Assembly (NCBI GenBank): GCA_030704615.1 | Contig: CM060732.1 | Span: 14,260,001 to 14,324,000, forward strand | From: Takakia lepidozioides | Taxonomy: Eukaryota > Plantae > Bryophyta | Direction of reading: 5' to 3' | DNA length: 64,000 nt | In this document: piece after piece, positions 1 to 64,000 of the stretch | How positions within the stretch are numbered: position 1 is the stretch's first letter | Layout: each line of letters opens with the position of its first letter | Position numbers and translations under genes: made by a program | The notes under the pieces: model-generated | Databases searched by the model: none | Told to the model about the DNA's origin: nothing | Seen by the model: only the letters and a program-made list of their open reading frames with translations

Positions 1-1570
1 TTGGATGCAGAGTCTATCTCACTACACTACCAAATTTGTTGCTAGTTCATTCCAGGCTGAACACCGTGTCCTTTGTACGGCGTGGAAGGATGCACCCACA
101 TTTGATGACGCGGAGGTTAAGTTTGCTATCATCGAGGCTTGGTGGAACACGTCAGGTGCAGTGGAGACAACCAATCTGGGAGCCTTGCACAGCTGGTTGG
201 GGTGGTGGCATTTCCGGTATCGACAGTTCGGATAGTACATGCGAGAGGTATGATGCTGTCATTTTCGTGCAATTGTCTTTCTATTACGGACCTTTCCATT
301 GGTCCCTCACCATTGTTTGTGTCCTTGTAGGAGCGTTGCTTGGAATCCGACATGGACATGCTGAACACGAATATGGCAGAATCAGTCCACTCCTCCTGGC
401 GAGCGTCTTCTGCCGCACATCTGGTGGACGTAGTGACGGCCACAACGGAGGACATCGACCGAGCAATCATGCAGCAAGCCACGTACTATAAGTTCATGAG
501 CGGGAAACAATGGGGCTTTGGGCCGGACAGGGAGGAATTGTTGGTACAAACAGCTTTGAGGTCGAAGAATCCACTGAAATGGGCGACAGCATTGCGAGAG
601 AAGATCAAAAGGACGCCTCTGCACCGCAGAGGTGAACACCTAGAGGGGGACGTCCGTACTCGCTCTGTGAGGCGGAGGATTGAAGAGGAACCCGGGTGCG
701 AAGAAGATTCCTGGAGATCGACAGGAACATTCGGACAGCACCTCAAGGTCCCGTCATGTTGCCGCACAATGTGTCTTCCAGCAGTGGAAGCCCAAGAAAT
801 TCCAGATCGCCATCGCCTTCAAACGGGGATTCCGTGCGAGAAATTCCCACCGCTCGCTTGCCCCAGATTCCGCCCGCTGTTATGCCTCCCTGCTCCTACT
901 TTTACAGGAAGATTTGTCCATGCAAAAGTTTGCGGAGGCGACAACCACCCAGTTTTGGTTCTGCAGGCACGACATACAAACAATGCCAGAGGCTCCCTCG
1001 GTGTGGCGGGTGGAACTTGGCTGCGATCTGAGTCAGGTTGAGGCCGACGCCCTTACCGCCGCAGGATTTTGGATGGTGCAGCGCACTGACGTCCCCAGAC
1101 AACCATTTCCACTTCCACAGCCTCCACCACCGACCCCTGTGAGAGCAAGAACAATGGGACACGACAGCTCTAAGCATCCTACACACCGTTGGGGGAAACC
1201 GAAGAGGCGGCGACCTCCCTCAAACGCGAACGAGACAATGATGGGGAATGCACTTCGGATGAACTGTACAATCCAGAGCTCGACAAAAGTGCCCCCACCA
1301 GGCTTCAGGCGTGTGTATCAGATGGCCACGGCAGGCTCAGCTGTTCGCAATGAGGTGTACACCATCACCATTTCAGAATTACCCACCTGCAATTGCACCG
1401 ACTTCCAGATCATGGCGAACAAGGGGGCATCATACTGCCCTTGCAAGCATCTGTACTACGTGTACCTAAAGAGACTCCGGTGTAATTCCACAACTCATCA
1501 CTTCATACATGCACCAGGGTTGAGCCCCCAAGAGGTGCGCACTCTTCTGAATATGGATCCAGGGGACTAG
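1..1570 (+). pseudogene. MULE/SWIM transposase 3' part (exon to 247, intron 248-330, exon 331-1570), degenerate
   Basis: TNMAESVH catalytic-Glu motif and C-terminal SWIM finger PTCNCTDF...CPCKHLYY. GT-AG intron at the same position as in other copies. Stop at 233-235, frameshifts, and internal deletions near 885 and 975 relative to copy 2. Confidence 0.88.
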
Positions 1571-2204
1571 TGAGCTTGGCTTGTGGTCCCCAACCATGGT
1601 ACGCCCATCCTTTTCGGAGTTTCAGTTGTAGTAGAACTGTACTGCTGCAAGTACCTCTGAGTCTGGCCACAGAAAGGTCGGACTTATGTCTTGCCTACCA
1701 GTAACCTGTTTTACTCAAACTAAGATAATACTATGTCATTCACTTCTGTTTCTACGTGCTTGTATTTTTGTTTGTTGGAGGGTTCCTATTTTTCTGCTTT
1801 GGTTCAATCGCGGCAGAAGGGTCAGCTTCATTCCAATGTTAAGGCATGTAAAACCGCGGAATACTCTATACAGGCCAGTATGCGACGTCATTTTGCCGTG
1901 GTATACTGGATTTCTCGTTGCACGGTCAATCATTTCCATGAGCAGATCTAAAAAACCATGAGCGGACTTGTTACTGATGACATATCTTCGCCACATTACA
2001 GGATGTGGAACTTCCAAAAACGGCAAGGTCAAATTAAAAAACTATTATTTTAATACTTGTTTAATCTGCCGCATTTCCAAATTTGGAGGAGTCCGCGCAT
2101 GAAATCCGCGTGTCTTAGACTTCGGCTCACCGCTCATGCGGCTCATGCGGCTCATGGCTCATGGCTCATGGCTCATGGTTTCTGCTCATGAAATAGTAAA
2201 CCTC
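1..2204 (+). mobile_element. MULE family B copy 1 (3' part, runs off the window start), ending in right TIR
   Basis: Transposase 3' half, then GGCTCAT-type heptamer repeats and terminal GCTCATGAAATAGTAAACCTC (ends 2204). The same terminus occurs in reverse at 4842. Confidence 0.9.
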
Positions 2205-2961
2205 GCCGTCGCCGTTTGCGACCCCCGACGATAAGCCCAAAAAAAACGCGTCATAGTTTGCGACACATGGGGGTCGCAGGCAGCGACGACAGGGCTTTCT
2301 AGGTTTAGGTTTAGGGCCTTTGGGGGTTTTTAGTTTTTATTTTTTTCATATGGTACTTGGGTAGGGTGTTTTTTTTTTTTTTATGGTTTAGCTTGTTGTT
2401 GTGGACCTTCTTGTAGATTGTGACGTTCATTTTGATAATTCTCTTGATACCACATATGTATGTGGTTCTCCAACATATTCATTGCCTCTGCCTTCTTTCT
2501 TGAAAGACTACCAGCCACAGCCATATTTGATCAATCATAGAAATAAGCTACAATATGCATGTACATGTACAATCAATCGAAGGGATGGGTACAGTTCGGT
2601 GCAAGAATTGTTATGTAGCTTTGATTTTGTGTCTCATCAACTTGAACATCATCATCCGGAGCTTTTTCATCCTCATCAAGCTGCAAGTCTTCTTGGTCAT
2701 CGAAGTCATCGTCATAAATGGTCCGGCCGTCAAAAGGCACCTCCGAATCATCCTTCATCTCGTTGTCAATGGCCGTGTCTTTGTCTCCTTCTCCATCATC
2801 CGTATCTTCTGGAGCTTCATCATATAGGGTCCGGGATGCATTGTCCAGGCCGTCATCATCCTCTTCTACCCCCTCTACCCAACCTCCATCATCAGCATCA
2901 TTATGACCGGTCTCTTCGTCCACCGCAATTGCCTCACCCCATGGAGATCCGAGACCATGAT

Positions 2962-3687
2962 TGTCGCGGCCCTTTGCCTTGAGGGCAGGGGGGTCGGGAC
3001 ACAGGAGGGGCTGCCCCTGTGGTGGGGGCAGTAGCAGCGATAGGTACGGGGGCTGAAGCACCCTTGAGTGCCCAAGGCACTCAAGGAGGCGGAGGCGCTC
3101 ACTAGGTGGAGCCCCGCACACCGGGTTGCGGTGGGGGTGGCTCCACAAGGGGTGGTGGTAGCTTAGCGGGACTTAGTGGGGGTGGCATAGAACTCACCAT
3201 GGGGTGGAGACCTCGAGGTGGGAGTCGTGGGGAGTCTTGGGACTCATCACAGTCCATTGGGGCCGCGGCGAGTGGGCCAAGACTCACCGCGACTCACCAC
3301 CGAGAATCGAGGGTCTTCGTGGTGGTTCACCATAAAATGGCATGGCTGTTTGTGGAACCCCCGCGGACAGCTACAGAAGTATATATAGGGAGTAGTAACC
3401 CCGAGAACGGTGCAAGCCCGTTGGTGACCAAAAACTAGTGAATAAGCGAGCGAGCCGGAAAGCGACCAAAAAGCGGGGAGCTGTTCCAGACTGCCAACTA
3501 CCAAAGGGAATTCCCGCTGGTTCCAAATCGGTGGAGGGTTCTTCGGGAGAACAAAGGGGGACCGTTATGCCCCGGTGAGCAGCCGAAGCTCCAAGTTGGC
3601 CCGGCGGCCAGGTTGGGAGTTAGGTGCGCGCATCAAAGCGAGTATCTATGACTTGAGGGGGAGCTTACCGAAGTGAGGTGTGCGACA
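2962..3687 (+). repeat. 5' LTR of an LTR retrotransposon
   Basis: Starts TGTCGC and ends GCGACA (inverted termini). Immediately followed by a PBS and gag. Confidence 0.75.
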
Positions 3688-3689
3688 CT

Positions 3690-3701
3690 TGGTATCAGAG
3701 C
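3690..3701 (+). promoter_or_regulatory. Primer-binding site complementary to tRNA-iMet
   Basis: TGGTATCAGAGC two bases after the LTR end, the canonical plant iMet PBS. Confidence 0.85.
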
Positions 3702-3742
3702 TTAGAGTTCAGTACGCGATCGTCCTTGGGATTGGCCTCATC

Positions 3743-4489
3743 ATGGGGTCGGGCAAGCCAAAGCGAAAGCGGAACGGCCCAAAAGATGATGACCCTGGTG
3801 AGCCCGATGGGGGCGACGTGTCACCGAGGCGGCCGTTTGAGGAAGCGATGCATGCTTCTGAAAATGAGGCCGCGCAAGAGTGGGAGGAATCTGAGGAGTC
3901 GGAGCCCGAGGAATCCTTGAGAGCTCCGACAAACCAACAGATGCCTCCCATGCCGGCAGCCTTTTGGGAAGGGTTGCTGGCGCAGTTTGGCGGGACATTG
4001 AAAGACGTGTTGAAGGCGGCTAATGCCACTTCCACTAAGGCGAAGTTTAAGGTGAAGCCTAAGGAACCCGGCACCTTCGAGGGCATCCGAAATCGGAAGG
4101 CACTCAACACCTGGCTCCTGGAGCTAGAGCAGTACTTCCGGGCGGCCAAGTTGAGTGACGAGGATCGGGTGGAAGTGGCTCCCACCTATTTGAGGGGCTA
4201 TGCTCAACAATGGTGGCAGAAACGCCTTCACGACCGAGGTCCAAGCCCGGAAACCTTGAACTGGAGTGGGTTCAAGGAATTGATGAAGAGACAGTTTGTG
4301 CCCCTCAACGTGTCCTGGATCGCCCGGGACAAGATGAGGAATTTGAAGCAAACAGATGACATTGGGGATATGTCCAGGTTTTTAATGTGCTGTTGCTCGA
4401 AGTCGCGGATATGGCAGAACCAGAAATGGTCTTCAACTTTGTGGCGGGACTGGCCCCATGGGCCAGGCGGAAGTTGGAGGAGAAGCCAC
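3743..4489 (+). pseudogene. Ty3/gypsy-type gag, truncated
   Basis: KEPGTFEG...WLLELEQYF...YLRGYAQQWW...NWSGFKELMKRQF...RNLKQT matches the retrotransposon-gag pattern. Frameshift near 4370; cut at about 4490 by MULE sequence. Confidence 0.8.
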
Positions 4490-4841
4490 CGTGCGGTGTT
4501 CGATGGCTCCCAATTCCTACGCTATAGTGTGTTGTCCTCCGCAACTTGGGAGAGCCTGAATCCCAAATGAGGGAGGACTTTGCAGAGTGACGGAGACTTA
4601 CCTTTGTTCCAAATTTAAGCTCAAACCGGGCACAGTGTATTTGGAAGAAGAAAGGAATGATGTCCCTGGACAGGTTGATGAGACCATTGTCGTGCTACAT
4701 GCCGACAGAGGTTGCGGAATCGAGTGGCACGTACCCCCATCAGAAACCATTTTGTATCGCACTGTGGGAATGCCCATTCCCAAATCAGTCGCTGCCCACA
4801 CCATCCACAAAGGAGTCGAGAACCGACAGGCAGCCACTGCC
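4490..4841 (+). mobile_element. Fragment of family B transposase 5' region, interrupted by copy 2
   Basis: Near-identical to the reverse complement of about 8999-9357 (ETYLCSKFKLKPGTVYLEEERND...). Ends exactly at the TIR at 4842. Confidence 0.85.
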
Positions 4842-7800
4842 GAGGTTTACTATTTCATGAGCAGAAACCATGAGCCATGAGCCATGAGCCGCATGAGCCG
4901 CATGAGCGGTGAGCCGAAGTCTAAGACACGCGGATTTCATGAGCGGACTCCTCCAAATTTGGAAATGCGGCAGATTAAACAAGTATTAAAATAATAGTTT
5001 TTTTATTTGACCTTGCCGTTTTTGGAAGTTCCACATCCTGTAATGCGGCGAAGATATGTCGTCAGTAACAAGTCCGCTCATGGTTTTTTAGATCCGCTCA
5101 TGGAAATGATTGACCGTGCAACGAGAAATCCAGTATACCACGGCAAAAGGACGTCGCATACTGACATGTATAGAGTATTCCGCGGTTTTACATGCCTTAA
5201 CATTGGAATGAAGCTGACCCTTCTGCCGCGATTGAACCAATAGAGTCTGCACCAATAAAGTCTGCAGTACTTCACAATTCCGTCATTTTCGGGTATTCGG
5301 CGGGAAAGATTTGCGACTCAACTGGGAAATGCGGTGCCGCATTAGGGCTCGCACGTGCGAAATTTCTGGGGAGTTTGGTGTTGGCGACGGTCGGCTCCTT
5401 GAAGGCTGGGTGAGACTATCTTGCTATGACGAAGGCCGCATCTACCAGTACCTACGACGTTACTTGGAAATGCGGCGCCGCATTTCCTTGCCGGGGGTCG
5501 AATGAGGAAAGCAAAGTTTGGGAGAGCAGAAAAACAGCAACCCTCCAACAAAAAAAAATACATGCACGTGGAAACAGAAGTGAATGACATAGTATTATCT
5601 TAGTTCAAGCAAAACAGGTTACTGGTAGGCAAGGCATAAGTCCGACCTTTCTATGGCCAGACTCAGAGGTACTTGCAGCAGTACAGTTCTACTACAACTG
5701 AAACTCCGAAAAGGATGGGCGTACCATTGTGTTGGGACCGCAAGCCAAGCTCACTGGTCCCTTGGATCCATATTCAGAAGAGTGTGCACCTCTTGGGGGC
5801 TCAACCCTGGTGCATGTATGAAGTGATGAGTTGTGGAATTACATCGGAGTCTCTTTAGGTACACGTAGTACAGATGCTTGCAATGGCAGTATGATGCCCC
5901 CTTGTTCGCCATGATCTGGAAGTCGGTGCAATTGCAGGTGGGTAATTCTGAAATGGTGATGGTGTATACCTCATTGCGAACAGCTGAGCCTCCCGTGGCC
6001 ATCTGATACACACGCCCAAAGCCTGGTGGGGGCACTTCTGTCGAGCTCTGGATTGTACAGTTCATCCGAAGTGCATTCCCCATCCTTGTCTCGTTCACTT
6101 TTGAGGGAGGTCGCCGCCTCTTCGGTTTCCCCCAATGGTGTGTAGGATGCTTAGAGCTGTCGTGTCCCATTGTTCTTGCTCTCACAGGGGTCGGTGGTGG
6201 AGGCTGTGGAAACGGAAATGGTTGTCTGGGGACGTCAGTGCGCTGCACCATCCGAAATCCTGTGGCGGTAAGGGCGTCGGCCTCAACCTGGCTCAGATCG
6301 CAGCCTGGTTCCACCGGCCACACCGGGGGAGCCTCTAGCATTGTTTGTATGCCGTACTTGGGCTTTCCATACACGCAAGTCATAATGTTGTGCCTGCAGA
6401 ACCAGAACTGGGTGGTTGTCGCCTCCGCAAACTTTGCATGGACAAATCTTCTTGTAATAGTAGGAGCAGGGACAGCCCCATCTGGATTCCTCCTTATCAT
6501 CTCTAAACAACGTTGCCATGTATCCACTCAAATTGCGGAACACCTGCCTCGAAACGACGGCTTTGTGCGAGCAATTCTCCACTGTGATGCAGACACAGTC
6601 GTCTCCACAATGGCTTGGCCATACTGCATAACAGCGGGCGGAATCTGGGGCAAGCGAGCGGTGGGAATTTCTTGCACATACTCCCCGCTTGAAGGCAATG
6701 GCGATCTGGAATTTTTTTGGGCTTCCATTGCTGGAAGACACATTGTGCGGCAACATGACGGGACCTTGAGGTGCTATCCGAATGTTCCTATCGGATCTCC
6801 AGGAATCCTCTTCGCACCCGGGTTCCTCTTCAATCCTCTGCCTCACAGGGCAAGTAAGGACATCCCCCTCTAGGTATTCACCTCTGCGGTGCAGATGCGT
6901 CCCTTTGATCTTCTCTCGCAATGCTGTCGCCCATTTCAGTGGATTCTTCGACCTCGAAGCTGTTCGAACCAACAATTCCTCCCTGTCCGGCCCAAAGCCC
7001 CATTGTTTCCCGCTCAGGAACTTGTAGTACGTGGCTTGCTGCATGATTGCTCGGTCGATGTCCTCCGTTGTGGCCGTCACTACGTCCACCAGATGTGCGG
7101 CAGAAGACGCTCGCCAGGAGGAGTGCACTGATTCTGCCATATTCGTGTTCGGCATGTCCGTGTCGGAATCCAAGCAACGCTCCTACAAGGACACAAACAA
7201 TGGTGAGGGACCAATGGAAAGGTCCGTAATAGAAAGAAAATGACAGCATCATACCTCTTGCATGTACTGTCCAAACTGTCGATAACGGAAATGCCACCAC
7301 CCCAACCAGCTGTGCAAGGCTCCCAGATTGGTTGTCTCCACTGCACCTAACGTGTTCCACCAAGCCTCGATGATAGCAAACTTAACCTCCGCGTCATCAA
7401 ATGTGGGTGCATCCTTCCACGCCGTACAAAGGACACGGTGTTCAGCCTGGAATGAGCTAGCAACAAATTTGGTAGTGTAGTGAGATAGACTCTGCATCCA
7501 ATGGAATCCACAGGATCTCTCTTTCCCCTCCATTGGAACATTGGGGTCCTCACCATACACACGCCGCACCGCTGCCCAGTTGGCCTGAGCGTTGTCTGCC
7601 ATGAATCCCCTGAAATTGGGCTCTGGCAATCCCGCCCTTGCCATCTCCTCGTTTATGCCCTCCCACAAATGCATCTCCGACTGTGTGTCCTCCCCTTTCA
7701 TCTCGCAGATTGCAATCGTCATGAGTCTCTTGGAGTGATAGTCATAAACATGCGCACCCATAGTCACCCACTGATGGTTTGTAATTCGCTTGATGTGATC

Positions 7801-9696
7801 AAACATCACCCAAGCATTTGACAAGTTTCCAGTTGTCATGCGAGTGACCAAGTCGACTCCACTCCCAGGCCCACACGTCGACATTTTAAAAATGTAACAA
7901 CGATCGGATTCGCTGCCTTGCCCTGGAAACCTGCTACCTTGGATGTAGTGATATCCAGTCATTCGTTTCACCTCCAGGATTGAGTGCATGTCCGACCCCC
8001 GGCCGAACTCCTGCTTGCAAGATACGATGTGATTCCCCACATTCGGACTACAAACGTGCGAGACGGACTCCAACAGGTCAAGCATCTCCTCTTCGTTCAA
8101 GGGCACTCGGTCTGAACCATCTTCAGACATGATTTTGCCAAGAGCAATCTTTTGGGCTGCCTTCACCTGAATCTGCTTTGGTCTGGCTCCGGGGCTCAAT
8201 TTCACCTCCTCTTTTATGATGTCGTGTGCTTCCTGCACAGCCTCACGCATGTTGCCTCTTGCCAAGGGGTGGCAGTGGACCCCAACGTGTATGCAAGCTC
8301 TAGTCAAGTCCGGGAGCAAATGGATAACGTAATATTGCTTGGCTCTGCACATGGACATGCACGTCGGTGGTTCTTTGCAATGTGCGCTCTTGAAAGTACC
8401 CGCAGGAGCTTGGCTGGAGACAATGAATGGATGATGCGTTGAGCCAGTCCAATCCATCTCATTTCTCCGCCCTCCTTTGGAGAGAAAGTGGAAGCAGGCG
8501 GGATTGAGGCACCTCAGCTTCCCCGCACTGAGGACGTATCGTACACGAACACCATCAGCAATTTTTGTGCTACTGGTCTTCACACACCAGGGGTTTCTGT
8601 CATGCTTTCGATCCATGTCTGTTAACATCCCTGAGGCTTTGTTTGAGGAAGTAACAGGTGGAAACTCGTAGATGACATTGCCATCGACTTCGGGAGGCAG
8701 ATACGTTACCTTCCTAACTGGAAATTTGGCATAGTCGAGAGCAGCCAGCTCGGAGCGAGAACCATCGAGGTGATGTTCCGTAGGAGCTGCACAATGGACC
8801 GGGTTGGAGTTATGGTCAAGGGTACATGTGTAGCACCTGCAGAGACGTCCATGTCGGATTTGAACGACCGTGTGGAGGACATGGGGACCTCAATGCACTC
8901 ATCTTCCTTGTCGGAAATGTCAAATACGTTCACACGAGAAGCTATGGAGGGTCTTGACGGTCCAGGTCGGGAATGATTATCGTTGCATACCTCTCTGTTG
9001 GCAGTGGCCGCCTGTCGGTTTCCAGACTCCTTTGTGGATGGTGTGGGCAGCGACTGATTCGGAAAGGGAATGGGCATTCCCACAGCTCGGTACAGGATGG
9101 TGTCTGATGGGGGTACGTGCCATTCGATTCCGCAACCTCCGTCGTTACCTAGCACACGACAATGGTTCTCGTCAACCTGTCCAGGAACATCCTTCCTTTC
9201 TTCTTCCCAATAAACTGTGCCGGTTTGAGCTTGAATTGGAACAAAGGTAAGTTTCAGTCACTCTGCAAAGTCCTCCCTCGTTTGGGATCCAGGCTCTCCC
9301 AAGTTGCGGAGGACAGCAAACTATAGCGTAGGAATTCGGAGCCATCGAAGACCGCACGAAGTTGGCAAGTGCGAGGTTCAGTATAGCAACAGACCAAGGC
9401 TCACAGACACCATATAAGTGGATCTGCGGAGTCCATCGACGATTGGAAGTCGCACATTGAAGTGGAAAGTATTGTTTCAAGCTACATGCATGAAGGTGGG
9501 AGGTGTGATTCCATAGCCAGTAAGTATGACAATGATGGCCGATTCGGCGACGAAATAACATCTCCTGACAGTTTCTCCTGAGGGTGGATCCAGCAGTAGT
9601 CTCGGTGCAGACATGAACGTTCGCACTGATAAGTGCCAGGACTGTTAGTTAAAAAGGTCAGACAACCAAGTTGTGCTCATCAAGACAGGCCGCAAT
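4842..9696 (-). mobile_element. MULE family B copy 2 (reverse orientation), truncated by a family A end
   Basis: Begins GAGGTTTACTATTTCATGAGC plus CATGAGC repeats, is an inverted copy of 1-2204, and contains the transposase. Confidence 0.9.
5751..9290 (-). pseudogene. MULE/SWIM transposase of family B copy 2 (intron about 7185-7254), frameshifted
   Basis: ORF 7249-8628 has a Cys/His-rich GCM/WRKY-like region, VMFDHIKR (D1), FMADNA (D2) and CGFH (CxxH). Exon 2 has NMAESVH (E) and a SWIM finger. Frameshifts near 6720 and 9050-9240. Confidence 0.88.
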
Positions 9697-10533
9697 GAGG
9701 TTTGCTATTTCATGAGCATGAGCGGCATGAGCGGCATGAGCGGCATGAGCAGAGTAGTAACACAATCGGTTTTCATGAGCAGAAGTACAAATTTCGAAAA
9801 TAAAAAACAATAAAAAACAATTAAAAAAAACAATAAAAAACAATAATTTAATGCAATGTGTCAGAAAAAACAAATATATTATTCGGGCCCTTGAAGGGAA
9901 ATTGCACTTTTGACAGTTGTGCTCATGATATTTTGTCTTCCGCTCATGCCAATTCCTAGCGACATGTGCAAATATGGCGCCGAATTTCGCGGTAATAGGG
10001 TCCGTAACCTGAAAAACCGCGACGTATTTCGCGGCAATAGGTCTCTCTGGCGAAAAATGGTGCCGAATTCCGCGGCTATAGGTCCCCTCATGACAGGTAA
10101 TTCGGCGCCATTTTTCCAGTGCATGTTCGACTTAGCCAGTTTTCGGCCCAAAAAAGAGAAATTCGGCGCCATTTTTTCCAGACACGTACCAGTGCATGTT
10201 GGGACTTAGCCAGTTTTCGGCCCCAAAAAGAGAAATTCGGCGCCATTTTCCCAAACACAGGTACCAGTGCATGTTGGGACTTAGCGAGTTTTCGGGCCCC
10301 AAAAAGCAGAAATTCGGCGCCATTTTTCCAGAAATGGCCCCAGAACTGCTTCTGTTGGATCTCAGTTTGAATGGAATATTGCCTCATTCCAGGAGTTTTG
10401 GGTGCATTTCATTACACTGCAAAAAAAAAGTCTGATAACAGCAAAATGCATTGAAAATATCCATATGGAGGTTCCGTTTGCCCCATCAATGATTTCTGGA
10501 TCCGAAGAAGGAGTTTTGTGCAGCTCGTCCACG
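9697..10533 (-). mobile_element. Right end of MULE family A (reverse orientation), reaching the contig end
   Basis: GAGGTTTGCTATTTCATGAGC at 9697. Reverse complement of about 56900-57851, including the ~74-bp subterminal repeats. Confidence 0.88.
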
Positions 10534-10733
10534 CCGGTCGCTTTAACCATCTCGGCCCGTCATCCTCTCCCTTCAGGATAAAAGATAAGTAACTTCGACT
10601 TTCTTAGCAAAATCACACGGACTCTGGTTTTAGAAATCGGTCAATCCACGCGTGTTAACCTTGGTTTTTCCAACGGACTAATCGAAAGAGTGGATGCCTG
10701 TACCGTTGGTATATATTATCATTATGACTTGTC

Positions 10734-10787
10734 AGCATCCTACGGATTTGAACCTGTGCCCTTCAACTTAGAGGTTTGTTGCTCTTC
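10734..10787 (-). tRNA. Degenerate 3' part of a tRNA-Arg(UCU)-like sequence of organellar type, cut by the gap
   Basis: Minus strand GAAGAGCAACAAACCTCTAAGTTGAAGGGCACAGGTTCAAATCCGTAGGATGC shows a CAAC/GTTG anticodon stem around TCT and a GGTTCAAATCC T-loop. It resembles plant mitochondrial trnR-UCU as recalled from memory. Confidence 0.5.
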
Positions 10788-11287
10788 NNNNNNNNNNNNN
10801 NNNNNNNNNNNNNNNNNNNNNNNNNNNNNNNNNNNNNNNNNNNNNNNNNNNNNNNNNNNNNNNNNNNNNNNNNNNNNNNNNNNNNNNNNNNNNNNNNNNN
10901 NNNNNNNNNNNNNNNNNNNNNNNNNNNNNNNNNNNNNNNNNNNNNNNNNNNNNNNNNNNNNNNNNNNNNNNNNNNNNNNNNNNNNNNNNNNNNNNNNNNN
11001 NNNNNNNNNNNNNNNNNNNNNNNNNNNNNNNNNNNNNNNNNNNNNNNNNNNNNNNNNNNNNNNNNNNNNNNNNNNNNNNNNNNNNNNNNNNNNNNNNNNN
11101 NNNNNNNNNNNNNNNNNNNNNNNNNNNNNNNNNNNNNNNNNNNNNNNNNNNNNNNNNNNNNNNNNNNNNNNNNNNNNNNNNNNNNNNNNNNNNNNNNNNN
11201 NNNNNNNNNNNNNNNNNNNNNNNNNNNNNNNNNNNNNNNNNNNNNNNNNNNNNNNNNNNNNNNNNNNNNNNNNNNNNNNNNNNNNNN
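10788..11287. other. Assembly gap (500 N)
   Basis: Run of N. Adjacency across the gap is not established. Confidence 1.
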
Positions 11288-12149
11288 TCTCCTCGCTGTC
11301 AGTCCTCCCTCCACCAACCAAAGGTTGAAGTTTGCCCCCATCGCTCCAAGTGGGCGGTTCAAACATGCGATGAGTTGCAGCAGTCTATGATACCCCAAAA
11401 AGCGTGCCGGTCTTTCATTCCCAAAATCGTGAGAACCAACATCGTGCCAAAACCAGCATCGCAACCACCATATAGCAAAATCGTGTAACAAAAATGAAAA
11501 CATAACAAGTTTAGGAAGTATGGAGAGCCATGCAACAACAATAAAAAAATGCAACCATTGCCTGAGAATGACATGCACAAGCAACCTTCTCCAGAGCTGC
11601 CGGATTTGCAACGCATTGCAAACAATCTAAGGTCACTCACTATCTAAGGTTCACTCATCCAGTCGAACCAGGATGAAGATGCAAAAACAAAGCGAGGCAA
11701 CAAAGCGAAAGCGAAAGCGAAATCGAAATCGAACAAAGCGAAAGCAGAAGTGACTTGCTGAGAATACTCGGCTTAGTTGGCGCGGGTTGTGAGGAAGAAA
11801 CTGGAATCTCCTGCTGGAGCTTCAGTTTGGCCATGCGAGAGATTGGCCGTCGTCCGTAGTACAGAGCTTTCATCAACTTCCGCCGCGGTCTGGATGTGAG
11901 GTCCTCTCTCAGGAGAGCCACGTCCTTGTCAGCGGCATAAGTCCCAGCCAAAATGGCAAAAGATCTCCGTTTTTGGGGTACATGCCTCGAATAGCATGTT
12001 AAGCCAAGAAAGCAATCAGATTTAGGGTACGTATCCAGGAAGCCATGTGTCGCCCAGCCCTAATGAAAACGGACGGCGGTGGACATTTATTGCCGCAACG
12101 CGCAATTAATGTCGGAGTAAGCCTCCATGTCGGATGAAAAACGACTGAA

Positions 12150-13575
12150 CTCGGCCCGAATTCCAAACGTAGAGGTAATTCGGAGCGCTGCAAGCTTGGA
12201 AATCCGGCGCCGGATTTCTATCCTGCAGTAATTCGGAGCGCAGCAGGATGGAAATTCAGCGTCGAATTTCCATCCTGCAAGATAGGGCGGCGTGCGAAAT
12301 TTCCCCTCACGCAGGTAATTCAGAAGCGGATGGATGAAATCCGGCGCCGGATTTCCATCCGCGCAGGTAGGGCGGGCGCGCGCAAATTTCCCTCACGCAG
12401 GTATTCGGAGGCGGATGGATGTAAATCCGGCGCCCGTATTTCCCATCCGCGCAGGTAGTGGCGGCGCGCTGAAATGTCCCTCACGCAGGTTTCGGAGGCT
12501 GATGGATGGAAATCCGGCGCCGGATTTCCATCCGCGCAGGTAGGGCGGCGCGCGAATTTTCCCTCACGCAGGTGATTCGGAGGGCATGGTGGAAATCCGG
12601 CGCCGAATTTCCTCCATCCAGCAGGTAAGTCGGATCGCTGGCGTATGTATATTCGGCGCCGAATTTCCATTCGCCAGGTATTTTGAAGCGCTGAATTACC
12701 TTCCTGCAGGTAATTCTGAGCGTGTCCGATTGATTTTTCGGAGAAAACAACTAAACTGTTTGTTTGTGGCTGAAGTTGCACTTGTAGACATGTTTTTTCT
12801 TGGAATCCTTGAGTGCTAGAGGCAAATCGGAACGCCTCGGACGGAAATTCGGCGCCGTTTTTCCATTTTGGGAGGTTTTTATCGACTTCCTTTGGGGGGC
12901 CCCGATGAAATTCGGCGCCGAATTTCCATCCGGGGGATGGTCTTTGTCGGAGAGGTGCCGGCCTCTCCGCCGCTCTGTTGGATATTCGGTGCCGAATTTC
13001 CGTCGGGGGTTGAAATATGACGGCCAGGTGCCGGCCTCTCCCCCTCCCCGACTGCATTGGAACGGCCCCGGATGGAAATCGGCGCCGTTTTTCCATCCGC
13101 GGAGGTTTTTATGTCGGCCAGTTTTTGGCCTGACCCCCCGACAGGACTACCTTTGGGGGGATCCGAATGGAAATTCGGCGCCGAATGTCCATCCAGGGGA
13201 TGTTCTGTGTCGCACACGCGCCGGCCTCTGCGCCCGAGGCGACTTCATCCGGGCTTCCCCTGTTTTATATTTGGTGCCGAATTTCCCCGTCCGGGGTTTG
13301 TAATGTGAGCGCCAGATGGCGGCCTTTCCCCCGAGCCGACTTGCATCCGAAGGCCTCGGATGGAAATTCGCGCCGTTTTCCATCCGCGGAGGTTTTTATG
13401 TCGGCCATGTTTGGCCTGACCCCCCGACAGACTTTCCTTTGGGGGGATCCGAATGGAAATTCGGCGCTGAATTTCCATCCGGGGGTGTTCTCTGTCGGAC
13501 AGGTGCCGGCATCTCTGCCCCAGACGACTTCATCCGTGCGGCCCCTGTTGGATATTGGGTGCCGAATTTCCATTC
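12150..13575. repeat. Array of GGAAAT(T/C)CGGCGCCG(A/G)ATTTCC palindromes
   Basis: Many copies, for example at 12338, 12509, 12907 and 13169. Homologous to 51180-53060. Confidence 0.9.
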
Positions 13576-13968
13576 GGGGGTAGTAATGTGACGGCACGGT
13601 GCCGGCTTCTCCCCTTCAGCCGACATCATCCGGACGGCCCCCCACTTTCTGATTGCATACCGTTGGCAGTTATTGCGCAAAGACCAGGGGCCGCATTCCG
13701 GAGACAAGGTTCATTAACACTCTGACTGTGGATTTTTGAGATAGTTGGCTCCCTGGATTTGGATCAGGCTTCGTCGCTCGGACAAACGGCACCGCATTCC
13801 TTCCCATCGCTGCATCCCCCTTCTACTAGGGAGCTTCCCTGCACGCCATCCTGGAAGTCTTGTGTGCACACCTCCCATGGCGGAAAACCCGAGCGCTACA
13901 GTGTACTGCGCCCCTCCTCACGAGCATAGAGCTTCATTTCCTGTGTGCAGGGGGACATCTGTTGGGTG

Positions 13969-16900
13969 ATGGAGAAATATCTGTGCGTTCGATACCACCT
14001 GAACCGGGGTCGGTTTTTTTGGAGGAGGAAAGGAAGGACTCAAACGGCGTTGTTGTCGAGAGTATTGTTGTGCTCCATGATGATTTTCGGCGATGGCCAG
14101 GGAATGGCGAGTTCCACCATCGGACAGCGTCATATACAGGGCTGTTGGGGACTTCATTTGCCCGCCAAATGCACCTTCTATCCTGGCGCCTCCCACGAAA
14201 CAATCCGCAAATCAGAGAGTGGCTACCTCAAAGAGAGAAGTCCGCAACGAAGTCAATCCAGAGCCGAACCCATCCATGAAGACGAGCGAGAACCGGGTTG
14301 TTCACAACCTGTCTGACTCAGACGAGGTCATGGAAGTTCCGAGGTCGTCCTTGAGATCAGGCAAGTCCTCAATGGACGTCAGTGGAGGAGGGAGTCATAT
14401 TCCCAGCACGAGCACCGCAGTTCGATCTATTCTTGAAATTCTGCGAGGGCTTCACATGGAGGGACACCGCTCGGAGCTGGCCGGGCTGGACTACAGCAAG
14501 TTCGCAATTAAATCGGTTACATGCTTCCCGCTGACGTCGACGGTAATATCTTCTTTGAGTTTCCTCCTCGGGCGGACTATTGAGGGCGTCCGGAATGTTG
14601 ACAGATATGGATAGAAAACATGACGGTCATCCTTGGTGCGTTACCAAACCACAGCATGAAGATGCTCGATGGTGTGCGGGTGCGCTATGTTGTTTGTGCG
14701 GGGCGCGTTGCGGTGTTTCTCTCCCCAACTTGCTTCCACTTTAAATCCAGAGGTCACAGGAACGAGACCGATTGGATAGGCACAGCTCATCAACCATTTC
14801 GAGCTCAGGAGAAGGTTCCGAACTCCACATTTAAGTGTGCGCATTGCAAAGAACCACCACACTGCATGTCTGTTTGTAATGCCAAGCAGTTCTAGTTTTC
14901 CCTGACCTCACCCCAGCTTGCATACACGTTGGAATCCCATTGTCACAATTTGGCGAGGGGGACTCGCGGGAGGCTGCCCACGAGGTAGAGCAGCTTGTTC
15001 AGGAGGAGGTTAAGTTGAGACCGGGTGCCAAACCAAACAGATACAGCTCCAAGCCGCCCATAAGATGGCGTGGCCAGAATTATGTCGGAAGACGGCTCCG
15101 ACAGAGTTCCTCTCGATGACAAGGAAATGGAGGCATTGCTGGAGTCGGTGTCCCACGTCTATTCACCGAATGTCCGAAACCACATTGTGTCATGCAAACA
15201 GAAAATTGGGCGTGGCTCGGATATGCACTCCATTCTGGAGGTAAAGCGACGATGTGGATATGACTACATTCATGGAAGTCGGTTTCCAGGACAAGGGACT
15301 GAGGCAGATCGTTGTTTTGGTATCCAAATGTCCACGTGTGGACTTGGCACGGCGTCGAACTGGTCCACAGGATGACGAGTGGGGACTTGTCAAACGTTGG
15401 GTCATGTTCGACCATATCAAGCGAATTACAAATCACCAGTGGGTGACAATGTGTAGTGTGAATGCAGGGGACAGAACATTACATATGTTTACCATTACGA
15501 CCTACATCACTATGACGGAGTGCCCGTCATCCCAACTGCAGAAAGGATGTATCCCTTCATGTAGGTAGTTTCATGAGCGCACTGACTTATGCTTTGCCAG
15601 GAGAAAAATGGCTAAGTCCTGACGGTACAACATTTTCATCCATGCGATGAACGTTTTTCATCGCTGGTTCTTGACCTAAGAGATCGCGGGTTGAGAAAAA
15701 ACGAAGAGGAAGATGACGGATGGCTCGTAGCGGCTGTTGCAAAGCAGTGGTGTCGGCAGGGCAGCCTGTGTTAGGAGGTTTACCTGCGCGGTGGGATCTT
15801 GCTTGGCTTAGGAAGCGGCATTAAGACGCCTCTGCTTGGTATTCTGTGTAGAAAGAAGCGGTGCCCGCCTCTCTCGTAGTGATGATCAATTCCAAGAGAT
15901 AGAAGCATGTAAGGAAAGCGGCGCACCACCACTGCCGCCAGTGCCTTAAGATGATAGTTATGGGCAGATGAGCAAGCAAGGAAAAGGCCAGCTGCTGAAA
16001 GCACAGGGAGGAGAGTCTGGCACAATCAATGGGGGGGAGGTAAAGCATGTGGGAGTTCTGGCTGTATGGTATCTCAGGTTCTCTGTCATTAAGCTTCTAG
16101 CTGCTTTGTGTCTCCTTGTTATAGGACCAGGCCAATTCGAGAGGAAGAATTGCAATAGCGTAATCTGGTTGTCAGGCCACAGGATGGTCCAAGTGAAGAA
16201 GGGGAGCCATCATGGCCGTCATAAGGTCTGGAATCAAGACAAAGAGAAAGGGTTGAAGTGGCTGCTGACGGGCGATGGCAAGGTGCCACCTTGACAGGCA
16301 GACCCGCCGCTTCACTAGTGGATAAAAACAGATAAGTCGATGAACAGAGGCTTCTTTTTGGCGAGGACTTAGAAATTGCTTTGGTAGATTAGGACTGCCA
16401 TCTTGGCAGAAGAGAAAAGGTAGAGACATGTGACAAGAAAAAGTTTTTGAATGGGAATGGAGACTCTGGACTTCAGACCAGAACGTGGAAGGATGGATGC
16501 ACCTTATGTTGTGATGACAGTGAGAGAAATAAGTGAAGAGAGAGAGAAAGAGAGAGCCTGTTCGTCACTGAATTCAGAATGGTCACTGTTGTCTTCATTC
16601 TTGCATTTTGATTCAGTGTCATAAACCTGGACACCATGCTGCCGTGGTAGTGATAACCTGGAACCAATGTAGATCTGGCTTGTTTGTTTGGAGAGATCAA
16701 TGATGGTTAGCTGGAGTTGCAAAAAAAAAAACATGGAAAAGATAAGGTGATTTCACTATGGGATCAGGATCTGAACAACTGCGTTCCACAGTTGAAGGGA
16801 AAGAGGGATGTTGGGGGTATTTGGGTTGAAGTCTGACAAAAGAGATTGAGAGTTGTTTGAGCGATGGGTCTTGGAAAAAGGGACAAGAGAGAGAGAAAGA

Positions 16901-19465
16901 GAGAGAGACGGATGGATGGGATGTTTGTGTCTTGAGAGACCGAGGATGACTTCAAGGCTGGCCGCACTGGATGCCTAGCAGCGTGTGCATTCACATTACA
17001 TGACATATCTGCTGCTGTGAAATAGTGGGGAACTTGGGACATAGACAGAGATAGTGAAACAGACAAAAAGCGAAAAGAAAGAGAGAGAGTGAAAAATGGG
17101 ATTTGGTAAGAGAGAGCTGCAATTCAAAAGGGCTGTTGGGGGGGGGTTTGGCCAATTTGGGGGAGATGAGATGAGAAAACCTGAAAGAAACCAGTGCCCC
17201 TGCAGACCATGAAGATCTGAGCTGCCTCCTCCTAAATCTGTGTCACCACTACAAAAAGGGGATTTCCGACCTGTCACTGCTCAAGTGGGCTTCACATAAA
17301 GGATCGTGTTTACCGCTGCCATTGGGCTGATTTGCATCACTGAATACACGCACCAGCATAGCTGGTGCTGTACCTGATGATGGGGATGTTGTGTAAAAGG
17401 TAGAACCAAGAGTGAACAACAAATTGACTCCCCATCCTGTCTTCCCTTCCGCTGCGGCGTGGATGAGGATTGCTTGAACTCTGATCACGGAGGAGCTGAG
17501 GGAAACCCACAGCCAAGTAACGACAGTTGGACAGATTAGAAAGAACGCTTCTTTCCTCTTGCTCCGCAATCAATGGAGGGGAGCACAATTAGAATTATAC
17601 AGAAGGGGATTCACGCCCCTTCTTTTCACACTACAAATGGGTGCACATGTCTACGACACCCACTGCAGGATGCTAATGACAATTGCTATTTGTGAGATGA
17701 AAGGAGAGGACACACAATCGGAGATGCTTCTTTGGGCAGGAAATAAACGAACAGATGGCCAAGGCGGGATTGCCCCCTCCCAATTTCCGTGGTTTCATGG
17801 CGGACAACGCACACAATTGGGCTGCCATCCGAAGGGTGTACGGGGAAGACCCCAATGTTCCGATGGAAGACAAGGAGAGATCTTGTGGGTTCCATTTTCT
17901 GCAGAGCCTTTCCCAGTACACAACCAGGCTCGTGGCGCCAGATTTCAGAGAGGAGCACCGTTCCATGTGCCTTGCATGGAAGCGCACTCCCACCTTGGTT
18001 GATGCAGAGACACAGTTTGCATGTATACGGGCTTGGTGGACATTGTCAGGTGCTGTAAGGAAATCAGACGAGGGAGCAATGGTCAGTTGGCTAGCATGGT
18101 GGCATTATCGTTTCCTCCAGTTTGGCGACTATATGCGGGAGGTGAGTTGCACGAATTCGCGTCCCGTTGAATATTATTCTTGGCCATATTTGTAACTTGC
18201 TTGTAACATCAACATATGCTTGTGCAGGAAATGTGTCTCGACTCCGACACCGACATGCCCACGACAAACATGGCCGAATCAGTGCACTCTTCCTGGCGTG
18301 CCTCCTCTGCGGCGCATCTGGTGGACATCCTCACTGCCACAACGGAGGACATTGTGAGGTCAATTATGCAGCAAAGCAGGTACAACGAGTTCTTGAAAGG
18401 GAAACAGTGGGGCTTGGGGCCGGACAGGCAGGAAATGCTGATGCGGACTGCCTCTAGATCAAAGAACCGGTGATGTTGCCCGAGGAGGTCTCGTCGAGCA
18501 CCGCAAGTCCTGCACGTTCAAGATCGCCATCTCCTTTGAGCACAGGGCGCGTGCCTCGGCAACATAACGAGCCATCTGTAGTAAAGCAGTACAACATTCC
18601 CATTGTGGAGACAAGAGTGTCGGAGTCACAGTGGAGAATTGCGAGGACATTGCCGGCATTTCGAGGGAAGTGCTGCGCCATCCGGATGGATACGAGAGCA
18701 CGCTGTGGTGAGATGATTCGGAGGAACCCACACGGTGCTGTACCTGCACCTTGTTTCAGCCGCAGATTTTTGACTCCCACATTTGCTCACGCCACAACGC
18801 AGACATTTTGGTTCTGTAGGCACGACATAATGACCTGTGTATTTGGCAAGCCCAAGTACGGGATTCAGGGAATGCCGGAGCCTCCGGGTGTCTGGCCTGT
18901 TGCACCAGGTTGCAGCCTCTCTCAGAATGAGGCGGATGCTCTATCTGCAGCAGGATTTCGAATGGTGCAACGCATAGACATCCCGGCCCACGCATTTCTG
19001 GTTCCTCAGACCCAGCCATTGCAGACTGCTCGGTCCAGTAGAGACGGATTGGACAATTCTGCACATCCCACAATGCGATTCGGAAGAGTGAAGAGACGAC
19101 ACCCTCCCAACAAGTTGAATGAGATTCGGATTGCCAATGCTCTTGGGATGGCTTGCACTATTCAGAGCTCCGTGGACGTACCCCCACCCGGCCTTGGGCG
19201 TGTGTATCAGATGGCAACGGCCGGCTCGGCTGTACGCGACGATGTATACACAATTACGATTGGAGTGGAGCCGACTTGCAATTGTACGGACTTCTCGTTG
19301 ATGGAAGCAAAGAAGGGTTCGAAGTATTATCCGTGCAAGCATCTGTATTACATTTACCTGAAGAGGTTGAGGATAAACCTGACTATTGATGACTTTATTC
19401 ATGCACCGGCGTTGAGCGTGAACGAGCTGCACAAACTCCTCCTTAGGGATTCCAGAAATCATTGA
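13969..19465 (+). pseudogene. MULE/SWIM transposase of family A copy 2, frameshifted and split by an insertion
   Basis: Same motifs as 53440-56945, with many indels, a 2.2-kb insertion and an internal deletion. Confidence 0.88.
15452..17635. mobile_element. 2184-bp TG...CA element (solo LTR or non-autonomous element) with 4-bp TSD AATG
   Basis: Termini TGTAGTGTGAA...TTCACACTACA form an 11-bp perfect inverted repeat, flanked by AATG on both sides. The empty site GTGACAATGGGTGCAC is seen at about 54928-54943. Confidence 0.85.
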
Positions 19466-19619
19466 TGGGGCAAAGGGAATCCTCCATATGGATATTTTCA
19501 ATTGCATTTTGCTGTATCAGACTTTTTTTGCAGTGTAATGAAATGCACCCCAAAACTCCTGGAATGAGGCAATATTCCATTCAAACTGAGATCCAACAGA
19601 AGCAGTTGTGGGGCCATTT

Positions 19620-20017
19620 CTGGAAAAATGGCGCCGAATTTCTCTTTTTGGGGCCGAAAACTGGCTAAGTCCCAACATGCACTGGTACCTGTGTCTGGGA
19701 AAATGACGCCGAATTTCTCTTTTTTGGGCCGAAAACTGGCTAAGTCCCAACATGCACTGGTACCGTGTCTGGAAAAATGACGCCGAATTTCTCTTTTTTG
19801 GGCCGAAAACTGGCTAAGTCCCAACATGCACTGGTACAGTGTCTGGAAAAATGGCGCCGAATTTCCCTATTTTGCGCCGAAAACTGGCTAAGTCCGAACA
19901 TGCACTGGAAAAATGTCGCCGAATTACCTGTCATGAGGGGACCTATAGCCGCGGAATTCGGCACCATTTTTCGCCAGAGAGACCTATTACCGCGAAATAC
20001 GTCGCCGTTTTTTCAGG
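19620..20017. repeat. ~74-bp subterminal tandem repeats of family A
   Basis: Units TGGCGCCGAATTTCTC...GCCGAAAACTGGCTAAGTCCCAACATGCACTGG, the same as 57100-57480. Confidence 0.85.
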
Positions 20018-20216
20018 CTTCCAATGTCTGTGTTCCATCCCATTTCACGTACAAGCCGAACGAATTTGTATGCATTATTACTTGCTCCTTCGCATTTGTC
20101 ATTACTTGCGTTTCCAACATGCATTGTCGCATAGCAGTTCACGAAATTCATGCCAACAAAGCAAATTGGGGGAAGTACCTTGAATTACCTGGAACCACCA
20201 AGTCATGCGGTTGAGC

Positions 20217-20393
20217 GAGGTTAGCTATTTCATGATCATGAGCGGCATGAGCGGAGTAGTAAGACAATCGGTTTTCATGAGCAGAAGTACAAATTTCGAA
20301 AATAAAAAACAATAAAAAACATTAATTTAATGCAATGTGTCAGGAAAAACAAATATATTATTCGGCCCCTTGAAGGGAAAATTGTAGTTTTGA
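20217..20393 (-). mobile_element. Inverted right terminus of family A
   Basis: GAGGTTAGCTATTTCATGA at 20217. Reverse complement of about 57665-57851. Confidence 0.8.
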
Positions 20394-22202
20394 CTACGTG
20401 ACACGTTTCAGATGTGCATACAAGGACAACCTCTTCGCCACGGAGCTGCAGACAGCAAGAAGGAGCGTGGAGTTTACACATTAGGAGGGGGCGGGAAAAG
20501 CTGCAATGCGAATTGTGTATAGGTGAAGCCCAGCTCCCGTTGTATGCAAAAGTTGGGTTATGAGGTTTGCCTGGGAAATGCGGCACCGCATTAGCACTTT
20601 ATGTTTTCATAAATTGTGCTCACGCATGTTGACTGTCTTGCAGGTATATGTGATGGAAATACGTGTTACTTAAGACAGGGGCCCTGGCGCAAGAGCCCCC
20701 GTTCTTCATGGCTTGGACCGTGGCGGGCCCAAGCTGTGTCTACACACCAGAGATGCAGAAACAATGGCATGTCGCGCATCTCGTTGGATGCCCGTGGTAC
20801 CTGGACATGTCTGGCGGACTTGTTGACGAATCGGAGAAAGATTTGCACGCGAAAGCGGAGGAGAAGAGAAGGGAAAGACGTGTCCCTGCTCGGCCTGAGT
20901 CGGCAAATGACGCTGCTGCTCTGGAACAATCCAGAAAGGCAGCTGAGATGGCACAGAAGACGGTGGATGCAGCTGTGCAGGCTCAACAGAAGGGGTCAAA
21001 GAAGAGGACTCGCCAGCAAGGAGCAGCAGTTGTGACACCCAAGAAGACGAAGAAACAGAAACAGAAAGAGCAGGAAGAGGGTGAAGAAGAGGACTCCGAT
21101 GGAGACTTTGCAACCGGCCCACCCCCCGAAACGCAGTCAAAATCGCATGCGCCCACTGTTGTCACAAGGGATGAGAACAGGCTCAACAAATAAGGCACTC
21201 TTCAACCCCCCGGGGGGGGCACCCTTTCGAGCCGGTGGAAATGAAGAGGCCGAAAGTGGAGCCAGAAACAATAGTTCAGTGTGTGAATGAGAGTTTCTTG
21301 GCGGCTTTGGATGGACAGGCAGCCAAGTTGGCATACATGAAGACCATACAGGGTCTGAAGGGCAGAGCACTGAAGAAGGCGGCTGCCGAAGAGCCTTCCG
21401 ACACCCCTGGGTTTCTGAAGATGGTCTCGTTCTTTGCAAAGGTGTGTGCAAGGAAGGATTGCAGGAGGGGTGGAAAAGCCACCGAGTGGTCTTGCGATAT
21501 GATCATCTTGGATATTCCGGATGGAGAGCCTGTGGAAGGACTGCATGCTTTGCCGCCTTGGAACAGGTACTCCGAGGACTTTTGGAAGAAATGATTCGGG
21601 CTCGCCCGCATGGTGTTGGATGAGAGAGGCTATGTCGTTGTCCTTGCGAGCAGAGGCAAAAACACGGAGGCGGGAATTGCGAAGTGGACCCGCAAGAGTG
21701 CCGTCCCAATTCTGAAGAAGAAGTGGACGTGCATCAACACATTGGGCCTTTGGTCGGAAGGGAAGAAGGTAATTACCACATTGGCAATCGTCCTTTCATT
21801 TTGTTAGCTGTTTTGATATGTGGTGCCGCATTCGAATTCTAATCGTTCCCCACTGTGTATGCAGACGAAGTAGTTCGATGTATACTGCTTTGTGAAGGAG
21901 AACTCAACCTTTGCTTACCGGAAAGAGGATTGTTAGTTGACCGGAATTGCGACCCCATCGATTACAACCTCCTGTTCAACAACGTTCCCACGGAACTCCT
22001 CTCTCATAGTCTCACTTCAATGGATCCACTGCGGTATTCACGGACTTGGAGCCCTACCTTCATCAAGACAATTATGGAGGCATGCACTGACCTGGAGGAC
22101 AGAGTGTTGGACCTCATATGTGGAACAAGTATGCAGATTTTGGTATTATGCTGTTCTGCGAATTTTCATTATGTTCAAATTTTGCATTTCTGCTCAAGAT
22201 CT

Positions 22203-22620
22203 GGTTAGACCAAGTCTACTTAGGGAGTCCACTGGAGCGATAAGTGGTGCACTGTACCAGCATATTCCATCATTCAAATCTTCAATATCAAAAAATGAAA
22301 GCTTACCAATAGTGACTTGGCTTACACTACGTACCAGCATGTACCATCATTCAAATCAAGTAAGATGCTTGCTTACCAATAGTGACTGGGCCTGCAGTGG
22401 ACAAGCTTGAGCCTTGGAGCACCGTGTAAACAAAGAGGGGCACTTTTAGGGTTTCAAAGGAAATGAAGTTGGGTAGCTGGAGCTTGGAAGGGATTCAAGA
22501 CTTGGTATAGTTCCGTCTGCGGTGGATCATCTTCTTCGTTAGGATGAGGCGACGGGCAATCTCCATTGTAAACATTAGTTACCAAGGGCCAGGTTTTAAT
22601 GAGTAGATGCCATTCTAACG
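22203..22620. mobile_element. Small insertion in an intron, possibly an LTR remnant
   Basis: The homologous intron in family A is only 84 bp. Imperfect inverted ends GTTAGACCAAGTCTACT / AGTAGATGCCATTCTAAC and an internal duplication GCTTACCAATAGTGACT. Confidence 0.4.
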
Positions 22621-23539
22621 GGTGCCTCAATGTGGGCTGGGCGGTTTTCCGACCGGCACCTCTTTGCCTATGAGGAGGACACATCCGTCTGGGGATCCCA
22701 TCTGGAAGGGCTTCAACGGGAATGTGAAGGCTCCCATCGCATCCACAGATTCCTCAGAGGATTCGTCGGACTCGGAGGAAGAGACAGTGGACATTGATGC
22801 CGAGGAGAACCCGGAATACGAATGAGTGCAAACATTGTAAGTTTGCAAAGCCTTCTGGGTGATTTTTTCTCACATGCATTTCCGGATTGTGGTTCTCATT
22901 GGTCTGGTGAGTGATTGTTATGTGCAGGATTCCAAGATCCGGGTCGAAACCAGTGGCGCATACATTTCTTGCCAGGGAGAATGTCCCGTTCTTTGCGAGG
23001 ACCGACTTCATGAAGAGCCCAGTGAAGGACTACTCCCTTCCTAGTTATGCAGCTAAACTTGCAAAGACAGCGATTAGACGATGTGAGAATCCTAGTAAAG
23101 TAGAGCTGATTTTGGAGAGGGTTAGGGAGGACAGAAGGATACGGAAAGAGTTGGCAACAGCTGAGACAGGTAGACGGGTGCGGAAGTATGTATGTGATTC
23201 AACGGAAGAGAGCGATGTAGACAGGGAGGACGACGACCCAATGGAGGTGAGATGGTCAGTTCCGCAAGGGGAAGATGGGATTTTTGAAAGCCTGGCGAAC
23301 AACCAGTCCGCTAGACATGAGAAAGGCAATGAGGGGGTGGAAGGGGAGCAAGACAGTCAACGACAGGATGACGATAGTGATGATGATTTCCAAGATGGGT
23401 AGAATTTTAAATAACTCTTTGTACATTTACATTCTCTTCCAGAATATATAAAGGAATTTCTCCACGTTGTTGAGGTCCCCTCTCCCATGTGCTTCTAAAC
23501 ACCACTTCTCGACACCATCTGTGAAACCACGTCCTTCCC

Positions 23540-24170
23540 AAAACCGGAAATGCGGCGCCACATTTCCATGTCGGAACGGAAAAACAGAAATGTGGCAACT
23601 GCAAATACATCGTTTTGGAAATGCGGCACGACATTTCCATAACCGGGGCAGGAACAATTTTCTGTTTCCTGTTTTGGACATCAGAAATCGTTCGGCCGAA
23701 CTAAAATGCGGTGCCGCATTTCCGTTTTCGACATGGAAGTTTTGCCCATTTCCAGCTTCTTCCATTGAGGTAAATGGAAATGCGGCGCCGCATTCTGGGG
23801 TCGAACACGTTATTCCCATGCCGGACATGGAAATGTGGTGCCGCATTTCCATTTTGGAGATGGATTTTTGTCCAATTCCAGACACTTCGCCGGAAATGCG
23901 GCACCGCATTCCATTGTCCAATATGAAATGTTGATGACGGATATAGAAATGTCGTGCCGCATTTCCAGAATGGACATGGACATGCATTGGCGATTGGACA
24001 TGCTTGGACAATTGAAGATCGAATATGGAAATGCGGTGCCGCATTTCGAATTCGAAGTATGGAAATGCCTTGTCAAGAAAGGAAATGCGGTACCGCATTT
24101 CCGTTACGACCAGAACGGAGGAGTGGGAGCTGCCGGAAATTGCTGCAAATGCGGTGCCGCATTTCCGAGC
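23540..24170. repeat. Array of GGAAATGCGGCGCCGCATTTCC-type palindromes
   Basis: About a dozen variably decayed copies (e.g. 23546, 23703, 23776, 23892, 24027, 24081, 24147) with unique spacers. The same motif occurs at 5325, 5466 and 20575. Confidence 0.85.
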
Positions 24171-24394
24171 TTGGGCATGTACATGTTTCCGTTTACTCAT
24201 AGATGGATTTCCTTGACCTCAGGACTATGATATCGCTGACTCTGATATATTCATGTGGACAGACACATTGTAGAAATGAGACCACAAATTCTAAACAGTG
24301 GGCCAATAACAGCAGTTCATTGAATACAATGAAACACAGCACACAGAAGTGAGGGACGATGGGTTGTTTTATTGATCGAACACGGTGTCTCACA

Positions 24395-25021
24395 TTAAGC
24401 AAGTCCAAACAAATCCAAGCCCTTCCGCCTTCTACATGGGCGACACCAAGTCGACGGAACTTCGATAGCCCTCAAAACAAGCTCATTTGTGACGCGGCAC
24501 CTCCAGGTAAACTGCATTGCGGTCGTTCTGGTGCCCTTGCTGGAGCTGACGTCAATGTCATGCCCATCAATGATACCACCATCATACATTGATAAGGTCA
24601 ATGTGGGCCTCATGTGCCCGTGCGATTCGTCTTCACAACTCAGCCGAATGTCTCCATACTCTGGAAGAGCGGAGTGAACTCCACGAAAATAGTTTTCCCC
24701 GGTGCAGTCCTCCCTGGTCCATTGGCAGCAGTTCCAGCGCCAAAGCGAGGCCGTGCGTGATCTGTCCGGCATCCCATTCCAGCTTGGTATATCGAGGTCA
24801 ACAATTTGCAGCACCCATGGACAGCATTGACCCTCGCCCTCACCTCTCTCAAAGCGGTAACAGTCCTCCAAATACTCCATTGCGCGCAATGACTCCCGCT
24901 TGACTCCAGAAGCGTCAGTGAAAACAGAGAGCCAGACAATGATGTCTCCTGATTTGGGTTTGAACATCGCATAATCGTGGCCATGATAAGGGCAGTCAGC
25001 AGGATTGCGGCTGCAGGGCAT
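24395..25021 (-). CDS. Hypothetical protein, about 208 aa, transposon-associated
   Basis: Open ORF from MPCSRNPADCPY. Clear paralogue of 36989-37552 (DYAM, SGDI, FERG, RWNCCQWT, YGDIR, DGGxIxGHDI, QFTWR, ELVLRA). Confidence 0.7.
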   Translation of the reverse strand: MPCSRNPADCPYHGHDYAMFKPKSGDIIVWLSVFTDASGVKRESLRAMEYLEDCYRFERGEGEGQCCPWVLQIVDLDIPSWNGMPDRSRTASLWRWNCCQWTREDCTGENYFRGVHSALPEYGDIRLSCEDESHGHMRPTLTLSMYDGGIIDGHDIDVSSSKGTRTTAMQFTWRCRVTNELVLRAIEVPSTWCRPCRRRKGLDLFGLA

Positions 25022-25146
25022 CTTTGCAAAAGAGTAGCGGAGTACGCTGAAGGATAGCAGCTCCTGGATGGAGGAGGCAGCAGCGCGGTGGCAGGAAGTA
25101 GAGAGGAAGGAGATGACAATTTGTTTGCAAATGCTGCAATTCCTCA

Positions 25147-25590
25147 TGTAGTGTGAATGCAGTGGGGGCAATTTAAAATTTAAAATTTTACTGTTGCTCA
25201 CTGAGTTGTTTGTATTCAAGAGAGGGACCCAGTACCAGTGTGAAAGGGGTTAAGTTGTGCCCCGTGGGTTTTTCATTCATTGGATAAACAAATTTCTCTC
25301 GTTAGATGGATGTGTTTCATTGTCATCGAGGATGCAATATCGGGGAGGCCCTGAGAGTGTTGCGGGCAAGGGAATGAGCAGGGGCAGTGTGTAGAAGGTG
25401 ACTTAAGCACATTATGCTTGTCTTGATTTGCCATGAAGCATAATTAGGATAGTAATAATGAAGGGGAGACAAAGGGGAGGCAGCGTTGTAACCTGTGCAG
25501 CTGCCAGAAGGAAGAAGCGGTGCCGTCATTTCTTTGATGAATTGCAAATTTAGACTCGCTGGAGGATAAGCATGCAAGGAGACAGCTTGG
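25147..25590. mobile_element. Left end of another TGTAGTGTGAA-family element (right extent uncertain)
   Basis: TGTAGTGTGAATGCAG is identical to the start at 15452. Confidence 0.45.
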
Positions 25591-26341
25591 TAAAATATGC
25601 TCGTGCCAGATGAAGGGCCCACAAATTCAATGGACTACAATCCTTCCCATCTCTCCACTACCAATCCTGCCTCCACTCCCCCATTGCGCTTACACTACTC
25701 ATCCTACGACAAATGCGTATCATCATACAAACCGACCTACCTGGCTACCCCAACACGATTTCCCAGCTGGAACATGCCCTGAATACCAGCCCATCCCTTA
25801 TTCACTTTGAACGCCTCCACCCCCGCCAAAAGCGGCCCCTCCTCACCTACTTAAAGGAACAACATGTCACCCGTCTCACCCAACTTACCACCACGTCTGG
25901 TACCCAACTTATAACCCCCGGCGAATTCACAGAGAGAGAGAAGACTCTGGCCAAAGCCGGCGTAACTAAGAGCCACTTCGCCTTGCGGTTACTGCCCCCT
26001 GTCGGGGGTGGGCCCTATAGGCGAATTCACACTTAAACACTCTCGTGCCACGGCTAAAACCTGTAGGTTTCTCCAACACCTACGTACCCTACTCTGCCAC
26101 CCCTCTGCATCCTGCACCCTTGAAAGTGATCTTCTCTGCTTACTTTTCCCTCGTACCCAGACTTACTACCGTCTACAGATCAGCCCCATCCCCCTCTATT
26201 CTCCACACGCTTAGGACTTCCCACACCACTTGTATATATGATGGTGACACCCCATCTACACCCACCTCCCCTATATCCTCCTCCCACTCAGATAGGGACT
26301 CTACCCAACCCCTCCCCGCTCACGCCCATATGCTCCCCCTT

Positions 26342-27410
26342 TGTTAGAGGACTGTCTGGGACTTAGACAGTTTTATGGGTTCTGTGGGGTACCCTTAATT
26401 TTGCGCAGACTCACGGATGGTAGGCTCAGACCAACAGAGGCCTTAGGGGTGACAGACACAGGCCTTAGGGGTGGTAGGCAGGCTCACACAGTCAGTCACA
26501 GGCTTACACAGCCTTACACAACCTGACACGGCTTGTCACAGTCTTACACAGTTAGACACAGCTTGACACAACCTGTCACAGCCTACCACAGTCAGACACA
26601 GTCTGACACAGCTTGTCACAGCCTGACACAGTCTTATACAGCTTGACACGGTTTTACACAGCCTTACATAGCCTATCACAGCCTATCACAGTCAATCACA
26701 GCTCGACACAGCCCAACACAGCCAGTCACAGTCCGATACAGCTTGGCACAGCCCGTCACAGCGTTCACCGGGAATGGTTATCATTGGCAAGGAACGACTG
26801 TGTGGGAACGACATCTGCAGAGGGAACGTGCATTCTGTCTTGGATAACAGTTAGTTAGTTAGGCGGTTAGAACAGCTTGCAGGTAGAATAGGCAGAGTAG
26901 CAACATGGAGGGGGGCACTTATAGGGGCACTTGTGGGTCATCACGGAAGGAGATCAGGCGGAGAGCATGATCTTGAGCGCAAGGATGAAAAGCATGGTGA
27001 AGGAGGAGAGACAATCTGTTGATGTTTGATACATGCAAGCTGTAGAGATGCACTGTAGAGCAGATTAGAGACACCATGGCTTCGGCCTGATACTTGATAG
27101 ATATTAATTTGATACATATTTCATACTCACACTGTGTAGAGAGACCTGAGTGAAGCTGTGGAATGGATGCTTGGGTAGATGGAACCTGGTAGATTGCTCA
27201 AGCAATCTGTTACTTAATTATAGACAGTAAGGTAAGTTGCTAACATGAATGCGAGAATGAATACAAATAGGAAGCACCCCCATGATACACTAGCTGTAGG
27301 TCATGACTGATTGTTCTAAGCGGGCTGAGTGCTTAGAGATTTCCAACTCTTCTATCTTGGAGTTCCTACCTCGGATAGCAAAGAGATGGGTGAGTAAAAG
27401 CCGCTCAACA
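26342..27410 (+). repeat. 5' LTR with internal ~10-bp-period ACACAGC/TCACAGC minisatellite (26484-26762)
   Basis: Direct repeat of 35432-36529. Confidence 0.92.
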
Positions 27411-27412
27411 TT

Positions 27413-27430
27413 TGGCGACCATACTGGGGA
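27413..27430 (+). promoter_or_regulatory. Primer-binding site (Arg-type, Tat/Ogre-like)
   Basis: TGGCGACC...CTGGGG two bases after the LTR end. The tRNA identity is inferred. Confidence 0.6.
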
Positions 27431-28016
27431 ACTGAGTCAAGAACAACCAGATGTGACAGGCATCTGGTGGGATCACGGTGGATGGAGAATTAAAGAATTT
27501 GATGTGAATCAAATTCCTTGTGGAACTGAGAAAGAAAGATTGTCCAAACAATTCTTTCAGAGGTTATTGGAATTGCCAGACGGTTGCAAGGAAAACATTC
27601 TTAAGAGAGTGCATGATGCTGATCCAGAGTGGGGTCTGGAGAAATGAGTGATAAAGATTTATCAAGTGGCCTGTAGAGGGAGAGCAAGTTGGTTACCAAC
27701 ACTGGTTTATATGATAGCATTGCTATCCATTAAACGAGTGGAGTTTGAAAGCTGGGAGGAGGAAAGTGAATGTTTACACTCACATGCATGAAGAACTTGT
27801 ACGGGTAAAGAATTGGATTCCTAAGGATATCCTGTGGATCAAACTTACACCAAGAACAGCTTTTCAGACGTGCCTGCCATATGGTTATATGGTAACGGAG
27901 CCTTCTAGTATAGCCAAGGGTGCATTAAAGCTTGAAAGAAATCCAGGCATATACGTGAGATACTACAGAAGAGAGTTTTGGTTATTGCCTCATGAAAGAT
28001 ATGAAAGACATGGGAC

Positions 28017-30700
28017 ATGAGTTATGAAAGAGAGGCTAGACTCCACAGATATTCAGCAAAAAGAGAAAATTATTTAAAAGCTAATTATCCATATCTCTGG
28101 GAGAGAGGAATAGACATAGGGGAATCATCTGGACCTCTCACACCATTAAGACCAGAGTGTACATCACCCATACCGAAAGAACCAGAGTTGGATGCCACTC
28201 CTTCTTATTCTTTACAAGAAAGATTAAGGGATCTGGTACAGGAAGAAGATCAGCCACGAGGGGAAAGATCTGAGGTACATCCCTGGATTCAAGATTTGAC
28301 AGAATTCTTTGATCAGAGTTGGCATGGAACACCAAAAGCAGGAACTCCAGTTTTTGAAGCACAAGACAAAGAAGGAGAGGATGACGTGGCAGAGCCAACG
28401 GAGAGTTCAGACTCTCCAACACCACTTCAGTTGAGTTATATGAGTGAGGAAGAAGAAATCCAAGAGAAGAACTTGGAAGATGAAAACAGAGAGAAGAATT
28501 TGGAAGATGAAGAGTATGAAGAAGTAGACCCAACAGTTGAGGTTGAGACTACAACCAGGACATCCCAACCTGTTGGACCTGGATCAAGTGGAGCACTTGG
28601 ATCACGGGCCAACAAAGGTGTCGGCTTAGGGGGATCAGGCGGGCAGCTTGGATCTGGCTCTGGGGGGACCGGGAGTGTGGGAAGTAGTGCAACTGGAGCG
28701 GGGGATACTGCAAACACAGGGGGGCCAGTAGCAGGGAGTGCTTAGGGGCCAACACCTGGTGGGAGTTCCACCACTACAACAACAGGTCCTCAAGGACCAA
28801 CACCAACAGGAGGACCAGCACCTGTCAGAGGGCAGGGTGTAGGGCCACAGATGGCAGTACCTCCAACACGGGCAAAATCACATTTTCCAATATATGCAGG
28901 AAAAGGGGATGCTGATGTACACATCAGCCAATTTGAGCACATGTGTATTGTGAACAATGAGAATGGCAATGATGCCAAGATGAGACTGTTTCCTTGTTCA
29001 CTTATCAAGAAAGCAAGTGAATGGTATGCAAGGTTTCCTAATAATCATTTCCTAACCTGGAATGGCCTTAGTACAACATTCCGAAACAGGTTCAGGATAA
29101 GCAAGACTGAGGATGAAGTGTATGGGAGTTTACAACAGTTAAGGCAAAATAAGCATGAAACTGTTGAAGAATATATGGAGAAGATGGAGTTGATGATGAA
29201 AAAACTGGCTGCTGTACCAGCACCAAGATTACAGAAGACTTGGTTTGATATCCCTATACATGCATGTGATATTGCACATTTGGTATGCGTTGCATTGTCA
29301 CTTTCACGTAAAAAAATTTGTGTAGGTATTTGTGGGTGGGGATATATGTAGGACCTGAAGATTCGCCATCTTCTAGATCCCATGCATATTGAGAAGAATG
29401 TCTGCTCGTCCCTTTTTTGGGTTCTTCATGGCACGCTGGCAAAGAAGGGAGTGGCTACAAAAGGAGATTCTCTTGGTGTTAGAAAGGAGCTTGAGGAGCA
29501 GGGTCGCATGCGCCATCTATGGGCCGAACAAGATGGTGTGGACCCAAAGGGTGTTGTACGGTAGAAGTATATGCGCACACCTTGGCAATGGACAAAGAAG
29601 GAATACAAGAAAATGATAGCCACCATAAGTGTTGTCCGAACACCAATTGCGCTACCACTTTTTTCTCCAAATCCAGTCCAACCAGGGAGTAGAGTGACAA
29701 TTCGCTGCATCAATAAGAGGGCCACATCATTGAGTGGACTAAGACCTGAATTACAAAAGAAAGTGGATATGTTACCTCATAATATAGTGGAGGAGGCATT
29801 CGAAACAGCCAACAGAATTGAGCAATTGGGAATGCTCAGAAGAGATAAAAGGGAAGATGAGGACTCCGAAGATGAGTCAGATGAGGAAGAAGAGCAAGAG
29901 CTCAAGAGGAAAAGCAAGAAGAAGGAAAAGTTGAAGAGGGACAACTATGAAAAAAGATTGGAAGAAATCTTGAAAAAATACGTCACAGAGGCTGCAACAC
30001 ATTGGAGGAAGGGTGTTTGGTGTGCAAAGTGCCAAAATGAAGGTCATACCACAGCTGAATGCCACATGAAGGAAAAACACTGTACTATCTGTAAAATGGA
30101 TAACCATTCTATTGAGAATTGTTATTACAACAGAAGGACAGCTGCAAGAGAACCTAGGCAAGTGAGGGTGCACCAGGTGCAACCCTAGCCAAGAAGAAAC
30201 AATGAAGGACCACTATGGTAGGCCTGGTGGATATACCAATGGTATGGCAGGAAGAGGTAATCCAAGAGGGAATTACCAAGGCAATCCTTGAGGCAACTAT
30301 CAGGGTAATCCAAGGGGGAATTACCCCAGGGAATCAGGATTATAGAAATAATCCCAGAATAGACCAAGGGCGAGGACCCAATGGTGAAGAACTGTGTTAC
30401 TATTGTAATCAGGCAAGACATCGCAAGGCAGCCTGTCCATTCTGGATCAGACACCAGAATGAGATGAGAGCTCCTGTGAATGAGGGCCCAGTAGTGGCAG
30501 CTCACATGGTTATGTCATGTTTTGTACCAGAAGTAAGTACAATGATAGTTACCAGAAGCAAAGCTAAACTAATACCTCCAGTGGATGAGGAAGAAGATGT
30601 TAATGAAGATGGCAGTGATGTGCCTGAAGATGACGAGGCTTGGAGAGATGAGAAGGAACTGCACAAGGAAGTGGCTGATACCATAAGGGAAATGCAGAAG
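28017..30700 (+). pseudogene. gag polyprotein with zinc knuckles, degenerate
   Basis: FPIYAGKGDADVHISQF...RLFPCSL...ASEWY...LRQNKHETVEEY, plus CAKCQNEGHTTAEC, CTICKMDNHSIENC and CYYCNQARHRKAAC. Contains stops and an insertion. Confidence 0.82.
29247..29729 (+). pseudogene. CACTA/EnSpm transposase fragment inserted in gag
   Basis: HLLDPMHIEKNVCSSLF is the characteristic CACTA Tnp2 motif. It interrupts gag between QKTWF and LSGLRPEL. Confidence 0.7.
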
Positions 30701-31859
30701 TTGTATTGCCTGTGTTGGGCTGTGTCGGACTGTGGTGGGCTGTGATATGATGTGTTAGACTGTGGTGGGCAGTGATGGCTGTGTGAACACCTGTGTTCTC
30801 TGCTATGGCCATACACATTCGGCTTAATGACAAGTGCTTCATGCTCCGCTGGTGCTACTGGTGGAGCCTGTGACTGCATCTATGTTTCAAGATGTAAATC
30901 ATGCTGCAATGGTCTATCATGGATACCACTGTATCCCTTCAACTTATTGGCATTGACTCTACCAAGCATCTCTTTGTTAATGGTTTGTAACATAGCTGTG
31001 TTGTTATCATACATCTTATGTATGACATTAAGGTCCTTTCCACGGTGACTTAAGCTTAGAAGCTTTAATCTTTCCTTTCTTCTGCAACCACACACAGGTT
31101 GCACAGTCCATAGGGTCAGTGACAGGTGGACACGAGTTAACGACAGTAAAGTGGCCGGTAAGTGTAAAGATAGTTTGGAAGCCAAACTTGGAGAATGTGC
31201 CACGCGGACAGAGGGAGATGGAGGAGTGTTTGAATTCAAACACGTGGCCTAAGGGGCAAAGCATTCCGCATTGCATGTACTGCAATAACGACCGCCATCA
31301 CACAAGAAGACAAACAGGACCGTCAAAGTACCTACCCGATACATTAGCTGAAACTTGCCCATTAATGCATCAAGAGGACAGGTAACGGAACACTTTACGC
31401 GTCCGGCAAAGGGGAACCTTTGCCACATATGCAGTCCTAGTGGTCATTCCAAGCGGGAATGTGAACAGATTAAGGTAAAAACAAGAAGTTACCTAATGAG
31501 GCAACGGCCAATCAGCAATGTGAATTTCATGCAAGAGACTCCATTCAAGAAACAAGAACAAGAAATTAAGAAGATTATGGGCAGAAGAATAGGAGTTATT
31601 CCGGATAACCAGTGTCTCGACGGGAGAGGCAATCAAAGCTATAGCTTTGTAGCTATGGCGGATATCACGGACTATACACTAGCTCTACTTCTTACGCAGT
31701 GGCGCAAGGAAGGACAGGCTGAGAGTACCTTCTCTCTCACCCACTATTTGCAAGCCCCGCAGGCTTACACTCACTTGCATGTTCCATTTTGTGCTAACCA
31801 CACATTCATGCTTTACGCCTTACAAGCTTTCCTACAGCTATTCCAAACAAGGCCTTCTT

Positions 31860-34800
31860 GTTTGTCCGGGATGAAGAGAATTAGATAGATAGAGGATCTC
31901 AGGGTGAAGAGCACGACGATTCTACAGAAGCAGACAATCGCTACACCACAGGCAGTGCAACTGCTGAAGGAGCTGCGGTTGGAGGGGTTGCTACGCAAAG
32001 AGTGGTCTTTGCATCATCGGGGATTGATGATCCAATTCATCCAGAACTTCGAGCCACGGACAGAGTTACCCAGGTGAAGGGCGTAGATATACAGGTTACT
32101 CCGCAGTACTCGCAACAACTATTTTAATTGCCATCTGGTAATGTGTGCGTGGATGAGCAAAGGGCAAGATTGCAAGTAGTGGATCTGTTCCAAGAAACAA
32201 GTTTATTCAGGAACCAGGGATTCACTTGCACCAAGGCCGAGTATCCAGGGTTGAGGGAAATTGGCCAGATACTAAACATTCTGTTTGCCATGAAATAGAA
32301 CCAACAGTATCTTAACAGATCTTTCACGGAGGAGGTACTGAAAGCTTTGAGATGAGAGGATGTAGCTTGGGCGGAGATGATGTACAGTGGTCTGGTGGAG
32401 GAGATGAAACAGTTACAAAATACTACTGCCAAGTCCCCGATCATTGTGTCTAGCCCAATTATTGCACAGATTATCTTTGATTCTTGCTTGCTTGATGCAC
32501 GGGAACGCAAAATAATGGGGGTGTTTGAGGCAGCCACAACTGCAATTGAGGAGCAAGGCTCTTCACAAGGTGAAGGGGGATTGAAGGGGCAGCACCAATC
32601 CAAGAGACAGAAGAGGGATGCAACTGTAGTGGCGGATCCACCGGCCACAAGGAATCCACATGATGATGTTTCCATAGCTCCCGTGTAGGACAAGGAGGAG
32701 CAGCACAAGGGGCTGTTATTACTAGAAGCACAGCCTTCAGAGAGGGAGGAAGAAGTCACCTCAGTACCACAGCCACCACAGCCAACTGACCCGGTTGCCC
32801 CAGGGGTAACTCAAATTGGACATGCTGTTACACCGGAGCCTCTTACTGTGGAGGGAGAGGGGTTGGACATCCCTACTACAGAGCAAGTAGTGGCAGAAAT
32901 TGAGAAGGGCGACATTCTCTATGAAAACTCTGGCATGGTCGGAGAACCCATGGTACCAAAGATGCAGGGTATGCCCAAGGAAATCCCTGTTGTGCAGGTT
33001 ATGCCCAAACCTGTGGCGGAGGTTAAAGGGGTAATGGGTAAGGGAACTGCAGCACCTATGGAGGATGAGGTTGCTCAGGAAGAAGATCCTGTGGGATCAT
33101 GGCCTGACTGGTTTGTGAAACATCAAACTGTGGAGGATCAAGAAGAACAGTAGTAAGTTCTCCATGAAGACCCACAGCAGGCCATGCTTATGAGTTCCAT
33201 AAGCAGGACACTTAATTTATTGGGCACCTATGTCAAGACCCATGTTCCTTCCATACAATTGGCAACATTGAGGGAGGAGCTCAAGCAAGAGTTTGAGGCA
33301 AGAATTGCCACTGAGTGTGCAAATAAGGTGGATGTGGAGGCCAACCTTAAGTTGCAGAAAGAGTTGGAGGACACTAAATCTGCTCTATAACTTGCGAAAG
33401 AAAACTTGATTGAAGCAGGTATGGAGCAGGAGAAGTTGCATGAAGTACATAAACAACAACTATACCAGTTGCAGGCTAAGCATGAGGGCAAGTTGCAGGA
33501 AGTGCAGTTGCTTCATACAGAGTTGGAAGCAGTCCATCAGAGAATGACCATACAGTGTGCCACACTAACGACTAATCTGGAGCTGACTGCACTAGAAATT
33601 AAGAACCAAGCTGAGAGATGTTTAATGGCGGAGACAGAGTCAGTGGAGCAGACAAAACTCATTGCTGATATGAAGGCTACTATCTGTCGCAATGAGGATA
33701 CCTTTCAGCAGTACCACCAGGTCGATGCCTAGAAGGACAGGTACATCCTTGAATTGCAGCAAACAATCACAGTACGGGAGAATGCGCTTTATGTGACTGA
33801 CAAGGCCTGGAAAGAAGCCAATAATCTGTCCGCTGCCTATGCAGCTCTGGTTGAACCTCATGCGAAGCGCATGGAGAGTTTACAACAACAGTTGGATACA
33901 TATAGACTCAAGGAGGAGCAGGATCTCCGTGGTGCTACACAAGACTTGGTGGATAATCATCTTTTGCAAGAGTGGTTAACACAAGGGCCGGTGGCAGGGA
34001 AGGCACCAAGAAAGCTCACCCAAGATGAGATGAATGATCTCAGGCTACGGGTGTAGAACATTGCCACAACCACTATAGACAATGTCTATAGTCGGATAGT
34101 TGAGTTGCAGGAGGATGTGGAATGGCTGCAGACTCAAGTGGATGACTTGAGCTCCAACATTGATAAAAGGGCATTTGTTCCTATGGAACAACTCATGGCT
34201 ACTTATTTGCATGCCAGGACTTTGATTTTCCAATCTTCAGCACAGGAAATGCAGGACTTGCCAACATCAGGAGGGATTGTGGCAACCGCATTACAGCAAC
34301 CATGCCAGGTCGACAATGTTGATACCATGGCACTGCAACAATCACTGTCTGAGGTTTGGGGTGATGCTTCTTTTAACCCACCTACTACTCCTGCTGCACT
34401 TGAATACAATCGGCCTATGATTATGCCCTTCAACCAAATTCCCAGTGTTATGAATTTGGCTTGGAAAGAATTCAGTCCTCCAGAGTCTTTGGCACACTAT
34501 TACCAGATTATGCGCATTTGGTTGCCAGTGGCAACTCGGACTAAAGTTCTTCCAAATGACAGACCCATTGAAGATCACCATTTTGCGCGGTACTGGTCTG
34601 AGGCAGGCACCATGCTGAAGGAATTAATTGCCTTTCAGATTGTTCATGGATACATCTACACCAAGACCAAGGAGATACCAAGTTTGGTCATGGGTTGTGG
34701 ACTGTATTATGCTGCTTGTTTTATTTCACGCTATCACATTGAGCAGCAAAAGATGTAGATGAGATTTCAAACTTATTCCAATGGGGATCATTGGGTGATA

Positions 34801-35000
34801 CCTTCGGTTCCATCACATACATATATGTATGATGTAAGAATCATGCTTCAGAAGGATTCCCAACTTCGTTCTTGGTTTACTTTTGCTATGGAGAATTTGG
34901 CCAAAGAAAACTTGGGTCTTGACCACATTTTTTCTAAAGGGCATGAAGCCAGAAAGTGGTTACACTTCTCCAACGTCATTGGCCTACCACACTAATTTTG
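31860..35000 (+). pseudogene. Long additional ORF of the LTR element (coiled-coil-rich), broken by stops
   Basis: Consecutive same-frame ORFs (32377, 32848, 33184, 33406, 33754, 34105, 34759) separated by single stop codons. E/Q/K/L-rich heptad-like segment. No RT, RNase H or integrase motifs. Confidence 0.6.
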
Positions 35001-35431
35001 CCAGCAAGAGATTGATACAAGTTTTAAAGTTTAAGCTTCCAGACATGGTGGGCAAACACTGTATGCCACGCAAGATTCCTGAGAAACCACATAAGCTCAG
35101 GGCACCGAAAGGCCACCGGGGGAAAGATGATTATGATACTACTGGTTCTATGGAGGAACCTTTCGACATGGCTGAAGATTATGCAATACAATGGCAGAGA
35201 AGAAATGACGGGGATCTCCTATGCCTGAGAAGTTACCTCCTTATCAGCCAAAGGAAGGGCAGTCATTTCCATTTGGTGGACAGTCATCTCCACCAACCAG
35301 CGACATGGCTCGGGCTTACACACAAAGCCCTCCAAGGGACTCTCACCGGCAGAAGGGTGCTCGTTCACAAAGGTTTGCTGATCCTAAATAGTAAACCATG
35401 AGGACATGGCTTTTTGAGAGGGGAGGAATAA

Positions 35432-36529
35432 TGTTAGAGGGCTGTCTGGGACTTAGACAGTTTTACGGGTTTTGTGGGGTACCCTTAATTTTGCGCAGAC
35501 TTACGGATGGTAGGCTCAGACCAACAGAGGCCTTAGGGTGACAGACACATGCCTTAGGGGTGGTAGGCAGGCTCACACAGTCAGTCACAGGCGTACACAG
35601 CCTTACACAGCCTGACACAGCTTGTCACAGTCTTACACAGTTAGACACAGCTTGACACAGCCTGTCACAACCTACCACAATCAGACACTGCCTGACACAA
35701 CTTGTCACAGCCTGACACAGCTTGTCACAGCCTGACACAGTCTTATACAGCTTGACACAGCTTTACATAGCCTTACACAACCTATCACAGCCTATCACAG
35801 TCAGTCACAGCCTATCACAACTCAACACAGCCCGACACAGCCAGACATAGTCCAACACAGCTTGGCACAGCCCGTCACAGCGTTCACAGGGAACGGTTAT
35901 CATTGGCAGGGAACGACTGTGTGGGAACGACATCTGCAGAGGGAACGTGCATTCTGTCTTGGATGACAGTTAGTTAGTTAGGCGGTTAGAACAGCTTGCA
36001 GGTAGAATAGGCAGAGTAGCAACATGGAGGGGGGCACTTCTGGGGGCACTTGTGGGTCATCACGGAAGGAGATCAGGCAGAGAGCATGATCTTGAGCGCA
36101 AGGATGGAGAGCACGGTGAAGGAGGAGAGACAAACTATTGATGCTTGATACATGCAAGCTGTAGAGATGCACTGTAGAGCATATTAGAGACACCATGGCT
36201 TCGGCCTGATACTTGATAGATATTAATTTGATACATATTTCATACTCACACTGTGTAGAGAGACCTGAGTGAAGCTGTGGAATGGATGCTTGGGTAGATG
36301 GAACCTAGTAGATTGCTCAAGCAATCTGTTACTTAATTATAGACAATAAGGTAAGTTGCTAACATGAATGCGAAAAGGAATACAAATAGGAAGCACCCCC
36401 ATGATACACTAGCTGTAGGTCATGACTGATTGTTCTAAGCGGGCTGAGTGCTTAGAGATTTCCAACTCTTCTATCTTGGAGTTCCCACCTCGGATAGCGA
36501 AGGGATGGGTGAGTAAAAGCCGCTCGACA
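35432..36529 (+). repeat. 3' LTR
   Basis: Direct repeat of 26342-27410 with scattered substitutions and a slightly longer minisatellite. Confidence 0.92.
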
Positions 36530-36581
36530 CCCCTCCCCCTCATGCTCACCCGACACCTCCACAACTCACCATGCCAATCTA

Positions 36582-36698
36582 GATAATCCAGACGTGTATG
36601 TTATCGAAGCCATCCTAGGCATTAAAACCCAAACTTCTACAGACTCATATGGGGCCACATGCATTGATACATAATACCTTTGCCAATGGGCTGGCTTC
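36582..36698 (+). pseudogene. Chromodomain-coding remnant (continues the 25590-26341 host sequence)
   Basis: Translates DNPDVYVIEAILGIKT...DT*YLCQWAGF, matching the chromodomain pattern YxVExIL...YLVKWxGY. Cut by the TIR at 36699. Confidence 0.55.
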
Positions 36699-37955
36699 GG
36701 GGGCTGCTATTTCATGAGCCATGAGCCATGAGCATAGTCGTAAGTGTCGGAGAAAACATGTGCAAGAATTTTTCCCGGAAATGATTGTCCACGGGAATAG
36801 GGTTGAGGGTGTCACGGTCATAAGGGGAGAAGGACCTCCCAATGAAGGAGGTTCGGCAATGTTTTTTAGAATTACATATTGAAAGGCAATGTTTTGCGAA
36901 TGGTAGGGTGGTACTGCTCTGTACAATGGGGCGTCTACTGTGCTGATTATGCAAACAAATCTTTAGCCCTGTGCCTTCTGAATACAAGTCACGTTGTCAA
37001 TGGGACTTTGACTGCTCTGAGAACTAGCTCATGAGTCATCGGGCTCCTCCAGGTAAACTGGATTGCAGCCGTTGTACCGCCCCTGTTGATGTTCACCACA
37101 ATGTCGTGCCCTTCAATCATACCACCATCGAATATGGAAAGCTTCACGTTTTCGTCGTCCACACCAATGCGAATGTCCCCATACAATGGAGAAGAGGAGC
37201 ACACTCCTTCAGGAGTATAAGTCTCTCCGATGGAGTCCACCCACGTCCACTGGCAGCAGTTCCACCGCAACAACATAGCAGTGCGCATTCTTCTGCATGG
37301 GTGCCCGTCGTAGCTGGGAAAATCGGAATCAAGGATGCGCAGGAGCCACAGACTCCTCAGACCAAGATCGTCACCCCGCTCGAAGGCGTACTGGCCTGGG
37401 ATATACTCAAAAGCGGACAATGTTTCCACATTCGAACCAGTATCTTCTGTGTAATCTGTGTACCAGATAACGATGTCTCCCGATGTGGCCGAATACATTG
37501 CATAATCGAAGCCTCCATAAGGGCAGTTGTCCTGGTTCCGCAAGCACGACATCCTTGCAAAGGAGGCGACGAGCATTATTACCCGCACAGGCAGCTGCAT
37601 CGGCACCACCTATCGTGTCCCCTATTGCAATCCTTGCACCACCTATTTTTGTGGGGGCTTGTGATGGACCAGGTGAGGATCCCTACTTGCTTTGAATTCT
37701 CTTGGCGTGTTTGTTGCCGATGACAATGACCTTGCAGACAACAAAGCCATTTGATTTTTGAAATGATGAGAAGCGGAAGAGCAGTGCGGGCTCCAATAAT
37801 GGAGCATCTGGGTCCCACGTACCCACCAATCATCGTGTAACATGTTCATCACGCCAGCGGTGGATGAACCGCTAACTCTTTCTCATCCACGGGGAATAGT
37901 TTGTCATCTGCCACCGAAGTCCATCCCCCCGGATGGAAATTCGGCGCCGCATTTA
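36699..37955. mobile_element. Left end of a related MULE carrying the hypothetical gene
   Basis: GGGGGCTGCTATTTCATGAGC is identical to 44307, followed by CATGAGC repeats and CCACGGGAATAGGGTT (cf. 44378). A GGAAATTCGGCGCCG motif lies at about 37935. Confidence 0.75.
36989..37552 (-). CDS. Hypothetical protein, about 187 aa, transposon-associated
   Basis: Open ORF from MSCLRNQDNCPY. Paralogue of 24395-25021. Confidence 0.7.
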   Translation of the reverse strand: MSCLRNQDNCPYGGFDYAMYSATSGDIVIWYTDYTEDTGSNVETLSAFEYIPGQYAFERGDDLGLRSLWLLRILDSDFPSYDGHPCRRMRTAMLLRWNCCQWTWVDSIGETYTPEGVCSSSPLYGDIRIGVDDENVKLSIFDGGMIEGHDIVVNINRGGTTAAIQFTWRSPMTHELVLRAVKVPLTT

Positions 37956-38134
37956 CATCGAAGGGGAGATGGACTTCGTCGTCTCGAGTGGCTATAGGCC
38001 CATCTGGCACTCATGGCCCTAGTTTGCATGGCATGGAAGGAAACTAAAACGGCTACATTCATGGACAAGCCAATCTTCATCAGTGCAGGTTCCGGTAAGG
38101 GGGAAATTTAAATATGCCCTGGAGTGTGAGTGAG

Positions 38135-38460
38135 TGTAGTGTTAGAAAAGAAGGGCATAAATCCCTTCTGTCTAATTCTAATCTAGTTCTTAGTGAAAGG
38201 TAAGCTTGCTAGCCTAAGACACAAGCCCTTAATCAGTGACTCTACACCATTCATGATCAGAGACCAAATGAACCTCATCCATGCCGCAGCGGAAGAGAAA
38301 ACATGGATGGGACTGGGAAGTTTCTCCCTTTCATGACTTGGTACATCTAAGTAGGGTTTGCATGCACCAATAAGGTTGGTGTGATGATTTCAGTCTTACA
38401 AACAGATCACTATCAGGGTGAATACACAACCTATGAAGTGATTCCCTTGCACGGATAATA
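38135..38460 (-). mobile_element. Diverged fragment of the TGTAGTGT-family element (right end, reversed)
   Basis: TGTAGTGTTAGAAAAGAAGGG...CCCTTCTGT.TAATTCTAAT and CCTCATCCA.GCCGCAGCGGAAG match the reverse complement of 17430-17635. Confidence 0.7.
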
Positions 38461-38462
38461 CT

Positions 38463-39603
38463 TTGAACCCTTCCTTGAACAAAATCGGCGTCGGAGTCAC
38501 TCTCTTGGGTCCCCTCCTGCGCCTCCTCCGATGCCCCGATGGTTTTCTTCTTTTTGAGCCACGAGTTCACCGACCAGCCGAACGCGGACAAAGCAGCAAT
38601 GCGCCTTCTGTACAGGTACATACGCGCTGCCTTTCTTTCAAGTCCTGGCATTGCAGGATGTTAGAGGCCTCAAGTGGTGTTAGGGAAAATGGCGCCGAAT
38701 TTCCAGTCAGGGCTCCGAAAATGGCTAAGTCCCTAGACTGGCTGGCCCGGAACTGGAAATTCGGCGCCATTTTCCAGTTCCAGGCCCTATTGCCGTTCAG
38801 GGACTTACCCATTTTCGGCCCAAGTCCCTAGACTGGCTGGCCCTGAAGTGGAAATTCGGCGCCATATTCCAGTTTTAGGCCCTATTGCCGTTCAGGGAGT
38901 TAGCCATTTTCGGCCTAAGTCCCTAGTGTGGCTGGCCCGGAACTGGAAATTCGGCGCCGTTTTCCAGTTCTAGGCCCTATTGCCGTCCAGGGACTTAGCC
39001 ATTTTTGGGCTAAGTCCCTAGACTGGCTGGCCCGGAACTGGAAATTCGGCGCCGTTTTCCAGTTCTAGGCCCTATTGCCGTCGAGGGACTTAGCCATTTT
39101 CGGGCTAAGTCCCTAGACTGGGTGGCCCTGAAGTGGAAATTCGGCGCCATATTCCAGTTGTAGGCCCTATTGCCGTTCAGAGACTTAGCCATTTTCGGAC
39201 CTCATTGTGTTTTTCATGAATGCAGGTACAGTAAGTTCTCGCTTTTGGAGAAAGGTCATCTGTCTTTCGAGCCACCATTCTTCCTGGCATGGAGGAACCC
39301 TGGGGCTGACTCCATGTACACTGACGATATTGTGAAGGAGCGGCATCTGGAACATTTGCGTGATTGCCCTTGGTATGTGGACCTTCCGCCCGGCTCGCTC
39401 GACCCATCCGAGTTTCAATTGAAGCTGGATGCTGAATTCCGACGAAACCGGGCTCCGCTGCCTCCGTTGGGTGCAAAAGAGGCAAAAGCGCTTGCGAACT
39501 CCAGGAAAGCGGCAGAGCTTGCTCAGGCAGGAATTCAGGAGAAATTGCATGAGAAGAGTAAAGGTCAAAGGAAAAGGACAAGGAAACAGGTGACTGCAGT
39601 AAC
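38463..39603. pseudogene. Rearranged fragment of the family A cargo gene including the intronic repeat array
   Basis: 38463-38555 matches 46414-46495 directly. 38556-39603 matches 47805-46497 inverted. Confidence 0.85.
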
Positions 39604-39604
39604 A

Positions 39605-40190
39605 ACAATTTATGGTGCTGAGTCTGCATCTCTGGTTTGATGTCCGACTTTGTATGTTTTTCCAGAGATTGTGTCCAATGGAATAGACATGTACGCTCTC
39701 TTCCTGGCATAGGCACTTTTGGGTCGCCCGATCCGAAGACAATACGAACAGCATTGAAATTTGCTTGAGCACTATCCGCCATGAAACCTGCAAAATTTGG
39801 AGATGGCAGCCCATGGCAGCCCATGACACGTATCAGGGAATTCCACATGAGCTTCTGGGATTCCGTATCCTCGGATTGCATGTCACAAACTGCAATTGTC
39901 ATAACTCGTTGGTACACTGGATCGTAGACATGACAAGCCATTGTCGTCCAATCCTTCACTCGTTTCACATGATCAAACATAAGAAAACAATTCTGCAAGT
40001 CCCCAGTCTTCTGTATCCGCTTCACGAGGCTAACCCCACTACCCTCCCCAACAGTCGACATTTTGAAAAGAAAAACTTTGATGGCACCTTGACCTGGGAA
40101 TACATTGTCCTGGATGTAATCATACTTGCTCACTCGTTTCAATTCCAAAATATTGTCTATGTAGCCTCTGACCACACAACCACCCGAGGA
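39605..40190 (-). pseudogene. MULE transposase core, family D
   Basis: FPGQG...FKMST...LMFDHVKR...GFMADSAQAN...RERTCLFHW, homologous to the A and B transposases. Confidence 0.82.
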
Positions 40191-40823
40191 GTTAATCAGG
40201 TCGCAAAAATGCAAGTGCGTGCTATCTTGGCACCATCTCCTCATCCATCTCACTCTACTGTCATCCTGCTGGCTTGTGCATGGATTGCGGTTCAATCCAT
40301 CCGCATCCTGATTGACTAGACCGGGTCAATGTGCCACCTAAAAGAGCAGCTCCACACATGCACCACTTGCTTGGTCAACTATCCACCACAAAGTTCAGAC
40401 TACCAAGAGCATGAATAGCCAAGCATTGCCTCCCTCTCGTCATATTACATAGTTAGGGTGAAGCTATGCATACATTGAATGATGATCTCCCTTCAAGGAT
40501 TTCCCACCATATGTTCTCCAAGCCCTTCCAATGCCCTATGCTTGGCTCCACACCACCATGACTGGAAGATTTCTTCACATGCTCCCTTTCAAAACCTCTT
40601 GAGCTTCTTAGTGCTCTCCAAGTGCTTGCCCTTGTTGTCTTCAAGCCCAAGCCTATGTAGCTCTTGGCTTCTCTTCCACAACATCCACACTTTGAACTTG
40701 CTTAACCCTAGATTGATAGTGAAATGAGCACTAACAATCCTTTAGTTACTCTCCACAAGCCATGGCACACACCATTGACTCTATAATGCATACAAAAGAT
40801 TCTCAAACGGGAAGGTCAGATTA

Positions 40824-43186
40824 GACCCAGCGTAGCTACGGCGTGAGCCCAGCCCCGTGAGCTCGTGAGCTGCGCTCACGCTTTACCTACTAACCGTGAG
40901 CCTAGGCTCACACTTGCTAAGAGTGAGCGCATGGTTTAGCGTGTAGGAGAAGCAGGTCCTATTAGCCGAGGAGAAGGGCCTATTACCTTGGAAAATACCA
41001 ATATGAGCAAAAATAAATACACCAGAGCCATGTAACTAGTTGCATGAGATGTGGGCAGAAAAACATGACATACAATAAATGTAGATTGCAGAGAGCATGC
41101 ATTGACTTAAAAAAACATGAAAAAACATGTTTGGATGAGATTGAAGGCACCCACAAATGTTTGGGTGAAAGAAATAATGTGGCCTAGTTGTACTGAACAT
41201 CTGTAATAAGTAGCAATCTCCACAAGCTATAGGGACATGATCCCCAAGACTACATAAGATACTACTCAATATGTAGGTGAGTTGTCATGCTGTAGAAGAG
41301 TATCAACTTTGCTGAAACCAAGCATGGCCTGGTGAATGAACTGGTCTCTTTTGGGATCACAGTACATCATGTGCAGATATATGTAGTACAGATGCTTGCA
41401 AGGGACCCACCTCCCTCTCTTTCCAAGACTGTCCTCACGCATGCTTACAAAATTTGGAGAGGTGCAATCTGGAAAATTGCCCACCGTAACTTGATATGCT
41501 TTGTCATGAAGAACACAGCCTGAAGTGACCAATGTGTCCACTCAACCATAGCCACGAGGTGGAACTTCTATGATACCTGTCACCCGCGCCTGCATAATTC
41601 TTACTGACTTCATCTTGCAGTCGTGATCTGCACCTGAAAGAACAGGGTGCACTGTTTTTCCATTCCTTTTCGTGGAGTGTGAATTAGCCGGGCGGTAGGA
41701 GGCATTTGAGGAACATAAGGCAAAAATTCTGTCTGGGGCAGGTCCAGGCACCAGTACAGAACGTGCAAGATGAAACCCAACATCCTCCAACATGCTAATC
41801 TCTTTTGATGAGAGAGAGGTTCCCGACTTCATTGACCAAATGTTGGGTGCGAGAGGCTTCATTATGACATAGTCGCGTATCGTCCCATTCACGCATCGAG
41901 TCACATCATCTGGGCAGAACCAAAAATATGAACCTTGGACTCCTTTGTTCCATTCTGTCGGAACAACCCTATGAACGTAGGAGCAGGAGTGCCCCTAGAG
42001 CCTTTGGCTAACTTTGAGGTGCATTTGACAAAAGTAGTCGCGCAGATTGATGTACATCCCACTCTAGATCCAATTGCAGTGCGCTCTATGTGCCACTAAG
42101 AGTCACTGCATGAAGACTCATGCACAACGGACATCATGTCCTCCACCAAGCCTGGAACTGCAGCGGTTGGACGCAAATGAATGGGTTGACTGGAAGAGGA
42201 TCCACCAGCAGATGGTATTGTGTGCGGTGGACAGACTTGGAGGACAAAGAAGTAGTCTGATCTGTTGGGGCAGTGGGAATCTCCATCCAAACCAGGACTA
42301 GGCGTGTTGAGCTTTCGTTTGCACGAACCAAATCTCTCCTCACCTTTCAGATAGAGAATCCTAGATTGCAAAGGCAAACGCTCAGCGCATCTGTTCACCG
42401 TCCTTGCCATCTTTGTAGGATCCTCTGATCTGGTGGTGCAGCCCTCAACATCAATTCGGTGGTACAAGGTCCCTTACCTCCAAACCGCGCCCTCAGGAAA
42501 TCACGATACCTGGTTTGTTAGTGTTTGCCGGTGGAGGGGCAGTGGGATACAACACATGGGTAGCATGAACTATGTAATGTGGTATGTGGATGACCATGAT
42601 TTGAAATGTGTAATTCACATCAATTCGTTGGCTGTGCAATGATATGGCCTCCAACTATACGGAGTGAGGTCTGAGTGACAACTTTTAGGTAGTGCACATT
42701 TGTCATTGCACCGTTCGAAGTCTACATGTCTTGCTGTCGCTATGCACTACAATCATCTTTTGAAGATGATCATAACTCTCATTGTTATTTGAGGAGGGAG
42801 GAAGTCTTCTCGTGGCAGCCTTTATGGCGCACACTTTGTGAGGATATTTTGTCGTCTTCGTAATTGTAAAAGTGAAACAAGCATTTGTAATTGCACAATG
42901 TTGGATGCTGCAATTGTAGGCCTCAACGCTCGTCTTGATTCTATTTAGGCAAGATTCCCTGCATTAATTCCACGGTCATAGGACCATCCACGGTTATAGG
43001 CGGCGCATGTTAATGCTGACGTGGCAGTTGACGGACAGTGCCACGTCATCATTTACCGCCACATCAGCATGCTGACATGACGCTCACGCCACGTCAGCGT
43101 GTGTGCAGGCTCACGCCACGTCACTCCTGCGTGAGCGTACGCTCGCGCGCTCACGTGCAACGCTCACGCCATTGCGTCGTTGGGTC
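40824..43186 (-). mobile_element. Family D deletion derivative bounded by imperfect TIRs
   Basis: GACCCAGCGTAGCTACGGCGTGAGC versus reverse complement GACCCAACGACGCAATGGCGTGAGC, with CGTGAGC subterminal repeats. No TSD found. Confidence 0.55.
41266..42470 (-). pseudogene. C-terminal part of family D transposase with SWIM finger
   Basis: YQVTVGNFPDCTSPNF...VPCKHLYYIYL...FIHQ, plus VPPRGYG and WFC motifs shared with families A and B. Confidence 0.75.
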
Positions 43187-44581
43187 TGCTGGAAGTCTGT
43201 CTGTTGGGATATCAGTCTGTTGCACTTGTGAATTTGTCAGTCTGTTGTGTCGGAAGTCTGTTGTACTAAGTCTGTTTGACTTCTTATTTTCCCTCCGGTC
43301 AGTCTTTTGGCTTGTTCTCCCACCAGTCTGGCGAAACGTCCGTATGCTGGATAGTTCTCCTCTATGGATATCAGTCTGTTGGACTGTGCATGCATCAGTC
43401 TGTTGTGCCGCGAGTCTGTTTGCAATGGGTGTGTTCGACTTTCCTGTTCTCCCCTTATTCTCTTTTGTCTTCATTCCGCTGGCAAGGAAGTGCCTCCAAT
43501 ATGAAGCCGCTTTGCCTCAGCAAAGCGAATAGTCTGCTGGACTCTCGGCCCGATGGGAAATGAGTCTGCTACACTTGCGAGGACCGTGGATGAATTTAGT
43601 ATGATGCGATCGTTCGGTGGACGTATTCAATGCGATGACGGCGGATAGTTGGCGCCTGTGAAATCGCGCCACGTTGGCAGTGCCATGCCCGCTTTCCCCC
43701 TTCTACTTCTACTTTCTTCTCATGTTCCCTGTGCGATCGACTCCATTCTCTTCGCGCCTGTTTCTTCGCACAGTTTTGCATTGTTTTGTTTTCCTCTTTG
43801 CGTTTCCATCACCGTAACGAAAGACGACCATTCTTCCCCAGGTGTGGAGAGTCGCGGTGAGCCGCGAAGCGTCGCAAACACGCTCGCCTTCGTAACAACT
43901 CGAAGTTCATCGGTTCGGTGAGGTTCTCACTTGCTGCGGTGTTTCCATTCCATTCTGTGTCCTCTTCTTGCTTAGGGTGAGTCTTTTCATAGGACTTCTA
44001 TCTGTCGTTCTGTCGCTCATTGTCCTTGCACCTTCGTTTCATTCTGCAGCGATGGAGGATGCTCGTGAAAAGGGTGCAGCGGACTGGGTGGATTTTGTGC
44101 ACCAAACCAGACTAAAGAAGGAGTGAAGGTACTGGTACTCACCAGACGAGTTTGATCATAAAATAGTGGAAGCATTTGTAGACCTCCGCGCCCGGAAGCC
44201 CAAAAACTCGAATTGGCAGAAGGACAAGCTCTTCTGTCCCTTCTGTGAAGAGGTAATCAAGGACAAAATCCAACTAAATCAGCATTGTGTTGACACGGGT
44301 TGCAAGGGGGGCTGCTATTTCATGAGCGGCATGAGCATGAGTGGAAAAAAAAAAAGCATGAGCAGACCATTGTGAGTCCACGGAAATAGGGTTAGGAGGC
44401 ACGGAAATAGGGTCATGTGAAGTTGGAATGTGGCACCAGTGGACTTGAAATGCAACATTTTATTGCAAATTTTGTGGCAAGCCACGTCTATACAAGTGTG
44501 TTCTAACTGTCATAGTCGGAATGGGCACTACTCTCCTACACCCTCCGAGGAACTTGCCCCACCTTCTTCCTCACCCCCCCC

Positions 44582-47500
44582 TCATCCCTCGTCCTCCGAG
44601 CTCTGTGATGCATCAGTTCCACTATGCCTCTCAAAAATCCCGTCCTCTCCTTGGGGGACTGTCCACCTCACCTCCTGGGAATCTTCTGCGTCTTCTCCCC
44701 CACTTTCCTCAGCAGAATCCAACACAAATCTACGAGCCTGACGGGCTCTAATAGCTGCTGCCTCCTCCCTCATCTTCATTTTCTTGAGGCTTGCCTTGTC
44801 TAAAATCTGCTGTACACGACTACGTTCGGAACACCTCCTAATGGACACCGAAGCAAGCCGGGCAACATAAGTAGGAAGGATGTACTCCCTTTCTGGACTA
44901 GGCATGAAATCCCCCCTGGCAAAAAAAGGCACGTTCCTCCTGCCCATGAACTCCGGTGTAGACGTCCCTTCGGCAGTACTTGGCATCCTACAGTAAGAAC
45001 AAATCCACTTCAAGAATGTCAATACCAGCACAACCAGAAAGGGTTTTCAATGAAATAAGAGAGCGGAGGGAGGTGCCTCACAAAATCTGGAGGCAACTTA
45101 CAATGCCACCACTCACTCGTAAACCGGGGGCTCCTCGGGCTCGATCCCAACTTCCTCCCCCTGCTCCTTCTCGGATTTTTCCTCATCCTCCGAGGATGCC
45201 TCTTCCTCTTTCGGCAGACGTTCAGCAGTTGCAAGTTCCGAGTTGTGGAGGGCAGTATCTGGCTCGAAGGCGAACACATGCCTGTCGGACAACGTCCCTG
45301 CCCACATTGAAGCACCTAAGGAACAAAGCGGGCGGTTAATAGCTTGCGGCATGCAATTACAATCGGGCCAGGGGACAAACTGAGCACGTGAAGGCTTACC
45401 CGTGCCGCATGTGAGATCCAGAATCCGCCCTTGGACATCCGAGCACGTCTCCATGAGGGTTTGGATGAAAGCAGGGCTCCGGGTCCGGCTGTACCGCCAC
45501 GGTTTGCCTGTCTTTGTGTCCTTCGGCATACTGGAGTGGGGCACATAGTTGTAGAGGACATCGTAGGTTACAGGGTCCATAGCGGCATCAACAAGACGAC
45601 CGTTGTTGCGGAATTTGAACGTAGACCCTCTCTTCACAAAGCAATATGCCTCAAACACCAATGTCTGCACATCCAACAAAGAAGGGATCAACTCCAGGGT
45701 CTACTTAACATACACCACAATATGAGGTGAATGCAAAAGATTGATAACTTACACTTTGGCCCTCTGTTCGCAACCCCTGCGTACTGATGCATAACCATTT
45801 TCTGAGGAGGACCGGGGTGACACTTTTCGGTGTCCACCTTGCCACCGCAGTCTCTGTGGTCTTCCCTCTCGGGCAAGGACAACCACACATCCACCGTCAT
45901 CCAGAAGCATCCCCGCCAGCCCAAACCTGGCTTTCCAGTAGTCCTCAGTAAACCTGTTCCAGGTGGGCACACCATCCAGGCCCTCCAGCAGCTCCCCATC
46001 TGGAATGTCGAGGAGAATCATGTCGCAAGCTCTCTCCACCTCAACCCCCCCCCGAGTGCTCTTGCAATTCGTGCTCACAGCCGTGAAGAATTCCATCATA
46101 GCTTCAAAACCAGGGGTGTCTTTAGGCTCTGTACCGCCAGCCCTCTTCTTGGCTTTCCCCTTCTGCTCTGCCAGAGACTTGTTGTGTGCCACCTTCTTCG
46201 CCCTGGCAGCGAGAGCGTCAAGGAAGCTCTCATTGACGCATTGGATGATGGTTGGAGGTTCTAGCTTTGGCCTGTGCGTAAACGTCACCGCCGAATACCG
46301 CCGTGTAGGCTCGCCCTCAAATGCCAACTTCTTGGCAGAGCCAGTCCCACTCCGAACTGACTTGGGAACCCGGACGACGGTGACTGGGTAGGAGCAACAG
46401 CAGTCGCAGGACCTTGAACAAAGTCGTCGTCCGAGTCACTCTCTTGGGTCCCCTCCTGCGCCTCCTCCGATGCCCCGATGGTTTTCTTCTTTTTGGGTGT
46501 TACTGCACTCACCTGTTTCCTTGTCCTTTTCCTTTGGCCTTTACTCTTCTCATGCAATTTCTCCTGAATTCCTGCCTGAGCAAGCTCTGCCGCTTTCCTG
46601 GAGTTCGCAAGCGCTTTTGCCTCTTTTGCACCCAACGGAGGCAGCGGAGCCCGGTTTTGTCGGAATTCAGCATCCAGCTTCAATTGAAACTCGGATGGGT
46701 CGAGCGAGCCGGGCGGAAGGTCCACATACCAAGGGCAATCACGCAAATGTTCCAGATGCCACTCCTTCACAATATCGTCAGTGTACATGGAGTCAGCCCC
46801 AGGGTTCCTCCATGCCAGGAAGAATGGTGGCTCGAAAGACAATGACCTTTCTCCAAAAGGGAGAACTTGCAGTACCTGCATTCATAAAAAACACAATGAG
46901 GTCCCTGAAATGCATATTCGGCACCATTTTCCCAGGTTGGGGCGGATGTGAGTGGGCCTAGAAATGGAAAAATGGCGCCGAATTTCGGTTTTCGGTGACT
47001 GCCACCCTAGGGACTTAGCCATCTTGGGAGCCCTGAAATGGAAATTCGGCGCCATTTTTCCCGGTTTGGCCCGAAGATGGCTGTCCCAGAACCGCAATAG
47101 GGCCTAGAACTGGAAAAATGGCGCCGAATTTCCAGTTCAGGTCCAGCCACCCTAGGGACTTAGCCCGAAAATGGCTAAGTCCCTGAACGGCAATAGGGCC
47201 TGGAACTGGAAAATGGCGCCGAATTTCCAGTTCAGGGCCAGCCAGCCTAGGGACTTAGCCCGAAAATGGCTAAGTCCCTGAACGGCAATAGGGCCTGGAA
47301 CTGGAAAATGGCGCCGAATTTCCAGTTCAGGGCCAGCCAGTCTAGGGACTTAGCCCGAAAATGGCTAAGTCCCTGAACGGCAATAGGGCCTCGAACTGGA
47401 AAATGGCGCCGAATTCCCAGTTCCGGGCCAGCCACCCTAGGGACTTAGCCCGAAAATGGCTAAGTCCCTGAACGGCAATAGGGCCTGGAACTGGAAAATG

Positions 47501-50390
47501 GCGCCGAATTTCCAGTTCAGGGCCAGCCAGTCTAGGGACTTAGCCCGAAAATGGCCAAGTCCCTGAACGGCAATAGGGCCTACAACTGGAAAATGGCGCC
47601 GAATTTCCAGTTCAGGGCCAGCCAGTCTAGGGACTTAGCCATTTTCGGAGCCCTGACTGGAAATTCGGCGCCATTTTCCCTAACACCACATGAGGCCTCT
47701 AACATCCTGAAATGCAAGGACTTGAAAGAAAGGCAGCGCGTATGTACCTGTACAGAAGGGGCATTGCTGCTTTGTCCGCGTTCGGCTGGTCGGTGAACTC
47801 GTGGCTCCGGCGAGCATCTGCTATCTCCCAAAGAATAGGTTGGTTTTGTAGAGCAGAAAGTACCTCGTCACATAGTCACGTAGGCTCTCTGCTGCAGGAG
47901 ATATCTCCATCTTGAACTGATGTGCTTGTGTGTCCAGCTGCTCTTGTGCATTCGTCGTCACCTGTGGAGATTCTCCATCAGATCGCTTTCATGAAAAAAT
48001 ACAATGAATCCACCCCTACTAGAGTAGAAGCCCCAAACGAAGCGTGGGGAAGTACCTGAAACCACCATGTCATGCGGTTCATCCACATGTCGAATGTGGG
48101 GTCAGAGAGTTTGTCCGGTTTGGGGAAGCTCCACATGTCCCTGGTACTTTGGGAACCATTCCAGATTTGGAGCCACCGGGTCTGTCCAACCACCCAGCAT
48201 ATTCGTAAGCGCCAAACACCACAAAAAGGAGTTGTTGCCACCACAATTTGGTTAAGAATGTATCACCTTTTCTGTTGCATCCACACAGGATGTGGCTAGA
48301 CGATGGAGCTTCTCCAATGTCATCGTGGGCTTCAGAGCGCGAGAGTAGTGCTTCCCCACCTCCACCAGAAAGTCGGCACCAAGGGCGAGATCAGCTATGG
48401 CCACGTACTTTACCATCCGCGACTTGTACTTTATGCGGGCCCTCACCTCCGCAGCTTTGACATACGATTCGAGTTCCGGGAGGGTTGGATTCTTCTCCTC
48501 TGACTCCATGTAGAACCTCCGCGCATGTGCCAAATCCTGCTGTATTTTCGTCTGTCAAGAATGCGCACATAAGATTAGAGATCCTGCTCAACACAATTAT
48601 TCTATTGGGGGAGGAGATTAGAAATCACGGTGAAGACCCTTTTTCTATTGGGGGAGGAGAGACAGATTAGCTCAACAAAACTGTCAGGAGCTTTACCCGA
48701 AATATGTAGTCCACCATGGCGTCGACGCTCAGCCTATACCAGGTTCTGTCTGCCTTTGCCTCCGACTTGCGCAGGAGGTCGGCACTGAGGGAATTGGCAA
48801 ACTCTTGCACCCCTGCTTCCCAACATCCTTCACTCGGAAGAGCATATGGGACAAGTTGGTGGCAATGAAGGCATTCTCAGTCACCCTGCAGTGCCACATT
48901 TCCATCAAACAATACTCAAATGGGAATTTCCATCATATATGAGGATTTGCAATGAAATGACTTCCAAATTCAAAGTCCAAAAGCGAGAGGGGTTGTAGCT
49001 TACGAGTTGATGTCGGCCATTGCAGCTTTGAGAAGACTGCGATCTTTGGGCCCCGCAACCTTCAGCACAACACAATCCACGGCGAAATGCCAATCGAGGT
49101 CGTTGGGGTGGGCTTGGGCAATGTACTCCATCCATGCCAGGAGGTGATGATTGCCGTCCCACACGTAGAACATCTTACCGGACAAGTGCTGGAAAAGAGG
49201 ATCACTAGCAATCAATCTCTCGAACTCCTCATTTTGCGTTTGCCAATGGGACCCCATTTGTCCACCTCATCGGAAGTGTGGGCACGGGAAGCTCCGTGGT
49301 CGTTCTCAATGGAAACGTAAAATGCGGCAGACCCCATTCGATATCCATCCCGGAAAGAGAATTTCAGCTTGTCGATATCGCCTAGGAGGGCAGGTCTCAC
49401 CACCTGCAATGACACCAAGCGACAAAGGGGAATTCGAAGCTTGGCCGGGTACACCATGCCCCCCAGCACCCTACCAATGTTGCTGTGGGTTGCCTCCAAC
49501 ATCTTGGCAGCGGCCAACTTCATATCCGCCTCAGACATGACGTCTGCTGCAGAGGGGTTTTCCGGCAGCCCAGCAGGACCGCCAAATCCAGCCTGTATGC
49601 TCCGGGTTTGGGGCCTGGGGATGTCCGGGAGGATGTCATCCTGGTCAGAAAGCTCCCTGTCGTCCTCCTCAACAGGGTCAGCCACCTGCAAAACCACCTC
49701 CAGCACTCTCCCCGTCTCTACTGCCCTCTCCCTGGCTTCACCTCGAACTCGCACAATCCGTGCTCTTTCTGGTGTTCTTTCCTCTCCTCCACTCTCCACC
49801 GTATGGGTAATTGCAGGGGCTGCTCTTGCCCGCGATGGTCTAACCAGTGTGTTACTGCCTCTCTGTGGTGTCTTGGAAGGATCCACCGTCTCTGTGCGTC
49901 CCTCACTTACATTGGCATCTGTCATTTGGGCACCCCTGGCCTCTTCAGCTGCCTTTTCTCTTTCCTCCTGGCTAGCATTCTATCTCATCTGTTCTTTTGC
50001 CCTCTCTTTTGCCCTCTCACGGGCTTTCTGTTTCTTAGTAGGGCTAGCAGCAGGGGAGCCCTCCAGGACGACCACCTTTGATTGAGGCGAACTGACACCC
50101 TCTCGCGCACTGCTCACTCCCCCCTCCGCAGCCCGTGACGGCTCTCTCGCCGATGATTGCATGTGCTTAGCTTTCTTCTTTTTCTTTGCGTGGGCGGGCC
50201 CTACTGCATGTGCATGAACAACCTCCATTGCCGGATCTGCTGTCCTCATGTCCTCACGCCCTTCACATGCCATGCCGCCTGCACCAACCTCCCCAATGCC
50301 TATTCTGTCGTACTCTCGTTGCAAGTCCTCCCGTCCACCAACAAAAGGTTTAAGTTTGCCCTCTCGCCCCAAGTTGGGCGATTCAAACAT
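44582..50390 (-). CDS. Multi-exon ParB-like / beta-class amino-methyltransferase-like fusion gene (several 1-bp frameshifts as assembled)
   Basis: RIPLCRL...VVRP...FYVWDGNHH (49144-49440); CDMILLDIPDG (about 45995-46027); RSPAFIQTLMETCSDVQGRILDLTCGT|G-ASMWAGTLSDRHVFAFEPD after splicing 45399-45316. GT-AG introns include 45752-45665 and one starting at 49003. Confidence 0.7.
46900..47680. repeat. 95-bp tandem array in a cargo-gene intron
   Basis: CAATAGGGCC recurs at 47095, 47191, 47286, 47381, 47476 and 47571. Each unit has two palindromes (AACTGGAAAATGGCGCCGAATTTCCAGTT and AGGGACTTAGCC..GGCTAAGTCCCT). Confidence 0.92.
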
Positions 50391-51179
50391 GCGATGAGTT
50401 GGAGCTATCGATGATACTACCAGCGTGCCGGGCTCGTCGTCACTCTGTCATTGACAAAAATCGTGAAAACCAACATCAGTGCAAAAACCAGCATCGCAAC
50501 CACCATAGCAACAATCGTGTAGCAAAAATGAAAACATAACAAGTTTAGGAAGTATGGAGAGCCATGCAACAACAATGAAAACAAATGCAACCATTGCCTG
50601 AGAATGACATGCACAAGCAGCCTTCTCCAGAGCTGCCGGATTTGCACACGCATTGCAAACAATCTAAGGTTCACTCAACTATCTAAAGTTCACTCATCCA
50701 GCGAAGCCAGGATGAAGATGCAAAAACAAAGCGAGGTAACAAAGCGAAAGCAAAAAAGAAATCGAACAAACCGAAAGCAGAAGTGGCTTGCCTGAGAGTA
50801 CTCGACTTCAGTTGGCGCGGGTTGTGAGCAAGACACTGGAATCTCCTGCTGGAGCTTCAGTTTGGCCATGCGAGAGATTGGCCGTCGTCCGTAGTACAGA
50901 GCTTTCAACTTCCGCCGCGGTCTGGATGTGAGGTCTCTCTCAGGAGAGCCACGCCCTTCAGGCGGCATAAGTCCCAGCCAAAAATATCTCATTTTTTTGG
51001 GTACATGCCTCGAATAGCATGTTAAGCCAACATTAGCATGAGATTTAGGGTACGTATCCAGGAAGCCATGCGTCGCCAGCCCGATGGAAAACCGACGGCG
51101 GTCGACATTTATTGCCCAACTGCGCAATTAAATGTCGGATGAAGACCTCCATGTCGGATGAAAATCGACGTAAAGAGGC

Positions 51180-53060
51180 CCGGAATTTCCAACGTAGAGG
51201 TAATTCGGAGCGTTGCACGATGGAATTCCGGCGCCGGATTTCCATCCTGCAGGTAATTCGGAGCGCAGCAGGATGGAAATTCAGCGCCGAATTTCCATCC
51301 AGCAAGGTAGGGCGGCGCTGGAAATTTCCCTCAAGCAGGTAATTCAGAAGCGGATGGATGGAAATCCGGCGCCGGATTTCCATCCGCGCAAGTAGGGCGG
51401 CGCGCCAAATTCCCCTCACGCAAGTAATTCAGAAGCGGATGGATGGAAATCCGGCGCCGGATTTCCATCCGCAAGGTTGGGCGGAGAGCGGATGGATGGA
51501 GATCCGGCGCCGAATTTCCATCCTGCATGTAATTCGAATCCCGGATGGATGGAAATCCGGCGCCGCATTTCCATCCAGCAGGTAAGTGGAATCCCGGATG
51601 GATGGAAATTCGGCGCCGGATTTCCGTCCAGCAGGTAAGTGGAATCCCGGATGGATGGAAATTCGGCGCCGAATTTCCATCCTGCGGGTAATTCTGATCT
51701 CAGAATTACCTTCCTGCAGGTAATTCTGATCGATGTATTACCTTCCTGCAGGTAATTCTCATCTCGGAATTACCTTCCTGCAGGTAATTCTGAGCGAGGA
51801 ATTACCTTCCTACCTTCATCGATAAGAATTACCTGCAGGAAGGTAATTCTCAGCGATGAAATACCTGGCGAATGGAATTTCGGCGCCGAATATCCATACG
51901 CCAGCGATCCGACTTACTTGCTGGATGGAAATTCGGCGCCGAATTTCCATCCATCCGGATTCGAATTACCTGCAGGATGGAAATGCGGCGCCGGATTTCG
52001 ATCCATCCGGGATTTCACTTACCTGCTGGATGGAAATCCATCCGGGATTCGAATTACCTGCAGGATGGAAATGCGGCGCCGGATTTCGATCCATCCGGGA
52101 TTTCACTTACCTGCTGGATGGAAATTCGGCGCCGAATTTCCATCCATCCGGGATTCCACTTACCTGCTGGATGGAAATTCGGCGCCGAATTTCCATCCAT
52201 CCGGGATTCGAATTACCTGCAGGATGGAAATGCGGCGCCGGATTTCGATCCATCCGGGATTTCACTTACCTGCTGGATGGAAATTCGGCGCCGAATTTCC
52301 ATCCATCCGGAATTCGAATTACCTGCAGGATGGAAATGCGGCGCCGGATTTCGATCCATCCGGGATTTCACTTACCTGCTGGATGGAAATTCGGCGCCGA
52401 ATTTCCATCCGGGGGATGGTCTCTGTCGGAGAGGTGCCGGCCTCTCCGCCGCTCTGTTGGATATTCGGTGCCGAATTTCCGTCCGACGGTTGAAATATGA
52501 CGGCCAGTTGCCGACCTCTCCCCCCTCCCCGACTGCATTGGAACGGCCCCGGATTGAAATTCGGTGCCGTTTTCCCATTTGGGGAGGTTTTTATGTCGGC
52601 CAGTTTTCGGTCTGACCCCCCGACAAGACTTCCTTTGGGGGGGCACGGATGGAAATTCGGCGCCGAATCTCCATCCAGGGGATGCTCTCTGTCGAACACG
52701 TGCCGACCTCTACGCCCGAGGCGACTTCATCCGGGCGTCCCCTGTTCGATATTCGGTGCCGAATTTCCGTCCGGGGGTTGAAATGTGACGGCCAAGTGGC
52801 GGCCTCTCCCCCCTCCCCGACTGCATCTGAACCGCCCCGGATGGAAATTCGGCGCCGTTTTTCCATCTGGGGATGTTTTTATGCCGGCCAGTTTTCGGCC
52901 TGACCCCCCGACACGACTTCCTTTGGGGGGCCCGGATGGAAATTCGGCGCCGAATCTCCATCCAGGGGATGTTCTCTGTCGCACACGCGCCGACCTCTGC
53001 GCCCGAGGCGACTTCATCCTGGCTTCCCCTGTTGGATATTGGGTGCCGAATTTCCATTCG
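51180..53060. repeat. Palindrome arrays between the divergent genes (~53-bp units and ~270-290-bp higher-order units)
   Basis: Dozens of GGATGGAAATTCGGCGCCGAATTTCCATCC variants, arranged as inverted arms around GAATTACC(TTCC)TGCAGGTAATTC units at about 51700-51850. Confidence 0.92.
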
Positions 53061-53439
53061 GGGGTAGTAATGTGACGGCACGGTGCCGGCTTCTCCCCTT
53101 CAGCCGTCATCATCCGGACGGCCCCCCACTTTCTGACTGCATACCGTTGGCAGTTATTGCGCAAAGACCAGGGGCCGCATTCCGGAGACAAGGTTCATTA
53201 ACACTCTGACTATGGATTTTTGAGATAGTTGGCTCCCTGGATTTGGATCAGGCTTCGTCGCTCGGACAAATCGGCATCGCATTCATTCCCATTGCTGCAT
53301 CCCCCTTCTACCAGGGAGCTTCCCCGCACGCCATCCTGGCAGTCTTGTGTGCACATCTCCCATGGCGGAAAACCCGAGCGTACTGCCCTCCTCACGAGCA
53401 TAGAGCTTCATTTCCGTGCAGAGGGGACACCTGCCGGGT

Positions 53440-56400
53440 GATGGAGAAATATCTGTGCGTTCGATACCACCTGAAACCGGGGTCGGTTTTTTTGGAGGAG
53501 GAAAGGAAGGACTCTAACGGCCTTGTTGTCGAGAGTATTGTTGTGCTCCACGATGATTTCGGCGATGGCAGGGAATGGCGAGTTCCACCATCGGACAACG
53601 TCATATACAGGGCTGTTGGGGACTTCATTTGCCCGCCAAATGCACCTTCTATCCTGGCGCCTTCCACGAAACAATCCGCGAATCAGAGAGTGGCTACCTC
53701 AAAGAGAGAAGTCCGCAACGAAGTAAATCCAGAGCCGAACCCATCCATGAAGACGAGCAAGAACCGGGTTGTTCACAACCTGTCCGACTCAGACAAGGTC
53801 ATGGAAGTTCCGAGGTCGTCCTGGAGATCAGGCAAGTCCTCAATGGACGTCAGTGGAGGAGGGAGTCATATTCCCAGCACGAGCACCGCAGTTCGATCTA
53901 TTCTTGAAATTTTGCGAGGGCTTCACCTGGAGGGACACCGGTCGGAGCTGGCCGGGCTGGACTACAGCAAGTTCGCAATTAAATCGGTTACATGCCTTCC
54001 CGCCGACGTCGACGGTAATATCTTCTTTGAGTTCCCTCCTCGGGCGGACTACTCGAGGGCGTCGGAATGTTGACAGATATGGATAGAAAACATGACGGTC
54101 ATCCTTGGTGCGTTACCAAAACCACCAGCATGAAGATGCTCGATGGTGTGCGGGTGCACTATGTTGTTTGTGCGGGCGCGTTGCGGTGTTTCTCCCCAAC
54201 TTGCTTCCACTTTAAATCCAGAGGTCACAGGAACGAGACCGATTGGACAGGCACAGCTCATCAACCATTTCGAGCTCAGGAGAAGGTTCCGAACTCCACA
54301 TTTAAGTGTGCGCATTGCAAAGAACCACCACACTGCATGTCTGTTTGTAATGCCAAGCAGTTCTATGTGTTGCACCGTTTCCCTGACCTCACCCGAGCTT
54401 GCATACACGTTGGTTCCCATTGTCACAAATTGGCGAGGGGGAACTCGCGGGAGGCTGCCCACGAAGCAGAGCAGCTCGTTCAGGAGGAGGTTAAGTTGAG
54501 ACCGGGTGCCAAACCCAAACAGATACAGCTCCAAGCCGCCCATAAGATGGCATTGGCCAGAATTATGTCGGAAGACGGCTCCGATAGAGTTCCTCTCGAC
54601 GAGAAGGAAATGGAGGCATTGCTGGAGTCGGTGTCCCACGTATGTTCACCGAATGTCCGAAACCACATTGTCTCATGCAAACAGAAAATTGGGCGTGGCT
54701 CGGATATGCACTCCATTCTGGAGGTGAAGCGACGATGTGGATATGACTACATTCATGGAAGTAGGTTTCCAGGACAAGGGACTGAGGCAGATCGTTGTTT
54801 CGTATTCAAAATGTCCACGTGTGGACCTGGCAGCGGCGTCGAACTGGTCGACAGGATGACGAGTGGGAACTTGTCAAACAGTTGGGTCATGTTCGACCAT
54901 ATCAAGCGAATTACAAATCACCAGTGGGTGACAATGGGTGCACATGTCTACGACACCCACTGCAGGATGCTAATGACAATTGCTATTTGTGAGATGAAAG
55001 GAGAGGACACACAATCGGAGATGCTTCTTTGGCAGGGAATAAACGAACAGATGGCCAAGGCGGGATTGCCCCCTCCGAATTTCCGTGGTTTCATGGCGGA
55101 CAACGCACAAGCAAATTGGGCTGCCATCCGAAGGGTGTATGGGCAAGACCCCAATGTTCCCATGGAAGGCAAGGAGAGATCTTGTGGGTTCCATTTTCTG
55201 CAGAGCCTTTCGCAGTACACAACCAGGCTCGTGGCGCCAGATTTCAGAGAGGAGCACCGTTCCATGTGCCTTGCGTGGAAGCGCGCTCCCACCTTGGATG
55301 ATGCAGAGACACAGTTTGCATGCATACGGGCTTGGTGGACATCGTCAGGTGCTGTAAGGAAATCAGACGAGGGAGCAATGGTCAGTTGGCTAGCATGGTG
55401 GCATTATCGTTTCCTCCAGTTCGGCGACTATATGCGGGAGGTGAGTTGCACGAATTCGCGTCCCGTTGAATATTATTCTTGGCCATATTTGTAACTTGCT
55501 TGTAACCTGAACATGTGCTTGTGCAGGAAATGTGTCTCGACTCCGACACCGACATGCCCACGACAAACATGGCCGAATCAGTGCACTCTTCCTGGCGTGC
55601 CTCCTCTGCAGCGCATCTGGTGGACATCCTCACTGCCACAACGGAGGACATTGTGAGGTCAATTATGCAGCAATGCAGGTACAACGAGTTCTTGAAAGGG
55701 AAACAGTGGGGCTTGGGGCGGGACAGGCAGGAAATGCTGATGCGGACTGCCTCTAGATCGAAGAATCCTCGGAAGTGGGCGGCGGCCTTGCGAGAGGGCC
55801 TTCGGGACACGCCATTGCTGCGAAGAGGCCAACATTTGGAAGGAGATGTTCATACCCGTCCGGTGAGACGAAGACTTGACGAGGCACCTGGCGGAGAAGA
55901 GGATTCATGGCGAGCTGACAAGAATATTCGCACGCTCCCTCGTGGTCCGGTGATGTTGCCCGAGGAGGTCTCGTCGAGCACCGCAAGTCCTGCACGTTCA
56001 AGATCGCCATCTCCTTTGAGCACAGGGCGCGTGCCCCGGCAACATAATGAGCCATCTGTAGTAAAGCAGTACAACATTCCTATTGTGGAGGCAAGAGTGT
56101 CGGAGTCACAGTGGAGAATTGCAAGGACATTGCCGGCATTTCGAGGGAAGTGTTGCGCCATCCGGGTGGATACGAGAGCACGCTGTGGTGAGATGATTCG
56201 GAGGATCCCACACGGTGCTATACCTGCACCTTGTTTCAGCGGCAGATTTTTGACTCCCACATTTGCTCACGCCACAACTCAGACATTTTGGTTGTGTAGG
56301 CACGACATAATGACCTGTGTATTTGGCAAGCCCAAGTACGGGATTCAGCGAATGCCGGAGCCTCCGGGCGTCTGGCCTGTTGCACCGGGTTGCAGCCTCT

Positions 56401-56945
56401 CTCAGAATGAGGCGGATGCTCTATCTGCAGCAGGATTTCGAATGGTGCAACGCACAGACATCCCGGCCCATGCATTTCCGGTTCCTCAGACCCAGCCATT
56501 GCAGACTGCTCGGTCCAGTAGAGACGGATTGGACAATTTTGCACATCCCACAATGCAATTCGGAAGAGTGAAGAGACGACACCCTCCCAACAAGTTGAAT
56601 GAGACTCGGATTGCCAATGCTCTTGGGATGACTTGCACTATTCAGAGCTCCGTGGACGTACCCCCACCCGGCCTTGGGCGTGTGTATCGGATGGCAACGG
56701 CCGGCTCGGCTGTACGCGACGATGTATACACAATTACGATTGGAGTAGAACCGACTTGCAATTGTACGGACTTCTCGTTGATGGAAGCAAAGAAGGGTTC
56801 GAAGTATTATCCGTGCAAGCATCTGTATTACATTTACCTGAAGAGGTTGAGGATGAACGTGACTATTGATGACTTTATTCATGCACCGGCGTTGAGCGTG
56901 AACGAGCTGCACAAACTCCTCCTTAGGGATTCCAGAAATCATTGA
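53440..56945 (+). CDS. MULE transposase with GCM/WRKY-like zinc region, DDE core and SWIM finger (intron 55441-55526; 1-bp frameshift at about 54060)
   Basis: CAGALRC...CAHC...HVGSHCH; VMFDHIKR; FMADNA; CGFH; TNMAESVH; PTCNCTDF...PCKHLYY. GAG|GTGAGT donor and GCAG|GAA acceptor. Confidence 0.92.
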
Positions 56946-57099
56946 TGGGGCAAAGGGAATCCTCCATATGGATATTTTCAAATGCATTTTGCTGTATCAG
57001 ACTTTTTTTTGCAGTGTAATGAAATGCACCCCAAAACTCCTGGAATGAGGCAATATTCCATTCAAACTGAGATCCAACAGAAGCAGTTGTGGGCCATTT

Positions 57100-57610
57100 C
57101 TGGAAAAATGGCGCCGAATTTCTTTTTTTGGGGCCGAAAACTGGCTAAGTCCCAACATGCACTGGTACCTGTGTCTGGGAAAATGGCGCCGAATTTCTCT
57201 TTTTGGGGCCGAAAACTGGCTAAGCCCCAACATGCACTGGTACCTGTGTCTGGGAAAATGGCGCCGAATTTCTCTTTTTGGGGCCGAAAACTGGCTAAGC
57301 CCCAACATGCACTGGTACCGTGTCTGGAAAAATGGCGCCGAATTTCTCTTTTTTGGGCCGAAAACTGGCTAAGTCCCAACATGCACTGGTACAGTGTCTG
57401 GAAAATGGCGCCGAATTTCCCTATTTTGCGCCGAAAACTGGCTAAGTCCGAACATGCACTGGAAAAATGGCGCCGAATTACCTGTCATGAGGGGACCTAT
57501 AGCCGCGGAATTCGGCACCATTTTTCGCCAGAGAGACCTATTACCGCGAAATACGTCGCCGTTTTTTCAGGTTACGGACCCTATTACCGCGAAATTCGGC
57601 GCCATATTTG
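57100..57610. repeat. ~74-75-bp subterminal tandem repeats with GGCGCC core
   Basis: TGGCGCCGAATT at 57109, 57184, 57259, 57333, 57406 and 57468. Confidence 0.9.
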
Positions 57611-57851
57611 CACATGTCGCTGGGAATTGGCATGAGCGGAAGACGAAATATCATGAGCACAACTGTCAAAACTGCAATTTTCCCTTCAAGGGGCCGAATA
57701 ATATATTTGTTTTTCCTGACACACTGCATTAAATTATTATTTTTTATTGTTTTTTATTTTCGAAATTTGTACTTCTGCTCATGAAAACCGATTGTCTTAC
57801 TACTCTGCTCATGCCGCTCATGCCGCTCATGCTCATGAAATAGCAAACCTC

Positions 57852-60800
57852 GTTGCAAGGAGACTGTTGCAATGATTCCACAGGATTTCAAGCCTTGACC
57901 GATACTGAAAGAAATGTTGATTGTCAAAGAGACCACAATGCACTTGCGCGGATCAGTGCTTGACCCCCGCACTTTGGAATTAGACGAAGTGCGCGCACGG
58001 TATGGTGTCCATTGTGGTGGCCCGTCAATGGAGGATTTGCAAGTGCAGGGAACGCCGGACGCTCCCAGAAAACGTAAATTGAGTGATGGGGCCCAAAAAA
58101 AGGAGAGGCAAAAAAAGAAGAAGGCCGCAAGGTCTGCTCGCGAGGTAAGGGCAAAATCCACACAACAGACTGAACCCCGTCCTGGGCGGCAGACCCACAC
58201 CATCAGCACTGATACTGAAAGTGAATCTACTCAGGGCCTAGAAGGGGTGACAAGTCCAGTGGACATTGACTTGCCTGACCAGACTCGGCAGCAGACTCAC
58301 ACAAATATCGCGACCCATGCCATCGGTTTAGGGTCAAAACCAAAAACTCAATAGAGCACTGAAGGGCCAGTCTGCCCTGGCACATTGCGCCTCGTTGACT
58401 TTGGGCTTTTCCCACCAGAGTGCCCACCAATTGGGGATCCAGACTTCTTCCGTTATTTCTACAGAGTTGCCCAGTCAGGTCTGCTACGCACATTCATCCG
58501 ACAGGCGGAACAGAAGTGGTTGAACAGCTTTGAAGATGAAGATGACGATGATGAAGTAGAGGAGGTAATGGTCAGTCTGACCGCCCAGTCTGTTCTCTGT
58601 GCTGTTTGAGTCCATCATCGGGGTCACGTTGCCTATTCAGTCTGGTCAGTCCGCTGCGTTCTCTCCTCAGTCCGCTGGCTCACTCCGCTCGTCAGTTAGT
58701 CTGTTTTATATCGCTGCATTATTTACTGAGTCCGTTTGTCAGTCCGCTGGTCCAGTCCACTGGTATAGTCTACTGGTATAGTCTACTAGTTGCCTCCACC
58801 CTATGTACGCACGTTACAGTCTGCTAGTCTGTGAGTCCAGTCCGCTGCATGAGGTGAATATAGAGTCCACGTCCATGTTCCTGACGTCCAAGTTCTCTGT
58901 TGTGTACCAGGATGAACGTGTTTCTATTCGTAGGGCCATTCAGGCTTGGCGGATACCTAGCAATGATGCTCCTTTACAAGCGACTGCAGTGCATGCGGAA
59001 GTGGACCACGTGCGAGAGTACATATTATTGAAGTATCCTGGGTCATTTGCTGCTATAGCGGTATTACATATTCAAGACGCGTTGGGGGGGAATGCGTCTG
59101 AGACAGCCGAGTCTGCCATCCAGCAGACTCCCATTTAGTAGGCCGTCATCCAGTAGACTTCCGTTCAGCAGCCTGTCATCCAGCAGACTCCAACGGAGCA
59201 GACTCCCAACGAGCAGCCTGTCATCCTGCAGACTCCTCTCCAGGAGCCCATCATGCAGCCCATGCCAATGGGAAGTCCTGTCATCCAACAGACTGCGGAC
59301 CAGCAGACTGCCTTTCTCTCACATAGCACGGCGCTTTTAGCAGTTTGGCGATCGCCATCACCGGTAATTCGACCCGGAGCTAAAGACCTCACACTTCCCC
59401 GGCTTAGGGTGGGAGAAATTAATCCCCATTTGGATTGGCATAATGAGCTCCACCGGATTGTTGCAGACCGCCGGTGGTCATTTGTACCCTTTCATTATTC
59501 CATGGAGTTTTCTATTGAGAAAGCCAACCATGTTCTAGAAGCCGCCTCTGCTGTTGCCATTGAAGCCACAAACGACCAAAATGCGTCGCCTCTACTTGTG
59601 CAGCTGATTCTCATGGATGACCCACGGCCTGAAGACCTCAGACATATGCCTATGGCACATCCAACCTTTGGGTGCGAAGAAAGCACTTGTTCGGACTGAC
59701 TGAGGAGGACTTTGAGCGCATGGCAGCTTCCTTCCTACAACACAGATGGATGCAATTTGGCAATTTCCGCTCATACAACAAGTTGATGAAGGATCTGCAT
59801 AGTTTGAGGATGGACTTACTCCATGGAACAGACCATTCACAGAAGTTTGTGGTGGATCACGCATTGCACTGGTTTGCATTGGTGATGGAGCGAGCAGTAT
59901 TCGACATTGTTTTGCAGAATCCCAATGTCTTCAAAGTCCTGTGGTGTGGGATCTCAACTGAAGACCGCATCGGCGCCATTGCTCATCTCGATGGAGCATG
60001 GCTGTGCCGGCAAATCAAGGACATTGGCCTCATTGGAAATCTCTTGGAACCAGACTGCCCCTCAGCAAACTGTACAGCAGACCGTGCAGCAGACCGACGA
60101 ATCCAGCCAGCAGATTGCCCCTCAGCAGACTGTGCAGCACACTGGCGAACCCACTCAGTAGATGGCCGAGCAGACTATCCAGGAGACTAACAGCCAGTCT
60201 GTTTCCTGGATTGTGCAACAGACTCGGATGCACTGGCCTCACCGGGACCCTGTGGACGAATTTCTGCTGAGTTCCAACAACATGTTTTTGGATCTGCCAG
60301 TATGAGTGTTTTGACCGAGTCCACTTTTCCCCCAGGCACATTCACTGACGACATCATCAGGTCACCGGTAAAGCATTCTTATCCAGCTCCCCGTGGCCTG
60401 CCTTCTATGACCTTCCAGCTTAGTCCCGTTTTCGTGCGCTCAGTGGCGAAAGCCATAGATGAGTCTTACGTGATGACCGAACTCAATTTGGGAACACAAA
60501 ACTGTATCATAGATCTTACAGAAGAGTCTAAGGAAGCAATTGCCGGTGGGTCTTCCATACATGTTCTTGATGTTTCCCAAGTCCATGGAGATCCGAACAC
60601 CCAGCCGGCTGTCCACCAGACTGACCAGCACACTGAACAGTGGACACATGGAAGGACTGCCGAGCAACCTGTGGCGGGGCAGCATACTGTCTTCATTGAT
60701 GAGCAGACTGAACTGCAGACTAACCAGCAGACTGCACAGGTCACAGATGGAAGGACTGACCAGGATGGCTCGGAGCGGCAGACTGCACAGCTCAGCTCTG

Positions 60801-61990
60801 ACTGCACAGTTCAGATTGCACGGCCTGACCAGCACACTGCACACTTCACAGAGGGAAGGACTGACGACTAACCTGCCACCGAGCACATTGCCCACATTGA
60901 GGAAGAGACTGAACCGTAGAGTTGCCAGCAGACTGCACAGTTCATAGACGAAAGGACTGACGAAGAACCGGCGGCCGAGCAGACTGCCCACATTGAGCAA
61001 CAGACTGAACATGCTGGCAGACACACTGACAAGGAACCACATGTGGCGCAGACACTGTCTGGTATAGCGCTGGATTACATGGAGTTTGTTCCCTCACCCC
61101 TTGGGCAGGTTGTGTCATTTCCTCTTTCAGCACTGTTGTTTATGTTTTAGCACATTGTGAAATTGGGCTAATTCGACATTTTGCTCGGTATCCTCACAGG
61201 ATGTTCGTCCCTCCGTCGGCAGACTGTCTACTTCTGAGGATATGACATCTTCCGCCCATGCTGCAAACGTGGGATCGACAACCAAGAAAGGTGTGGGGGT
61301 GAGCACGCCCCCCGATGCGCGGGTCAGTTCTACGCATGCAACCCACGAAGCTGCAAAGACAGGTCCAGCAAGTGTAAACAAACCTGCTGACCAGCCTTTG
61401 TTGCGAAGTAGGGCAGCAGCACTGCGTTTGTCTGCTCTATCCAGCCCTCCTACAGCTGTCTCTGCTTCCCAGGGGAGAGGCAAAGCCAAGAAGCGGACTG
61501 TCGTGGACCATGCTGAGGAGGTTGAGGAGGGTCCAAGTACCAAGAGACCGGCGAAGAAAAAGTCTGGCGTCTTTATGAACAAGAACCGCAAGCTGGCCTT
61601 GGACATGGACAAAGATGTGGGTCGTTTCCTGGAGCAGCACAGGTGAGTACTATGCTCAGTCTCCTCGTCTGTCTTTGTCGTTAAGTGCTTTGCGCTCTGT
61701 TGTGGTCAGTCTACACGCTGGTCAGTCTGCTGCTGGTTTCATCATTGTCTGTTGTGGTTAGTCTTGTCAGTCTGATGAATTGTTCAGCCTGTAGAGTGTT
61801 TGGTACCATGTTGACGTCAGTCTGTTCAGTACATGAGGCTTCCCGAAGGATGGTCTGCTCTGTGCAGGATGGGTGCTCAGTTTGGCAAAGCACATGCTCT
61901 GCACGTGAAGGCGGGTAATTCCATGCTGATGTTTTTTGAAGGGGACCCACGGTTTGAATGTGAACTGTCGCCGGATGACATAAAGGCGCT
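57852..61990 (+). pseudogene. Unknown multi-exon gene of the host element (begins about 44051-44306, before the insertion), degenerate
   Basis: The reading frame continues across the TSD. It contains a CPFC...HC...C zinc-finger-like motif, Q/T-rich repeats and splice-like sites. No recognisable family. Confidence 0.45.
59100..59312 (+). repeat. ~30-bp tandem repeats (CATCCAGCAGACT...) encoding Q-rich peptides
   Basis: Repeated CAGCAGACTCC / GTCATCC units. Confidence 0.7.
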
Positions 61991-61992
61991 CC

Positions 61993-63931
61993 ATGGTCTT
62001 CGACGAGTGGTTGAACGGTATACCAGTTGCCTATATCCTATCCGCGAGGAATCGGACAAGAGACCTGGTTCCGTGGATGAGAGCCTTGCGCGATTCACTC
62101 CTCACAGATTTGCCGAGCTGGCGACCCAATGCCTCATTGTGGACGATGCCGAAGCAGAAATCAACGCTATTCGGTAAGTCTGTTGGTCCACAGCACCGGT
62201 CCATTGTCGAGGTCCACTGCAGCAGTCCATTGCTACAGTCCACTGGCAGACTCCTGTGGCGAAACCCAACGGTAGTTCGCTGGGCAAATCCACTGGTAGT
62301 CCGTTGTCAAGTCCGGTCATCAGTCCCCTGGCAGTCCCCGGCAAGTCCGCTTGGCAGTCCGCTGCCAAGTCCACTTAGCAGTCCGTGAGGTCGGCCATCC
62401 GCTGCCAAGTCCACTCGGCAGTCCCTGGCAAGTCCGCTCGGCAGTCCGATGTGGCAGTCCAATGGGGCAGTCCGCTGCCCCAGTCCTAGCTAGGGGAAGT
62501 CCAATGGGGAAGTCCACTGGGTAGTCCAATGGGGTTATTCCAGCACATCAACGTCATGGCATTGTACTGTCCACTGGGCGAGTCCAGTGGCTCTGCCCGC
62601 TGATACAGGTCGCTGTTACAGTCCACTCCGGCAGTCCACCATTGCAGTCCGATCCCAAGACTCTAATGTGTACCATGTGTGTTGTGCAGAATTATTTTTG
62701 AAGGAGTACTCATTTTCCTCTGCCTTTGGCATGTCCGCAAGGCATGGGTGAAGCAATCATGCAAGAAAACGAAGGATCCGGTGACCGCTATAAACTTGTT
62801 GAAGGATATGGGAGACCTCATGTACTGTAGAGGGGGACCACGCAACGAGAAAAGAGCGCTTCGGTGGGTTGCAAGGAGAATCCGTCGTATGAGGTCAAAA
62901 TACCCGAAAGGACATGAATTTCTTGACTATATCGAACAGTACTGGAAGCCCAAAATAGCAATGTGGTGTACAGCAGCCTGCCATGTCCCTCATGCTAGCC
63001 AAGACACAAACGCAAGTATTGAGGCATACCATGGAAATCTGAAGGCAAGACTTGTCATGGGGAAAGGCAAGATGAGCGGTCGTAGAGTGGACTGGCTTAT
63101 ATGGGAACTCACTGGCCGTGTACTAACACACTATTGATACGCAATCCATTTGAAGACCCATGGGTTCATAAGAAATGACAAACACGAAAAGTACATATCC
63201 AGTTCTATATTTGCGGCACGAGACATTCCTGCTGAGAGTGTTACTCTTCCCTTGGGTCCTGGTGAACCAGCCTACGTTCTCAGCAGCAACCACCCCGGCA
63301 CAACATACATTGTTGCGATTGGGGTTGTTGCACGTGCCCATGGGCAATGAAGGGAAACTTATGCAAGCATCGGGTCCGTGTCCTGAAGATGCTTCACCCT
63401 GACCTGCAGGATGGCCTCTTTATGCGCGCTTGTGGCACGGCGCTAAGAACCATTCATGGAGGATTACCTAACTTGCTCTTGGGCAATGGTGCCAGTGGCA
63501 ACAACGAATCCAATCAATTCATGGAAAGACATCCTCCGGACAACTTCCCCTACGACGAGGCACCTTTGGAGGTCTCAGCCTCAATGGAACAAGAATTCGC
63601 GGACATACTTTGCATTGTAGGTGATGACAAATACTTGGAGGCACATGCCCGATGTGCTCTTCATATGTGCAGAGGGCAGCTCGTTGATATCCTGGCGAAA
63701 AGTGCGGCTAGAATGTTGCACCCTGCAGCAGCGAAGGCTTTCCGTCCTCTGAACGACAACAACAACATGTCTCTAAAAAGGAGACGAGATTTTGTGGAGG
63801 CCTGGAAAGCCCGGCCTAGGGTTTTGTGGAGAACCAGCAAGAGGGTGTCTGCACCTGCACCTGCAGCACATATATACTCGAAAATTTGCAAGGTTTCAGG
63901 TCGTGTAGATGTCACGAAGAAGACAATATAA
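61993..63931 (+). pseudogene. MULE/SWIM transposase, family E (5'-truncated, frameshifted; intron about 62174-62689)
   Basis: FDEWLNGIPVAYI...WRPNA..VDDAEAEINAIR|IIF...LCLWHVRKAW...DTNASIEAYHGNLK...RRVDWLI and CTCPWAMKGNLCKH (SWIM). Confidence 0.85.
62190..62655. repeat. Intronic CAGTCC/AAGTCC-rich degenerate repeat
   Basis: Dozens of AGTCC motifs spaced about 12-13 bp apart. Confidence 0.75.
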
Positions 63932-64000
63932 GTCTGCAATGCCTCGAAAAGAGACAAGGTTTCACGTCGTGTGGGTGTCACGGAGAAGACAATATAAGTC

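Follow-up and report, generated by a model that had tools for sequence, protein, structure and literature searches.

The window, a stretch of 64,000 nucleotides from the moss Takakia lepidozioides, contains copies of two sister families, A and B, of Mutator-like transposons. The interval 20395-23402 on the plus strand is the damaged 3' half of a spliced accessory ("cargo") gene of a family-B Mutator-like DNA transposon. The features of the locus are:

4842-9696, minus strand: family-B copy 2, made up of a right end and a Mutator-like transposase that faces the cargo gene head-to-head and is its probable partner
5241-5524: block containing a pair of G-type palindromes (5325, 5466), missing from copy 1 and standard in the family
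9697-20017: insertions of family A together with an assembly gap of 500 N (10788-11287), separating the family-B transposase from the cargo gene
20018-20215, minus strand: inverted 198-bp cargo piece (exon end, intron i4, beginning of the following exon), aligning with family-A 47850-48080
20216-20394, minus strand: right end, in inverted orientation, of a family-A copy inserted in the cargo gene, 92% identical to 57852-57665, with the terminal motif at 20217
20395-20522, 20644-21768, 21865-22128, 22622-22821 and 22928-23402, plus strand: exons of the broken family-B cargo gene
20482, 20651, 21592 and 21871, plus strand: in-frame stops of that gene
near 21212, 21920 and 22718, plus strand: its frameshifts, those at 21212 and 22718 being one-base indels relative to other copies
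20574-20595: single G-type palindrome in intron i5, where family A carries a 9-unit, 95-bp array
21487-22719, plus strand: methyltransferase-like domain of the beta-class amino type, its fold predicted for the homologue P0017 and not for this copy
22193-22596: insertion of ~400 bp in intron i7, rare among other copies (joint 22192-22597, very low depth)
23546-24166: array made up of 10 G-type palindromes (22 bp each) separated by unrelated spacers, spaced 53-85 bp apart and helically phased
24398-25147, minus strand: open reading frame converging on the array, 53% identical to 36992-37609, with repeat-level depth up to about 25135
44307-57851: complete element of family A, flanked by an 8-bp target-site duplication and with cargo, arrays and transposase inside
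about 50450-44582, minus strand: family-A cargo gene, with a ParB-like motif near 49160
53210-56945, plus strand: family-A transposase

The four main exons of the family-B cargo match the family-A cargo on the minus strand (46875-44582) at E values of 1e-19 to 1e-40, with 50% amino-acid identity over 442 codons. All of the conserved blocks that an earlier note on this DNA had named (EPPFFxAW, CPWY, IxQCVNESFL, DTPGF, DIPDG, NVPFFAR and EVRWxVPQGEDGIFE) fall within this alignment, and the identical intron positions that it had reported were recovered. Five introns lie at the same codon positions in both genes, i5 to i8 in place and i4 within the inverted piece, and three of the five have a decayed splice site in the broken copy. 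Divergence of the pair (pS 0.74, pN 0.33, dS ~3, dN 0.44) reflects purifying selection. The inversion at 20018-20394 comprises the 198 bp of family-B cargo and the family-A right end, and contigs from three runs (X1, X2 and X5) connect 20019 to 20392 with a change of strand. The ParB-like exon is not present in the broken copy; the 5' part is seen only in family A.

Contiguous with the broken cargo there is no transposase. Family-A insertions, the assembly gap and the inversion lie between it and the family-B transposase, and no contig among the assembled runs bridges the two. A left end and a matching target-site duplication of family-B copy 2 were sought and not found. We nevertheless infer with good confidence that the broken cargo physically belongs with this transposase. 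The G-type palindromes at 5325 and 5466, which the earlier note had assigned to the transposase-bearing copy, were verified there. A private insertion was ruled out as the origin of the block that holds them, since contigs span both of its edges at transposase-level depth, contig depths of the runs not being copy numbers.

The transposase words FDH, MAD, CGFH and NMAESVH are present and are taken by us to be MULE hallmarks (a DDE transposase with a CxxH motif). The SWIM finger match of the transposase was under the cut-off (E 0.006), and the Pfam MULE model did not match it. The family-A termini at 44307 and 57851 are related and are flanked on both sides by an identical 8-mer. The terminal repeat consists of CATGAG clusters, which are common to A and B and distinct from the palindrome.

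The downstream part of the cargo has a predicted permuted beta-class N4-C/N6-A DNA methyltransferase fold, with motif IV preceding motif I. Three window exons are homologous to P0017, and window exons align with both methyltransferase halves. Profile searches matched M1.HpyAVI (E 2e-5), and the predicted P0017 model matched the same enzyme in Foldseek (E 5e-11) and CcrM with Z 17.2 (rmsd 4.4, 217 residues aligned); the best 20 structure rows for the model were all N4/N6 methyltransferase folds. PF01555 matched 3 of 19 homologues, all below its curated cut-off, and none of the window exons. The putative SAM-binding half lies downstream, with DLTCGTG and FAFE in A and DLICGT and FAYE(ED) in B.

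It is conceivable, although rather unlikely, that the cargo encodes a non-canonical but active methyltransferase, which places 4mC or 6mA in the palindromes and so blocks host 5mC. DIP[DE], a downstream P-x-W-N and the SAM-binding half (DLxxGT, with an acidic residue after the next strand) are conserved at saturated dS, Marchantia has an active bacterial-type 4mC enzyme, and modification has been proposed in the portions consulted of two algal papers (PMC12477816; bioRxiv 10.1101/2025.02.11.637652). However, the catalytic (D/N/S)PP(Y/F/W) is missing. The window's DIPD aligns with the DPPY of CcrM, and the aromatic residue of DPPY/SPPY is absent from motif IV in all six sequences that show the motif (DIPD, DIPD, DLPE, EIPD, DVPS and DVPS), while its fourth residue varies (D, E or S), as do the motif I glycines among homologues. 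In the rotifer N4CMT, altering SPPY abolishes activity (PMC8885841). The domain probably no longer transfers methyl groups.

The 5' part of the cargo is likely, by motif, a ParB-type domain. A GxxR-type Box II motif follows a strand, reading [DE]G[NL]HR in P0001, L001, L002, L004, L008, L009 and L011, DGNHK in P0002 and DGNHH in family A of the window. ParBc in Pfam did not match this part (only DUF1015 appeared, at E 0.11), PDB profiles gave no ParB match, and no sequence-level match was found among phages. Its predicted model (pLDDT 39) was too poor for a structure search.

Of 35 matches to the methyltransferase-like part, 19 were kept as homologues and 16 long, multi-stretch proteins were left out. 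Four of the latter were inspected and proved to be cadherin-like or ankyrin repeats; the other 12 were excluded on the same pattern. Scanning metagenomes with the DIPD exon yielded no relative, and neither word-index searches with that exon nor those with the motif-I alignment (only 1044-2980 aa covered) gave a match. An unrelated contig, L007, has a transposase on the minus strand followed by ParB-like, EPPFF-like and both methyltransferase halves on the plus strand, which is the same fusion and the same transposase-plus-cargo layout as in the window. This shared layout, together with the equal saturation of synonymous sites in cargo and transposase (pS 0.74 for both), upholds the suggestion that the cargo is older than the split of A and B.

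The palindrome array beside the family-B cargo, also described in the earlier note, contains 10 units at <=4 mismatches from the G consensus, and none appeared in 300 simulations. Window-wide, there are 40 matches at <=3 mismatches versus 0 in 100 shuffles; in viral contigs the G motif had 0 matches. Tandem arrays reported at 23546-24166 comprise only an 18-bp unit. Every one of the 89 palindrome units in the window lies outside its coding DNA (0 of 89 in 21.8 kb). Unit spacing is phased at 10.2-10.8 bp, or about 10.5 (p 0.001, 27 distinct spacings), and the 9 spacings within the family-B array are themselves phased (p 0.004). Substitutions in this array are C>T or G>A in 16 of 25 cases, 13 at CpG, which fits the deamination proposed earlier; by its CpG decay, the array was itself methylated.

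The A and B consensus palindromes are distinguished by a single symmetric position. In family B, TG[C/T] is found at every one of 26 half-sites. In family A, the G variant is the minority that the earlier note had described (TGC in 6 of 150 half-sites), but it is always one-sided, never a symmetric unit, and the arms vary (TTC, TCC, AAT, TGC) and do not form a single T motif. Two further 22-bp palindromes with the core CGGnnCCG occur in the metagenome relatives, each restricted to one protein clade. In a ParB-exon tree built on 81 columns, palindrome type follows the clade (L002/L004/L009 versus L007/L008/L011, support 0.95 each). There are thus four palindrome types overall, with cross-occurrence only as G half-sites in family A, and the expectation that motif variants track families was borne out. 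No unit, or no repeated palindrome, was found at 12 of 20 loci, and units in L007 and L008 are spaced at 51 bp, off the 10.5 phase.

These differences could have arisen by neutral drift and become fixed as the repeats evolved in concert, with the protein binding the common core and no family-specific code. The single symmetric difference between A and B, the four arm variants of A with their G half-sites, and the fact that most family-A arrays are tandem repeats are all compatible with such drift. Yet TG is kept in 20 of 20 half-sites of the family-B array despite its unrelated spacers, and distant families differ over whole arms while length, core and symmetry are kept, so that we regard drift as improbable.

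A second possibility is that the palindromes are transposase binding sites, used for end pairing or self-activation, and that the cargo does something else. Arrays of both families adjoin their right ends, transposase and motif split together, and for AtMu1 the section consulted of 10.64898/2026.08.24.746577 describes a transposase that by itself binds the copies of its family and activates them. Against this, arrays are also located kilobases away from the ends, within cargo introns and in the space between the genes, the termini have the different CATGAG repeat, and palindrome units are absent beside two Mutator-like transposases without visible cargo (C and D; 39610-44300 and 57852-64000). 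We consider this explanation unlikely.

As the best explanation of the whole, to which we give about an even chance, it is hypothesized that the cargo product binds the 22-bp palindrome of its own family and thereby keeps that family active. A dimer would bind the palindrome as ParB binds parS, reading family-specific arms around the CGGnnCCG core common to families, and several dimers would occupy one face of the helix. The methyltransferase-like domain, probably without methyl transfer, would cover the CpG-rich core, and two divergent promoters would thus be kept free of host silencing. Arms and protein would have changed together as families split. Motif tracking is not proof of co-evolution: carried together on one element, motif and gene would follow each other in any case. 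Counted against the hypothesis is that the palindrome-bearing families may all carry a transposase, itself able to bind and activate its own copies. The past methylation of the family-B array, the 12 loci lacking a unit or a repeated palindrome, the off-phase spacing in L007 and L008 and the motif basis of the ParB assignment weigh against it as well. Since family A tolerates four kinds of arm, the A and B proteins may also cross-bind. A bolder version is doubtful, namely that Mutator-like transposons of land plants use a ParB/parS code of the bacterial kind in which a nucleotide-gated clamp on their own phased palindromes slides along the element, a disarmed methyltransferase domain shields it from host methylation, and a one-base symmetric arm change separates sister families. 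If true, a nucleotide-gated ParB clamp active in a plant nucleus would be new.

VANC/VANDAL of Arabidopsis served as the functional model. There too an accessory gene is carried by a Mutator-like element, and motifs specific to the family are dense in introns and upstream, as far as the consulted part of PMC5735166 describes it. In the same part, VANC has DUF1985/DUF287 domains and 8-9-bp motifs in one orientation, unlike the phased 22-bp palindromes of the moss, and its activity is experimental, whereas the moss cargo is known here from sequence and predicted fold. Read as homology, the earlier comparison with VANC found no support, and homology with VANC was rejected, as no DUF1985 or DUF287 Pfam match was found in the exons or homologues scanned and the predicted fold is that of an amino-methyltransferase.

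Closer parallels occur in algae. According to the portion consulted of PMC12477816, the Ectocarpus element Sola1-1_Ec32 encodes an accessory protein of about 1100 aa with ParB-like and N4-C/N6-A methyltransferase domains on the strand opposite its transposase; the protein is suggested to bind the element that encodes it and to modify it. The likeness to the moss cargo is one of domain order and gene orientation. The moss system is Mutator-like and from a land plant, in contrast to the Sola transposase of a brown alga, and that portion does not mention palindromes or loss of the catalytic motif, both present in the moss. Plavaka PAG2/PAG3 of Bostrychia, in the sections consulted of bioRxiv 10.1101/2025.02.11.637652, pair a ParB-like protein with adjacent tandem inverted-repeat arrays that it is proposed to bind. 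The same element has a PF01555 methylase, and homologues are reported in Chondrus Mutator elements. It thus resembles the moss system in its transposon-borne ParB-like protein, inverted-repeat arrays and methylase, but in Bostrychia one gene joins ParB to a 2OG oxygenase, another joins the methylase to a SET domain, and the transposase is of EnSpm type.

In predicted fold and in having the catalytic before the SAM-binding motif, the cargo resembles CcrM, M1.HpyAVI, M.MboIIA, rotifer N4CMT and Marchantia DN4MT1; unlike these beta-class enzymes, it has DIPD-like words for DPPY/SPPY, long N-terminal and linker regions and a transposon as carrier. Phage and bacterial fusions of a ParB-CTPase fold with an N6N4-methyltransferase show the same domain pairing in prokaryotic, intronless form (portion consulted of bioRxiv 10.1101/2025.10.10.680097), and they are a likely ultimate source of the cargo.

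Land-plant Mutator elements with this cargo were not found described in the literature; subscription journals, supplements and Iyer et al. 2011 (ref. 50 of PMC12477816) may hold such a description. bioRxiv 10.64898/2026.05.21.726589 does not mention ParB, MULE, Mutator or moss. Similar accessory genes accompanied by arrays of inverted repeats have been published for algal transposons, and in the parts consulted of the two algal genome papers (PMC12477816; bioRxiv 10.1101/2025.02.11.637652) self-binding was put forward for single families, without tests. The present analysis adds the change of palindrome arms from family to family: two sister families in one genome lie one symmetric base apart, and two more differ over whole arms. 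Such differences open the question to a direct test by reciprocal binding and indicate the positions that would set specificity. A second, unrelated self-recognition system built from prokaryotic parts would mean more than one origin.

The open reading frame at 24398-25147 gave no convincing family or structure match and is possibly a second accessory gene.

The gene at 20395-23402 (plus strand) and the 3' half of the family-A cargo gene are homologous (50% identity over 442 codons), and five introns lie at matching codon positions in the A and B cargo; the earlier note was right on both counts. With pS at 0.74 and pN at 0.33, the pair has evolved under purifying selection. The 20395-23402 copy itself is dead: its reading frame is broken by four or more in-frame stops and three frameshifts, and three of its splice sites have decayed. 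Its comparison with other copies in sequencing run X2 gave T>C at 69 and A>G at 58 places, and C>T at 25 and G>A at 43; the excess of the first two is expected after the deamination that had been proposed. The surroundings of the gene are as follows.

Features adjoining the broken cargo gene
20018-20215, minus strand: piece of the same cargo gene, reversed (terminus scan/alignment)
20216-20394, minus strand: family-A right end, reversed (terminus scan/alignment)
23546-24166: array of G-type palindromes, 3' of the broken cargo

Within the span of 20018-24170 first assigned to this feature, the homologue and its neighboring array (ten palindromes, far above chance) were thus recovered, and the left edge was corrected, the reversal of 20018-20394 having been missed. 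Contigs of runs X1, X2 and X5, from two samples, connect 20019 on one strand with 20392 on the other and run on upstream into different sequence. From this joint and the reversed pieces it follows that a family-A element inserted into the gene and that a short inversion came after. The upstream part of the gene is retained in other copies. A contig (record 25) of run X8, a run guessed to be RNA, matches 20018-20100 and 20393-20472; its match begins where the exon that follows intron i4 starts and extends onward, which hints weakly at a spliced transcript.

The window is eukaryotic DNA occupied nearly throughout by transposons.

Other elements of the window
44307-57851, both strands used: complete family-A element, same 8-mer on either flank (self-comparison, terminus scan)
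1-2204 and 4842-9696: two partial family-B copies, right end nearly the same as that of A (self-comparison, terminus scan)
15455-17635: unclassified sequence inserted into a family-A transposase, with short matches at 38135-38311 (near 38.2 kb)
24398-25147 and 36989-37609, both minus strand: two copies of an ORF, 53% identical to each other
25600-26040: ORF like the end of a LINE protein (by eye), past the end of the repeat-level depth of the family-B stretch
26342-36529: LTR retrotransposon, two LTRs of ~1.1 kb (93% identical), gag remnants, no palindrome units
39610-41990, minus strand: third Mutator-like transposase, 46% identical to that of A
57852-64000: fourth Mutator-like transposase, repetitive linker, no palindrome units

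The cargo gene of the family-A element is spliced, lies on the minus strand and is arranged head-to-head with the element's Mutator-like transposase, to which the family-B transposase is 74% identical. The two families are repeatedly nested in one another. A family-B transposase piece in plus orientation (4490-4841) abuts the right end of the second family-B copy, which may sit inside another. The third transposase adjoins, in one joined stretch, a family-A cargo fragment (38556-39604) that includes the 95-bp intron array.

The broken cargo probably belongs with the family-B transposase, although the link is not a physical one, 9697-20017 between them being family-A DNA and a 500-N gap. Indirect support comes from the cargo orientation, which reproduces the head-to-head layout of family A, from synonymous saturation equal in cargo and transposase, and from G half-sites near the right end of both family-B copies (2068, 4961). 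The G-type units noted earlier at 5325 and 5466 were found, in a block that is standard in family B, which also supports the link. Depths of the main contigs in run X5 are similar for transposase (143-177) and cargo (131-193, one at 46), and lend the link weak support.

Positions 6-8 read TG[C/T] in all 26 family-B half-sites of the window; TGC occurs in 6 of 150 family-A half-sites and never symmetrically, in keeping with the minority status given to the G variant there. Units occupy the matching intron in both families. None of the 89 units in the window falls inside its 21.8 kb of coding DNA, which is only moderate evidence because they form ~11 clusters. Unit spacings tend to fall close to whole numbers of helical turns (43, 53, 63, 74, 85 and 95 bp; p 0.001), and the B array taken by itself, with its unrelated spacers, shows the same (p 0.004). 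A symmetric, fixed-length, exon-free and phased site in the same intron of both families points to a dimeric protein that would bind palindromes in arrays. The transposase remains a rival for this role, as that of AtMu1 is described as binding and activating its own family (bioRxiv 2026.08.24.746577, available text). The cargo protein is the better candidate, since the arrays lie deep in the element and no palindrome units were found in the window beside two transposases without visible cargo. As a dimer, the cargo protein would bind the arrays and shield the DNA.

As side observations, the family-A 53-bp array at 51177-52410 is laid out as a large inverted repeat with TTC, TCC and TGC arms mixed. 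The ORF at 24398-25147 adjoins the G-type array; its copy at 36989-37609 sits 290 bp inward of a left-type terminus (36699), and a hybrid T/G palindrome accompanies it at 37935. This ORF may be a second accessory gene.

A profile built from the last methyltransferase-like exons collected 35 proteins, of which 19 were family-like and 16 were dropped as repeats; three of the 19 matched PF01555, below the model cut-off. The exon profile matched M1.HpyAVI (E 2e-5). The predicted model of P0017, a homologue matching three window exons, resembles beta-class amino-methyltransferases (Foldseek E 5e-11, Z 17); most of its domain core has a pLDDT of 80-90. DIPD aligns with DPPY of CcrM, and none of six sequences has the aromatic residue. 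The methyltransferase fold is predicted to be retained, and its catalytic word is lost. For this reason methylation by the cargo protein is unlikely, and we favor binding and shielding, to which we give roughly even odds.

The 5' part of the cargo, present in the window only in family A, reads VWDGNHH; its relatives read [DE]GNHR, a GxxR motif, which is a feature of the ParB-CTPase fold (bioRxiv 2025.10.10.680097, available text). The part is likely ParB-like, and only likely because family models, structure profiles and folding gave no confirmation.

In the available text of PMC12477816, an Ectocarpus Sola element carries a ParB-like and N4/N6-methyltransferase gene opposite its transposase, the same pairing as that predicted for the window cargo. 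The available part of a Bostrychia preprint (bioRxiv 10.1101/2025.02.11.637652) places a ParB-like gene beside inverted-repeat arrays, as the window cargo adjoins palindrome arrays, and proposes self-binding. The parallel drawn earlier with VANC/VANDAL survives as a functional model (VANC; PMC5735166, in part) and fails as homology. The window exons alone matched no family in family-model searches. The methyltransferase background comes from PMC4738411, PMC8885841 and a Marchantia preprint, whose available text names no such plant element, and the literature searches listed no land-plant description of such cargo. The observation is real, and what this window adds is a pair of sister families whose palindromes differ by a one-base symmetric change.

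With the ParB-like exon as query, 20 loci were recovered from metagenomes, L006 and L007 being two assemblies of a single locus. The full layout recurs in L007, where a transposase (minus) is followed by ParB-like, EPPFF-like and both methyltransferase halves (plus); in L008 the first three of these cargo parts are present. When all 20 loci were scanned de novo, clear repeated 22-mers emerged in L002, L007 and L008, and a cross-count on 10 found a single motif type in eight and none in two.

Palindrome arms at metagenome loci
CAACTTT: L006/L007, L008, L011, L016
ACCCTCT: L002, L004, L009

All four palindrome types are 22 bp long with a CGGnnCCG core. In the ParB-exon tree (11 sequences, 81 columns; L006, L012, L016 and six more excluded) these two types, a further addition, fall in separate clades (support 0.95). 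Motif type thus tracks protein clade; since kin share labels, the pattern amounts to tracking and not to co-evolution of motif and protein. The 51-bp spacing of L007/L008 is off helical phase. In L002 (24-738), an open ParB-like exon is preceded by four perfect copies of a 22-bp palindrome at intervals of 213, 266 and 214 bp, which approach 20, 25 and 20 helical turns (10.6 bp each). L002 may be a young family and would be well suited to testing.

What the first reader, a model, noticed from the sequence alone, without database searches (positions are those of the whole stretch)
45113..46330. Beta-class N4C/N6A methyltransferase signature with an atypical DIPD catalytic motif
Seen: after splicing, the order is CDMILLDIPDG ... 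LLDDGGCVVV ... RSPAFIQTLMETCSDVQGRILDLTCGTGASMWAGTLSDRHVFAFEPD. Known: this parallels beta-class MTases (DLIxxDPPY ... LKxxGxxxx ... KPxxLxxxLIxxxSxxGDxVLDPFxGSGTTxxAAxxxGRxxxGxExD), with motif IV before motif I. The SAM-binding motif is split by an 84-bp intron, so the gene is well adapted to a eukaryotic host. Motif IV reads DIPD in both diverged families instead of (D/N/S)PP(Y/F/W), and also differs from the SPPY of described eukaryotic 4mC enzymes (bdelloid N4CMT, Marchantia DN4MT1). Inference: altered chemistry, or a catalytically dead DNA-binding/reader domain under selection.
Basis: partly seen in the sequence, partly recalled or inferred. Interest (0 to 1): 0.88.

Follow-up and report, generated by a model that had tools for sequence, protein, structure and literature searches.

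The report
Plant transposon's altered-site DNA methyltransferase
This is a broken copy of a spliced passenger gene inside a 13.5-kb cut-and-paste transposon, likely of a non-seed land plant, whose protein ends in a bacterial-type DNA-methyltransferase fold lacking one usual active-site residue, as do most of its liverwort, moss, clubmoss and fern relatives, and it likely binds and likely marks palindromes repeated in its own element.

Summary
The motifs, DIPD in both window copies and the 84-bp intron are real. It lies back to back with a SWIM-bearing transposase inside a 13.5-kb element with terminal inverted repeats, an 8-bp target duplication and 40 copies of a 22-bp palindrome. Homologues occur in Riccia, Ceratodon, Diphasiastrum and Adiantum; a fern member folds as a beta-class amino-methyltransferase (Z 21 to CcrM). 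DIPD is one state of a family-wide D-x-P-[T/D/N/S/E] motif: Asp/Asn is kept in 47 of 47, the base-stacking aromatic is absent in 43 of 47 and returns (DLPF/DLPY) in one nested subclade. SAM-binding residues are kept and the domain is under purifying selection. Most likely an accessory protein that binds, and probably still methylates, its own element; a non-catalytic binder is almost as likely. ParB-plus-methyltransferase passengers are already described in algal transposons; the altered active site in land plants is the new part. No activity was tested.

The parts
44307..44345 (+). left terminal inverted repeat of the element
   Evidence: matches the right end in register and five other termini in the window
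57807..57851 (-). right terminal inverted repeat
44299..44306 (+). 8-bp target-site duplication, left copy (9 bp if the left end is read one base further in)
   Evidence: identical to 57852-57859
57852..57859 (+). 8-bp target-site duplication, right copy
44582..44987 (-). predicted last exon of the accessory gene
   Evidence: in-frame GT-AG intron 44988-45116, same layout in copy B, 47% identical there, weak collinear match to the C-terminal tail of fern proteins; no RNA joint seen
45117..45315 (-). exon: end of motif I, motif II (FAFEPD), acidic linker
45316..45399 (-). 84-bp intron inside motif I
   Evidence: GT-AG; spliced in one X8 contig, joint absent from X1 and X2
45400..45664 (-). exon: target-recognition region, R-S-P (matching K-P of HPTxKP), start of motif I (ILDLTCGT)
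45665..45752 (-).
   Evidence: spliced in one X8 contig
45753..46875 (-). large exon: CPWY block, linker, motif III region, motif IV DIPD (46009-45998), conserved W, motif VI; 1-base deletions in this copy at 45871, 46377 and 46841
46876..47747 (-). 872-bp intron holding a 95-bp tandem array of the 22-bp palindrome
   Evidence: one 1179-nt X8 contig joins 46878 to 47744-47807; array
47748..48885 (-). four middle exons (helical region); intron 47962-48055 seen spliced in one X10 contig of a diverged copy, three others predicted from GT-AG ends; 1-base deletions at 47829 and 48809
   Evidence: homology to fern proteins here is weak (only exon 2a scored above all 200 shuffles)
49004..50450 (-). 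first exon: low-complexity N-terminus, then DUF3723-like, likely ParB/Srx-type domain with FYVWDGNHH (49003-49499); frameshift at 49247, stop at 49980
   Evidence: 36-39% identical to fern N-terminal domains; fern domain scores 0.95 to DUF3723 clusters; ParB identity not confirmed
51100..53100 (.). 53-, 85- and 96-bp tandem arrays built on the 22-bp palindrome, between the two divergent genes
53210..56945 (+). broken transposase gene (DDE-type with C-x-x-H by eye, C-terminal SWIM finger), likely Mutator-like
   Evidence: SWIM 20.7 bits, above Pfam cut-off 19.6; no Pfam MULE hit; alignment of three window copies
57099..57480 (.). 75-bp subterminal array with the same palindrome
20640..23400 (+). 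copy B: diverged subfamily of the same gene (DIPD at 21511; stop at 21592), with its own palindrome variant at 20574 and 23546-24145

Best explanation
The stretch is the methyltransferase-fold end of a broken, spliced accessory gene inside a 13.5-kb DNA transposon; intact relatives are predicted to make a protein that likely binds the element's own 22-bp palindromes and likely still transfers a methyl group from SAM to a DNA base there, using an altered active site. Shown: the element, its ends, the gene layout, splicing of four introns in RNA-type contigs, the fold of a fern homologue, the family-wide motif pattern, purifying selection between subfamilies, and palindromes that differ by subfamily. 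Inferred: (1) the N-terminal DUF3723-like, likely ParB-type domain (or the methyltransferase's own recognition loop) loads on the palindromes; (2) the kept Asp, the main-chain carbonyl of residue 2 and the kept SAM pocket still support amino-methylation, adenine being more likely than cytosine because position 1 is Asp, not Ser; base stacking would have to come from another residue or the enzyme is slow; (3) the mark or the bound protein keeps the element's promoters and ends accessible against host 5mC silencing.
For: Fold: AlphaFold model of fern homologue P0018 matches CcrM (Foldseek E 4e-12; Z 21.1, rmsd 3.5, 233 aligned), the top 20 rows all being beta-class DNA amino-methyltransferases or their annotated putative relatives. 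Family profile hits M1.HpyAVI at E 1.5e-7 and phage DPPY enzymes at probability 97%, DLPT on DPPY. Residues kept (rows covering each site): D/N at motif IV-1 47 of 47, Pro at IV-3 43 of 47, acidic end of motif I strand 17 of 17, second Gly 15 of 17, acidic motif II 15 of 16, K/R at the HPTxKP Lys 16 of 18. An aromatic is present at position 4 in a subclade (DLPF 4 of 47; also P0055 DLPF and P0058 DLPY) that is nested among non-aromatic members (support 97/95/98/86/99), which suggests a base still sits in the pocket. pN/pS between copies A and B is 0.37 (95% 0.30-0.44, 260 codons, pS near saturation). In RlmJ a Trp outside motif IV takes the place of the motif IV Tyr (PMC3814359, passages). Context: TIRs and TSD; 81 palindrome copies against 0 in 5 shuffles, 40 inside the element; all 13 copies near copy B or the transposase at 4842-9390 have G/C at positions 7/16, none of the other 70 do.
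Against: The aromatic that stacks the flipped base (PMC3874165, PMC10406627, PMC8287941, passages) is missing in 43 of 47 members, and no single residue replaces it (T 28, D 9, N 3, S 2, E 1). The conserved Trp 14 residues downstream (51 of 52) aligns with a Trp that CcrM also has, so it is not a new compensating residue. H-P-T of HPTxKP is lost and FxGxG is degenerate. Most rows that cover motif I and II are close Adiantum paralogues, so those counts are not independent. Methyltransferase folds with disrupted motifs are known to be inactive (METTL14 EPPL; DIRS1 domains called likely inactive in PMC4738411), and retrotransposon DAM domains did not raise 6mA in E. coli (10.64898/2026.05.21.726589, passage). 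17 of 83 palindromes carry C-to-T type changes at the central CG, as expected from host 5mC, so protection is at best partial. Among near-identical copies most listed changes are non-synonymous (24 of 29 coding changes outside the diverged-subfamily rows; 40 of 75 differences were shown), i.e. inserted copies decay. The ParB identity was not confirmed. The window's own protein was not folded. No activity or binding was tested.
Confidence: 0.42

Rival explanations
1. The protein is a non-catalytic, SAM-binding DNA binder: it loads on the palindromes and shields or opens the element, like VANC of Arabidopsis VANDAL elements, and the methyltransferase fold serves only for recognition, base flipping or dimerisation.
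For: Aromatic absent in 43 of 47 and position 4 variable; the motif IV Asp also binds SAM (METTL3 D395, RlmJ D164), so its conservation does not prove catalysis; subfamily-specific motifs in tandem arrays in introns, intergenic and terminal regions match the VANC layout (PMC5735166, passages).
Against: SAM-pocket residues, Asp and the Lys/Arg partner are all kept across liverworts to ferns, whereas METTL14 lost both the D/N and cofactor binding; F/Y reappears in one nested subclade.
Confidence: 0.35
2. The domain is an active methyltransferase for another acceptor (RNA, such as the element's transcript, or a protein side chain), and the changed fourth residue reflects a different substrate.
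For: SAM pocket kept while the DNA base-stacking residue is lost; MT-A70 RNA enzymes share the fold (Z 13-14); several eukaryotic captures of this fold are thought to have moved to RNA (PMC4738411 section 8).
Against: DNA enzymes score clearly higher (Z 16-21) than MT-A70 enzymes; RNA amino-methyltransferases also use the aromatic; fusion to a likely DNA-binding domain and DNA palindrome arrays point to DNA.
Confidence: 0.1
3. The protein acts in transposition itself (pairing or loading of ends through the palindrome arrays, like a second transposition protein), not in epigenetic marking.
For: One array is subterminal (57099-57480) and the gene stays with the transposase inside one element.
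Against: Most palindromes are internal (32 of 40 from 47701 on, mostly between the two genes; 8 around the 872-bp intron) and none lies near the left end; the same kind of gene travels with unrelated transposases in algae.
Confidence: 0.1
4. DIPD is only decay in a dead copy, or the motif likeness is chance.
For: Both window copies are broken; the window exons alone hit nothing relevant in Pfam or PDB.
Against: DIPD is unchanged in an in-frame RNA-type contig (X10 record 12, 45798-46021, only differences 45850, 45928 and the base at 45871), in the diverged copy B, and D-x-P-non-aromatic is the family norm; fold and profile tests are decisive.
Confidence: 0.03

Closest known systems
Accessory gene of Sola1-1_Ec32 in Ectocarpus (PMC12477816; passages read, supplements not seen)
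   Same: About 1100-aa protein with a ParB-like domain and a predicted N4C/N6A methyltransferase, on the strand opposite the transposase of a large DNA transposon; proposed to bind and modify its own element; similar proteins noted in green and red algae.
   Different: Here a land-plant lineage, a SWIM-bearing likely Mutator-type transposase with an 8-bp TSD, and a motif IV without the aromatic. The passages read give no catalytic motif for the algal protein, and its sequence was not compared.
Red-algal Plavaka accessory genes PAG2 (PF01555 + SET) and PAG3 (ParB-like + 2OG oxygenase) (10.1101/2025.02.11.637652; passages read)
   Same: Transposon-borne prokaryote-type methylase, ParB-like domain and tandem arrays of inverted repeats proposed as its binding sites.
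   Different: There ParB and methylase are in separate proteins; here they are fused, with no SET or oxygenase domain seen.
Beta-class DNA amino-methyltransferases: CcrM, M.BceJIV, M.MboIIA, M.PvuII, M.RsrI, M1.HpyAVI; phage ParB_N + N6_N4_Mtase fusions
   Same: Fold and motif order; 4 of 6 phage methylases fetched have ParB_N plus PF01555 in the same order.
   Different: All six phage proteins aligned have D-P-P-Y or its equivalent where aligned and HPTxKP; this family has D-x-P-[T/D/N/S/E] mostly, 11-16% identity to solved structures, introns and about 500 extra residues between the domains.
Bdelloid N4CMT and Marchantia DN4MT1a/b (PMC8885841, PMC10406627, 10.1101/2021.02.12.428880; passages read)
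   Same: Bacterial-type beta-class enzymes with introns in a eukaryote; N4CMT fold matches (Z 19.1).
   Different: Those are host genes with SPPY and shown 4mC activity; this is transposon cargo with Asp at position 1. No SPPY protein was among the 32 profile hits; DN4MT1 sequence was not compared directly.
VANC anti-silencing proteins of Arabidopsis VANDAL elements (PMC5735166; passages read)
   Same: Second gene in a DNA transposon with family-specific short motifs multiplied as tandem repeats in introns, intergenic and terminal regions.
   Different: No sequence relation tested or expected; VANC has no methyltransferase fold in the passages read; binding and anti-silencing are shown for VANC and only inferred here.

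Membership tests
Beta-class DNA amino-methyltransferase (PF01555) | SAM-dependent fold with motif IV N-terminal to motif I | tested here: met
   Fern homologue P0018 model: Z 21.1, rmsd 3.5, 233 aligned to CcrM; profile alignments. The window's own protein was not folded; its exons align collinearly with the family.
Beta-class DNA amino-methyltransferase (PF01555) | Catalytic motif (D/N/S)-P-P-(Y/F/W) | tested here: not met
   DIPD here; D/N 47 of 47, Pro at position 2 0 of 47, Pro at position 3 43 of 47, aromatic at position 4 4 of 47.
Beta-class DNA amino-methyltransferase (PF01555) | SAM-binding motif I (acidic, FxGxG) and acidic motif II | tested here: met
   Acidic 17 of 17, Gly 15 of 17, motif II acidic 15 of 16; the Phe is kept only in P0037. 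Met in degenerate form.
Beta-class DNA amino-methyltransferase (PF01555) | Passes the Pfam cut-off for N6_N4_Mtase | tested here: inconclusive
   1 of 45 stored homologues scanned passes (P0037, 29.8 bits); P0014 and P0035 hit below cut-off; window exons do not hit.
Beta-class DNA amino-methyltransferase (PF01555) | Methyl transfer to N6-adenine or N4-cytosine | not testable with these tools
   No assay or modification data.
Transposon ParB-like + N4C/N6A methyltransferase accessory proteins (Sola1-1_Ec32 type) | Second gene inside a TIR/TSD-bounded DNA transposon, opposite strand to the transposase | tested here: met
   44307-57851, TIRs and 8-bp TSD.
Transposon ParB-like + N4C/N6A methyltransferase accessory proteins (Sola1-1_Ec32 type) | N-terminal ParB-like domain | tested here: inconclusive
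   (D/E)GN(H/N)x motif seen by eye (ParB/Srx likeness recalled); Atlas features match DUF3723 at 0.95; no Pfam ParB hit; hhalign against four phage ParB domains at noise level with very shallow profiles; the fold job failed (pLDDT 36).
Transposon ParB-like + N4C/N6A methyltransferase accessory proteins (Sola1-1_Ec32 type) | Sequence homology to the algal proteins | not tested
   Algal sequences were not fetched.
Mutator-like (MULE) DNA transposon | DDE transposase with C-x-x-H and SWIM finger | tested here: inconclusive
   SWIM passes Pfam cut-off; D...D...CxxH order read by eye against a recalled MULE pattern; no Pfam MULE or KDZ hit.
Mutator-like (MULE) DNA transposon | TIRs and a TSD of about 9 bp (range recalled as 8-11) | tested here: inconclusive
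   TIRs present; TSD 8 bp by register of seven termini, 9 bp if the left end is shifted by one base. An 8-bp TSD also fits other superfamilies (recalled).
Eukaryotic 4mC enzymes (N4CMT, DN4MT1) | SPPY motif | tested here: not met
   Ser at position 1 in 0 of 47.

The most novel reading that the evidence does not exclude
A clade of transposon-encoded enzymes spread through liverworts, mosses, clubmosses and ferns that methylates DNA amino groups without the motif IV aromatic, writes 6mA (or 4mC) on subfamily-specific palindromes of its own element, and so gives these transposons a private epigenetic mark that opposes host 5mC silencing; one fern subclade has regained the aromatic.
Probability: 0.3. 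Interest if true: 0.85.

Novelty: new variant of a known kind. Interest (0 to 1): 0.52.

Why it matters
If active, it would be an exception to the near-universal (D/N/S)PP(Y/F/W) rule and a defined source of 6mA or 4mC in land-plant genomes, placed on known sites, so the question of whether such marks exist in plants becomes testable at the arrays. If inactive, it is a long-lived pseudo-methyltransferase used by transposons as a sequence-specific anti-silencing factor. The natural series DIPD/DLPT versus DLPF/DLPY within one family gives a ready comparison. The overall design is already in print for algae and recurs in this scan, which lowers the surprise.

Tried and rejected
No whole genome is held, so copy number and linkage could be studied only in the window and through contigs. 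Single window exons found nothing in the word-indexed protein search (0 of 187 candidates), PDB sequences or Pfam. Locus searches found no relative in metagenome contigs or viral contigs; three alignments were too variable to search with. The fold of the N-terminal half failed (pLDDT 36) and its Foldseek search is meaningless. hhalign of the N-terminal domain against phage ParB domains was no better than reversed and transposase controls; with profiles of 4-5 sequences this says nothing either way. The transposase hit nothing in plasmids. No listed run is on record as RNA; X8 and X10 are guesses, supported only by GT-AG joints. Summed contig depth was not used as copy number. Parts without RNA-type cover were not read as unexpressed. 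Rejected: DIPD as a specific conserved signature (6 of 47); the downstream Trp as a compensating novelty (CcrM has it); stop at 45113 as the true end (it lies in a predicted intron conserved in copy B). First tree run failed and was redone; its deep nodes are unsupported (35-53), so no origin or transfer order is claimed. The Cell version of the Marchantia paper is not held. Paper searches that found no description of this land-plant motif; these also missed the Ectocarpus paper, so they are weak, and no supplements were read.
Full report
Observation. The detailed read-out shows that this copy is not one reading frame after removing the 84-bp intron: a second intron and a frameshift lie between motif VI and motif I, and copy B has a stop at 21592. 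Contigs of public runs settle the gene model. One 770-nt contig of run X8 (guessed RNA) skips 45316-45399 and 45665-45752, both GT-AG on the minus strand, joints with depth 0 in DNA runs X1 and X2; it and a contig of run X10 (another study) carry the base missing at 45871, and RNA-type contigs also carry those missing at 46377 and 46841. So the family has an open, spliced frame and the window copy is damaged, by mutation or assembly error. X10 record 12 spans the DIPD codons and differs from the window only at 45850, 45928 and 45871, so DIPD is present in an in-frame copy.

The gene is much longer than the finding. An X8 contig joins 46878 to 47744-47807 across an 872-bp intron that holds the 95-bp array, an X10 contig skips 47962-48055, and other contigs carry bases missing in the window at 47829, 48809 and 49247. 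Upstream exons end in a domain with FYVWDGNHH at 49003-49499. Downstream, a GT-AG intron at 44988-45116 leads in frame to an exon conserved in copy B and weakly similar to the tail of fern proteins; no RNA joint covers it.

Family. A profile of the two window copies found 32 proteins at E up to 0.001 among 1.84 billion. Of 29 looked up, 11 carry a species name: Riccia sorocarpa, Ceratodon purpureus, Diphasiastrum complanatum, Adiantum nelumboides and A. capillus-veneris, all hypothetical proteins; the host of the window is therefore likely a non-seed land plant (inference). Longer fern members have the same order of parts as the window gene, and window pieces align along them, 36-39% identical in the N-terminal domain. 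Whether the fern genes lie in transposons was not tested.

Fold. A 40-row family profile hits M1.HpyAVI (E 1.5e-7), CcrM and M.RsrI, with D-l-P-t on CcrM's D-P-P-Y; profile-profile comparison with six phage methylases gives probability 97%, E 1.2e-10; ESM features of the domain point to PF01555 clusters. The AlphaFold model of fern member P0018 (mean pLDDT 77, mostly above 85 in the domain) matches CcrM at E 4e-12 and Z 21.1, rmsd 3.5 over 233 residues, with M.BceJIV, M.MboIIA, N4CMT, M.PvuII and M.RsrI next and MT-A70 enzymes at Z 13-15. The N-terminal domain scores 0.95 against fungal DUF3723 clusters, a conserved cargo gene of Starship elements (10.1101/2021.12.13.472469, passages); its ParB likeness rests on a recalled motif and on the algal precedent, since folding and profile tests were uninformative.

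The motif. Of 55 rows (53 stored proteins and two window copies), 47 cover motif IV: position 1 D 45, N 2; position 2 L 18, I 15, F 6, V 4, others 4; position 3 P 43; position 4 T 28, D 9, F 4, N 3, S 2, E 1; at 70% non-redundancy (30 rows) T 14, D 7, N 3, F 3, S 2, E 1. Four proteins fetched later and not counted read DLPF, DLPT, DLPY and DCPN. [quoted passage not shown] DIPD keeps the first two roles possible and loses the third. SAM-pocket positions are kept: 17 of 17, 15 of 17 and 15 of 16, and K/R at the HPTxKP Lys in 16 of 18, though most of these rows are close fern paralogues. In a tree of 30 family rows and 4 phage rows on 123 columns with motif IV left out, the three DLPF rows are nested among DLPS, DFPT and DLPT rows with support 86-99, while deep nodes are unsupported; the simplest reading is regain of the aromatic. 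Between copies A and B the domain has pS 0.79 and pN 0.29 over 260 codons, so the ancestors of both were under purifying selection; among near-identical copies changes look neutral, as expected for inserted transposon copies.

Context. The gene lies inside an element from 44307 to 57851 (13,545 bp) whose ends are inverted repeats shared with five other termini in the window and flanked by an 8-bp duplication. A broken transposase with a SWIM finger runs the other way; Mutator-like is likely but not confirmed by Pfam. A perfect 22-bp palindrome with a GGCGCC core occurs 81 times within five mismatches against 0 in five shuffles, 40 times inside the element, in the large intron, between the two genes and near the right end. 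Copy B and the related transposase at 4842-9390 have a variant changed on both arms (13 of 13; 0 of the other 70). This rests on two subfamilies in one window. 17 of 83 copies show C-to-T type changes at the central CG, as host 5mC would give.

Mechanism. The most likely reading is an accessory protein that recognises its own element through the palindromes and still uses SAM to methylate a base there (0.42), with a non-catalytic VANC-like binder close behind (0.35). For catalysis speak the kept Asp, Lys/Arg and SAM pocket across the land-plant lineages sampled, the nested DLPF/DLPY clade, and RlmJ, where another aromatic replaces the motif IV Tyr. Against speak the drift at position 4, the lack of a new conserved aromatic, and inactive precedents (PMC4738411 passages and section 8; PMC8287941 passages). 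APPA mutants used as dead controls change positions 1 and 4 together (PMC7736820, PMC8885841; passages), so they do not decide the case.

Prior art. Earlier notes of this scan (unchecked AI notes) pointed to papers that my own searches had missed. Ectocarpus Sola1-1_Ec32 carries a 1104-aa ParB-like plus N4C/N6A methyltransferase gene opposite its transposase, with similar proteins noted in green and red algae (PMC12477816, passages); red-algal Plavaka elements carry a PF01555 gene, a ParB-like gene and inverted-repeat arrays (10.1101/2025.02.11.637652, passages). Retrotransposons with C5 or adenine methyltransferases are also described (PMC5890265, 10.64898/2026.05.21.726589; passages). PMC12344493 (passages) lists the known bacterial-type captures. 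I saw passages only, apart from one section of PMC4738411, and no supplements; alignments there could show the algal motif. The design is thus known; the land-plant clade with an aromatic-less motif IV was not found described in searches, which are weak evidence.

Verdict. Real feature, new variant of a known kind, interest 0.52; most novel reading (active enzyme without the aromatic, writing a private mark) probability 0.3, interest 0.85.

Noticed in passing
window 24395-25249 (-) and 36989-37609 (-): Two copies, 49% identical, of an unknown Cys/Trp-rich ORF with no Pfam hit; one starts 250 bases inside a terminus of the same transposon type (36699), the other follows copy B's palindrome array. 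Possibly a further cargo gene.
   Followed up: no
window 38442-39604 (+): A 94-99% identical fragment of the accessory gene's middle (47807 to 46498, including the 95-bp array) fused directly to a third, more distant transposase at 39600-40325 (-).
   Followed up: partly
window 1-2204 and 4842-7501: Inverted duplication of a related transposase end (91-96% identical), termini facing away from a Gag-bearing stretch at 3677-4570.
   Followed up: no
window 44050-44306 and 57860-58354: The element interrupts an ORF (a CxxC zinc-finger-like piece on the left) of an older element that continues to a SWIM-bearing transposase-like gene at 61815-63931.
   Followed up: partly
window 22128-22620: The intron in motif I of copy B is about 490 bp rather than 84 bp and lacks a clean acceptor, suggesting an insertion.
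   Followed up: no
window 26342-27410 and 35432-36529: 92.6% identical direct repeats, likely LTRs, with 10-bp tandem arrays around a decayed Gag-bearing retroelement that is strongly CpG-depleted (obs/exp 0.32 against 0.79 in the DNA element).
   Followed up: no
window 50620-50661: A 41-base stretch upstream of the accessory gene matches many short contigs at very high depth in the RNA-type runs X8 and X10 with unrelated flanks; probably a piece shared with another abundant sequence.
   Followed up: no
P0058, P0055, P0020, P0021, P0023, P0026: Subclade of the family (named members from Adiantum) with DLPF or DLPY, the natural candidates for an active control.
   Followed up: partly

Follow-up and report, generated by a model that had tools for sequence, protein, structure and literature searches.

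The minus strand of the window analysed here (a 64,000-nucleotide stretch of Takakia lepidozioides contig CM060732.1) carries a transposon cargo gene in which a domain that very probably adopts the ParB/Srx fold is, almost certainly, fused in one gene with a methyltransferase domain. Its large exon encodes the predicted front end of a fusion of roughly 1,150 residues, which would ride in a MULE-like transposon. All peptides quoted by an earlier note on this DNA, which had placed a ParB/Srx-like domain at the N-terminus of the cargo, are found on the minus strand when the window is translated, and the observation holds: KLRIPLCRLVSLQVVRP...DIDKLKFSF is in the frame of the ORF at 49979-49215, FYVWDGNHHLLAW...AAMADINS belongs to the ORF at 49266-49003, and VTENAFIATNL lies downstream of a GT-AG intron (49003-48886). 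The coding part of the domain, delimited from ORFs, other copies, an alignment and the fold of the homologue P0001, occupies 49004..49460 and presents, in this order, a Box I-like VVRP, Box II DGNH[R] and, where the exon stops, a Box III-like DIN. The span given earlier (48695-49450) drops the first residues of the domain and takes in the next, helical exon. Upstream lies the low-complexity N-terminal portion of the large exon (49461..50445, minus strand), the true start being further 5', and many homologous ORFs stop at the same place as the predicted GT-AG intron that ends the ParB exon (48886..49003, minus strand).

The window copy of the cargo gene is a decayed pseudogene. A one-base frameshift near 49247 puts the two halves of the ParB domain in different frames, and the extra base behind it is present in all four runs with coverage (X1, X2, X6 and X10; at most three samples). 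Likewise, the codon of the Box II Arg (49144..49146, minus strand) reads CAC (His) in the window and CGC in other copies, where DGNHR is intact and in frame; in contigs of these four runs from at most three samples, CGC accounts for a depth of 15232.7 of 15249.2 (X1), 408835.6 of 409322.4 (X2), 449.9 of 449.9 (X6) and 10.7 of 10.7 (X10), bearing out the earlier suggestion of a transition from CGC. The window stop codon at 49982-49980 is absent from other copies, and 16 of the 19 listed private C-to-T type changes fall in CG or CHG context, against 36% expected, a sign of pressure from the host. Reading all frameshifts as long-read homopolymer errors was not adopted, about three of ten listed indels lying in a same-letter run; single indels may be such errors, while the private stop and the substitutions are real decay-type changes. 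The frameshift near 49247, the pseudogene state and the degenerate motif IV described below had gone unnoted in the earlier reading.

The fold was modelled on the intact homologue P0001 with a 108-row alignment (mean pLDDT 84.6). With this model, the first 29 rows listed by Foldseek were all ParB/KorB/Noc/PadC/Srx/SbnI/SerK-family chains (best E 7.7e-3), and in a structure comparison with 48,161 chains all eight rows with Z of at least 5 belonged to the ParB/Srx family. These included KorB (Z 7.0, rmsd 2.8 over 93), PadC (Z 7.0, rmsd 5.8 over 116) and Srx (Z 6.4, rmsd 4.1 over 88), a Z of 7 being in the range that the tool calls common; the next unrelated row had Z 3.7. The helical region after the fold gave generic matches only, below Z 4, and an HTH fold was not among the listed rows. 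Language-model neighbours of Riccia P0263 also back a ParB/Srx fold, whereas sequence profiles gave no significant match: in the Pfam listing, which covered 25 of 31 families, ParB_N matched none of the 108 members at E<=1, and hhalign against a shallow 17-row alignment of cyanobacterial ParBs gave a probability of 0.2% (E 0.36), setting Box II DGNHR against ParB AGERR. Searches of NCBIfam returned nothing significant, and those of solved structures with homologue alignments nothing real. Across the 108 rows, Box II is strongly conserved (D 98%, G 93%, N 100%, H 99%, R 87%), and the Arg of VVRP (96%) and the Asn of DIN (97%) stand at the expected places in letters unlike those of ParB, Box III reading DIN and not EN. 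Folding full-length P0259 without an alignment gave an unusable model (pLDDT 35.3). According to the available text of 10.1101/2025.10.10.680097, the GxxR Arg is required for NTP binding in ParB-fold proteins, and 17 of 28 purified ParB-fold fusion proteins bound no NTP in a screen.

The fusion, which had been proposed from a chain of introns, is confirmed by collinear proteins of Ceratodon and Riccia that carry both parts. Between 49445 and 45383, P0259 of Ceratodon purpureus (1147 aa) matches successive exons of the window. Both parts are also joined in the annotated Riccia P0263 and Adiantum P0236, and of 81 fetched loci, 17 had methyltransferase pieces behind the ParB exon by tblastn. The helical middle part (47748..48885, minus strand) is divided into exons at 48885-48697, about 48539-48267, about 48189-48056 and 47961-47748; it is collinear with P0259 residues 463-589 and contains frameshifts. 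An 872-base intron (46876..47747, minus strand) follows, in which a 95-bp tandem array carries asymmetric palindrome sites. By collinearity with P0259, the first methyltransferase half is encoded, along with a conserved middle segment and a linker, by the exon at 45753..46875 (minus strand), which has three frameshifts that other copies do not have. The second half (45114..45664, minus strand) shows a motif I-like DLTCGTG (45418-45400), an intron (45399-45316) and an acidic FAFEPD strand, and the final exon (44583..44988, minus strand) is also conserved in a second cargo copy at 22.9-23.3 kb. Three introns are spliced with GT-AG ends across two RNA-like runs from two studies, namely 48055-47962 in X14, and the 872-base intron (joint 46871>47744) and 45752-45665 in X10. 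No RNA contig crosses the intron at 48886..49003 or links the ParB exon to the following one; RNA coverage is nil between 48242 and 49139, and no run was listed for 48000-50500.

Motif IV preceding motif I is the order of beta-class N4/N6 methyltransferases (PF01555), and it is retained in the window. Pfam N6_N4_Mtase (cut-off 26.7 bits) recognizes P0259 (30.4 bits) and P0260 (31.4 bits), with Riccia P0263 under the cut-off at 23.7 bits; the window's own methyltransferase exons matched no Pfam methyltransferase family, and among solved structures P0259 gave only weak matches to DpnA (E 0.053) and CcrM (E 1.4). The consensus of motif IV is (D/N/S)-P-P-(Y/F/W). In the window, it reads DIPD (45998..46009, minus strand), with a fourth residue that is not aromatic; DIPD occurs twice in the window, and elsewhere the readings are DTPF, DVPF, DLPT, DYPE, DIPE, DVPE, DVPR, NVPG, NIPR, DVHG and DILG. 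Of the 13 readable copies, several of them decayed, two have the aromatic residue and 11 lack it. A catalytically active methyltransferase in this lineage appears rather doubtful.

The cargo gene sits in an abundant 13.5-kb transposon (44307-57851) bounded by a left (44307..44346, plus strand) and a right (57812..57851, minus strand) terminal inverted repeat, which agree at 29 of 40 bases, start with G and are flanked by an 8-bp target duplication (44299-44306 and 57852-57859). Mutator-like elements (MULEs) duplicate about 8-11 bases of target, and the repeats and duplication of this element are of that type. Their DDE domain is characterized by CxxH and a C-terminal SWIM finger, and the transposase at 53441..56945 (plus strand, predicted start), with one intron and one frameshift near 54030, shows MFDH, FMAD, CGFH, MAESVH and a C-terminal SWIM-like finger. 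These motifs are visible; Pfam SWIM fell below its cut-off (E 0.0058), Pfam MULE did not match, and a sequence search of solved structures yielded nothing real. Cargo gene and transposase are divergent, on opposite strands, and are all that the element carries, a ParA ATPase partner being absent; a transposase homologue lies upstream on the opposite strand in five of 81 fetched loci (four distinct).

Palindromes populate the region between the two genes: of the 27 CGG-NN-CCG sites that the element has, 25 lie in arrays at 51229..53088, with AAATTCGGCGCCGAATTT as the commonest form, and a 75-bp tandem array with asymmetric sites is found close to the right end (57099..57604). Perfect palindromes reach 32 bases, their arms being family-specific while the core stays constant. 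We counted CGG-NN-CCG with three or more further paired bases, a motif defined from the window after an earlier look at sites in other loci. Near the cargo gene, there were 13 sites in nine of 41 distinct loci (the 41 including L082, likely plant contamination), against 0.1 in dinucleotide shuffles (maximum one site across 20 shuffles), and 11 of the 13 precede the ParB exon by 327-681 bases. When CpG decay was allowed for, 27 sites were counted in 19 of 41 loci against 3.95 in shuffles, 23 of them within -1.5 to +3 kb, which makes up 40% of the bases (p 2e-6); the remaining 22 loci, many of them short or AT-rich, had no site even so. Since the same short palindrome adjoins the cargo gene in distant relatives, the protein, by analogy with its bacterial counterparts, probably binds its own palindromes; the shared core also lends indirect support to the earlier idea that the module could load on palindromes.

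The domain is no chance resemblance, with 518 homologues collected at E<=0.01 and 1421 clusters at 50% identity. Its family is large in seed-free land plants and has intact annotated members in a transformable moss, Ceratodon KAG0631975.1 being one intact homologue. In a scan of viruses, the one locus kept of seven candidates (L001) was rejected: it is a giant-virus gene that has a short motif in common but is otherwise unrelated. Among prokaryotic genomes, one of 64 candidates was kept: L082, a contig of 4.7 kb that contains introns and, although part of a cyanobacterial assembly, is likely plant contamination. In the literature searched, a land-plant ParB-methyltransferase cargo was not found, although the Ectocarpus and Bostrychia supplements may list plant homologues, and Iyer et al. 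2011 is said to be the source for green algae. The novelty had been overrated earlier, as accessory genes combining ParB-like and N4/N6 methyltransferase parts are already described in algal transposons (PMC12477816, available text); what is new here is land plants as carriers and the shared palindrome core CGG-NN-CCG.

As for function, we tentatively favour a nucleotide-gated, self-binding anti-silencing factor, a reading that falls a little short of an even call. The intact protein would bind nucleotide (ATP or CTP) via the Box II Arg, the bound nucleotide would allow loading at the element's CGG-NN-CCG palindromes and then local spreading, and the loaded protein would keep the two divergent promoters out of host silencing; nucleotide binding, loading and spreading are taken by analogy from ParB/parS, VirB/virS and VANC/VANDAL, and the anti-silencing outcome is nearly a toss-up. 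The role of the methyltransferase domain is the least certain part of this explanation. One option, plausible for the DTPF-type Ceratodon protein, is that it would write N4-methylcytosine or N6-methyladenine. The other is that, where motif IV has lost its aromatic residue as in the window, it would still bind SAM and cytosines but transfer inefficiently, thereby blocking host CG/CHG methylation at sites with a CG and CCG core. The coding parts of the element are evidently methylated by the host, so that any protection would be partial or local. In the window copies, observed/expected CpG is 1.17 in the central array, 1.01 in the right array, 0.65 in the intron array and 0.61-0.84 in the genes, and the decayed-CpG fractions overlap inside (0.00-0.17) and outside (0.04-0.18) the arrays. 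A bolder form seems unlikely, in which a nucleotide-gated, sliding ParB-type clamp would be loaded on plant chromatin at a parS-like core kept in moss, liverwort and fern and would pull with it, along the element, a methyltransferase-fold domain that is often no more than a non-catalytic cytosine shield, so as to undo silencing, with DUF3723 of Starships as the fungal arm.

Several known systems resemble parts of this arrangement. With ParB/parS, KorB, Noc and VirB/virS, the cargo protein shares the predicted fold, the GxxR motif and palindromic sites, but it has no ParA, its Box III is not EN and its setting is eukaryotic chromatin; VirB, a CTP-loaded sliding anti-silencer (PMC10770331, in part), is the closest functional model. 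The accessory protein of Sola1-1_Ec32 in Ectocarpus has the same architecture, with ParB-like and N4/N6 methyltransferase parts in about 1,100 aa opposite a DDE transposase, although it comes from a brown alga with a Sola-1 transposase and is likened to the window gene by description (PMC12477816); the available text of that paper contains 'palindrom' nowhere, names neither a target site nor a land-plant family and presents no analysis of motifs. In red-algal Plavaka elements, PAG3 begins with a ParB-like domain and is accompanied by tandem inverted repeats, and PAG2 has a PF01555 methylase, in a cassette that moves between transposon types, but these are separate genes, fused to a 2OG oxygenase and a SET domain, respectively, and the transposase is EnSpm-type (10.1101/2025.02.11.637652, in part). 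Phage ParB_N + N6_N4_Mtase fusions have the same domain order and a beta-class methyltransferase, but are only about 400-530 aa long and, in the available texts, have neither the long helical insert nor introns (10.1101/2025.10.10.680097; PMC4738411); of 270 phage records, the 20 that were listed included no tblastn match to the ParB part. VANC/VANDAL of Arabidopsis likewise combines a Mutator-like element, an accessory protein and tandem non-coding target motifs differing by family, yet those motifs vary widely, whereas the core of the window element is kept across lineages (PMC5735166, in part), and unlike VANC, to which it is likened by description, the cargo protein has a predicted ParB fold and a methyltransferase domain. 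Finally, DUF3723 (PF12520) is a conserved cargo of fungal Starships (10.1101/2021.12.13.472469, in part), and its clusters are, as a lead, the nearest named neighbours of the ParB-like domain of Riccia P0263 (score 0.95, 16 of 30 matches); Pfam DUF3723 matched no member scanned.

Other explanations account for part of these observations. The clustering of sites in the intergenic region and a short way upstream of the gene would also suit a palindrome-bound protein that represses the divergent promoters in a nucleotide-dependent manner, like DndB or KorB, and thereby limits transposition; KorB is among the top fold matches, Pfam weakly matches three of the 108 members to DndB (best E 0.025) and four to DUF6551, and DndB is described as an ATP-dependent repressor (10.1101/2025.10.10.680097, in part). 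Such autorepression is nevertheless quite unlikely, as it leaves the fused methyltransferase-like domain without a role and, the plant host already silencing the element, a costly 1,150-residue self-repressor would be harder to select in mosses, liverworts and ferns. We give slightly less weight to a self-marking enzyme, in which the ParB-fold domain would neither load nor slide but only sense a nucleotide and so regulate an active N4C/N6A methyltransferase directed at the palindrome core (GGNNCC or CCG-containing), in line with what others infer for the phage fusions. That core is of restriction-site size, the atlas neighbours of P0259 are phage ParB_N + N6_N4_Mtase fusions (score 0.84, a lead) and such fusions are enriched in phages (10.1101/2025.10.10.680097, in part), but the strong conservation of Box II contrasts with a motif IV that has degenerated in most copies, and the long family-specific arms exceed what a methylase needs.

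ParB clamps spread and bridge DNA, and TnpA of CACTA elements acts on subterminal repeats. A protein that binds the arrays and helps to pair or compact the element ends, with no role in silencing, would fit the array 250-750 bases from the right end and the DDE transposase that accompanies the cargo in cis, both in the window element and at four distinct other loci. However, 25 of 27 perfect sites are central and none is near the left end, and similar proteins ride on the unrelated transposases Sola1, Plavaka and Zisupton (PMC12477816; 10.1101/2025.02.11.637652, both in part), which argues for a transposase-independent job; a transposition cofactor seems very unlikely. Least probable of all, the palindromes would be unrelated by-products (hairpin-prone repeats or transposase sites) and the cargo would have another role, e.g., as a nuclease. 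Sites are lacking in 22 of 41 loci, arrays also occur in the transposase half and a MULE transposase is reported to activate its own copies (10.64898/2026.08.24.746577, in part); against this stand the positional enrichment near the cargo gene, a core that is constant while the arms vary, and the tandem inverted repeats that adjoin ParB-like PAG3 in red algae (10.1101/2025.02.11.637652, in part). For a nuclease there is no evidence at all, and the earlier description of the module as nuclease-like found no support.

The algal ParB-like and methylase cargo has been guessed to modify its own element, the available text naming neither a target site nor a test system; with intact moss members and a candidate palindrome site, this guess becomes directly testable. 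If the anti-silencing reading is true, a bacterial-type NTP clamp would operate in plant nuclei, and if the methyltransferase writes its mark, the family would provide a second pathway to 4mC/6mA, next to the one represented by Marchantia DN4MT1 and rotifer N4CMT.

The peptides quoted in the earlier note for a ParB/Srx-like domain were all found on the minus strand of the window, in two frames: the stretch from KLRIPLCRLVSLQVVRP to DIDKLKFSF follows the open reading frame at 49979-49215, while FYVWDGNHHLLAW to AAMADINS lies in a different one, and thus a one-base frameshift near 49247, absent from that note, splits the domain. A GT-AG intron (49003-48886, minus strand) connects DINS with VTENAFIATNL in this eukaryotic, repeat-rich sequence. 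Judging by the organisms in which named homologues occur, the host is probably a seed-free land plant. Contigs from four sequencing runs, representing at most three samples, one possibly the window's own source, were compared over 44000-51200. As had been predicted, the codon of Box II (the DGNHR motif) that reads CAC in the window was CGC at nearly all depth in all four runs, which also carried the extra base behind 49247. Among the differences listed (40 of 339 substitutions and 12 of 32 indels), the stop at 49982-49980 was confined to the window, and the frameshifts at 47829, 46841, 46377 and 45871 were likewise missing from other copies. Furthermore, at 19 listed changes, a selected subset, the window had lost a C, and 16 of these lay in CG or CHG context (36 % expected, p 3e-5). 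Given these decay changes, the biased loss of C and the CGC found elsewhere, the window carries a pseudogene that the host has methylated, from a family that normally reads DGNHR. Contig matches to the region number tens of thousands (51,717 in run X1), fitting an element family with many diverged copies, although copy number cannot be read from depth. On the 5' side of the ParB exon, 40 bases (50621-50661) are covered at high depth by X10, an RNA-like run, in contigs that continue into unrelated sequence.

For the ParB-like piece, 518 homologues were found at E<=0.01, and clusters at 50 % identity number 1421. Across 108 aligned rows, PLCR, VVRP, FYVS, DGNHR, AW and MHDIN are conserved (R of VVRP, 96 %; N of MHDIN, 97 %; D, G, N, H and R of DGNHR, 98, 93, 100, 99 and 87 %, respectively). 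Searches with sequence gave the claimed domain no significant match: a Pfam scan of the 108 members found no ParB_N among the 25 of 31 families listed, and only weak matches to DndB, DUF6551 and DUF1015 in three to four of them, and hhalign against 17 cyanobacterial ParBs was not significant (probability 0.2 %), its alignment setting DGNHR opposite AGERR. In contrast, the top structure matches all fell within the family. The model of P0001, an intact homologue (mean pLDDT 84.6), yielded nothing in Foldseek at E<=0.001, but all of the top 29 listed rows were KorB, ParB, Noc, PadC, sulfiredoxin, SbnI, SerK and kin, and an exhaustive structure aligner returned eight rows at Z>=5, every one ParB/Srx, the next reaching 3.7. 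The scores for this predicted model are moderate, and the evidence lies in their unanimity; on it we assign the domain to the ParB/Srx fold superfamily rather than to the canonical ParBs. In the Atlas, the same domain of a Riccia protein (P0263) has as neighbours clusters of DUF3723 (0.95) and one of ParB_N (0.91), a lead only; an unnamed cnidarian cluster (0.95) among the neighbours of residues 150-360 of this protein hints that the ParB-like family is present in animals too.

The proposed fusion with a methyltransferase is borne out by single proteins carrying both parts. P0259 of Ceratodon purpureus (1147 residues), the only long match in the search, aligns collinearly with the window exons from 49445 to 45383 and scores above the Pfam N6_N4_Mtase cut-off; ParB part and methyltransferase motifs are also joined in P0263 of Riccia sorocarpa (1207 aa) and P0236 of Adiantum nelumboides, and methyltransferase pieces lie downstream of the ParB exon in 17/81 fetched loci. 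The gene names of P0259 and P0260, both from C. purpureus and from two assemblies, refer to different chromosomes (1G and 4G); provided that the two numberings can be compared, a mobile gene would be expected to show this. Splice evidence comes from two runs, each of a different study and presumed to be RNA, whose contigs derive from element copies other than the window's. Both cover the ParB exon, and no contig of theirs spans the first intron. Joints with GT-AG ends occur at 45664>45753 and 47959>48054 in these runs and at 46871>47744 in one, where an 872-base intron (window 46876-47747), mostly a 95-bp tandem array with palindromes, has been removed by splicing; none of the three is among the 15 of 68 joints listed for DNA runs. 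An aromatic residue is presumably needed in motif IV of such methyltransferases. Here the motif order is beta-class, and the motif I-like and acidic SAM-binding residues are kept, yet both window copies have DIPD as motif IV, and only two of 13 readable distinct copies, some of them decayed, have an aromatic fourth residue. Active 4mC enzymes of Marchantia carry TSPPY (10.1101/2021.02.12.428880). Judged from these motifs, the methyltransferase may be inactive or altered.

The cargo gene resides in a 13,545-base TIR element (44307-57851) whose inverted repeats are short and start with G and whose target duplication spans 8 bases. Its divergent second gene encodes a DDE transposase whose motifs are MULE-like and which also has a SWIM-like finger (Pfam E 0.0058, below cut-off), and this head-to-head layout recurs in 5/81 other loci, four of them distinct. 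A Cys/His-rich region preceding the DDE core (54031-54450), for which Pfam gave no match, resembles GCM-type zinc domains. A second cargo gene (20400-24200, plus strand, about 70 % DNA identity), diverged and lacking the ParB half, likewise has DIPD in motif IV and is interrupted by a 170-base element end (20218-20394); the palindromes downstream of it carry another arm, AAATGCGGNNCCGCATTT, which fits family-specific sites. More fragments of the family, nested and inverted, occupy 1-20000 and 36700-40300, together with sister transposase fragments (69 % identity). Seven TIR ends were counted in the window, and a retrotransposon gag fragment (3677-4567; Pfam Retrotrans_gag, E 3.6e-8) lies between two element ends.

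The element contains 27 CGG-NN-CCG sites, 25 of them intergenic, in perfect palindromes of up to 32 bases, and 16 asymmetric versions in the intron and right-end arrays. Among 81 loci fetched with the ParB protein alone (41 distinct), the core carries other arms (TGTCTCGGNNCCGAGACA, ACTTTCGGCACCGAAAGT, AGCATTCGGCGCCGAATGCT). The core with at least three further paired bases occurs at 13 sites in 9/41 loci, against 0.1 in dinucleotide shuffles, and 11 of the 13 lie 327-681 bases upstream of the ParB match. With CpG decay allowed, 27 sites were found in 19/41 loci (3.95 in shuffles) and none in the other 22; 23/27 fall within -1.5 to +3 kb (p 2e-6), as do 9/13 when only the 16 long loci are counted (p 0.002). 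Speaking against this enrichment are the 22 empty loci, the origin of several loci in a handful of studies, and a pattern that had been set with the window and the arm variants already in view. In a word count, dense arrays were absent from most decayed loci. A second palindrome, GGGAGTCAAA-N-TTTGACTCCC, recurs in AT-rich loci (L057, L061, L062, L065, L066), in one of them at two places, upstream of the cargo gene and within it. Locus L082, a plant-type cargo gene with introns and three palindromes within a cyanobacterial genome assembly, is likely contamination.

By analogy, and at slightly less than an even chance, we favour a cargo protein that serves its own element as a self-binding anti-silencing factor. 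It would bind a nucleotide via Box II, load at the element's palindromes, spread locally and shield the two divergent promoters; the shielding would come from 4mC/6mA that it deposits or from a catalytically weak domain occluding CG/CCG cytosines. One model is VirB, an anti-silencer that is loaded with CTP and slides (PMC10770331), and the other is VANC, which accompanies Mutator elements as an accessory protein and works on tandem motifs (PMC5735166); which nucleotide a ParB-fold protein uses is not predicted by its sequence (10.1101/2025.10.10.680097). That the protein would instead act as an autorepressor seems unlikely, and a plain self-methylase marginally more so; a cofactor of transposition is somewhat less probable again, and palindromes unrelated to the cargo protein are the least probable of these.

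Comparable genes are in print. In Ectocarpus, the Sola-1 element encodes on the opposite strand a 1104-residue protein that, like the cargo gene, combines ParB-like and N4/N6 methyltransferase parts, and for which self-binding and self-modification were proposed (PMC12477816). In red algae, the ParB-like PAG3 is adjoined by inverted-repeat arrays, and a PF01555 gene is separate from it (10.1101/2025.02.11.637652). ParB-type fusions exist among the adenine methylases of algae, a kind of enzyme of which land plants have few (PMC4738411). The kind of gene is therefore already known; the literature searched describes neither a land-plant member nor a target core that is conserved. The observation is real, was read correctly and represents a variant of the recently described ParB-methyltransferase cargo, and the conserved palindrome together with intact moss homologues makes the standing guess of self-binding and self-modification testable.

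Follow-up and report, generated by a model that had tools for sequence, protein, structure and literature searches.

The 64-kb window analysed here, a 64,000-nucleotide stretch of the genome of the moss Takakia lepidozioides, contains a 20-bp palindrome amplified in tandem arrays within what we call a Mutator-like DNA transposon. We put the probability at about 0.5 that these palindromes are parS-like docking sites for the element's own accessory protein, predicted to combine a ParB fold with a methylase fold, which would coat the element and counter its silencing. The element offers a candidate site of defined sequence, 20 bp long, together with a rule for its spacing and a variant from a sister family, which makes the idea of a self-reading ParB protein directly testable by EMSA.

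Allowing up to three mismatches, GAAATTCGGCGCCGAATTTC matched 54 times in the 64-kb window, seven times exactly, against a mean of 0.01 matches in 100 shuffles; the interval 51180-53060 accounts for 24 of the 54. The observation of a first-pass annotation, that one palindrome is amplified in several non-coding arrays, is confirmed by these counts. The palindrome consists of A/T-tract arms flanking a GC core, and within the window it is confined to pieces of this transposon and of sister elements. In the complete element (13,545 bp, 44307-57851), which carries all three array blocks, a looser site definition, tuned on the arrays themselves, gave 43 sites: 10 in an intron, 25 intergenic and 8 subterminal. 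The remaining 9,840 bp of the element contained no site by the looser definition and no match to the fixed pattern (up to three mismatches to GAAATTCGGCGCCGAATTTC), in agreement with the earlier statement that the motif is essentially absent from coding exons; the palindrome is also absent from the left 2.5 kb of the element. In the intronic and subterminal palindromes, which are half-degenerate, one arm reads GAAAAAT or GGAAAAT.

The intronic block lies in a GT-AG intron of the accessory gene (46876-47747, minus strand, 872 bp), with 10 half-degenerate palindromes centred at 46922-47669 and 95-bp tandem repeats spanning 47069-47640. The intergenic block comprises a 53/85-bp array (51177-52410, 18 sites, with the repeat units at 51183-52410), whose two halves are inverted around a 32-bp sub-array, and a 96-bp array (52454-53098, 7 sites) in which 3 x 96 bp make up a 288-bp higher-order unit. 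The subterminal block (57099-57610, 8 sites) consists of 75-bp repeats at 57099-57462 and three further sites. The measured units of 95, 53/85, 96 (288) and 75 bp match the 95, ~53, ~280 and ~75 bp first reported, the ~280-bp repeat being the 288-bp higher-order unit. Elsewhere in the window are a partly deleted second copy of the intergenic arrays (12175-13641), the 95-bp intronic array again, inverted, within a rearranged fragment (38684-39198), and a sister-family array (23547-24165), which lies downstream of a fragment of the sister accessory gene (20.6-23.4 kb, plus strand). The sister array contains 10 GAAATGCGGCGCCGCATTTC variants separated by unrelated spacers, this family having its own arm variant of the palindrome.

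Between arrays, identity is 0.57-0.92 within the 20-mer versus 0.18-0.39, near background, in the flanks. The earlier description of the units as otherwise different in sequence holds for these flanks but not for three shared features: a second box, CCGAAAA(C)TGGCTAAGTCCC, is common to the 95-bp and 75-bp units (p=0.003) and partly present in one 96-bp unit, the first 14 bp of one 96-bp unit recur in the 75-bp unit (p=0.003), and an extended 30-bp palindrome is common to the 53-bp and 96-bp units. Because the second short box is shared, the arrays are not fully independent, and the proposal of independent amplification in three arrays, correct in that they are differently built, was overstated. 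The tandem units are young repeats (85-95% identical), and since they also share the second box, part of the array spread is copying within the element. Tandem amplification, by slippage or unequal exchange, is likely how the sites multiplied. The second box, in the form CCGAAAA(C)TGGC(TAAGTCCC), was found at 47175-47637, 52598, 52886 and 57145-57442, mostly either 42 bp ahead of the palindrome centre or 33 bp past it (~4 and ~3 turns); it could represent a half-site or be bound by a second protein.

As first proposed, the intergenic block is a large inverted structure with hairpin-capable sequence: the segments 51494-51694 and 52410-52210 can pair at 90.5%, with exact inverted arms of up to 56 bp. 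If transcribed, the block is predicted to fold back on itself as a long hairpin that includes an uninterrupted helix of 90 bp, as would suit a block serving mainly as a source of hairpin RNA and siRNA; RdDM targets overlap VANC target repeats, according to the available text of PMC10398659. Any palindromic unit, however, appears inverted by construction, the block sits between divergent genes, and a siRNA source leaves the intronic, subterminal and sister arrays and the phasing described below unexplained; we regard this explanation as extremely improbable. RNA-like contigs leave the block almost uncovered, an observation that carries no weight either way. At the symmetry centre of the block, the 32-bp sub-array (51671-51870) has GAATTACC...GGTAATTC arms and lacks the GGCGCC core.

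The sites in this window are spaced at whole helical turns. Within the element, 37 of 40 consecutive spacings fall within 2 bp of whole multiples of 10.55 bp; the smallest is 45 bp, and most correspond to 5-9 turns. For the main element and the sister array together, 23 spacing events gave a best period of 10.55 bp (P = 1e-4), under a null in which each spacing was jittered by up to 5 bp and the same period search (10.2-10.8 bp) was allowed. The main element alone, with 14 distinct spacing classes, gave P = 0.002, a post hoc value in that the pattern was first noticed in the repeat periods. Counting each distinct spacing value once gave P = 0.004. The non-tandem 10-site sister array, whose spacers are mutually unrelated, gave P = 0.0014 over 9 spacings, measured after the idea had been formed. 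A control of 13 motif-free repeat periods showed no significant phasing (P = 0.48), nor did 16 collapsed spacings from decayed metagenome relatives (P = 0.41), in which the tandem period is 51 bp. Nucleosome and curvature signals likewise have a 10.5-bp period, and with A/T tracts around a GC core the phased arms might bend DNA or set the positions of nucleosomes, or the motif might be bound by a host factor. Nucleosome positioning or bending, however, needs neither an exact 20-bp palindrome nor a family-specific variant, and the restriction of the motif in the window to pieces of these elements argues against both this and a host factor; we hold this group of explanations to be highly improbable.

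The host element is flanked by an 8-bp target-site duplication, GTTGCAAG (44299-44306 and 57852-57859, plus strand). Its terminal inverted repeats are short and imperfect (~20 bp) and are accompanied by CATGAGC repeats: the left end (44307-44365, plus strand) carries GGGGGCTGCTATTTCATGAGC and CATGAGC repeats, and the right end (57631-57851, minus strand) CATGAGC repeats and a terminal GAGGTTTGCTATTTCATGAGC. An empty site was found in contigs of the public runs X5 and X8, which join 44298 to 57852 and skip 13,553 bp, corresponding to the element plus one duplication copy. Since each of the two runs has a contig without the insertion, the copy at 44307-57851 is likely polymorphic.

The transposase gene (53210-56945, plus strand), whose reading frame has a frameshift near 54062, encodes an N-terminal Cys/His zinc domain, a DDE-type core and a C-terminal SWIM-like finger, and has 62 homologues. 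In an alignment of 32 proteins, the Cys/His pattern and the DH, MAD and CxxH motifs are conserved; we take the latter three to be a MULE-type DDE core, and the N-terminal domain is presumably WRKY-GCM1-like. The SWIM match (E 0.006, 16.6 bits) lies under the Pfam cut-off of 19.6, none of the 32 family members gave a Pfam MULE match, so that the core domain is unnamed by Pfam, and a PDB sequence search with the transposase and ParB families returned nothing informative. MULE transposases combine a zinc domain, used for DNA binding, with a SWIM finger (PMC1702500), and Aedes MULEs have target-site duplications of 8-9 bp (PMC5225508). Because the architecture and the 8-bp duplication fit, we call the element a Mutator-like DNA transposon, an assignment made from these two features and without Pfam support. 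Sola1 elements have a 4-bp target-site duplication, and a Sola-type assignment was dropped on the 8-bp length.

The window also contains several further fragments, both of this family and of the sister family. Other Mutator-like transposase remnants with SWIM-like fingers, possibly truncated, lie at 57900-64000 and 39600-42500, and no palindrome array was seen with them. Two open reading frames on the minus strand, related to each other and without a Pfam match, may represent a third accessory gene carried by these elements: one (24398-25249) follows the sister palindrome array, and the other (36992-37609) is situated between a left element end at ~36696 and a lone palindrome at 37936. A 500-N assembly gap (10788-11287) separates two element copies, and the copy at 11.3-15.4 kb has many small indels.

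Binding of the palindromes by the N-terminal zinc domain of the transposase, for end pairing or transcriptional self-activation, would be in keeping with the conservation of this domain, a type that MULE transposases use to bind DNA (PMC1702500), with the sequence-specific activation of cognate copies by the AtMu1 transposase (available text of bioRxiv 10.64898/2026.08.24.746577), and with the subterminal position of one array. Both ends of the element, however, carry a different repeat, CATGAGC, likely the site of the transposase, since such sites usually lie at the element ends, the left 2.5 kb are free of the palindrome, and in relatives the sites cluster near the ParB gene. We therefore consider binding by the transposase unlikely, and the first two of these features favour the accessory protein as the binder. 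Genetic linkage cannot identify the binder, because the transposase and accessory genes travel together.

The accessory gene (44585-50450, minus strand) is spliced, was delineated by tblastn using homologues from Ceratodon, Adiantum and Riccia, and lies head-to-head with the transposase gene. Its predicted layout is a low-complexity N-terminus, a ParB/Srx-fold domain, a helical region and a beta-class N6/N4 DNA-methylase-like domain, and homologues with a named source belong to a fern, a liverwort and a moss. The gene is frameshifted in this copy; at several of the break points, other copies carry an additional base. Three of its GT-AG introns are spliced in one run, whose RNA type is a guess, among them the 872-bp intron containing the 95-bp array, which one contig splices out. 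The spliced contigs differ in sequence from this copy and hence likely derive from another copy of the gene; no spliced joints of the sister accessory gene were listed among the run contigs.

The ParB/Srx-like domain (49006-49445, minus strand), with the motif VWDGNH, was assigned from structural matches of homologue models, and the ParB piece has 258 relatives at E <= 0.001. For a ParB-family homologue model with a pLDDT of 90, all 12 VIA-align matches were ParB/Srx-fold proteins, headed by PadC and KorB, the best being of moderate quality (Z 7.5, rmsd 2.9, 95 aligned residues). Across the homologue models, best Z values were 7.5 and 8.0 with rmsd 2.6-2.9, and all leading matches had the ParB/Srx fold. 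Foldseek reached E 0.02 at best, and Pfam named the domain at a useful E in 0 of 43 members; the ParB/Srx fold of the accessory protein is accordingly given here as a prediction from models. The arginine patch of ParB (GERRxR) is cut down to GNHR, which is nearly invariant in relatives and reads GNHH in this copy, the later arginines being absent. The helical middle region is predicted at a pLDDT of 70-85, without a clear helix-turn-helix match, and a Pfam scan of 49 open reading frames in the window found no ParA-type family. A search for phage relatives of the ParB part found none, giving two weak matches to the methylase end only. For residues 225-740 of the Ceratodon homologue P0164, an Atlas feature search placed fungal DUF3723 clusters first (0.95-0.96). 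Papers on Starship elements mention DUF3723, which, as a lead only, might represent a remote ParB-like accessory protein in fungal giant elements.

The methylase assignment comes through homologues. P0164 (1147 aa) matches PF01555 above the cut-off (E 4.9e-7), with motif IV preceding motif I, and both this and the Adiantum homologues align along the window accessory gene by tblastn. The window's own exon pieces had no Pfam match and are tied to the PF01555 homologues by tblastn; a homologue search with the methylase exon, itself a weak search, returned no match, and a PDB sequence search gave just a weak DpnA-type match (E 0.053). The region of the SAM-binding motif is retained (DLTCGTG). Active beta-class N4/N6 methyltransferases have (D/N/S)PP(Y/F) as motif IV, and this canonical motif is missing from both window families, in which the corresponding position (45998-46009, minus strand, in the complete element) reads DIPD, without PP or an aromatic residue; three relatives have DIPE, DLPT and DFPI, and Ceratodon has DTPF. 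Because motif IV reads DIPD rather than the canonical form, methyltransferase catalysis by the accessory protein appears doubtful.

The accessory protein might nevertheless bind the sites as an active amino-methyltransferase and write 4mC or 6mA on its own element, a function proposed for an Ectocarpus protein (available text of PMC12477816). The PF01555 match and DTPF motif of the Ceratodon homologue and the retained DLTCGTG are compatible with this, and a beta-class 4mC enzyme of Marchantia is active (bioRxiv 2021.02.12.428880). The Marchantia enzymes, however, have TSPPY (bioRxiv 2021.02.12.428880), and here the DTPF form is found solely in Ceratodon, against DIPD in the window families and DIPE, DLPT or DFPI in the three relatives, so that we judge self-methylation quite unlikely. 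We favour a binding role: the protein called cargo in the first-pass annotation is, from the models, a predicted ParB/Srx-fold and N6/N4 methylase-fold protein and a natural candidate binder of the palindromes.

Relatives were taken as the best 80 of 168 metagenome loci and collapsed to 45 groups. They align to the window element over ~30-140 bp of the ParB exon only, their other non-coding DNA being unaligned, and their ParB pieces are ~35-60% identical to that of the window. An unbiased palindrome search of these best 80 of 168 loci returned the CpG- and CCG-decayed ACTTTCGGCGCCGAAAGT, in which a 12-bp core, TTCGGCGCCGAA, is identical to that of the window motif. Among the same 80 of 168 loci, ACTTTCGGCGCCGAAAGT has 74 sites versus 0.75 in shuffles, a contrast that is partly built in, the pattern having come from these loci; 71 of the 74 are located either up to 2 kb upstream of the ParB exon start or 1-3 kb downstream from it. 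At least three sites are present in 11 of the 45 groups (best 80 of 168 loci). These 11 are 63-86% identical to each other in pieces and, being related, count as roughly one lineage. Upstream sequence of 5 kb was available for 19 of the 45 groups; a homologous transposase lies upstream on the opposite strand in 6 of the 45, and the shared motif is missing from 3 of these 6 (best 80 of 168 loci). In one relative nearer to the Ceratodon protein (L003:1-200), another palindrome, TTGGGTCGNNCGACCCAA, occurs in six copies at 32-35-bp spacing upstream of the ParB gene.

From these comparisons, the 12-bp core is conserved in distant relatives, while their other non-coding DNA does not align to the element. 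Selection for binding sites is supported, since only the motif is conserved between arrays, the spacings are phased and the core is kept in relatives. The earlier interpretation, selection for protein-binding sites rather than slippage, stands in its first half on the same evidence; slippage is not an alternative to selection, because tandem amplification remains the likely route by which the sites multiplied. The arrays could instead be neutral by-products of slippage and gene conversion acting on a palindrome-prone seed, for which the young tandem units and the shared second box would speak. This appears largely refuted by comparative sequence evidence, because the motif has outlasted spacers that diverged to background, the sister array is phased despite unrelated spacers, and the core is retained in distant relatives; we rate neutrality as very unlikely.

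The CpG observed/expected ratio is 1.15 for the intergenic block, compared with 0.63-0.84 for the genes of the element and 0.32 for a nearby LTR element, a comparison confounded by age. Between window copies, deamination-type differences affect 5 of 55 motif CpGs versus 41 of 361 other CpGs (P = 0.82). Because motif CpGs decay like the others, the window copies were likely methylated and the palindromes without special protection. The palindromes of the relatives also show heavy CpG decay; dead copies therefore do not keep whatever protection their motif CpGs may have had. The LTR retrotransposon (26342-36529; LTRs 92.6% identical, with a gag match and a 10-bp internal LTR repeat) is strongly CpG-depleted, at the 0.32 given above.

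In the mechanism that we propose, a symmetric dimer of the ParB-fold protein would read the two-fold palindrome, and spacings of mostly 5-9 turns would align the bound dimers along the same side of the helix and so favour cooperative loading, so that tandem duplications would be retained when they keep the helical phase. Bacterial ParB clamps load at and spread from parS (PMC7053999), and the loaded protein would perhaps spread in a similar manner over the divergent promoters. The methylase fold, lacking the canonical motif, would more probably serve in DNA binding or in shielding CG/CCG-rich sites than in methylation. The selected outcome would be a family-specific, VANC-like anti-silencing. 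A broader version, that transposons of seed-free land plants carry a parS/ParB system of their own in which a nucleotide-gated clamp spreads from phased palindromes and a dead methylase fold blocks host 5mC silencing, with the core conserved and the arms family-specific, is offered tentatively, as a conceivable extension. If the transposon's ParB protein does read its own palindromes, plant chromatin would host a clamp-loading mechanism of prokaryotic type, from which a sequence-specific anti-silencing tool could be derived.

Compared with bacterial ParB/parS, Noc/NBS and KorB, the system shares a ParB/Srx N-terminal fold, predicted here, and multi-copy palindromic sites (PMC7053999, available text). 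It differs in its eukaryotic spliced gene and reduced arginine patch, no ParA was seen among the 49 open reading frames scanned, and the helical region gave no clear helix-turn-helix match; a role in segregation is unlikely. The resemblance to Arabidopsis VANDAL elements, for which anti-silencing by VANC has been demonstrated and motifs accumulate in introns, intergenic and terminal regions (PMC5735166), extends to a MULE with short or degenerate ends and to family-specific motifs amplified by tandem repeats (PMC5735166, PMC10398659), here in non-coding regions only. As far as the available text of these reports goes, the VANDAL motifs are 8-9-bp non-palindromic words, whereas here a 20-bp palindrome at helical phase accompanies a ParB/methylase-fold protein for which an anti-silencing function is suggested by analogy.

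The closest designs are algal. In the brown alga Ectocarpus, Sola1-1_Ec32 encodes a protein of ~1100 aa with ParB-like and N4/N6 methyltransferase domains on the strand opposite to the transposase, proposed, as a proposal only, to bind and modify its own element (PMC12477816). By that description, the domain pair in one protein and the opposite strand are common to both, but the Ectocarpus element has a Sola1 transposase, whereas the present one is of a land-plant, Mutator-like type with an 8-bp duplication and an eroded catalytic motif, and the accessible Ectocarpus account names no binding site. The Plavaka elements of the red alga Bostrychia encode a ParB-like protein, PAG3, for which adjacent tandem inverted-repeat arrays have been proposed, again as a proposal only, as binding sites (bioRxiv 10.1101/2025.02.11.637652). 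PAG2/PAG3 and the Takakia element have in common a ParB-like accessory protein, adjoining tandem arrays and a PF01555 methylase in the element; in Plavaka, in contrast, ParB forms a fusion with a 2OG oxygenase, a gene of its own encodes the methylase, fused to SET, the transposase is of the EnSpm type, and the available text does not mention phasing of sites. Our literature search found algal and general papers only and no land-plant ParB-methylase transposon, although the supplements of the algal papers may list some. The ParB-carrying transposon design with self-binding is thus already known as a proposal for brown- and red-algal elements (available text of PMC12477816 and bioRxiv 10.1101/2025.02.11.637652); what this analysis adds is a candidate site of defined sequence, statistics on its phasing and a 12-bp core that relatives conserve.
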